Below are positions 1-64,000 of a stretch of DNA of 64,000 nt, in pieces. Made by a program: the position numbers and the translations under genes. Source of the DNA: Saccostrea cucullata (taxonomy: Eukaryota); contig NW_026940631.1 of NCBI RefSeq assembly GCF_032062105.1, forward strand, positions 558,001 to 622,000, written 5' to 3'. Every line of letters begins with the position of its first letter. The stretch's first letter is position 1. The notes beneath the pieces were generated by a model. The model had not been told where the DNA came from. It saw nothing but the letters and a program-made list of their open reading frames with translations, and did no database searches.

Positions 1-203
1 GAATTTTTCTAAATCCAAGGGGCATAACTCTGTCAAAAATGGCGCGATGATAACTTGACCTAGATATTCAACTGATATACCAGTAAGGCTGTATACCAAA
101 TTTCATTTCAGTGCAATGGACGTGAAGAAAATAAATGGAAACTAAATTGACTGACAGACAGCAGCAAAGCAATATGCCCTCCTTTCTTCGAAGGGGGGCA
201 TAA
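1..203. mobile_element. End of a HINE-like element (edge-truncated)
   Basis: (GACA)n tract followed by the hairpin tatgccctcctttcttcgaaggggggcata. Confidence 0.55.
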
Positions 204-699
204 TAAATGTACATGTACATATATGTAAACATATGACAGTTAAACATACAATTTATCCAAAAACAAAACAGATGTACCAAAATGTGTAGATATAAATTAA
301 CAAAAAAATACAATTTTGATTTTTGTTCATCACTTGTTGTACACATTATCATACAGGACCCATTAACTGAGTATTTTGTCCTTACATTGAAAAACTTTTT
401 CACCACAATTTTCTATGTTTCTGTAATACTTAAATAACTTTACTGCATCAATAAATAATGGCTTACTATCTTGTGATCTTGAATAGTAAATAAAATTTTT
501 TGCAACTAATAAAAGAAAATTTTCTAAACAACTTAATTCCTTCTATATTACCAAGTAAAACAGTTCTTTTGGATATTTTGTAATCTTTTTCAATGACACT
601 AAACCATTATACAAATTGATTCCAAAATTCAGTCACATTTATATACACAATCATAAAATAAGTGAATTATTGTCTATTGTTTATATCCTGTTTCTATGT

Positions 700-1205
700 C
701 TATTGTTTGTTGTCAACTTTAACCTCCACCACAACTTTTGAACCATGAGAGATACAGACTTCATATTTAATATGCCTACTCCACTAATTGAATTCTTTCA
801 AAAGACACCAAGGTCAATGACCTTGTGACCTTGACTGTGACCTATATGCTAAAAATAGCTTTTTTGAACTTTCGCCATAACTTTTGATACAATAAAGATA
901 AAGAAATCATATTTGGAATGCCTTCTTCACTAATTATGCTCTTTCAAATGACACCAAGGCCAGTGAACTTTTGACCTTTACTGTGACTTTAATGCTATAA
1001 ATACCATTTTGAACTTTCGCCATACCTTTTGTACCGTTAAAGATAAGAGACTTCATATTTGATTTGCATACTCCACTAATTAAGTTCTTTCAAATGACAC
1101 CAAGGCCAATGACCTTGTGACCTTGACTGTGACCTATATGCTTAAAAAAACTTGTTTGAATTTGTTGCCACCTGGTGCATAGTGTTTCACAAACACATCT
1201 TGTTT
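700..1205 (+). mobile_element. HINE-like element with about three tandem units of about 150 bp; related copies at about 32935-33380 and 26150-26737
   Basis: Repeated gacaccaaggtcaatgaccttgtgaccttgactgtgacc and a shared 3' end gtgtttcacaaacacatctt. Confidence 0.7.
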
Positions 1206-3254
1206 TGAAGTAGTTTTAATATTTGAATTTCTGTCGAATTTTATGTTACATATAAAAACCAAAAATTTTTACAATCAAAATCATTTTTATTTCAGTACTT
1301 TACGACAGTAGGATGATGGAATATTAAAGAATGGACATGGCTCTATATTACTGCCTCAGAGATCAATCCAGGTTTACTTATAAATTGAAGAAAAACACTT
1401 TAACAGTCAAGCATCATTTGAAGCTACATATGTCACCGCTTTAACAATATGCCTGCTTATATAACCAAGAAAGCACAGTGACCAGTTGTACCTATGATGT
1501 CAGACAAGACCCTGAAAAAACTTCCAGTACACTCATCACTACCTGCAAAGAATTAAAAATTCTAAATGACTTGTATCAACACTTTTGTACTTCATCTGGC
1601 TTGTATTTTCAGTACTCATTAGCTTTTAGCTTCCTTCAAACAAAATTTCATAAGTACTAACTTGCAGGTGTAAAATATTTGAAACAGTTTGCTTGTCCGA
1701 AAGGAAATTCTGCCAATTAGTAGTGGCATGAGCAGTTGATTGATGTCACAGTTCCACCGGCAAAGTATTTGTAGCTGAATGGTGCCATGTAAAACACTTT
1801 TCACAAGAACATGGAAAACATCCTAGAAGTGAGGATCTACAAGAAATTAAGTGAATACTGTCTTGAATATTTTCAATGTTATGAAATGCTTGTGTACATC
1901 CTTTATATATAAAACTAATTACGCATGTAACTACCAAATATACAAATTAAACTTCAATCCTTAAATTTGTTCTTTAGTTTATTTATAACATAATATAATA
2001 AGCATGCAATATTTGTCTTGTTATACTGAAGGATTAAATGTTAAGAAAATGTCATTCATTGAAAAAAAGTGCAATCATTCTGCGCAGTTAGCAATTTTTA
2101 TGGAGAACCTATCGATGTGCATTTGCAATTGTTGGGATTTAATGACAGGCACACAGTAGAAGAATTGTACTTATTAATAAATGTTTTTTACCAATCAAAT
2201 TTCAAATTGATAATTTAATAAGAAAGCATATGACAAATTTAACTATCATTATGGTCCATTGATTTACCATGGTGTTTGAGCTTTTGTGGACTTGATAATT
2301 AACTAGTAAGTTTGAAATATTGAAGTGCAGCCCAAAAATTTATCCTGTACCTGATTTAAAATGAGTGCCAGCATAACTACTTGGGAGTTGCCACACTCTT
2401 CATGAGTATAAGAATTATTGGATATGCCTCATTAACAGGTCTATATTGGTACATGGATGACACAATCAGTCTAAGCATTGTCCCTTTTTTCAGTACCTCC
2501 TGGATCCCTGTAAAATATAATGACAAATGTAGATAAAATGTTCTACCATTGAATGATGAATGTCTTATGGACCCAGTGCAGACCTGTTTGGCGACACCAT
2601 TGGATAAATTGGGGATTGTTCTAGCTAAGATAAATAAGAAAATTCCTATTTCTAATGCCTATTTTAAGAAAATAAAATGTCTTTTTCATAATTGTTAGAG
2701 TATTTGGGAACACGGGCACCTGTTATTTTAGATTTAAAAAAATTTTAAAAAAAAGGGGGGGGGGTATTATCCATACTTCAGGTGCCTGTGTTTGGGAAAA
2801 AAAGGGGGGGTATTATCCATACTTCAGGTGCCTGTGTTTGGGAAGGGGGTCATAAGGCTTTACAGTTAATATATTGATCGTACATGTATGTTGTTTAACG
2901 TCCTACAGTTAATATTGAAATTGAATATATACATCCCTGTGTACATGAAAGAAGTAATGTTGGACGTGTTTATTTTTGGATTATTAATTAATTAAAAAAG
3001 AACATGGATTCTATCAGGATTATGTTTAACCCTGTATTCCCGTGATCGATGAAATTGGGTACATGTATTTCGAATTTGTTTTTATTGACTTTGCTTTCTA
3101 TATCCCCTGCTCAGCTGTCCTGTGAGCTAAATAAATGAAATAAATATAATATGGAACCAATCTTTGGGGGACGTTTTGGTTTGAAATCCTGTTACTTTCG
3201 CTTAAAACAATAAAGCAATTAAACGTTATTTACCTGTATCAATCAGTCCATTTT

Positions 3255-3332
3255 TAGCCTGTTTCCCTGGCCTTCCCATAATGCTGCGCAAACGTTTGCG
3301 CAGCATTATGGGAAGGCCAGGGAAACAGGCTA
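3255..3332. mobile_element. 78-bp perfect-palindrome MITE with 9-bp TSD (TAG..CTA termini, Academ/AcademH-like)
   Basis: 39-bp arms are exact reverse complements with no loop. GTCCATTTT is duplicated at 3246-3254 and 3333-3341. Confidence 0.85.
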
Positions 3333-3452
3333 GTCCATTTTATCCTCTTCTTTTCAATAACCAGAAAACGAACGACTTAACAGACATTACTTCCTGTTTC
3401 GCTTTCGTTTTTAACGGGAGAATTAGTTATTTTATTTTAAGGGTGATTGGAA

Positions 3453-3863
3453 AAGAGATATCTCTTTCATTAAAAGAGATATCTCTTTAGCTTAGAAAGA
3501 TATCTCTTTTTGAAAATCTAAAGAGATATCTCTCTAATTAAGAGAGATATCTCTTTTAAACGTGTTAAAGAGATATCTCTCTAACTTTAAGAGATATCTC
3601 TTTCGCTTAAAGAGATATCTCTCTAGCTTATAAAGATATCTCTCTTACTAAAAGAGATATCTCTCTTTCAAAAAGAGATATCTCTTTTGTTGAAAGAGAT
3701 ATCTCTCTTAAGTCTAAAGATATCTCTATTAGTCAAAGAGATATCTCTATAAGCTAAAGAGATATCTCCATAAGCTAAAGAGATATCTCTCTATGCTAGA
3801 GAGATATCTCTCATTTTGAAAGAAAAAATTATTTTACGAATAAATAGTAAAAGGGCTTGCCAT
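3453..3863. repeat. Array with a 21-bp period of the palindrome AGAGATATCTCT with variable spacers (about 17 units), ending in a conserved element terminus
   Basis: Seen directly. The terminus aataaatagtaaaagggcttgccata is shared with the copy at 58126-58336. Confidence 0.85.
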
Positions 3864-5151
3864 ATTTTAGGGCTCTAAATTAGAAATTAAAAAATGTTAT
3901 AATCTGTACCCTGATCATGATTTAGAATTTTTTGTTATATATAATATCTGAGTTTAAAGAGTATCACATTAACAATTGACGTAAATAATTAGATTTCTTC
4001 ACAAGTCAATGCTTGTTTGGCCTGCTTAAAATGTCTATTTTAGAACTTAAAAGATGATGGTTAGATTTGATAGCAATTTCACAACTATAGAATGGTGTTT
4101 ACATCCTTATAACTAAGCAGATTCACGATAAAAAAAAAGAGGGGAAAATCTTGTTCACCATCAGAGTTGCATGTTGTAACATATAATTGTTGTGTTGTGT
4201 TTTCCTTTTAATCGCTGCTCTATTTAGACGATTAATATAACTTGTTTTATCATAATACTTTTATCATTGAACATTAGATTAATCATTGCAGTTAATAATT
4301 ATCTAATTTAAATATTATGCTTTGCATAAAATACACCTTCTATCAATTCTGTGGCAAATCGTCTCGATGAAAGGAAATAAATTATTACTGTTTAACATTA
4401 TAGTGATAAATACTGAACCTTAAGATTTAAAAGACAAAAAAGCCCATCAAACTATTGAGTATACTTACCCCAAAAAGAACAGTTTAGAGACAATCTATAT
4501 AGCATATAAGTTTTGTTATGGTATATAAGTGTTGTTCTGTATTTGAATCATTATTCTCGTATTTTGAAGGAAATAACTTTTCTTTTCAATCATGAGCATT
4601 CATTTAGAAAAAAAAATTTGACAGAAAGGTTTTCAAAACTTAAAAAATGACACGAATTCTTTAACTTTTCTCATTCTATAAGTATTCTTGGAACGGAGTA
4701 GTACTATGGTTTTGATGATTAAGTCCTGTTGAAATTTTCTGAAAGTTTCAATCTATCTATAGACCTTTGTAAATAAATTTGAATTCTTGGATAATTGGAA
4801 TATGGCAAATTTGTATCAACCTGTACGTCACACATCTAAATATTTGCAGTGTTGCAACGAATGTAGGCTTCTTAATTTAGATGTACGTAAGAAAAGAAAA
4901 TCGTAAATATTAATTCCAAAAAAAATTGAAATGAATTTTAATTATGGCGGAACCGCGACTCGAATGTTAGATTCGGTTATATGAAGAATTAATTAGCTTC
5001 GCTAATGATGTGCAGCTCATTATCATAAACGTCTTAACTGATGGATTTCGTGTTTTGGACGTGATTATTGGGCTGTCAGTCATATGAATTATGTGTTGGT
5101 ACCATTACCAAGACTTTAGTCATTCTACTGGGAGGTGGGTTCCGAGGTCGG

Positions 5152-5240
5152 TATAAACTTCGGACCGGAGGCGTGTGACTATATATTCCCCGAAGAGGCC
5201 GAAGGGAGTGGATATAATTCTAGATCCCTCTATAACTATA
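5152..5240 (+). promoter_or_regulatory. TATA box and probable non-coding first exon of the Pif-like gene
   Basis: TATAAA at 5152-5157 in a locally GC-richer patch, a strong donor gtaagt at 5241, and an acceptor ttttcag at 5525 just upstream of the ATG. Confidence 0.55.
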
Positions 5241-5531
5241 GTAAGTAAAAAGTCGGAATAGTTTCATAAACTGAAATTATTTTTATACATTGATGTTTTG
5301 TTTAATATTTTTTTTCAGGAAATTATTTTGTAATGTCATAAGAAAATTTTCTATATACTATTATTTTAAATAAGAATAAAGCCACAGATTGTTTTATTAT
5401 TAGGTCATAAAGTTGAATACGCACAAAAGTGCAAACTGAATACATTAGAATTGCTCATTTTATCACGTTTTAGTTTTTAGAAATATCACTAAGCCTTACA
5501 TAAACGTTTAATTGTACTTTTTCAGTCCGCC

Positions 5532-8500
5532 ATGACAATCCTAAAGGGCTGTTTGATTTTCATAGTAATGGGATTAACTCATGGAAACCAGAACCCAATA
5601 TTTAAGGCTAACGGGAATATCCTATGGAAAAGTGACGGTTTTCAGTTTGTAGAAACCACTTCTACAACAGTCGGTGGAACGGCTTCACGATTTTCTACTC
5701 CTGTTCCAGTAGTGAAGGAAAGCATATACTCCATAGCCCCGGAAGATTGGACACGGGTAGGAGACAGTGTGTCAGACTTGAAAAATGTTCATTTAGAATC
5801 CATTGATAACAAAATCCAGAATTTAACGATAAATGAGTCGAAAGCTCGTGCAGATAACAATAATGAAGCGTCTGACGTTAACACCGTATCTCAGACAGAT
5901 AGGGATTCTGTTGCAAGAAGTCTGGAACAACAAAATATAAATATAGTCCGGAATATTAAAAACAGCACAAATGTGATCATTGAAGGTGCCGATATTGTTC
6001 TACAAAAAGTTGATTCAGGCAGTGATATGCTTACAGGAGAAAATTCAACAAAATATTTTATACCTTCCACTACAAGTCCAACACGCAACAGTGATTTAGA
6101 AACCCCAACCCACAATTCAACAAAAACTACTGCTGAAAGCGGTGACAAGTTGAACAGGTTGCTTTCAAGTCCTGGAATAAACGATATCAGCACAACGACC
6201 GTCACATACATTCCTGAAGAGAAAGTGTCCGTTGTAACAGAGACTGTTGATACAACGAGCCCAAGTAAATCACCTTCTTCAGCAGGATCCATTTCTTTAG
6301 ATTCTTTTGTCAACATGCTTTTGCCAAATGAAGTAAAGGATCAAGTAAAAAATAGGGAAGGTTTAAGGAAAGAAGCATTAGAACCAATAAATCCAAGTCA
6401 AACAACACAAAAATCAACCCAGAAGCCAGCAACAGTAGAAGTACCCACATCAAGGGACTCCACAGCACAAGAATTATCATCAATGGACACAACAATTCAA
6501 ACTTCAGTAATTAAAGAATCTACAACACAGGTTCCAACTATACAAGATAAAACAAGACCAGAACAAAGTATTCAAGAGAAAATAGTAAACCAGCAAATGA
6601 TTAAAGATATTGATAAACAAAATCTACCAATTCAAGGGAAAATCCGAAAATTTGGAAACATTACAGTGCCCCATGATGTGATCCTTGAGGGCCCAAATGT
6701 TGGTTTGCAGGAAGTTGTCTCCGAAAATGAAACTATAGAGATACAAAAATATACCACCAAAAGTCCGCAGTCAGCTTTTTCGACAAGTCAAAAACTTACA
6801 ACTGAAGAACTAACCACTCTTGAACCAACAACTTCAAACGCAATCACAACTGAACCATTTACTTCAGAAGCAACAACCCAAGAGCCAAACACTCCTGAAT
6901 CTGCAAATCTAGAACCCACAACTCAAGTTCCAATTTCTAAAGTGCCGACAAGTCCAAAATCAATCACTGAAGAGTTTTTCACTCCAGAACCCACCAATCA
7001 AGTAAAAACAACTTCAGAACCAACTACATATGAACCAACTACTGTTGAGACTTCTGCACAACCAACTACTCTAAAACCTACAACAAGAGAACAAACCACA
7101 TCTGAGCCAACAACGTCAGAACCAACTTCTCCCGTATTAACAACTACAGATAAATTCATTAAGGATACCTTTACTCAGGATACAACTTCTTTTAGACCTA
7201 TCACCTCAGACCCAACATCATCTAAGCAAACTTCTCCTGAGCCAGCAACTCCAGAAAGAATCGCCCCTGAACAAACAACTTCAAAACTAACTTCTCTAGA
7301 ATCTGCAACTAAAATCACTGAAGAATTTATAACTAAAGACTCAACCACACCTGAACCCACAACTCCAGAACCAACCACACCAAAACCCACAACTCCAGAA
7401 CCAACCACAGCTGAACCAACCATTCCCAAACCAACCACTCCTGAACCCACAACTCCAGAACCAACCACACCTGAACCAACAACTCAAGAGCCAACCACAC
7501 CAGAACCTACAACTCCAGAACCAACCACACCAAAACCAACAACACCTGAACCTACAACTCAAGAACCAACTATACCTGAACCAACAACTCCCGAACCAAC
7601 CACACCTGAACCTACAACTCCAGAACTAACTACGCCTGAAACAACAACTCCAGAGCCAACCACACCAGAACCAACCACACCTGAACCCACAACTCCAGGA
7701 GCAACCACAGCTGAACCAACAACTCCAGAACCTACAACTCCAGAGCCAACCAATCCTGAACCAACAACTACAGCATCAACCACTCCAGAACCAACCACAC
7801 CTGAACCCACAACTCCAAAACCAACCACACCTGAACCCACAACTCCAGAACCAACCACACTTGAACTAACCACACCTGAACCAACAACTCCAGAAACAAC
7901 CACACCTGAACCCACAACTCCAAAACCAACAACACCTGAACCCATAACTCCAGAACCAACCACAGCAGAACCTACAACTATAGAACCAACCACACCTGAA
8001 CCAACCACTCTAGAACCTACAACTCAAGAACCAACCACTCCAGAACCAACCACAGCTGAACCTACAACTATAGAACCAACCACACCTGAACCCACCACTC
8101 CAGAACCAACCACACCTGAACCCACAACTCTCGAACAAACCACACCAGAACCAACTACTCCAGAACCAACCACTTCAAAACCAACCACACCTGCACCAAC
8201 AACTCCAGAACCTACAACTCCTGAACCAACCACACCTGAACCTACCAATCAAGAACCAACCACACCAGAACCTTCAATACAAGAACCAACCACACCTGAA
8301 CCAACAACACCAGAACCTACAACTCAAGAACCAACAACACCAGAACCTACAACTCCAGAACCAACCACACCTAAACCTACAACTCAAGAACCAACCACAC
8401 CAGAACCTACAACTCCAGAACCAACCACACTTGAACCAACAACACCAAAACCTACGACTCCAAAACCAACCACACCTGAAACCACAACATCAGAACCAAC

Positions 8501-10956
8501 CACTCCAGAACCAACCACATCTAAACCCACAACTCCAGAACCAACCACACTTGAACCAACCACACCAGAACCAACCACTCCAGAACCAACCACACCTAAA
8601 CCCACAACACCAGAACCAACCACTCCAGAACCAATCACATCTAAACCCACAACTCCAGAACCAACCACACCAGAACCAATCACATCTAAACCTACGACTC
8701 CAGAACCAACCACACCAAAACCCACGACTACAGAACCAACCACACCAGAACCAACTACACCAGAACCAACCACACCTAAACCCACAACCACACAACCAAC
8801 TGCACCTAAAGGCACGTCTACAGAACCAACCACATCAAAACCCACAACTCCAGAACCAACTACTCTGGCACCAACAACTCGTAGTTACATAACTGCTAAG
8901 CCAGCAACTCTGAAACGTGAAACTTTTGAACCAGTAACATCTGTAACAACAACTACTCCCCCACCTCCTCTTGAAAGTATGACTTTTAAACAATTATTAA
9001 TACTTTCATGCTATTTTTTCTCAGTTTTAAATTTTCATACATTTTATTTTTCCTTCTGTTATTGAAATGTGTTATCAAATTTTATTTACAGCTTTGTGTC
9101 AAAATAGCGTTTTTATTGATGGCATCGGATATAACACATATCCAGGACAATGTAACAAAGTTGTTCAATGTTACTTCAACTACGATCAAACAAAAGCAGT
9201 TCTAAGAGAATGTCCAGCTGGGTTATTTTGGCATCAAGATCACGCCATGTGTAAATCGCCAGAAAAAGTGCCGTGTTACGATGGTATGATTTTTTTCCGC
9301 TATATCAAATTGATTTTTAATTTTTTTTTTTTTTTTTTTAAAGAAAAACAACAACAGGAAAAGTTTTTGTAAAAATAATTCTTCTCTACATCATGGTAGC
9401 TGTATACAAGTTTACAATGAATTGTTGGTTCTCTCAATTTTCAGATCAATGTCTCAATATTGGTGTGAATGCCTATGCAAGATCTGGTGGATGTAGGTCC
9501 TATTATTCCTGTGAAGCGGGAATTTCTGTCCCAGCCTGCTGTGATAAGGGATTCCGCTTTGATGGTCAAGGCTGTGTTCCGGACAGCTCTTGCATGGATT
9601 CCTGTGAAACTCCAGACGACTTAAGACGACGAGTAAATCAACAAAGTAAGTATTAAAATTGAATTTATCAGAGCATTTATCATTAAGTAAGTATTAAAAT
9701 TGAATTTATCTGAACATTCCCATATTAACACATCTAAAGAAAAGCTTTTGAGTCTTTTCTCTCTAAATATAGTGTGTAGGTTCCTACCAGATAGTGGCAA
9801 CCCCTATGGATATCTTACTCTAGAGCACAGTGGTCTTCGATTTAGAGCATGTCCATACGGGACAGCGTTTAGTGCCAGTCAGTGTATCTGTACTTGGAAT
9901 CCAACGCAAACCAGATCATACCCACAGCGAGAAGGTATAAATTTATCAAGCTTACAGTCGCATTCATATTCCTTTACAGCCTTAACAGCTTTCTTCAACA
10001 AAATAATTATACAAACTTTATTTCAAAGAATTCTGCTCATTTAATTCCTTTTCTCTCTCTCTCTCTCTTAAACAGTTTGTAAACCTGACTTTAAGATGAA
10101 TTTCGATGGAAACTTGTTCAGGGAACTTTCTGGATCCAACATGGCTTTCTACGTAGAAAACGCAGTTATTCAAAATGGCGCAGCAAAGTTCAATGGAAAC
10201 GGAAAGATTACTTTGTGGGGTTTTATGAACAAAGAACTTGGAGATGAATTTGCTGTTAGAGTTAGGTTCAAGCCACTCCAGACAGAGGGAGGGTACGGGA
10301 TGCTAGTTTCTAACTGTGGATATGAAGGTCTACCAACAGTAGAAATCTCTATGCAGGATAAAAAAGCGAGACTGGTAGCTAAAAGTTTGCATTCCAATTC
10401 TCCATCCATCTTAGAATATCACATAGTCGTAAGTATTTATTATTACATCTAAAACGGTTTTGTTTTATTTCATTTCAATATATTAAGAAGGAAACCGAGT
10501 AGGAATGAACTAGAATGCAAAAATATATTTCACAAGTTTTTCTAAATTCTTTATTTAAATTATGCAAAGGAAAAGCCCACTGCACAAAATTATTTTATTT
10601 CAAGCCATATGAATGGAATGAAATATCATATCACTACGATGGCAATACGTTTACTGCTGAAGTAAATGGGTACAGCATCTCAGAGAAACTTACTGGAGGA
10701 ATAGAGACGAGCTCGAACCCGATGTTTATAGGGGGCTGCCCCAAACCCGGTTCTGGATTCAATGGTTTAGTAGATAATGTAAGTATATGGATATTTCTAA
10801 ATTCTCTATGTCTTTAACTTTTCTATGTCAAACAAAGCAAATTTCGAAATATTTTCTTAGCTTTTACTTATACAATAACAGCTTCTACAAAAGAATGATT
10901 TTTTTCAGGTTGAAATTTACAGCAATTGTGTTCCTTCAAATTTCCTACAAAACTAG
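5532..10956 (+). CDS. Secreted mucin-stalk protein with three chitin-binding type-2-like Cys modules and a C-terminal LamG/ConA-like domain (Pif/BMSP-like), about 1524 aa. Coding exons 5532-8976, 9092-9283, 9445-9645, 9773-9934, 10076-10428, 10605-10778, 10909-10956
   Basis: Kozak-like tccgccATG and a signal peptide (MTILKGCLIFIVMGLTHG). All introns are GT-AG and join in frame (4575 nt). Cys modules include CNKVVQC..RECPAGLFWHQDHAMC, CRSYYSC..ACCDKGFRFDGQGC and RACPYGTAFSASQCIC. LamG-like segment: CKPDFKMNFDG..AKFNG..WNEISYHYDG..MFIGG..FNGLVDNVEIY. AATAAA at 11188. Confidence 0.88.
7344..8870 (+). repeat. Coding 15-bp minisatellite encoding roughly 100 PTTPE/PTTPK pentapeptides
   Basis: Units such as ccaaccacacctgaa and cccacaactccagaa are visible directly and the frame is never broken. 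Confidence 0.97.
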
Positions 10957-11325
10957 AGATGACAAGAAATCCTGCTCATTAAGAATCATAATTCCATGTC
11001 ATTATTCACTTTCAATGATAAACATTTGCTTTTTATTTATTATACATCTTTATTTATATTCATACTCATTTGTAAATTGTGAAACAACCTTGTACAACAA
11101 TCATTCCCTCGTTCATTTGTTTGTATCTACCAATACGAGTATATATGTACATTCTTAGAATTTACAGCGTTTTAATTATGTGAATTTAATAAATGAAAGT
11201 TATATTAATTATTGTTTGTGTTTATTTAAATATTCAAATTCAAAAGAATTTAGTTCACATTCACACGATCTTCTGCCGATAATGTTATTTGTCTACTCAA
11301 TGGGTACAGTAAATGTTTTAGCTAG

Positions 11326-11387
<62 letters not shown>

Positions 11388-11651
11388 TGTCGTCGTTGTC
11401 GTTGTTGTTGTCGTCGTTGTCGTAAACTTTTCACATTTTCATTAAAATGCCAATTTCAACCAAATGGCACATTTTTTATAACGTCCTTTTATACATGAAT
11501 TTGTAAAAAATTAATGGCATTTTTCAAAAATCTTCTTCTCCAGAACCGCTGGGCAAGGAAAGATTGGAAGCAAGGTAGTGTAGATTCAAATTTGTTCAAA
11601 TCATTCAAAATGGCCGACCCAAGTTTTACACAGGAATATATAGGAAAAATC

Positions 11652-11686
<35 letters not shown>

Positions 11687-12122
11687 GAAAGATGAAACTC
11701 ATGTGGAATCATCCTTAGGTAGTGTAGATTCAAATTTGTTCAAATCATGACCCCCGGGGCAAGGGTGGGGCCAAAAACCTAAGTTTTTAGGAATATATAG
11801 GAAAAATCTTTAAAAATCTTCTTCTCCAGAACCACTATATATTGGAATCATAGGTAGTGAAGATTCAAGTTTTAAAACAACGAAATTAGGAATATATAGG
11901 AAAAATCACACTAAATTATTTTTGATGATTCAAACAAAACAAGGGTGGGGCCAAAATGGCCGACCCAAGTTTTACATAGGAATATATAGGAAAAATCTTT
12001 AAAATCTTCTTCTCCAGAACCACTAGGCCAGGAAAGATGCCATGTGGAATCATCCTCAGGTAGTGTAAAATTTGTGCAAAATGGCTGACCCTAGTTTTAC
12101 ATAGGAATATATAGGAAAAATC

Positions 12123-12156
<34 letters not shown>

Positions 12157-12300
12157 GGAAAGATGAAACTCATGTGGAATCATCCTCAGGTAGTGTAGAT
12201 TATCAAATCATGACTCCCGGGGCTAGGGTGGGGCCAAAATGGGACAGTTTTACATAGGGATATATAGAAACCTTTTAAAATCTTCTTTTCAAGTACTTCA
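11326..12300 (+). mobile_element. Second HINE/satellite copy, internally scrambled and 3'-truncated
   Basis: Same 5' head (tttttagctcacctgagccgaaggctcaagtgagc) and fragments of the same units. Confidence 0.75.
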
Positions 12301-12949
12301 AAGCTATGATTTGTGATATTTATACTTTTTATTATTTGTGCAAATGATGAAAAGAGATGTTATTTTCTCTTGTTATTTCTTATATTATTATAAGAATAAT
12401 ATTTTTTATAATATAGTTCTTATAACACTCTGTATGAATTAGTCTGGACATTTACAGATCATGCATTTATTAACTTTTTATTAGCTAAAAGAGATTATTT
12501 TCCTTGTTTCTTAAAAGATTAATTAAATTGGAATTCTAAAGTTACCAATTTTATAAACTCAAACCATTAGGGGTAGTATAGAGTTCGTTAATTCAGGCAA
12601 CAAATTAAATTTTGAAACACTCGTCAAGTAAATTTCATTCTGAATTGAATGAAATAATATACCAGCAGTTGAAATATAAATATATAATTATTATCGTTAT
12701 AAAGTTCATTAGGATATGTATGACCTGGTCCTTTTCATACATGAATGCATATTTTTGATTTTAGCTCTTAAATGCCGAAAGTAGTTTTCCTAGATGGCAA
12801 CTTAACGTTATACATAATATGTACTAGGTATACTAGTGTTCGTTTATTTTCAAAACTGAAAGGCTTTTAAAACAAGGAACAAAAATCAAAAAAGAAACTT
12901 TGGTAAAAGACGTGATTTTAGTTTGCGTTCTTTCTTCAATGTAAAGAAA

Positions 12950-13600
12950 GTGGAAATAACGAACAGTATTCATGCTCAAAAATTCATACAACAATTCAAA
13001 GTAGGAGCAGAACAAACATGGACCCCCAAAACAGAGGTGGGATTAAGTGCCATGTAGAGTGAGTATCCCCTATCGACCGGTCACACCCGCCGTGTACTCC
13101 TTGTCATAATCGGGAAATAACAGGAAAATCCATCGTCAATTCAGTATGTAAATAATAATAGATCTGAAAAACGTCAATCAGCATTTGACTCGGTGATAAA
13201 TTGTATTTGCTGACAAAGGGAATTGTATCGACCATAAAATTTACGAAATAGTGACTTTAAAAATGCAGATATTCTTCTTTCAGCAACATGTTCGTCCATA
13301 ACTTACCTCGTTTCAGAAATAGTTCATACGTAGAGCATGCTCTCGCGTATCGTTTCAACTGAGAGATATAAACTCCGTATCCAGGTGACCAAAGTTTTAT
13401 TTCTGCTTCAGTAAGGAAAAATGATGATTGAAAAGTTAAAGTCATCTCTTTTATCATAAAGCTTTGTTGTTAGATAAACATCAACGTCTTTTTCTTGTAA
13501 AAGATCCAGATATAAAACAGATGTTACAGACTGTGTAATATCTTTTATTTCAGGCTCTACGGGATATATCGTGAAGACATATAAATGGAAATAACTATAA
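12950..13600 (-). mobile_element. Penelope-like 3' fragment (same family as 46900-48300)
   Basis: SPGYGVYISQLKRYARACSTYE remnant and the shared 3' motif. Further decayed copies lie near 21690-22005, 33720-34110, 36210-36520, 40690-41040, 41450-41660, 54250-54370 and 60390-60610. Confidence 0.72.
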
Positions 13601-13799
13601 CTTTAATCGACGTGTGTTCCACTAACCCAAACCCTTACTTGGAAATGTATATGTTCCATAAAACTGTAACCTGTTAACAATTTTAACAATTTAATAAAAT
13701 GTCGTTTAATAGTTCTAACTCTGGAGCAGTTCTCGAAGAGTCCATCCTTAGATGCAAAGATTGATCATTATATGCTGTATAATTATTGATATCAGATAT

Positions 13800-14440
13800 T
13801 ATACCCTGGTCACTCATCTGGGGAATGTAGGTTTGATCTAGCATCCGAAGGTATTGTTCACATTATATTCGTCATCCATATAGGTTTGGTCCAGGTGGCA
13901 CTTATAGTTTCTTGGTAATATATATCTGCTCCAAGAACTTTACACAGGTCACTTATCTGGGAAATGTAGGTCAGATCCAGTATTTGAAACAAGTTTGCTA
14001 GTGTCCATCCCCAGCCGCATCAGCCATGTAAGTTTGGTCCAGGTAGAGCCTATAATAACTATAAAAAAGACCTGCTCTAAAAGCTCATCTGGGAAATGTA
14101 GGTCAGATCCAACATCCGAAGTAAGTCTAGTAGTGTCCATCCCTATAATGCATCATTCAAGTAAGTTGGTCAAGGTATGAGATATAGTTACTTGGGAGTA
14201 GACCTGGCTAAAAAATTTTAACCTGGTCACTCATCTGGGAAATGAAGGTCAGATCCAACATCCGAATCAAGTCTCGAAGTGTTTATCCCTGTTTGCATCA
14301 TCCAAGTTTGGTCTAAGTAGTGTTTATAGATTCTTGGTAATAGACATGCTCCTAAAACTTGAACCGGGATGTCGACGCTAAGGCTGATGCCGGGGGTATA
14401 GCATATATGTTCATCTCGACTCGTCGAAGTGATCTAAACA
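13800..14440. repeat. About four tandem units of about 140 bp within a HINE-like element
   Basis: Repeated ggtcactcatctgggaaatgtaggtcagatccaacatccgaa..gtttggtccaggt and a terminal imperfect hairpin. Confidence 0.65.
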
Positions 14441-14879
14441 GATTACGTCAATATTACGATTGAGTTTATTGCAAATACAGAATACTATTTGGGGCCGTTT
14501 TCGTATTTACTTCTTCAGTGATATCACCTATTTGAATAGCTGAAATCACATTTTTAATTGGTGATAATATTGCCTTGTCGTATTGGTGATAGCTTTCGTG
14601 AGACAAACTCTTTATATATTTTCATTCGTGCTCTGCTCTCTTGAAAAATAAAATCATTGAATATTCTCTATTTATTGTTAAGCTCAATGGAATAGAGCAG
14701 TGAAGCAAAAATTTAAAATGCTAGCAATAATTGCTGATCCCAAGGAAATCCGTATGTCAGCTCAAAGGGAAGTATTGCCTATTCAAAATAGTTATCCTAT
14801 ATATAATCGCTGCATTTAAAATATTGAAGGAAACTTTACGGTGCAGCATATAAATATAAAAGATCTCGACAGAAAAATA

Positions 14880-17800
14880 ATGGCTAGACATTGTATTGAC
14901 AATAACATAAAGAAGTTCAGAGATTTTACCTTTCTTCTTTTATTTAGTAAGATGCTTCAAGGTAAGATTAACCATAAATTATGTTCCTATCATTTTGGTT
15001 TTTTTAACTGCATCATCCTCAGGAAATTTAACTAGACTATGTCATTAAAGCATGAATCGGTTAGAAAGAATAAATCTCAAAACTGCAATAGGGTGTGCAG
15101 ACAAATTGGGTAGCGTCCATTAGCGGATTACGAAATATATTTACATTCCACATGTATATAACATGCATATATAGTCTGTGGAAAGCTACACATTCAAAAC
15201 ACCATGACACGGATAGAAATAAAGCAATCGTTTTATTTTGAAGGCACAACCGTTCAAAGGCGTGGTGGTACAACGTCATGAGCGAAAATTAAACCTCATC
15301 ACATTAAACAGAAGCTGATGAGATGGATCTTCCATTAAATGTAATTAAAAAGGAGGATAATACAGCGATTTTGGATATGAATATGCAAACAAAATTTTCA
15401 TAGCGCATTACTCAATTTGTTCGCACACACCGGTGCAGTTATGAGGTTATGTCTTTAAAAAAAATAACGAATCAATGCTTAATTGTTTGCATTTATCGTT
15501 GAAGTTATGAGATTTTATTTTTCCAAAAATAATCATCCAATGCTTATATTTTTATTTTTAAACTCTTTTCCTTGACTGCAACGTGATGACTTTAACTTTT
15601 CTATCGTCAACTGTCCTTACTTATGCGCAATATACCTTCATCACCTGCATATGGGGTTTATATATCTCATTTGAATCGATACGCATAAGTACGAAAGCCC
15701 AGAAGGCTCATTCGAGACATCGAAATGAACGAAATTTTCGAAAACGAGGATCCAAATTAACCAATCAAAAGACAGGTTCAATTTTGATTACTCCCCTTTA
15801 TTATGTTTTACTATCAAGAAATCGTTGAATATATTTATATAAAATGGGTCATTTGCTTAAATGATAATGCAAGAAAAAAAGATACATGTATTAAAACGAA
15901 ATAAAAAGGAATTTTAGGTTACATTTTAGAAAATATATATAAATTCTTATTTTTCCTCATTAAACAAAACAATAGATACGTATATAGATATATTATATGG
16001 TCTTATCGTTGAATTGCGCAATTCTTAAGTCGACATTTTTTTTCTAATAAGAACATTGATGAGGGAGATATTATTTACATGAAATAGTAATGAGGGTACA
16101 TTTTTTGCCCCCCCCCCCCAATAATTTTGCCGATATATAAACTACTATAGAAATCATAACTACTATATGCTTGCGCCCCCTCAATTTTGTGCCCCCTCTA
16201 TAAAAAACATCTGATGACTTTTTTTGCTTTGATTTTGGTTGTCAAGAAATTTTTGGTAGTAGAAAACTGAACATGTATGGCTGTGCATGAAATGAGCATA
16301 GTGGTTTTACTAGTATATTTGAGTCTTTGACCAAGTCGGGCGAGACCCGAGTGGTTTCCTTTTAAGTAATTATCGTATCGTAATTATCGCATTATTGTAT
16401 CTATGCATCGCAAGATTGACAATGAATGTTGATAACCACACATTTGCCCCCCCCCCCCCCACTTGGCCATTCCCGTAATATTTTTCCGATATAATATACT
16501 ATATAGAAAACAGTAACTTTATTTTTATGTCCATTCAAAAATAACTTCCAAATACCATGATAACCCCTATTTTTCGAGGTTTGATAGGGGGATTAACAAT
16601 GATTTTTTTTTTCAAATTTATTATTTCCAAGGGTCATTATCTTTATTAAGCATGCATGTTTCAGCCATCCGTATTTAAGGGGCTGTTTATTGGTTTCATA
16701 AACTTGGTCACTGGCCACTTTCTAATACCGTGTCACAAACACTGTCCACCTTGAAACCCGTAGTACTAATTATTACAGAGACGAAGCATCGATTTTGAAA
16801 GTGGGATAAGGGGGGGGGTACAAAAATATTATTTCAAACCTGAAAATAAAAACTGACAGAAAAAAATTGTCCAAACCCGAAAATCCTATTTCGGGGCGTG
16901 GAAGGGGGCGGGGAGGGGGGGGGGGGGAAAGAACTTCATTTAGTACCTAATTTCTTTTAATACACCACTACTTAAACTTCTTTGAATATACTGCACCACT
17001 GTAGCAAAACGTAGGGGGAGGGGGGGGGCTTGGCAACCTACCTTTCGATGAACATTTTCAATGGTAAAAAAAAATTATGTTTTTACTGTTAATCTATTTT
17101 AAGGTTACTATCATGTCAACAACCCTGTATATCCAAAGTAGATAACACGAAATATATATATTCTTTAAATAAATCTCTTATGACATTTAAGAAGCTATTA
17201 TAAATTAATTAAGCATATCTTGCAGACCAAAATCTGATATTTCTTTAAATTTCGTTTTGATAATATATAACACTTTTTCTTGCGTTGTAATTTAATCAAA
17301 TGACCTCCTCGGTATTAAAATATCAACGATTTCTTAGTAAAAAATAATAAAGGGGAGTAATTGAATCTCAAACCGCCTTTTGATTGGTTATTTTAGATCT
17401 TGAATCTCGAAACTCGAATTTTGAATCTCGAATTTCGAATCTCGTATTTCGAATCTCGAATCTCGTATTTCGAATCTCGAATCTCGAATGAGCCTTCTGG
17501 GCTTTCGTACATAAGCATACTCTACATATGAACAATTTCTAAAACGAGGTAAATTAGTGACAAACAAATTGTTGAAACAAGAATAATAATTCGTAAGTTC
17601 TACGGTCGATACAATGACCTTGTCAGCAAATACAATACTAGTATCTCATTAAGTCAAATGTTGACTGACGTTTTTCCTACTAATTGTTAGTCCATTATTT
17701 TTTCCCATTATTTAAACACTGAATTGACGACGGATTTTTCCGTTATTTCCCGATCATGACAAGGAGCACACAGCGGGTGTGACCGATCGGCAGGGGATGC

Positions 17801-20490
17801 TCAATCCTCCATGGCACCTGATCCCATCTCCAATGTTTTGGAGGTCTGTGTTTGCTCTACTCCTATTTTGTATTGTTTTATGGACTTTAGATCTGAATAC
17901 TGTTCGTTATCTCCATATGTTTCATTCAAAATCCTGGCATTATCCCTCTGGTAAGCTACAATTAAAGGAAGTGTGCTATTTCAACAGAGTCTGTTCAATG
18001 AGAGCGTGAATTTTACATTTCGCTTTTCGCTTATAACGCTTTGAAAGTTTGTGACGTAATTTGGTATTTTGAATGCTGTAGATAGCTTGCTACATTTAAG
18101 CAAAATAGATATTATATGGAATGTACATGTAAAAAAATAGCATATCCCAAACTTAGGCGTTGTCCTCCAAATGTACTCTTCTTCTTATTCGAATATCAAA
18201 AAAAGAAAGCACAATGATTATACAATTTGAAAAAAAATAGTTGTTTTTTTGCCCAAAATGTTCTCAGTGTTAAAATCGAAATTCCCAAATCACTTACAGG
18301 AATTATTTCAATGTATAAATGGGTTACTGAAGGGTTCAAGGAAGATGGGGGTTTTTTGGTAAAAAAAAACAAAACGACGTTTTAAACCTCCTTTTGGTCC
18401 CTTGGTCCCTAGCTAATCTACAGGACATAACTAAGTGTATTCTGAAACTTGAATGGCCTACATGTACTGCAAGAAATGTATGAGAAATTTAAGGAAACAT
18501 TTTTGTTAAAAAAAAAGAAAAACATTGTTTTGTGACCTCAAGGTGAGTATTTAAAAACCCAATTCAATCATCATAATATGAACGGACAACTGCCGAAAGC
18601 GTAAGATCAATTCAGAAAACCAGTTAGGTTTCGTAGGGAAAAAACAACACTGTTTAAACATTTATTTTTACTCAGGCTTGTCATCATGTTTGAAAATGAA
18701 AATTTAAATCTCTATTTATTTTTCGAAAGTTATATTATAATCATTAAAAGATATTAAACAAAACAGAAAAGTATTAAATTGATTATAAAAATATTATATA
18801 TCTTTTTTTTTTTGCTAAACCTTATTTTTTTCCTTTGTAGTATTTGGATCGCTTCATAATCTCCCCTGCCGCAGGACCGTGGATATCTATGGGTATGATA
18901 TACAGTGTCAAACCAACCACTCTATTTACATTGTAAGTCACGTGATAGAAGATGGATTCCAGAAGCTATCGCCACTTGACAGATTATTTGGATGTGATGT
19001 TAAGAATGCATTGGTATGTGGACAACATTACCCCATTAACTCAACAATCTCTGAGGACTCGGCCATCTTCAAGCGCGCAGTCAGCACCTGCAATGGAAAG
19101 AACATGTGTACGTTGAAAAAGAAGTATTTTGAAGACAGTGAGAATTTCTTTCGAAACGATTGTCCATCTCTTAAGAGTTATCCAAATGCGATGGTTCGTC
19201 AAAGTATTGAATATGAATGCATACAAGGTACGTTTAAACAATTTGTTGACAATATTTTTCTTTTAAATAAATAAATGAAAGAAAATATTGCATATGATGC
19301 TTGCAACTGAAGTATGTTTGCATCTGGATTAAAAAAAATTATGATCAAATCTAAAATTGATTCTCTTCAGAAAACGAGAGATCTGTCATCGATATGTGTA
19401 AATATCTAAATGTAAGTCGCAACGGAAACGTTTATATGAAGGCCAAGGGTCCAAATAAGATTTGCAGGTGTGAAATACAGGGGGTTGTCTCCGGATTGGT
19501 AATTCTGAGTTCCTACAAGACAATCATCACGACAAACCAGCGGTTCCGAAATCCTCCCGAAAGTAAGTAATTTTCTGTATAATAAAGTAGCTTAACTGCA
19601 CATATTGCATATTGAATAAGTTGAATTGCTGAAACTTTTTTTAAAACAGAGAAAGAAGCTGATATAGTATACGGACGTCATTTGTCGATAAGAACTGACC
19701 GTCTCTCCATTACTGTGAACTTGACATCTCTGGAAAGTATGATTTTTCTGAAAGTATTAATTGAAGGTATGTTGAGTACACTAATTTTTTTAAAAAAATC
19801 TTATAAGTTATGGCAATAATAGATTTAAGATATTGAAAAGAAATCAAAAATTAATAATAACGGCTGAAGGTGAGTTCGTATATCACTAGCTTTTATAGTA
19901 CATATATTTAAGTTATTTAATTTTTTTAAAGTATTCAATTTTTTCTTTACTTTACCTTGATGCAGAAAAAGTCGTACCTCTCGTCAGAGCAGAATCCATG
20001 GTCTTTATAACTGAGGCTCCGACTATCGACACAACCAAAATAAGTATAGAGGGAAACTACACCAAGACTGGATTTCTTAAATCACTGCTCTCTACAACTG
20101 GGTCAGCTGATTTGTCACATAATGTCCAAGTCAGTACTGACTTTGGAACTGACCAAGGTACTCGATAAACGTGACAGAAATGCAAGGAAAAGGTCAAAAT
20201 TATGTTCAGTAAATTATAAAGTCTGTGATATGCTTTGATAAGATGGACATGAAAGAATTTTAAATTAATTCATATTTACTTGAATGTTTTATAGGGCATT
20301 TAGAAGTGTTTAGGACAATTTACACTCTGTCCCTTCGTATTTTTTCATATTCTAGATAATCATGGGTGGTTGGTTACAGGTATTATTTTAGTTTTTCTCG
20401 TTGTTACACCTCTTTTCATCTGGAAATTGAAACCTCGAAAAAACAAGTAAGTATTGTTTTATTTGTACTATGAAAAACATATACAATCTC

Positions 20491-20542
<52 letters not shown>

Positions 20543-20856
20543 GGAAAGCTTAATAATGAATTGAAAAATTTGATAACCTAAAGTAATTTTCCCCCTTTCA
20601 TTTTGAGGATTAAGTCCACAGAAACTTCCGATAATGGAAAGATAGGGAAAATTTGACATCAGTGGAGAGCAGAGGAAAGGAAAAGATTCACTTGCAAGCA
20701 TCAACTGAAAAGCCACAAGAAGTTGTGTACACAAGCCTCATTACACAGACTGATCGTGTTACAAGTTATGATGAACCCGTTCTCTTTACATTGCCACCAT
20801 ATAATAAGTATATTGAAGTTCTTCCAGATTTGAACTGGACCACAGAGAAAATTTAA
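14880..20856 (+). CDS. Receptor A: type-I membrane protein (SUEL-like domain, second Cys domain, stalk, TM, ITIM-like tail). Exons 14880-14961, 18841-19227, 19371-19562, 19650-19766, 19966-20157, 20356-20446, about 20646-20856
   Basis: Signal peptide ..FTFLLLFSKMLQ|VFG with a TATA near 14850. 8-Cys exon ending QSIEYECIQ. IDMC..CRC exon. 117-nt exon 4 as in the paralogs. TM WLVTGIILVFLVVTPLFIW. Tail motifs VVYTSL, YDEP and YIEV. The last acceptor is uncertain: the stronger AGs at 20607-20621 lead to early stops. Confidence 0.72.
15575..17925 (+). mobile_element. Penelope-like 3' fragment split by the TIR element
   Basis: RDDFNFSIVN..IPSSPAYGVYIS remnant on the left and its continuation from 17510, including the gtgaccgatcggcaggggatgctc..ggcacctgatccc motif. 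Confidence 0.7.
15690..17509. mobile_element. 1.8-kb non-autonomous DNA transposon with TIRs and a 6-bp TSD, inserted into a Penelope-like fragment
   Basis: TIR tacgaaagcccagaaggctcattcgaga / tctcgaatgagccttctgggctttcgta. CATAAG at 15684-15689 and 17510-17515. Subterminal (TTCGAATC)-like repeats. Confidence 0.82.
20487..20540. repeat. (CT)n microsatellite
   Basis: Seen directly in the last intron of receptor A. Confidence 0.95.
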
Positions 20857-22548
20857 AAGTGAAAATTAATCAAATTTCAGTTCAAATGATTTTTTTTTTT
20901 GAAATTGTGAAATAAATGAAATAATATTCTATATCGATGCGAGGTTGCATGTGTTCTACCTCATTAAAGAAATGACATGAATTCGAAAACCCGATATTTT
21001 GTGACGCACAAAATCCTTTTCGAATGGAAGAAAAAGACTCAGTTACTATATACATGTATATCATGTTGATTAAACTTTCGTGGGAACAAAAGATCATGCC
21101 CTAAATCAACGCGAGGAATAGGTATACATGTATTTATTATATCAAATTTAACATACTGTATTATTGGATGAACCATTTGGAATAGCTATATATATGTACT
21201 ACCGGGGAAAAAAAGAGTGCACAATGCTGAAAGACTTCGATTGCTTAATTGTTATTATTGGATTTAAAAAAAAAAAACCTGGTATTCACATAAAACATAA
21301 TAAAAATATCGTAAGCATACGTTTTGCTGGTAAAAACTGCAAATAGCTCTTTAAATTCATACTCCTTAGAGATACAAGTGATTGGGTCTTCTGTGTTACG
21401 TGTAGATGTCACCTAAAACTGCCTTATACTTTTGATCAGGGGAAAATCAAAATAAATGCTATAGTTTATTTTCTATCTATTTGCAAAAACAGTTATAAAA
21501 ATCATCTCTTTAAAATTATAATTATATTTTTCTACTCTATAATTTCTTTTTTTATTTAATTCTAATATATTATCATTTTAAAAAAATTGCATTAAAAGAT
21601 CTAAATAATTCATTTCTGTATGGAGAATATTGGTCAAGCTGTATTGACTGACTATTTCAAATTCAACTAACAAAAATTAAACCAATCAGTTAACTCCCCT
21701 TATTTATGTTGCAATATACCATTATCATTTGCATATGGAATTAATGTTTCCCACTTAATTTGATACACAATAGTACGTTCTACATACAAACACTTTCTAA
21801 AACAAGGCAAGCTATTTACAAATAAGTTGATGATACAGAAATATCAACCATCTTGATTTAGCTCAATATTTCACAAAATCTATGGTCGATAAAAACACAT
21901 AGTCTTCTTCATGATGGATTGTTTCGGAGGTCCGTGTTTGCTCTGCTCTTATTTTGTATTGTTTTATGGATTTTGAGATTGAATACTGTTTGTTATCTCC
22001 ATATCCTTTCAATGATATTTAAGCATCAGAATGATTGATTACGATTAGCAATTAACCCCTTTCACTATTTTTTAAAACTGTTTCTTAACAAAAAAGCGGT
22101 GAAATAAAGGCCACAAAAGGTATAAATGATCATTTAAAAAGTATTTTGCGTCATATAACATTTTCCCACATCACTTTATTATCTTAAATTGAGTGATGCT
22201 TTATGACAAAGTTCGTGGAATCGTTCAACATCTGATATAGAAATGATCTACAATTTCCTCTTTTCAACAAGTTTAAATTATTTGAAAGTCAAGTGATGTC
22301 AAAGTAAGGTGCAAATATCAAGGAGTTATTCGGCAATTGTAGAGAGAACAGCTGGTACTTGAACGCGATCTTTTATTTCGGATTTAGACTTAATTTCCAC
22401 GCGTGGTTGGAACCTTTGAAATCTTCAAAGCTGACAAATTTGTATAGAGGTCGCATGTATAGTACCCCCGAAGCTGTTTCTATTTTAAAAAAGTCATTAG
22501 ACTTATTTTAGAGGTATTGAAGGGCGTTACATGTATTAGTGACTGACG

Positions 22549-25500
22549 ATGCTGCACACTTTGGAATTTATCATACTGAACTTTCTTTTGAATTTCAAAG
22601 GTACAGTATCATGATTTTTCAGCACTGTTTCCAATTGATCACATTGGATGTGGATAACCCAGCAAGGTTTCTCTTTTTCACTGTCATCTATCTGTATCTG
22701 CTTTCTAAATATTTATCAAATCTCATTCTATTAATATGTTTAAAAAACAGCTATCAGATTTTACAAAGTAGAAATAAATTATTTATTATTGTTGTATTCT
22801 ATTAGATGCCACACTTCTACTCCGTTTCACAAGACCAAGAAAATTATACTTGGAAAAAAGTTTCAAGTTTGCTTTTCATTTTGATTTAAATTACTGAATG
22901 GGTCATTTTTCTGAATGCTTTTATTCATTTTTTCAAAATTCATTCAAGATGAACATATTGATAAATTTTTTGTCGTTTGATTTTTGTATTTAAAGCTGAT
23001 TGTACCACGCACAGCTCCCCTTGTTTGGAAACACAGTACTGGAAAAAGTACGAAGTTCGATGTTCCGAGAATGAGACGATATATATAAGACAGCACAATA
23101 TTGGAGAAAGCTGTCAGGAGGAAGTTTTGGGATATGATGAAAAGAAAGTAAACTCTTGTAGTTACTCCTTACCGCTCAGTAAAACAATCACAGATTACCA
23201 GACACCATTTACAAAGACTGTAAATAAGTGCAACGGCAAAAGGGAGTGTGTCCTGTTCACGGATTACTTTGAAAAAATTGAATCAGAGAATGGCGCTTTA
23301 TGCAGAAACCCGAATACGTCAATATTTCAGCGAATAGAATATGAATGCATACCAGGTATTCCTAAACGACAATTTCTCATAACAATGATAATGTATAGCA
23401 AAAACCTAAAAATTTATCCTCTAAACTATTTTAATTTTTTTTTACAGATGTCTACGTAGTAGATAACTGTGTAAGAGAAGTGGACGTGGATAATCAATCT
23501 GAACTTCACGATATATATCTACGCTTTTCTGTGATGAATAGAAATCATTCTTGTCTTTTGATTGGCGAGCTATCAGGAATAGAAATTTTACATACCTACA
23601 GTTCTGTTTTGCGCCTACTTTACCAAAACCATCCTGTTTATGGTGAGGCTTCTTCAATTACAAAAGGGCTGATTTCGACTTCTACAGCAAACTTCAACTT
23701 AATAAATAACAACTTGAGAGATAAAACATGAATACTAGATTCTATACAGATAAGTCAAACTGAAATTTTCTATATCCGGATTCTTAAGATTGTAAAATAA
23801 AAATAAAACACAAACACACAATCACCTGTACACAATTGCATCTCAAAATTTATATTTACGCAACACTAAAATTCATTGAAAACATTTAATTTTTTTTTGC
23901 TTTTACAGAACACTTAGAGTCCAGTATTGGTTTGTATGGGGTGCAAATTTCTATACAGACAATTGGTCTTGTTCTCGAAATGCAAGGATTTGATTATAGT
24001 AGCATTACATAGATAATATATAAAAACTAATTGGTAAGTTGTTTTAATAGTTTATTACAACAATCCTTACATGGAAAAACGATTTCAGTGATTTTATATT
24101 TACATGAACATTGTTGAAGTCACCTTTGAAAAAAAAATACTTTTTCGGATATATCTAGTGAGAAAAATTTCAACCCGGCAATTTTTCAATTAGTAGAATC
24201 CTAAGTCATGATATATCTTTTAAAAATTAAGGAATTAATTGAATATAATCCATTGTAATTTTTATATTAATATGCGTATTTACAGAATAAAGGAAAAAAG
24301 GGGGTTTTTTTTTTGTACACTTTGTTGTGGAAAAAACCGGGTTTTTCTTTCGAGTTATACATGTAAGCGATAAATTTAATTTTTCGAAGAACATTTGGAA
24401 AGCAACGTTTTTCAACAAAGGATTATTTATTGTGTGCCTAACAAAAATTATTTTTTTAACTTTTGAATTTTGATATCTTTAAAAAGAAAAAGACTTTGGG
24501 ATATAAATTGACAAAAGTTTAAATAATTTATGGACAATTATTTTTCAAGAAGAAAAACGAATATATTTTTTAGCGATTAGAATCGGACCAAGCGGCTTTA
24601 AATGAAGCTTATTCAGTTACTAGTATATAAGGGCTGATTTCTCCTCCTACACCAAACATCAGCTCGATACATAACAACCCAAGAGATAATACATGAATAC
24701 TATGAATCTGTACAGATAAGCCAAACTGAAATTCCCTGTATCCTGAATACTTAAGATGGCAAAATACAAAAGAGCACCATCACCTGTACACAATTGCATC
24801 TCGAAATTATCTGATCATATATAAATTGTTAACTTTAAGAGTTCTTTTTTTTTTTGCTTTTACAGAACACTTAGAGCCCAGGATTGGTGTATTTTTAACA
24901 ATACAATATGAAGTTATATTTCGAAATGCAAGGGTTTGATTATAGTAGCTACGTACTTGTAAAACTTCTTGGTGAGTTTTAACTATTCTGACTAAGAAAG
25001 TTCTGTCGAATGGTTTGAAATTTTATATATTCCTTTCAAAGTACATGACATTAATAATTTTTTAAATATTTTATTTATATGCTAGTGAGAAAAATTTCAA
25101 GCGGCACATTACATGTCGGACCTTTTCATGAAAAAACTGAAACTGCCAAAGGTTCAGGTAAAGGTAGAGAAGTCGATTCTAGTACCCTAATGCTAAATTT
25201 AAAAAAAAAATGCTATTTGCATTTTTAACACCTGGTTTCTCTGTCATTTTCTTTTCCAGAAAATTTGGAAATTAACGTTTTTCACTGGATTCTCACTGTA
25301 TTTGCTGCCATAATAATTCTACTGGTATTATTTTTGATCTTCCAACGGAGGTAAACTATGATAAATTAATTAGATATTCAGTCATCGAGCAAGTAAAGTG
25401 CTACTATTTTAGTAATCAGTTGAAGAAGAGAAATTAATTTGTTTTCCCTTATTTTACATTTCGTGGGGTCAACACAATTACAGAACATATATGGGTTTTG

Positions 25501-26130
25501 ATTTTGAGAATTGACAAGCATAATTGAAGAACTAGACATTTACATTGAAATGTTCTGATCATAAATGTTTACTTTTTTCCTTTGCGTCTTATACACCCAG
25601 TTGTTCTATTTTTAAAAGTGAATATGAAGTTACATTTCCTTTTTAACTTGTAACAAAACATATTCAGTTTTCTTGATACTTTTTTTTTTCATTTTTTGTG
25701 ACATTTGCATTATTAATCGTTTAAACTAGAAATATTTCTTTAAAAGTGGGTTTCAAAATTCTCTAAATACATGTAGTAATTTTTAAATTTTTATTTTACA
25801 TCAGTTATATGTTGTAGTTGATGAAAACAACAATTTGTATTTCATCAGCATCAATATTTTAAAAATATTATAATTTAAGTGTGACAAGAATTTTAAGACA
25901 CATACTTCCAGTTAATTATATAGTCCACATTGATCTTGAATTTTAGAACTGAGTTAAGTGATGAACTATCTTTTACTAAAAGTTTAATATGTAATGATCT
26001 TTTTAAAAAGATAACTTACAACATTGTTCTGCCTTTGAAAACTCCAACACAATTAATTATTAGAGAAATGCCAAAAATTGACATTTACATAGAAATTGCC
26101 AGTGGTATTACAAAATGTTGTTATCAATGA
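22549..26130 (+). pseudogene. Receptor B: divergent paralog with a duplicated exon 4, both copies disrupted. Exons 22549-22600, 22996-23355, 23448-23642, 23909-24033 and 24866-24971, 25086-25157, 25260-25350, 25947-26130
   Basis: 52-nt signal exon MLHTLEFIILNFLLNFK, homologous to C/D/E. SUEL-like exon (CNGKREC..QRIEYEC). TM WILTVFAAIIILLVLFLIF. Tail ITYNIV and YIEI, joined in phase 2. The exon-4 copies are 125 and 106 nt, each with an in-frame stop. Confidence 0.68.
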
Positions 26131-27289
26131 AATATATAGAGAAAAAACAAAATGTTCTTCACTTTTGGCACACAACTGTAGTTCTGTCATAATCCACGTG
26201 TGTGGTTCTTGCGACAAAGCATTTCTTTATGTATCAAAATATTTAACTTCTTGGTCTTGACCTTGGAGTCTGAGCAAATTTTGCAAGAATTTGCCTAGCT
26301 TTATCCTTGGTCATAAAGTTTGAACACATGGTGCTATGGAATTCATGCTTCACGTGTATATTCATTGTCATTAGACCTTACATTGATATAAATATCTTTA
26401 ACTTTTGTTATTGGTAAACTTTTAAAAATCTTAAACCTTGGATATAGCTTTTGAACAATGATTACTAGAACCTTCATACTTTACATATGTATTCCATGTG
26501 ACAGTGACCTTGACCTTGGATTTTGACCTACTTTACAAAATTTTTCCTTGACCATAACCTTTAAATAGTGCTAAGAGTTCATACAAAAGTACAAGTATAT
26601 TTATTAAGAACAATTCTTTTCTTTTGGGTAACAACATTAAATTAATTCCTTGACCTTGGAGTTTCATTTGCATTTCAAAACTTCACCTTTGCCAAAAGTT
26701 GTCATACGTAGACATCAGTGTTTCACAAACACATCTTTTTTTGATAAATGTAATGCAATATAAGTTAATTGTGTAACTCCCATCGCATCATGTCTTGTAT
26801 AAACATATTAGAACTGTAAATAATGTTTCGTAATGGATGAGTCCATAGAGATTTTTTTTCCCTGGAATCAATGGTTCTAAAAGAGAACTCACTTAGAATT
26901 TACAAAATAAGCATTGTCCTTAACTTTGAACTAATTGGAACAGGTGTAAAAAAAAATATCTATTTTCGCTTGCATATAGATTCAGGAAATAAAGTGAAGT
27001 TGCATATGATCATATAAATCAAAGTCTAAAATTTCATAGAAATCCTTACAAAGACTAATTAACGATCAATTAAGCGGGTCCCATTAAATTTTCTACCGAT
27101 CCTATTTTTACTCCTACTCATTCAGAAAGTGTTGGACTTTTAAATCCTCTTCACATGACAAGGAAGATACCGTAATTGTTATATATAAATAACGCATATA
27201 TTTATATTATATATTCAAAATACGTTTTCCATTTTTTAACATTAATGTGATTTGCATGCAATAATTTCATCAATTTGATAAATAAAAGG

Positions 27290-52900: not shown

Positions 52901-53534
52901 AAGCCATACACATTTTTTCCAAGTAACAAAACATGGACACGGCCATTACACATGTATTCATGACATTATGTGAGACCAGGGGTATCATTTAGTGAGCTCA
53001 TTGCTCACAGTTCCTCTAGTTCTTTTTTAACATTGTAAAACTTATTAGGCGTTGTCTTTTCATTCATAAATAAACGTGCATGCATTCATTTTATATGATA
53101 GCATTTTTAGTTGGTCATCTTATTCTGAATGAGAAAATATCACTCAATAAAATTCTTTTTATCGTATTCTAAAATTGTAAACATATACACGTGTTTTTTA
53201 CAGAAAGGACAGAGATCTTCTCTTGGCAATTCTTCACAAACTAGAAGAGAGTGATCAAAGCGTTCAGGAGGAGCAACACTCCAAGACGACGGAGACAAGC
53301 CACATTCAGAGTACAGAAAGTAAAAAGAACTACCAGGAAATCCCATTGCAGTTCTTGAATTGTCCAAAGACCAAGCATCTCAGTAACCCTGTATACGAAA
53401 GTTCAAGTCAGGAAAATGTTTCATCTGAAGAGCAACATGTCGAGCTTTCAATGGCTGGCTCCATGGATGTGCAGAGTGGCCGATTCCTTTTGGAGAGTGA
53501 CAATGGAATCTATGAATTGCAAAAAAGATTCTGA
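43937..53534 (+). CDS. Receptor E: ectodomain nearly identical to C, with an unrelated TM and an NPxY-containing tail; frameshift in the stalk exon as assembled. Exons 43937-43988, 49088-49468, 49559-49741, 49945-50061, 50474-50606, 50894-50968, 52583-52673, 53204-53534
   Basis: Signal MYHTIGIIVFILIVDIQG. TM LFSSLFLFLGGVVLLVIFFLLLSVI. Tail NYQEI, NPVY and GIYEL. The stalk aligns with D only after a 1-nt shift near 50500-50518. Confidence 0.78.
44840..45922 (+). mobile_element. Helentron-associated non-autonomous element (HINE/pearl-like) with an internal tandem satellite of about 165-bp units
   Basis: 5' ttttagctcacctgaatcgaagactcaagtgagc, a (GTC/GTT)n microsatellite, repeated catcctcaggtagtgtagattca..tcaaatcatgaccc units, and 3' caggtgagcgatgtggcccatggg. 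Confidence 0.8.
46213..46386. mobile_element. Tc1/mariner-type MITE
   Basis: TA-cagtaaaactc..gagttttattg-TA with internal ttcgttata repeats. Confidence 0.65.
46900..48300 (-). mobile_element. Penelope-like retroelement fragment (RT C-terminal part and 3' region), interrupted by a TRIM
   Basis: Peptides MGTNCAPLLADLF..FRYVDDVLSINN and KLYDKRDDF..IVNFPYLCSNIPSSPAYG..SQLIRYARAC. Assignment to the Penelope-like group is from recalled family motifs. Confidence 0.75.
47323..47729 (-). mobile_element. TRIM (non-autonomous mini LTR retrotransposon) with tRNA-derived LTRs, Helenus-like
   Basis: Two 141-bp direct repeats (47323-47463 and 47589-47729) bounded by TG..CA. 4-bp TSD TTCA. On the minus strand: PBS-like TGGCGCAAACGTTGGG, PPT AGAGGGGGAC, and tRNA-like A/B boxes in each LTR. 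Confidence 0.88.
50090..50423. mobile_element. Short TTAA-flanked TIR element in intron 4 of E
   Basis: ttaaggtcagat...atcttaccttaa; absent from the homologous intron of D. Confidence 0.55.
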
Positions 53535-54889
53535 AAAAATCTTAGTTACATCACATTTCTGATTCATTTCATGGAATGTTCAAAACACACATCAGGCACA
53601 TACAAAATTTTATCAACTGAAAAAAAAGTGATTGCTGCAAAAAGAACATTCTTGCTGTTAATAGAGCTTTGTTGCTTCTCTTTTTCGAGATTTAAGGACA
53701 GATGATACAAATAAAAAAAAAATGGATGCCTGGATTGGTATATATTTTTTGCCTAATTTCATTGCAAATGATGCAAATAATAAATTTCTAGAATATAAAG
53801 AAATTGTAAACCTTCTGTGATGTTCAAAATTCTGCCATTCTGAAGCCATCCTTATTACTCTATACAAATAAAGAATTAAAAACCTCACGGTGCAAGTTAT
53901 TCATTTTATTCATTTAAACATGAACCAACTTGTTATTTCAAAATTCTTTGACAAAAGTTTGTTTGTATCATCTGTCCTTAAAATAAAATGGAAGACATTA
54001 GAGTACCTTTGACATTATTGGCCGTCAATATTATCGTAATTTTGATTTCTAGTGTGCCATGAATATTCCTTGTAATATTTTACATACAATAAACACTTAA
54101 AATTTATTGTCCCTCGTTTTTCTTGTGTTTAGAGCACTTATCTACTATCTTGCAAAGGTTGGTTCAGAGCTAATACCAGCAATGAATAAGTGAAATTTTG
54201 TCTGACATCATCATGTTTTCTTTCATACATACTGCTAGACCACTTTTTCGTTCCGATCCTGACAGGGAGTACGTGGTGGATATTACCGGTTGGCAGGGAA
54301 TGCTTACTCATTACCATGGTATTGCATTTCATCTTTGATGCCTTAAAGATCCGTGTTTGCTCTGTTTACATTCCGAACTGTTTCGAGGGACCTTTGAGGT
54401 TCATTAGCTAAGATTGGTGTTAATTACCGTATCTTCATATTTTATTCGTCAATTGAAGGATAGGAATTTACTCTTTGGACTGCTGCATCATATGGCCTGT
54501 CACAAGAACTTTGAACAGTTTCAGTCTAACCTCATGACTTTAAAATTTGATATCTGACATTTTTTTCTCTCCAAATTTGCTTTTTCCTTGTTTTTTTTTC
54601 AGCATGGAATAAAATTAATTGATAATGCCATGTCTTTTTTTCAATTATGCTGTCCTTTAATTAGTAAGGTACTGATGTATATGCTAAAGCATTGCTACTT
54701 TTTATTTGAAAAAATTGACATCTAAGTTAGACCACTTTTTTTCAAAATTTAATTTTGCCAATAATTTATTTTGAAGTTTTTTATAAATATGGTTTGAATA
54801 AAAAAAATAATAAGGTTTTCGTGACATTGATCTTCGGTCTTGTTCAAAGGTGCACCAATGTGATTTCTTTTTGTCATTTAAAGCTACAA

Positions 54890-55040
54890 TGTATTGTCGT
54901 TTTCAGTTACATATTGTCACTTGTTATGGTCATTTACAGCAATAGATTTTCGCTTGTTATGGTCTTTTACAGCAACAGAATGTCGCTTGTTATGCTGTGT
55001 ACAGTAATGGACCTTCTGATGGTCCTTTACAGCAATTTGA
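54890..55040. repeat. Degenerate minisatellite of about 30 bp
   Basis: Repeated cttgttatggtc(a/t)tttacagcaa. Confidence 0.6.
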
Positions 55041-57247
55041 CCGTAGTCTTTTTTTTAAGGTCGCAGTGACGAATCCTCAAAAGCTTAAATGTGTTGCAGT
55101 TTTTGATCTGAGCTTTGATCATGTTAAATAAATAAAATCCCAGTCCGGCGGCGGCAAGTTGTCAGCTATAAATACTGGAGAATGAAGTCGTAGACAAACT
55201 TAGATTATAGGTGTACACCCTCTGGGTGTACCCTAAACTGTCTTTCAATTTTGGAACTGTAGATTAAAGATTATATCATACGTAGATGCAGTTAATTGAA
55301 AAGTATTTAAAGGAACTGTTCTCTTGAATAACCCTCCATTTCCTAAATCACAAAGAAATGTCATTGTAGTCACAAATTCGTTTTTCTTCTATTGCTACAA
55401 TTATGATAGTATTGTTCTTTTCAAATTATAAGATTTGAATATTTGTTTATGTTGAGTTATACAACTTTAGTAATACTTCATGTATGATTGTTTCCTGATT
55501 AATTAATAAATCAAAATAGATTGGATATCATGTGATTTTTATCCTGATATTAATTATTTTCACTCATTATTCTTCCGCGTGTCATATGAATTCATAAAGC
55601 ACTGTGTCAGGGCGTGAGTATCGTATACTTGAAATTCACACTTTGGCAAAGACCTTTGGAAGAGCCGTGCTTGTTTGGGGAAGTGTAAAAGTAGATCGGT
55701 GGCATCTGCATCATAAAACACTCGTGTGAGAAATTGTTTCCCGGAAAAGTCCCTCGTGCTGTGAAAAGTTAATTTTCCAAATGGTTTTCGAACTGCATGT
55801 AAGTACTGCGAATTTATGTTAAAGTTATAAAAATTAAATTGCAAACCCAATATAAATTAAATTGTTCGTTTCAAAACTTACAAGATAATTATAATCTTTG
55901 ATTCTTTTAAGCCTTGTCAGTGTACTAGACTACGTATTTTGTTCTGGCTAACAATATTTTATCTTTTAAGTAAATGTTTCCTTTAGTATTAACTTCTACA
56001 GGTCAGAGTTTTCAAAAAATGCCTTATCCCTTAAATAGTTTATTTTAAGCACTTGTAATTATTTAGAAATTTGGCTGATTCCCTTTTGCTTGAAGAACGC
56101 ACCTGTCGATTTCAAGTTTTTCGAAGTAGTAGGATAGTTGTCAAAAATATATTAAACAGAAAGAACTGAATTACGTGAACTTAGCAGAAAACGTAAATAG
56201 TACATACGTATATGTAAACAAAATGAGAAGCGCCTATAACGTTTAGTTTGTTTCGGAAAATGATTTGATAGTTTTTAAATAATCGCTTCCTCTTGTTATC
56301 CCCCAATGAAAATTCAGTAAATACATATAATATGGTAGTTTTAAGGAGGGATTTTGAATTTCATTCAAATAATCATAGATTAAAAGCAAACAAGAAAAAA
56401 CAATCACTCAATCTAATTTTAAGAAGTTATTATTTTAGAATGTTGTATATCAATATTGTCACACTTTATACCAGTGAAAGTCACATTTCATATATAATTC
56501 ACAATGTTGATTTGTGTAGTTTGTACAATAATACATATTTTCTACCAGTTGAACACATGTACTTGGTATCTGCACCTGAATAACAGATAGGCTGTAAAAG
56601 GACAAGGTATGATAACCTCTGAATCTGGTCCCTTATTTGATGTAAACATCGGAACACAGTTAAAACTGTGATAGTTTGTAGTTAAGATCTTAAATTGATG
56701 CTTGTTTTAAAACCAGCACTAATTTTGATTCAAAGCATACATAGAGGCAACAAGAGGGTGCTGAAATAGAACATTTTCCGAATTTTCTCAATTCTGGTGG
56801 AATTTCGTCTTTGAGGTACTTTTCACTTCAGAAAACAGACCACAAGCTTGCCTACCTGAGTTTTTTAACACAAGATGCATCTAATACTAGTGTATGGAAT
56901 ATATAAATATGATAGATAGGCAAGCTTGTGATCTATGTTTTCTGAAAGAAAATGTGCTGTAAAATTGACTAAAATTTGCATAAAATGTGAAATTTCGGAA
57001 ATTGGTCTTTTTTCCCACTTCCTGTGACCTCCGTGCATTTCATAACTTATAGAACCAATACTCGTTTTGTGGCAAGGGTGATAAGTGGTTTTTAATTTAT
57101 AAAATGTTGCATCATTCTAAACGACACCCCAAACCAGAGGCCAAAAAGGGGTACGTCTTACCCTTATACTCATAATCATCTCTGTTGAATCTTTCCTGCA
57201 TATTTTCAGATATTTGATAAGTTCACCTGTTTCGGAGAATAATAGAA

Positions 57248-59181
57248 ATGTCATGTGTAAATGATGCAAATATAGGTGAGTTACGAGAGTGCTTTTATAT
57301 TTTTTTTTTATCTATCTATTTTTTAATTTTAATTATTTTTAATAAATTGACATTGTCTTTGGTGTTGCAATTACTGCTATTATTTGAAAGCAGTTATGCA
57401 AGCCCATGATACTGATTTGTATAAGCCTAACGATTGGGTTAAACAAATCTGCAGCGATTTGTTCAAGGGTCTTGAATTTACTTCTATATCAGGATTTTTT
57501 TAGAATGTTGATTGATGAGTTAGAGAAAGATTTCGGTTCTGATACTATTTCTCTAATGTCAAGAATTTAAACTAAATTGTGACTGTTATCTTATAAGTCA
57601 CCCCGACTTAATAATTTTATCTTAGAATTGTGTACAGACTCAAGTCAAAGATTATTTTTTAAAAATACCTGTTTTCCTTTGACAGAGAAAGATGTGACGG
57701 CATTGGTGGTATTGTCCGGAATTCAGACGTTTTTCTGTGTGACAATCATAGCTTCCATTGCAGTGCTGGCTTTGTATATTCGGTATATACGCATGGGAAA
57801 TCCTACTGTCCTCCGCAAAAATTTTGAATTTTTCTACTTAAATCTTTACATGACAAGACAATGTTTTCAATACTAATTTTGTAGGGGACACTGCTCTACA
57901 ACAGCAGTAAACATGCGTTATTCCCTGCTTTCACTTTCTCATATCTCTGAATTCTTTGAAATTTTTATATCGTTATGATACCATTTCTTGATGTAATCAT
58001 AATAAACAGATTTTTCTACATCGAATTACCATAACTTACCAGAAAAAGAAGATAATCAGTGTCTCTCTTTATTATCCTCGCCTTTTACATTACACGACAG
58101 AAAACAGAAGACTCTTTTCACAAATAAAGAGATATCTCTCAGGGAGAAAGAGATTCTCTTTCACCTAGAGAGATATCTCTCTTATAACAAGAGATATTTC
58201 TCTAAATATAAGAGATATCTCTCTTAAGTTGGGAGATATGTCTGTTTTTTAAGAGATATCTCTCTAAAATGAGAGATATATCTGTAATTTTAAGATAAAT
58301 TTTATTTTCCTAATAAATAGCAAAAGGGCTTGCCATACCCAGAGTTGCGAAGTAAGGAGCTGACTTTTAGGAGTGGGTTCCAATTCACTTCGGGACGTAG
58401 AGATCGTTCTTCGAACATGTCGAATGAGGCAGTATTTATTATTTAAACCGAGGCCCAATAGATGTTGACACGAAAAAGAATCATCATTGCTCAATGGCCC
58501 TAAGTGTCGAGCATAGGTATAAATTTGCAGCCCTCCACCGGCTAGTGGTGGCGTCTCCAAAAGAGTTCTAGAAATGGACGTTAAGCCATGAACAAAGAAT
58601 CAACTCCTTACTCTCTAGAGCTGACGCTCTAACCACTGCACCACGCAGTAATGACTAATTTACTAACTACATATATGTATGCCAGTTTTAACAAGAGAAA
58701 CTCAAAAGATTACAGAGGGATATTTTAACCCAAATGTACACAAACTAAATATATCAAATTTTCACATGATAATATGTTTAAACGTATGTTTTCTTATCTT
58801 TTACACTACAGCCAACAGTTACTGCTGCTTCAAAATCTGATGAGAGCAATTTTACTTCCGATGACGAATGAAGTAATTGAAAAAGACTGCAGAAAAAGTA
58901 ATGAAATAGACACGATAAAAGACCCTGATACGGTCAATCACGTGACCGCAGCGGAAGAGCAATCATTTCCTGTGACAGATCCAGTCAAACTTATCAATGA
59001 TATCGTCCAACCGGAAGGAACCAGGAAAGAGTGCAAATCAGACAGCGAGCTGTCAATCAAAAACAGGTTAATTCTATTGTCAAAATTACAGGCGGATCTA
59101 AAAGACAAAGTGGTGTACGAAAGGTGTCGTCTTCCTTTTGAAAATATTGACAATCTCAATCAATTGCTGGAGAAAAAGTAA
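57248..59181 (+). CDS. Putative small single-pass membrane protein, about 164 aa, with a very short N-terminus. Exons 57248-57275, 57686-57782, 58812-59181
   Basis: ATG exon with a gtgagt donor, a hydrophobic exon VTALVVLSGIQTFFCVTIIASIAVLALYIR, and a phase-2 join into the 135-aa ORF. An alternative micro-exon at 57885-57906 would give an early stop. Confidence 0.5.
58126..58336. repeat. Second, shorter copy of the AGAGATATCTCT 21-bp array element (about 8 units)
   Basis: Same core and terminus (aataaatagcaaaagggcttgccata) with different spacers. Confidence 0.8.
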
Positions 59182-61510
59182 AGCAAGAAAGAACACTTTG
59201 CCAACATTAATACTTTTTATTTGTCGAAGCATGATAATTATCACAAATATTTATTATATGTATATTTTCTGCATTCATTTTCCCCTTCCCGTAAACAAAA
59301 TTATTGGTTTCATGGGAATCATATTTCCATGCAAGTTTTCCGGGTTATATTTTGAAATAAACAATTATTTCCAGCTCAAACTTGGAGCAGAGATTATGAC
59401 CTGACTTCATCCAAGGGCAAGATCGGGACCACTGGCAGATAAAGTTTAAAATGGAGGCTAATTAAAAGCGGTTGTTTAATAAAACAAGGATTCCTTATGA
59501 CTAAAGTGTAATAATGGAACTCAAGGTTATTTTGGTATGGTCACTGGCAGAAACACTTTATTAAATTCTACAACTTTAGATCAATACCCTAAGCTTTTTG
59601 TTCAACAATGTCAATGAGACTAGCTCTGAACACAAGTACATGTATCTTACAGCAAAAATTTTCAAGTGACATTAGTTGCAATTGGTCACTGGATATTTAA
59701 AATTTCCTTGGTAATGCCTATAAATATTGGCTCTTTTGAAACAATTAAAATTGTAACTGAATTGAAAAAAAAAACTCTCTTAATTATGTATACGTCATTG
59801 AGTTGTTATAATGCTTATGTGGTAATAGGAATTGATGCTGTCAAAATACTAGTAGTGAAAACGATATGTTAGATAAAAGTTGTAAGTTTATTCTGCAAGC
59901 ATTGTAAAAAGTTTAACAACAACAGCTTATATAAAGATTCACTTAACTTTGTAATGAAGATGAAAACCAATTAGTTGTAGAAAATCAGAAGCTAAATTAA
60001 AAACAATGTTTTTAAGATGTATTTAATAATTTAGTGCAAGAATAACTTATAGACATACCTGCAGATATGCATCGTAATATACCTACATATTCTACAAGAA
60101 ATTTTCAAAGGAGGTGGGGAACAAGGCGTGCAGAATGCCTATAGCTTCAGATATTAAGAAATCATATTCAATTGGTGAATTAAGTATTCATATTTAGATT
60201 TCTCATTATTGAAATTAATAAAATTATGAGAAACAAATCTTTTCCGAGAGAAAAAAAAATCTCGAAAATAATTATTCTTTTATTAAAATATAAGATGGTA
60301 TTAGTGGGATTCGAACTCTAGCAATAAAAATTTGTAGTATAATACTACTTTTCCTATATTTTTAATATATCAAGCCATCTTTGCTCGAGAACTGTCTCGT
60401 TTAAGGTCAATATTTTGCAAGTTCTATGATCGATACAATGACATTTGAGCAAATACAATCTGTCATTTACTTGAATTTTAACTGACATTTTTCATACAAG
60501 TTGTTTGGCCGTTATTCCCACATTGAATTGTCCAAAGAGTTCCATCATAAGGATCACATGGCAGGTGTGAACGATCGACATGGGATGTTACTCCATGACA
60601 TCCTGTGGATGCTTACTTTATGGTTTCTGATATCAATCTCTAACAACTGGAAAGCTCCATCTAAATTGATGCACCATTTTGTATTTTAAAAAACATTTGA
60701 GTGGGTAAAGAAAATAGCTTTCGATGCTCATCATATTTGGGGGAAAAATAGTTTAAAAAGTGGACGTATCATGATCCAAGGTCAATTGACTGTTGAAGGA
60801 GGTAAAATAGTTACTGTTTGCAGTCATTGATGTGAGAGTAATTTAAGGATAGCAATGCTTACAGAAATTCTTAACTATCGACGAAATTCTATTGTTCTAA
60901 TGATATTTAACCAATGTAGTCGACATTTTCAAGTTGGTAATAACGAAATCGTGTCCTGTAGAAACGAGGATAATTTCAAAAACAACATGTCATTGAAAAG
61001 AGGAAATCCATTTATTAGTACTTGAACAGGAAGATTTTGCATTTAGTATTTTGTATATCATTTAATACAGAAATAAAATTCCAATTTGTAGACAAAATGT
61101 ATACCGGTATTTTGGTTGCTTTGAATGCCTGGAAATCAGTCCTACATATTTTTGTTTGTTTGTTTGTTTGGTTTTTTTTAAATATTTTTAAAACACGTTT
61201 CATAAAATCCATGTGCAAGCTATGTATAAAAATTTTATACGCAAGTATGTTCGCTTGTCGTTTTTTTCTTATGTCCAGATATTTACATTTTTTAGAAGTC
61301 CTAATTTTCATCGATTTGAAAAAAAATACGATTATTTATAAATGGGTGTGTTCCTACATTCCTAAAATACACCATCTTTAAACCAAGCGCCTATGAATAT
61401 CGTATATTTATTCTTTAGAGTAGGATTTCCCCCGAGGGGAAATCTCACATCAGAGCCAGATTTCCCCTCTTTCTTTCTCAGACCCAGTAGGATTTCCCTT
61501 ACTATCATGA

Positions 61511-64000
61511 TTACTTACTTACTTATCCTCTCCGTGCCCCGGAGGACGCATGAGGCCGTTCAACAACGAACGCCATTACGGCGCTCACTGGCAACAACTT
61601 GTCCCTCCTTCTAATTGTTCTAGCCCAGTTCTTCTCTTTCTTTCTCTCTCAACAGGGTGTTCTTTGGCCGTCCTCTTTGTCTCTTTCCCTCAGGGGCCCA
61701 TGTGAGAGCTGTTCTACCATGCGAGTTCTCTTCCCTTCGGAGGATAAGGCCTATCCATCTCCATCTTTTTCTTTTGATAGTGCTTGATAGAGGTATGGAT
61801 CTTGTTCTTTCATATAGTTGTTGGTTAGTTATCTTTTCAGGCCAGTGTATTTTAAGGATCCTCCTAAGGCATTTTTGGTGGAATGTATCAAGCTTTTCGT
61901 TATCTTTTTCTGTTGTTATCCATAGCTCAGCACAATACAGCGACACAGATAGAACGTTGGTGTTGAAGATCTTAAGTTTGGTCTTTGTGTTGTATTGTGC
62001 TGACTTCCATACCTTGGCAAGGGATGCAAAGGCGGTCATGGATAAGCCTAGCCTTCTCCCAATATCTGCCTCGGTTCCTCCGGTCTTGTCTATTGTGGCA
62101 CCCAGGTAGAGAAATGTTTCGACCTCTTCTATTTCTTTATCATTCAACCTGATGGCATCCTTCTTCTTCACATTTATTCTCATGCTTTTTGTTTTATCGA
62201 CGTTAATTTTTAGGCCTGTATATTCAGCATGTAATCTCCTGGTTTTCTCCTGCATGTCGCTGTGTTTGCTGGAAATAAGTGCAAGGTCGTCTGCATAATT
62301 CAGGTCTTCTAAAGTGGACATAAATTTCCAACGTATGCCTCTCTTCTTATTGTTGGTATTTCTCATTATCCAGTCTACCACAATGATGAACAAGAATCCA
62401 GACATAACACAACCTTGTCTCACTCCTGTCTGTACTTTGAACCAGTCTGTTGTTCTTCCATTCTCTATGACACAACTAGAACTTCCATCGAATACTTTCT
62501 TGATGATATCCACGTACACACACGGAATTTCATACTGCCTTAGTATGTCCCACAGTTTCTCTCTTATTATGCTGTCAAAGGCTTTTTTAAAATCTATGAA
62601 ACTTATGTACAGTGATGCTTGCCACTCTATAGACTGTTCTAAAATATTTCTCAGAATGTAAATCTGTTCTGATGTTCCTCTTCCTCTTCGATATGCAGCT
62701 TGCTCTGGTCTTAATCTGTCCTCTAGTCCATCTCTAATTCTGTCGATCACTATTCTGCAAAATACTTTAGATAGCACTGATAGTAGTGATATTCCTCTAT
62801 AGTTGTCACATATTGTCAGATCCCCTTTCTTACGTATTTTGACAATGAGCGATCTCTTCCAGTCTGTTGGTATTTCTTGCTCACTGATGATTCTGTTGAA
62901 TAAATTTGTGAGCTCTGGTGTTGAATATGATACGCTCTCATTTAGTAGCTATGTATTGATGCTATCTATGCCAGGACTCTTTCCATTCTTCTTTTTTTAT
63001 TATTGCCTTTTTAACCTCCTCCTCTGTAACTGGTGTTGTGTCAATTTCTTCAATTTCATTCTCTTGGGTGGTGCATCCTTTGGGTAAATCTGTTGTTTCT
63101 GTTGGGACATTAAGGACCTCTGCAAAATATGCTCTTTCCATTTCTCCAATATTTTTCCATCCTCAATGATTAGTTCACCATTCTTGGACCTTATGCCACT
63201 TGTCCTGCTCCTTTTTCTCCCACAAAGCTGCTTTGACGGTTTGTATTTGCTGCATTCTCTGCTTGGTTAGCTACATCTTCCAGATTTTTCCTTTTATCAG
63301 CTCTTGCTCTTCTTTTCACTTGTCTTTGGTCTTATATTCTTCTGTCTTAATTTCCTTCATTCTCTCCGAATTTGATCTTCCTATTTCTTCCTTTAGTTTT
63401 CTCCTTTCATCTATGGCTTTGTAAGTTTCTGCAGTTAGCCAGTCTTTGTTCTTCCTTTTCTTCTGGCCCAGGATCTTTTTTCTGTTTCATTATATGCTTC
63501 TTTTACAAGAGTCCATTTTTTATTAATTGTGTTTTCGTCATCGACCAGTTGCTGAATCCTATTCCGTAGTTCAAGTTGGAATCCTTTGCTTATCTTTGGA
63601 TCTTTCAGCTTGTTGACATCATACATCTACCTGTTGCTTTCCTTTGGCTTTAAGTTTCTGCAGAGCTTCATCTTTACTTTAGCCAGTACTAGATGGTGAT
63701 CTGAATTGGCATCTGCACCTCGCATAACTCTTTCATCAAATACAGACTTCTTGTATCTGCCGTTCACCATTACATGGTCATTTGGTTCCTATCTCTACCA
63801 TTAGGTGACTCCCATGTAAGCTTGTGTATGTCGAGGTGCTTAAAGAGGGTTCCACAGATGATTAAGTTATTAAGAGCACACATTTCTGCTAACCTCATGC
63901 CGTTTTCATTCACAATCCCAATGCCCTCTTGTCCCATTGTCCCATGACTCTTTTCCATCCTTCATTCGACTTTCCCACTTTTGCATTTGCATCACCCATT
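61511..64000 (-). mobile_element. Degraded non-LTR retrotransposon (RTE-like LINE) with APE endonuclease remnant and reverse transcriptase; runs off the window edge
   Basis: RT motifs FIDFKKAFDS, GVRQGC and YADD. C-terminus ALTWAPEGKRQRGRP. Endonuclease remnant NENGMRL..TWESPNG. (TAAG)n 3' tail at 61511-61525. Several frameshifts. Confidence 0.9.

What the first reader, a model, noticed from the sequence alone, without database searches (positions are those of the whole stretch)
14880..53534. Five-gene tandem cluster of SUEL-like type-I receptors with different tyrosine-motif tails: candidate paired immune-receptor locus
Seen: five same-strand paralogs share one exon plan (signal exon, 52 nt in B-E; 8-Cys exon; DMC/CxC exon; 117-nt exon in A, C, D, E; stalk; TM; tail; phase-1 introns throughout and a phase-2 last intron). 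Their tails carry different phosphotyrosine motifs. Known: clustered receptors with similar ectodomains and ITAM versus ITIM tails define vertebrate paired-receptor families (KIR, LILR, Siglec, Ly49). Inference: this is an analogous bivalve system built on a SUEL-like fold. I do not recognise a described family with this architecture.
Basis: partly seen in the sequence, partly recalled or inferred. Interest (0 to 1): 0.92.

Follow-up and report, generated by a model that had tools for sequence, protein, structure and literature searches.

The report
Oyster same-head, two-tail receptor pair
Oysters of four genera keep two neighbouring cell-surface receptor genes whose outer lectin-like heads are repeatedly copied to match each other while their inner signalling tails stay different, the genetic signature of vertebrate paired immune receptors, although ligand and signal direction are untested.

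Summary
The five-paralog cluster is real (Saccostrea cucullata; RefSeq 'uncharacterized'). Only D has a clean reading frame here; B is decayed, and A, C and E carry frame lesions. The proposed ITAM (C/D) versus ITIM (A/B) pairing fails: the ITAM spacing is Saccostrea-specific, B's ITIM is not orthologous, and A's SUEL domain is only 47% identical to D's. The real pair is D-type tail versus E-type tail. Both tail classes occur in Saccostrea, Ostrea, Magallana and Crassostrea. In six assemblies of five species a D-tail gene and an E-tail gene share a near-identical head (about 94-100%), against 44-54% across genera; an E-tail clade is rejected (AU p=2e-4). Two C. virginica assemblies carry heads 72% alike at one E locus, each matching a D-tail gene of the same assembly. 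This is domain-restricted concerted evolution, as in vertebrate paired receptors. Opposite signalling, immune role and ligand are inferred, and no RNA run was available. The scan has noted similar same-head, two-tail pairs on other DNA of this genome.

The parts
14880..20856 (+). Gene A (RefSeq LOC134255806). Exons 14880-14961, 18841-19227, 19371-19562, 19650-19766, 19966-20157, 20356-20446 (TM), last exon from 20608 (or 20646). ITIM-type tail (VVYTSL, YDEP, YIEV) sits downstream of a 1-nt frameshift in this assembly; intact in S. echinata.
22549..25552 (+). Gene B (LOC134255807), decayed. Exons 22549-22600, 22996-23355, 23448-23642; exon 4 in two out-of-frame copies (23909-24033, 24866-24971); TM exon 25260-25350; 31-nt remnant of the tail exon at 25522-25552. 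Orthologues carry a D-class tail.
27290..35674 (+). Gene C: head matched to E, D-type tail. Exons 27290-27341, 31550-31930, 32021-32203, 32407-32523, stalk exon from 32610 (4-nt deletion, stop 32759-61), TM 33481-33574, tail 35422-35674. RefSeq splices C head exons onto D's stalk, TM and tail (LOC134255778 X2, X3).
38192..42949 (+). Gene D, intact 457 aa (LOC134255778 X1). Exons 38192-38243, 38926-39312 (SUEL-like), 39410-39595 and 39785-39901 (CUB-like), 39988-40272 (end of CUB, stalk), 40436-40529 (TM), 42697-42949 (D-type tail). 5' half E-like, 3' half C-like: an older unequal-crossover product.
43937..53534 (+). Gene E (LOC134255808), E-type tail. Exons 43937-43988, 49088-49468, 49559-49741, 49945-50061, 50474-50606 (out of frame as a whole; 50474-50509 or 50520-50606 in frame), 50894-50980, TM 52583-52673, tail 53204-53534 (DxxxLL, YQEI, NPVY, C-terminal YELQ).
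31408..32544 (+). Homogenised tract in C (exons 2-4 with introns), 93.9% identical to E 48948-50082; flanks fall to 60-68%.
48948..50082 (+). Homogenised tract in E, partner of C 31408-32544.

Best explanation
An oyster-family (Ostreidae) pair of type-I receptors, SUEL-like + CUB-like head, stalk, TM, kept as one D-tail and one E-tail gene. SHOWN: both tail classes predate the split of four genera; in each assembly examined the E head is sister to a D-tail head, as separate genomic copies with 1.1-1.8 kb shared tracts, so heads are repeatedly homogenised (gene conversion or unequal crossing-over) while tails keep their orthology; heads differ strongly between assemblies of one species while tails do not. 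INFERRED: the two proteins bind the same fast-changing ligand (probably not rhamnose) and give different outputs. The D tail keeps two YxxL/V motifs 19-23 residues apart, which fits a tandem-SH2 phosphatase (SHP-2 type) better than Syk, so D is the likelier dampening member. The E tail keeps YQEI (Src-type SH2), NxxY (PTB), a C-terminal YxxQ (STAT type) and a dileucine signal, so it is the likelier activating or internalising member. An immune recognition role is inferred by analogy only. A (ITIM) and B are older side members outside the homogenised pair.
For: Head identity D versus E within an assembly: S. cucullata C/E 94%, S. echinata 100%, O. edulis 99.6%, M. gigas 94%; C. virginica SUEL 99% and 95%; across genera 44-54%. 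Tails: same class across genera 28-56%, D versus E 15-32%. Separate genomic copies: S. echinata 1.76 kb at 96%, M. gigas 1.7 kb at 92% (inverted), O. edulis 1.45 kb at 93.5%, C. virginica 1.18 kb at 95.5% (inverted). Tree: six D+E sister groups, all starred or identical; E clade rejected p=2e-9 and 2e-4, D clade p=2e-6. The C. virginica D partner was predicted before the search that found it. One E locus, two assemblies: SUEL 72% but tail 97% in C. virginica; 75% and 95% in M. gigas. O. edulis exons stay 97-99% alike across an intron that is about 48% alike. A and B, equally close, are not homogenised. Folds. A complete E-type transcript exists in an oyster-derived transcriptome (GAHX01003535.1). 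Same pattern defined for vertebrate paired receptors in PMC3210942.
Against: No ligand, expression or signalling data; no RNA run listed for this genome. Neither tail has a conserved canonical ITAM or ITIM, and no conserved charged TM residue was seen. Pooled D/E head differences show no excess of synonymous changes over orthologues (25:30 against 48:56, p=1; only S. echinata plus O. edulis do, 11:1, p=0.004, post hoc). Orthologue dN/dS of heads is 0.22-0.29, no positive selection overall. The assemblies of origin of the older C. virginica and M. gigas proteins were inferred from record names, and allele versus paralogue is not proven; no D partner was found for the second M. gigas E head. In this assembly the matched D-tail copy (C) is frame-broken.
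Confidence: 0.5

Rival explanations
1. Shared ligand, but signalling receptor plus clearance or decoy partner, possibly outside immunity (adhesion, guidance or reproduction, as for EVA-1, latrophilin lectin domains or spermadhesins). E internalises the ligand, D signals.
For: E tail keeps DxxxLL and NxxY motifs; closest folds are adhesion and guidance domains; left neighbour is a chitin-binding mucin-like gene.
Against: E also keeps YQEI and a terminal YxxQ; strong between-individual variation of the head with fixed tails is unusual for developmental receptors.
Confidence: 0.2
2. D and E are subunits of one complex or a homophilic self-marker system; heads must match within a haplotype to dimerise or to recognise self (cells or gametes).
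For: Within-assembly matching of divergent head types; head-to-head layout in Magallana and Crassostrea suggests shared control.
Against: The dimer prediction gave no answer; layout is tandem in Saccostrea and Ostrea; no allorecognition phenotype is tied to the locus.
Confidence: 0.15
3. Neutral by-product: neighbouring paralogues convert wherever they still align; tails are too different to convert; no functional pairing.
For: Tracts include introns; pooled synonymous:non-synonymous ratio equals that of orthologues; PMC3210942 itself notes homogenisation may be a default.
Against: It persists over synonymous distances of 1.3 or more, in tandem and inverted layouts, across a large intron insertion, while A and B in the same array escaped; both tail classes are retained in every genus.
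Confidence: 0.15
4. One reading: five working receptors, C/D activating through an ITAM and A/B inhibitory through ITIMs.
For: YxxL-x8-YxxL in C, D and S. echinata D; VVYTSL conserved in both Saccostrea A genes.
Against: Middle Tyr absent in Magallana and Crassostrea; B decayed and D-class in orthologues; A's SUEL domain 47% to D's; four of five copies have frame lesions here.
Confidence: 0.07

Closest known systems
Vertebrate paired receptors with domain-restricted homogenisation (KLRC/NKG2, Ly49, PIR: PMC3210942; Siglec-5/14: PMC4042635; Siglec-11/16: PMC5701461; CEACAM: PMC5112662)
   Same: Linked genes; tail classes older than the species; ligand-binding exons homogenised after speciation; stalk and tail spared.
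   Different: SUEL+CUB head, not Ig or C-type lectin; mollusc; no canonical ITAM/ITIM contrast or charged TM; opposite signalling and shared ligand not shown.
SUEL / rhamnose-binding lectin domain proteins (CSL3, SUL-I, latrophilin lectin domain, EVA-1; PF02140)
   Same: Fold (Z 5.6-6.2, top eight all SUEL-type), eight Cys, N-G-K-x-x-C core.
   Different: Far below the Pfam cut-off (12 bits against 31); YGR, DPC and KYL motifs absent from the domain; followed by one CUB-like domain and a Tyr tail.
CUB-domain proteins (cubilin, spermadhesin, TSG-6, Kremen, neuropilin)
   Same: Second module matches CUB folds, Z 7.5-8.0, rmsd about 2.5 A over about 92 residues.
   Different: No Pfam CUB hit; 6-16% identity; shorter.
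Invertebrate Tyr-motif receptor families: Hydractinia Alr (PMC9546547), Botryllus FF/FcoR (PMC12582321), oyster ITIM receptors CgNCAM1 and IgIT (PMC11841013)
   Same: Clustered or single receptors with ITIM, ITAM or hemITAM-like tails in invertebrates.
   Different: All Ig-superfamily; the Botryllus paper does not mention gene conversion or concerted evolution; unrelated head.
Biomphalaria GRC and PTC2 clusters (PMC7494358)
   Same: Mollusc clusters of hypervariable single-pass TM genes.
   Different: No matched-head, two-tail pairing reported in the passages read; those loci have a mapped resistance phenotype, this one has none.

Membership tests
Paired receptors (works-like test) | Linked genes with highly similar ectodomains | tested here: met
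   D-type/E-type heads about 94-100% within assemblies; not met for A or B
Paired receptors (works-like test) | Post-speciation homogenisation limited to the ectodomain, tails orthologous | tested here: met
Paired receptors (works-like test) | One member with conserved ITIM, the other with ITAM or charged TM residue | tested here: not met
   ITAM only in Saccostrea; ITIM consensus in D tails only in some species; E tail has neither; no conserved charged TM residue
Paired receptors (works-like test) | Opposite signalling output | not testable with these tools
   needs cell assays
Paired receptors (works-like test) | Shared ligand and co-expression on immune cells | not testable with these tools
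   no RNA run listed
SUEL/RBL lectin family (PF02140) | SUEL fold with eight Cys | tested here: met
   pLDDT 89 model
SUEL/RBL lectin family (PF02140) | Pfam gathering score | tested here: not met
   12.2 bits against 31.4 for A, none for B-E; weak match to CSL2, E 0.0015
SUEL/RBL lectin family (PF02140) | YGR, DPC, KYL sugar-site motifs | tested here: not met
   absent from the SUEL domain of all 20 heads; the two matches in A lie in the CUB part
CUB domain | CUB beta-sandwich fold | tested here: met
   top nine structural matches all CUB-bearing, Z 7.5-8.0; Z is near the tool's caution line
CUB domain | Pfam CUB sequence match | tested here: not met
ITAM receptor (D type) | Conserved YxxL/I-x6-8-YxxL/I | tested here: not met
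   x8 in Saccostrea, x11 in Ostrea, absent in Magallana and Crassostrea

The most novel reading that the evidence does not exclude
Oysters run a polymorphic paired-receptor locus in which divergent head alleles are maintained in populations and copied onto both a dampening and an activating tail on the same haplotype: an independent invertebrate origin of the vertebrate paired-receptor design, on a SUEL-CUB scaffold, that sets recognition of a pathogen or of self.
Probability: 0.35. Interest if true: 0.88.

Novelty: new variant of a known kind. Interest (0 to 1): 0.72.

Why it matters
Matched-head, different-tail receptor pairs are a central design of vertebrate innate immunity, and their homogenisation has been documented in vertebrates. 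A case that recurs in five oyster species and varies between individuals makes it testable whether molluscs evolved the same design independently, and gives a small, mappable candidate locus for disease-resistance work in farmed oysters. All members are annotated as uncharacterised and none of six tested gene ids appears in the searched papers.

Tried and rejected
Head dimer prediction: no answer, score 0.00, not evidence either way (one search was a format slip). Pfam on exons and full proteins: nothing above cut-off. Positive selection on the head: not seen, dN/dS 0.2-0.4 for orthologues. Selection for protein-level identity of D/E heads: inconclusive. Gene-model artefact (one head, alternative tails): rejected, separate genomic copies in four other species. 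B's ITIM-like tail: rejected. Related tail exons on contigs C2747 and C12834 showed no SUEL-CUB head nearby. Paper searches found no description of this family. My own joined models were built only inside scripts; the joined-model search step was left out, and searches used single exons by reference or stored database proteins by id.

Full report
Observation. Five 8-Cys exons lie at 18841, 22996, 31550, 38926 and 49088 on the + strand. Exact database matches identify the genome as Saccostrea cucullata, with RefSeq models LOC134255806 (A), 807 (B), 778 (C+D) and 808 (E), all 'uncharacterized'. No further copy of the exon was found in the genome. The window has no N.

Integrity. Only D is a clean frame (457 aa, identical to RefSeq X1). 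A lacks one base in an A-run of its last exon compared with S. echinata, so the RefSeq protein ends before the ITIM; this could be an assembly slip. B has two out-of-frame exon-4 copies and only 31 nt of its tail exon, which is real decay. C has a 4-nt deletion and a stop in the stalk exon; RefSeq isoforms splice C's head exons onto D's stalk and tail. E's stalk exon is out of frame but can be bypassed by either of two in-frame sub-exons. No RNA run was listed. D is E-like upstream (76-77%) and C-like downstream (73-79%), as expected of an old unequal crossover; S. echinata has A, B, one D-type gene and E.

Fold. The first domain folds confidently (pLDDT 89) and its top eight structural matches are all SUEL-type (Z 5.6-6.2, next 3.8). 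It fails the Pfam cut-off and lacks the rhamnose-site motifs, so a sugar ligand is not implied. Exons 3, 4 and the start of 5 form a second domain whose best matches are CUB domains (Z up to 8.0). The architecture is signal, SUEL-like, CUB-like, stalk, TM, tail.

Range. A profile search of 1.84 billion proteins gave 22 hits; every named hit here and is an oyster (Saccostrea, Ostrea, Magallana, Crassostrea), apart from one transcript filed under an oyster parasite. That record, 98% identical in its SUEL domain to an M. gigas protein, is a complete E-type coding sequence and shows splicing in M. gigas. More distant bivalve relatives may be missed.

Two tail classes. D-type tails share a juxtamembrane module ending H-x-A-x-C-x-C, then Y-[TE]-[PS]-L and a last YxxV/I 19-23 residues later. 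The middle Tyr that makes an ITAM exists only in Saccostrea (x8) and Ostrea (x11). E-type tails share KDR-x-LL, Y-Q-E-I, N-x-x-Y and, in all but one, a terminal G-[VI]-Y-E-L-Q. B orthologues have D-class tails. A keeps VVYTSL in both Saccostrea species, but no full-length A was found elsewhere.

The main result. Heads follow the assembly, tails follow the class. D/E head identity is 94% (S. cucullata C/E), 100% (S. echinata), 99.6% (O. edulis) and 94% (M. gigas; SUEL 100%), against 44-54% across genera, while D and E tails are 15-32% alike. The copies are separate in the DNA: 1.14, 1.76, 1.45 and 1.7 kb tracts at 92-96%. After finding a C. virginica E gene I searched for its predicted partner and found a D-tail gene with a 99% identical SUEL domain, head-to-head as in M. 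gigas. A second record of the same C. virginica E locus, apparently from an older assembly, has a head only 72% alike but a tail 97% alike, and its head matches another D-tail record at 95%. M. gigas E records likewise differ by 25% in SUEL and 5% in the tail. The variable sites cluster in the N-terminal half of the SUEL domain. In the tree, six D+E groups are sisters and monophyly of either class is rejected. A and B group by orthology and are not homogenised. Fossum and colleagues (PMC3210942) define this pattern for vertebrate paired opposing receptors, and also caution that homogenisation may be a default where nothing resists it.

Mechanism. Shown: recurrent copying of head exons between a D-tail and an E-tail gene over synonymous distances of 1.3 or more, in tandem and inverted layouts. 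Shared ligand, opposite output and immune role are not shown. Protein-level selection for identity is inconclusive.

Known context. Oysters have ITIM receptors that work through phosphatases (PMC11841013), and Hydractinia and Botryllus have clustered Tyr-motif receptor families (PMC9546547, PMC12582321), all Ig-based. Snail GRC and PTC2 are polymorphic TM clusters with resistance phenotypes (PMC7494358). I found no paper on this family or on matched-head pairs in molluscs in the searched library, which lacks most subscription journals. Earlier notes of this scan describe similar same-head, two-tail pairs with EGF or C-type-lectin-like heads elsewhere in this genome (unchecked here), so the pattern may be recurrent in oysters.

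Method notes. My joined gene models were used only inside scripts; the joined-model search was left out, and searches used exons by reference or stored proteins.

Verdict. Real, undescribed family; a new variant of the paired-receptor kind by its evolutionary signature, with function still open. Interest 0.72.

Noticed in passing
window 5493-10449 (+): Left neighbour: a very long Pro/Thr-rich repeat exon followed by chitin-binding peritrophin-A domains (PF01607) and a probable LamG-like module; resembles oyster shell-matrix proteins (own knowledge).
   Followed up: partly
G000:C2747:395035-398480 and G000:C12834:39465-39644 (L014-L016): Other loci carry exons with the same D-type juxtamembrane H-x-A-x-C-x-C module, one with a YESL motif, but no SUEL-CUB head was detected nearby; the tail module may be reused on other ectodomains.
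   Followed up: partly
L007:3239-3874 (S. echinata gene B): The B tail carries an internal repeat expansion that multiplies a C-S-Y-D motif before the terminal YTPL and YIEM motifs.
   Followed up: no
window 27290-42949: RefSeq merges C and D into one locus with isoforms that join C's head exons to D's tail; if real, this restores an E-matched head on an intact D tail.
   Followed up: partly
L008 and L010 (O. edulis): Layout B, D, B, then E further on; a second D-type protein (99% head) is on record, suggesting a recent duplication of a B-D block.
   Followed up: partly
window 61623-62948 (-): LINE-type reverse transcriptase frame (PF00078).
   Followed up: no
window 57666-59178 (+): Right neighbour, a small gene without Pfam match, syntenic with a 169-aa S. 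echinata gene next to E.
   Followed up: partly
window 44840-45800 and 11327-12324: Copies of a tandem-unit interspersed repeat also found in S. echinata, one inside intron 1 of E; 144-bp direct repeats at 47322 and 47588.
   Followed up: no
row 3, structure row 1: A mollusc C1q-domain cluster whose other part resembles this SUEL-like domain in shape (TM 0.58).
   Followed up: no

What the first reader, a model, noticed from the sequence alone, without database searches (positions are those of the whole stretch)
20646..26130. Receptors A and B carry ITIM-like tails; A also has a YDEP motif
Seen: the A tail has VVYTSL (VxYxxL), YDEP and YIEV; the B tail has ITYNIV (IxYxxV) and YIEI. A's three tyrosine motifs parallel those of C/D (YTSL/YTPL, YDEP/YTEL, YIEV/YLDV), but the middle one is no longer YxxL, which breaks the ITAM. 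Known: pYDEP is a preferred Nck SH2 ligand. Inference: these are inhibitory or cytoskeleton-coupled counterparts derived from a common three-tyrosine tail.
Basis: partly seen in the sequence, partly recalled or inferred. Interest (0 to 1): 0.7.

Follow-up and report, generated by a model that had tools for sequence, protein, structure and literature searches.

The report
Oyster receptor tails: one real, one transposon
In a five-gene oyster surface-receptor cluster, gene A's likely inhibitory tail motifs are conserved in a sister species but are cut off here by a one-base frameshift, while gene B's supposed inhibitory tail lies inside a transposon and is likely not its real tail.

Summary
The window is Saccostrea cucullata: five tandem single-pass receptors (A-E) with a predicted SUEL-lectin-like plus CUB-like ectodomain.

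The strong acceptor is 20608, and from it this assembly stops after 16 residues, before any tyrosine (RefSeq agrees). The tyrosine frame is still real coding sequence. The S. echinata ortholog reads VVYTSL..YEEP..YIEI and aligns without gaps, 42 of 80 identical, across a single 1-nt loss in an A-run at 20648-20651. Assembly error and young truncating allele are about equally likely. YDEP and YEEP both fit the Nck1 SH2 class.

B: not supported. The ITYNIV/YIEI frame lies inside a repeated element with 39 other scored copies. Both exon-4 copies are frameshifted, and RefSeq ends B before its membrane exon. B orthologs end in YIDM/YIEM, and a relic of that end (EELDIYIEMF*) sits at 25526-25558.

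A common three-tyrosine ancestry of A and C/D is weakly supported. No RNA data were listed.

The parts
14880..14961 (+). Gene A exon 1 (leader; RefSeq starts at the downstream Met, MLQV)
   Evidence: P0001
18841..19227 (+). Gene A exon 2, predicted SUEL/rhamnose-lectin-like fold
   Evidence: Pfam PF02140 E 0.24, under cut-off; structure matches
19371..19766 (+). Gene A exons 3-4 (19371-19562, 19650-19766), predicted CUB-like beta-sandwich
   Evidence: Z about 6
19966..20157 (+). Gene A Ser/Thr-rich stalk exon
   Evidence: low pLDDT 252-299
20356..20446 (+). Gene A transmembrane exon, phase-2 donor
20608..20856 (+). Gene A tail exon from the strong acceptor; 1-nt loss in A-run 20648-20651 gives stop TGA 20654-20656
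20722..20739 (+). VVYTSL, ITIM consensus, identical in S. echinata; out of frame in this assembly
20767..20778 (+). YDEP (YEEP in S. echinata), Nck1/Src-family SH2 class
20809..20820 (+). YIEV (YIEI in S. echinata), family-wide terminal Y-[IL]-[DE]-hydrophobic site
22549..23642 (+). Gene B exons 1-3 (22549-22600, 22996-23355, 23448-23642), open
   Evidence: P0009 = XP_062594334.1
23909..24033 (+). Gene B exon 4a, 125 nt, frameshifted with stop; RefSeq model ends here
24866..24971 (+). Gene B exon 4b, tandem duplicate, 106 nt, frameshifted with stop
25086..25350 (+). Gene B putative stalk exon (25086-25157) and transmembrane exon (25260-25350); in frame only if exon 4 is skipped
25526..25558 (+). 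Relic of B's native C-terminus, EELDIYIEMF* (YxxM); most of the roughly 100-aa tail exon is missing and two stops lie upstream in frame
25810..26181 (.). Left-truncated copy of a roughly 500-bp non-autonomous DNA transposon with about 80-bp terminal inverted repeats (MITE)
25947..26130 (+).
35422..35674 (+). Gene C tail exon, YTPL-x8-YTEL-x5-YLDV (ITAM consensus)
42697..42949 (+). Gene D tail exon, same motifs; RefSeq XP_062594289.1
53204..53534 (+). Gene E tail exon, third tail type (NYQEI, VYES, IYEL); RefSeq XP_062594335.1

Best explanation
Gene A is a single-pass oyster receptor whose conserved three-tyrosine tail likely signals by recruiting an inhibitory phosphatase and a Nck-type adaptor, but in this assembly that tail is cut off by a one-base frameshift, and gene B's 'ITIM tail' is transposon sequence that is likely not translated. 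Shown: exon anatomy, the frameshift, motif conservation in S. echinata, the repeat under B's frame, B's broken exon-4 copies and the relic of its YxxM end. Inferred: ligand binding by the lectin-like/CUB-like ectodomain clusters A; a Src-family kinase phosphorylates the tail; pY-TSL and pY-IEV/I, 27 residues apart, bind the tandem SH2 domains of an SHP2-type phosphatase (or SHIP); pY-[DE]EP binds Nck or the Src kinase itself. This would damp or redirect the ITAM signal of C/D. The break is an assembly slip or a young truncating allele, about even odds. B is a decaying gene giving at most a secreted or short-tailed product.
For: Ortholog tail ungapped, 42 of 80 identical with one -1 break. After the break, motif windows are 13 of 18 identical against 20 of 46 elsewhere (Fisher p 0.036), and Y, +3 positions are 5 of 6 identical plus V/I. 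67 codons after the break have no stop. Acceptor strengths and RefSeq end. Nck1 class pY-[D/E]-[E/L]-[P/V] and Dok1 pYDEP binding to Nck1 (PMC3514216 passages). Oyster CgNCAM1 with two ITIMs interacts with CgSHIP2 (PMC11841013 passages). B: 39 other repeat copies among 40 scored of 385 candidates. 37 of 39 keep the same AG and all 37 stop within 4-7 codons. Relic scores above 272 of 272 control windows with the C. virginica end and 271 of 272 with P0051. Tail-profile p is 0.004 for the relic frame and 0.12 for the MITE frame. RefSeq B is 236 aa with no membrane segment.
Against: A-type tails were seen in only two congeneric species, and the S. echinata record is a predicted model that fuses A to B exons 2-3. 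ITIM-like hexamers are common by chance (164 in 45,349 residues). The same array table puts pY-[D/E/G]-[D/E]-P in the Lck, Lyn and Hck classes, and the PTPN11_N class is only partly met by YIEV. No binding, phosphorylation or expression was tested. For B, the window copy is the only one of 40 with more than 7 open codons from that AG, its middle is unusually diverged (47% against 85% in the flanks), and it shares a 16/17 stretch with the relic. Plain decay does not explain this. The relic frame was chosen after the match was seen.
Confidence: 0.62

Rival explanations
1. A's truncation is real and functional: S. cucullata A is a tail-less decoy receptor (16-aa cytoplasmic end) that binds ligand without signalling, and the tyrosine frame is a young pseudo-exon.
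For: RefSeq ends there and its name carries no low-quality flag. 8 of 10 HSP70 matches in this assembly are full-length and open, and no single-base loss was seen in the five copies closely alignable to L053 (L054, L055, L057, L061, L062; L061 has a 2-nt loss and a stop), so the assembly is not grossly noisy. B and C in the same cluster carry multi-base lesions.
Against: A 1-nt loss in a homopolymer is the typical long-read error (own knowledge). The downstream frame has no second lesion in 67 codons despite about 48% protein divergence from S. echinata. No second haplotype copy was found to compare.
Confidence: 0.3
2. B has swapped tails: it skips exon 4, lost its YxxM tail and now splices into the MITE, gaining an ITIM-like ITYNIV and a YIEI end (317-aa receptor).
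For: Exon-4 skipping gives a complete open frame to 26130. A C. virginica isoform also lacks the exon-4 segment. This is the only one of 40 copies open beyond 7 codons, and it diverges most where the motifs lie. Segment 26005-26100 resembles the relic more than 735-736 of 736 control windows.
Against: 7 of 40 non-coding stretches give such a frame by chance. The frame is not significantly like family tails (p 0.12). RefSeq ends B in exon 4a, and the S. echinata model also ends after B exon 3. The acceptor is the unmodified repeat sequence.
Confidence: 0.08
3. One reading: A splices to 20646 and makes the full tyrosine tail minus 13 residues.
For: It is in frame.
Against: The acceptor has 6 of 17 pyrimidines, below all 27 confident acceptors. 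The ortholog keeps the 13 upstream residues in register. RefSeq uses 20608.
Confidence: 0.05
4. A's tail is a non-immune adaptor platform (adhesion or guidance), with the Y sites serving SHP2 and Nck in positive signalling rather than inhibition.
For: Nearest folds include latrophilin lectin domains and CUB domains of Kremen, neuropilin and Neto. SHP2 can activate (own knowledge). No expression data point to haemocytes.
Against: Tandem cluster with ITAM-bearing paralogs, ectodomain homogenisation between C and E and fast decay resemble immune receptor loci.
Confidence: 0.25

Closest known systems
Hydractinia Alr family (PMC9546547; passages seen)
   Same: Clustered invertebrate single-pass receptors with one exon per domain, tails more divergent than ectodomains, some ITAM and some ITIM, mixed with frameshifted pseudogenes.
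   Different: Alr ectodomains are Ig/Fn3-like; here they are predicted SUEL-like plus CUB-like. Five genes found here, and no allorecognition evidence.
Oyster CgNCAM1-CgSHIP2 (PMC11841013; passages seen)
   Same: An oyster receptor tail with ITIMs, reported to interact with an SH2 phosphatase and inhibit inflammatory genes.
   Different: IgSF ectodomain. A has one consensus ITIM plus Y[DE]EP and YIE[VI], and is untested.
Vertebrate paired receptors, Siglec-5/14, Siglec-11/16, PILRa/b (PMC13358205; passages seen)
   Same: Linked genes with near-identical ectodomains and different tails. C and E here are 93-97% identical over exons 2-4 and introns but 55% and 43% in membrane and tail exons.
   Different: A is only 47-50% identical to C/D/E in exon 2, so it is not a strict pair. 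The ITAM here is in the receptor's own tail, not on DAP12.
Dok1 pY362 (YDEP)-Nck1 (PMC3514216 passages; PMC2172353 one passage and start of abstract)
   Same: The same pY-D-E-P core; YEEP also fits the Nck1 class.
   Different: Dok1 is a cytosolic adaptor. The site also binds Blk, Hck, Lck, Lyn, Src, Shc1 and Abl1 on arrays.
SUEL/rhamnose-binding lectin domain (latrophilin Lec, SUL-I, CSL3)
   Same: The predicted fold of residues about 4-134 matches at Z 5.7-6.5; Foldseek probability 0.91-1.0 for LAT-1 Lec and SUL-I.
   Different: Under the Pfam cut-off (12.2 against 31.4 bits); 11-17% identity; sugar binding untested.

Membership tests
ITIM receptor (gene A) | [I/L/V/S]xYxx[I/V/L] hexamer | tested here: met
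   VVYTSL in both species; definition from PMC9546547
ITIM receptor (gene A) | Motif in frame behind the membrane segment | tested here: inconclusive
   Not met in this assembly or RefSeq; met in the S. echinata model; the break is one base
ITIM receptor (gene A) | Phosphorylation and SHP/SHIP recruitment with inhibitory output | not testable with these tools
   Needs binding and cell assays
ITIM receptor (gene B) | ITIM in the native tail | tested here: not met
   Ortholog tails P0048 and P0051 end DIYIDM and ELYIEM, and their tyrosine hexamers include no ITIM; the relic is DIYIEM; ITYNIV is in a repeat
ITIM receptor (gene B) | Intact receptor reading frame | tested here: inconclusive
   Both exon-4 copies are broken; open only if exon 4 is skipped; RefSeq ends before the membrane exon
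Nck SH2 ligand | pY-[D/E]-[E/L]-[P/V] | tested here: met
   YDEP and YEEP; also fits the Lck, Lyn and Hck classes
Nck SH2 ligand | Binding of oyster Nck | not testable with these tools
   Needs phosphopeptide assays
ITAM (A) | Yxx[I/L]x(6-9)Yxx[L/I] | tested here: not met
   The middle site ends in P in both species; met by C/D, YTPL-x8-YTEL
Paired receptors | Linked genes with near-identical ectodomains and different tails | tested here: inconclusive
   Met for C/E; not for A against C/D/E (47-50%)
Paired receptors | Opposite signalling outputs on a shared ligand | not testable with these tools
   No functional data
SUEL/RBL lectin | Pfam PF02140 above its cut-off | tested here: not met
   12.2 bits against 31.4 for A exon 2; no hit for B or C exon 2
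SUEL/RBL lectin | SUEL fold | tested here: inconclusive
   The top structural matches for this domain are SUEL domains, but Z is 6.5 or less
SUEL/RBL lectin | Galactose/rhamnose binding | not testable with these tools
   Needs glycan assays
MITE (Tc1/mariner-like) | Short, many dispersed copies, terminal inverted repeats, TA flanks | tested here: met
   About 500 bp with about 80-bp arms 90-94% alike; TA on both sides in 6 of 9 aligned copies; 39 other loci. The superfamily label is recalled, from the TA flanks and CAG ends.

The most novel reading that the evidence does not exclude
A transposon has rebuilt a receptor's signalling tail: after B lost its YxxM (PI3K-type) tail, it began skipping exon 4 and splicing into a neighbouring MITE that was patched with the old tail's last tyrosine motif and gained an ITIM, flipping an activating receptor to an inhibitory one inside an undescribed molluscan lectin-CUB paired-receptor locus.
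Probability: 0.08. Interest if true: 0.78.

Novelty: new variant of a known kind. Interest (0 to 1): 0.4.

Why it matters
If A is intact in most oysters, this cluster is a compact molluscan receptor locus that puts four tail types behind one non-immunoglobulin ectodomain: ITIM plus Nck-class (A), YxN plus YxxM (B type), ITAM (C/D) and a fourth (E), with ectodomain exchange between C and E. That would extend activating/inhibitory receptor logic to a lectin-CUB scaffold and give directly testable SH2 partners in a farmed animal group. ITIM signalling in oysters and ITAM/ITIM clusters in invertebrates are already reported, so the principle is not new. The practical lessons are that RefSeq models A and B are truncated, and that a motif-bearing 'last exon' can be a transposon.

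Tried and rejected
RNA evidence: no RNA holder was listed for 18700-26300, so no reads could be laid; this is no evidence either way.

Second haplotype: protein and DNA searches of the own genome with the A tail and the B membrane/relic region found only the window itself. Exon-2 searches found only the five genes here (counts are lower bounds).

Pairwise test of A against C/D tails: not significant (A of S. cucullata against C and D, p 0.68-0.72). S. echinata A scores p 0.012 against O. edulis and p 0.004 against the unrelated E tail, so pairwise scores cannot carry the ancestry claim. The C row was misframed and was corrected.

A MITE subfamily carrying the motifs: segment 25990-26110 found only itself. 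The relic as a MITE fragment: mostly not significant (p 0.05-0.62 at two gap settings; 2 of 7 copies under 0.05 at the third).

Ectodomain tree: A and B form separate supported clades. The D row had a misframed exon 4, and two outgroups are long branches, so deeper order is not claimed.

Foldseek top rows (botulinum HA70, Cry proteins; rmsd over 15, probability 0.33 or less for the top three) were rejected as generic beta-sandwich noise.

Literature: six locus ids of family members gave 0 papers. A SUEL/lectin/transmembrane/bivalve/ITAM search listed 15 of 24 papers, none on this family by title or start of abstract. No paper on the assembly itself was among 9 listed. Supplements were not opened and may list these genes. 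No earlier scan notes near this place. No complex prediction was run, since phosphotyrosine binding cannot be modelled with it.
Full report
Setting. Exon 2 of gene A matches RefSeq XP_062594332.1 of Saccostrea cucullata letter for letter. Searches of the own genome with A and B exon 2 each return five matches, all in this window (lower bounds). The genes share one exon plan: leader, a Cys-rich exon, two exons for a second domain, a stalk, a membrane exon ending in phase 2, and one tail exon. An AlphaFold model built on 24 family sequences (mean pLDDT 77) matches SUEL-lectin domains for residues about 4-134 and CUB/GOLD-type sandwiches for about 133-250, at Z 5-6.5, which is middling. Pfam SUEL stays under its cut-off. 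A profile search of 1.84 billion representatives gave 36 hits. Of ten looked up, the eight named ones are oysters (Saccostrea, Ostrea, Crassostrea/Magallana), all called uncharacterized.

Gene A, observation. VVYTSL, YDEP and YIEV lie in one frame, 20635-20853. Only acceptors 20646, 20670 and 20673 join this frame to the membrane exon. They have 6-7 pyrimidines in 17 bases, against 8-15 for 27 confident acceptors and 16 for 20608. Acceptor 20608 gives KIKSTETSDNGKIGKI and a stop, which is the RefSeq end. Whether RNA supports that RefSeq junction I could not see.

Gene A, what it is. The S. echinata ortholog XP_061162922.1 reads KMMSTDTSDSTKKGKNLTSVE on into VVYTSL, YEEP and YIEI. With the window read from 20608 and an X at one -1 break, the two tails align with no gap, 42 of 80 identical. 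The best break is at 20648-20653, a run of four A where the ortholog's G-K-N-L implies five. After the break, the six-residue motif windows are 13 of 18 identical against 20 of 46 elsewhere (p 0.036), and no stop occurs in 67 codons. The break is therefore recent or artefactual. No second haplotype copy was found. As a noise check, 8 of 10 HSP70 matches are full-length and open, and no single-base loss appeared in five closely alignable copies. This leans slightly towards a real allele, while the homopolymer context leans towards a sequencing slip (own knowledge). I put it at about even.

Motif reading for A. VVYTSL meets the ITIM definition used in PMC9546547 (passages). YDEP is not invariant, but YEEP fits the same published Nck1 class pY-[D/E]-[E/L]-[P/V]; the same table lists Dok1 pYDEP as an Nck1 ligand and shows Lck, Lyn and Hck classes that fit too (PMC3514216 passages). 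YIEV/YIEI meets the +1 and +3 positions of that table's PTPN11 N-SH2 class but not +4. The 27-residue Y1-Y3 distance resembles tandem-SH2 phosphatase ligands (own knowledge). An oyster ITIM receptor acting through CgSHIP2 is reported (PMC11841013 passages). The mechanism is inferred throughout; nothing was bound or expressed here.

Common ancestry with C/D. Pairwise scores are not significant. This is weak support. B-type and C/D tails are more clearly related to each other (probability 87%). A C. gigas protein of the C/D tail type has SNYTSL and has lost the middle tyrosine (P0008), so an ITAM-to-ITIM-like change is seen within the family. A's ectodomain forms its own supported clade with two short relatives and is 47-50% identical to C/D/E in exon 2.

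Gene B. Exon 4 is duplicated (125 and 106 nt against 117 in C). Both copies shift frame and stop, through multi-base indels. RefSeq XP_062594334.1 ends in the first copy at 236 aa, and the S. echinata model ends after exon 3. Skipping exon 4 would keep the frame. The proposed tail exon lies inside a dispersed repeat: 39 other loci among 40 scored of 385 candidates, 72-87% identical. It is about 500 bp long with about 80-bp inverted ends and TA flanks in 6 of 9 aligned copies, and the window copy spans 25810-26181. 37 of 39 copies keep the same AG and all 37 stop within 4-7 codons. In 7 of 40 non-coding control stretches a frame of 61 or more residues with an ITIM-like hexamer follows some YAG in phase 2.

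B's native tail. Two full-length B-type proteins (C. virginica LOC111137613 and unnamed P0051) have tails of 104 and 96 residues, with YQNV or YENS and ends EEMDIYIDMLPCA and EEELYIEMVPSA. The window holds EELDIYIEMF and a stop at 25526-25558, 175 bases after B's membrane donor. It outscores 272 of 272 and 271 of 272 control windows, and its frame scores p 0.004 against the family tail profile, against 0.12 for the MITE frame (the frame was chosen after the match). Two in-frame stops precede it and most of the exon is gone. YENS fits the GRB2 class. YxxM as a PI3K p85 motif is recalled, and the +1/+2 residues do not match that table's PI3K classes. B's native type is thus more likely stimulatory than inhibitory.

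Unexplained. The middle of the window's MITE copy (26005-26100) is 47% like the family majority against 85-86% in the flanks. Only one of the 39 other copies is about as low there (L052, 49%, a partial match). It resembles both the MITE middle and the relic (z 4.0-6.5; 0-1 of 736 control windows as high), including a 16/17 match found nowhere else in the window. A templated repair patch, an assembly mosaic and selection on an exonised tail all remain open. I give the last 8%.

Verdict. I found no paper on it: 0 hits for six locus ids and none by title or start of abstract; supplements unseen. New variant of a known kind; interest 0.4.

Noticed in passing
window 31550-32523 (C) and 49088-50061 (E): C and E are 93-97% identical over exons 2-4 and both introns but 55% and 43% in membrane and tail exons; C and D are 65-86% there but 87-90% in membrane and tail. 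This points to gene conversion or a recombinant gene, the paired-receptor signature. Two Magallana proteins with sister ectodomains also carry different tail types (P0008, P0040).
   Followed up: partly
window 32610-32913: C's stalk exon has three short deletions against D (10 nt in all), which shift its frame. C reaches its ITAM tail only if this exon is skipped or spliced differently.
   Followed up: partly
window 50474-50606 and 52583-53534: E's stalk exon shifts frame from the D-like acceptor; RefSeq XP_062594335.1 uses another acceptor and an extra exon. Its tail matches that of C. virginica LOC111136863 (44%).
   Followed up: partly
window 23643-24200 and 24600-25170: Tandem duplication inside B of intron 3, exon 4 and the start of the stalk exon.
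   Followed up: yes
P0002 (S. echinata XP_061162922.1): The model fuses A's second half to B exons 2-3, which shows the same gene order but is probably a prediction artefact.
   Followed up: partly
window 5493-10900: An upstream gene with a 1190-codon Thr/Pro/Glu-rich repetitive exon followed by Cys-rich and globular exons; it looks like a mucin-like chitin-binding or shell-matrix protein (recalled). No Pfam hit for the two exons scanned.
   Followed up: no
window 61620-64000 (- strand): A decayed LINE-like reverse transcriptase element, judged from its translation (442-aa frame).
   Followed up: no
P0026, P0033, P0041: Distant family members (O. edulis and one unnamed record) with other tyrosine tails (NIYSEI; DVYAAV, DIYATV), suggesting a wider family.
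   Followed up: no
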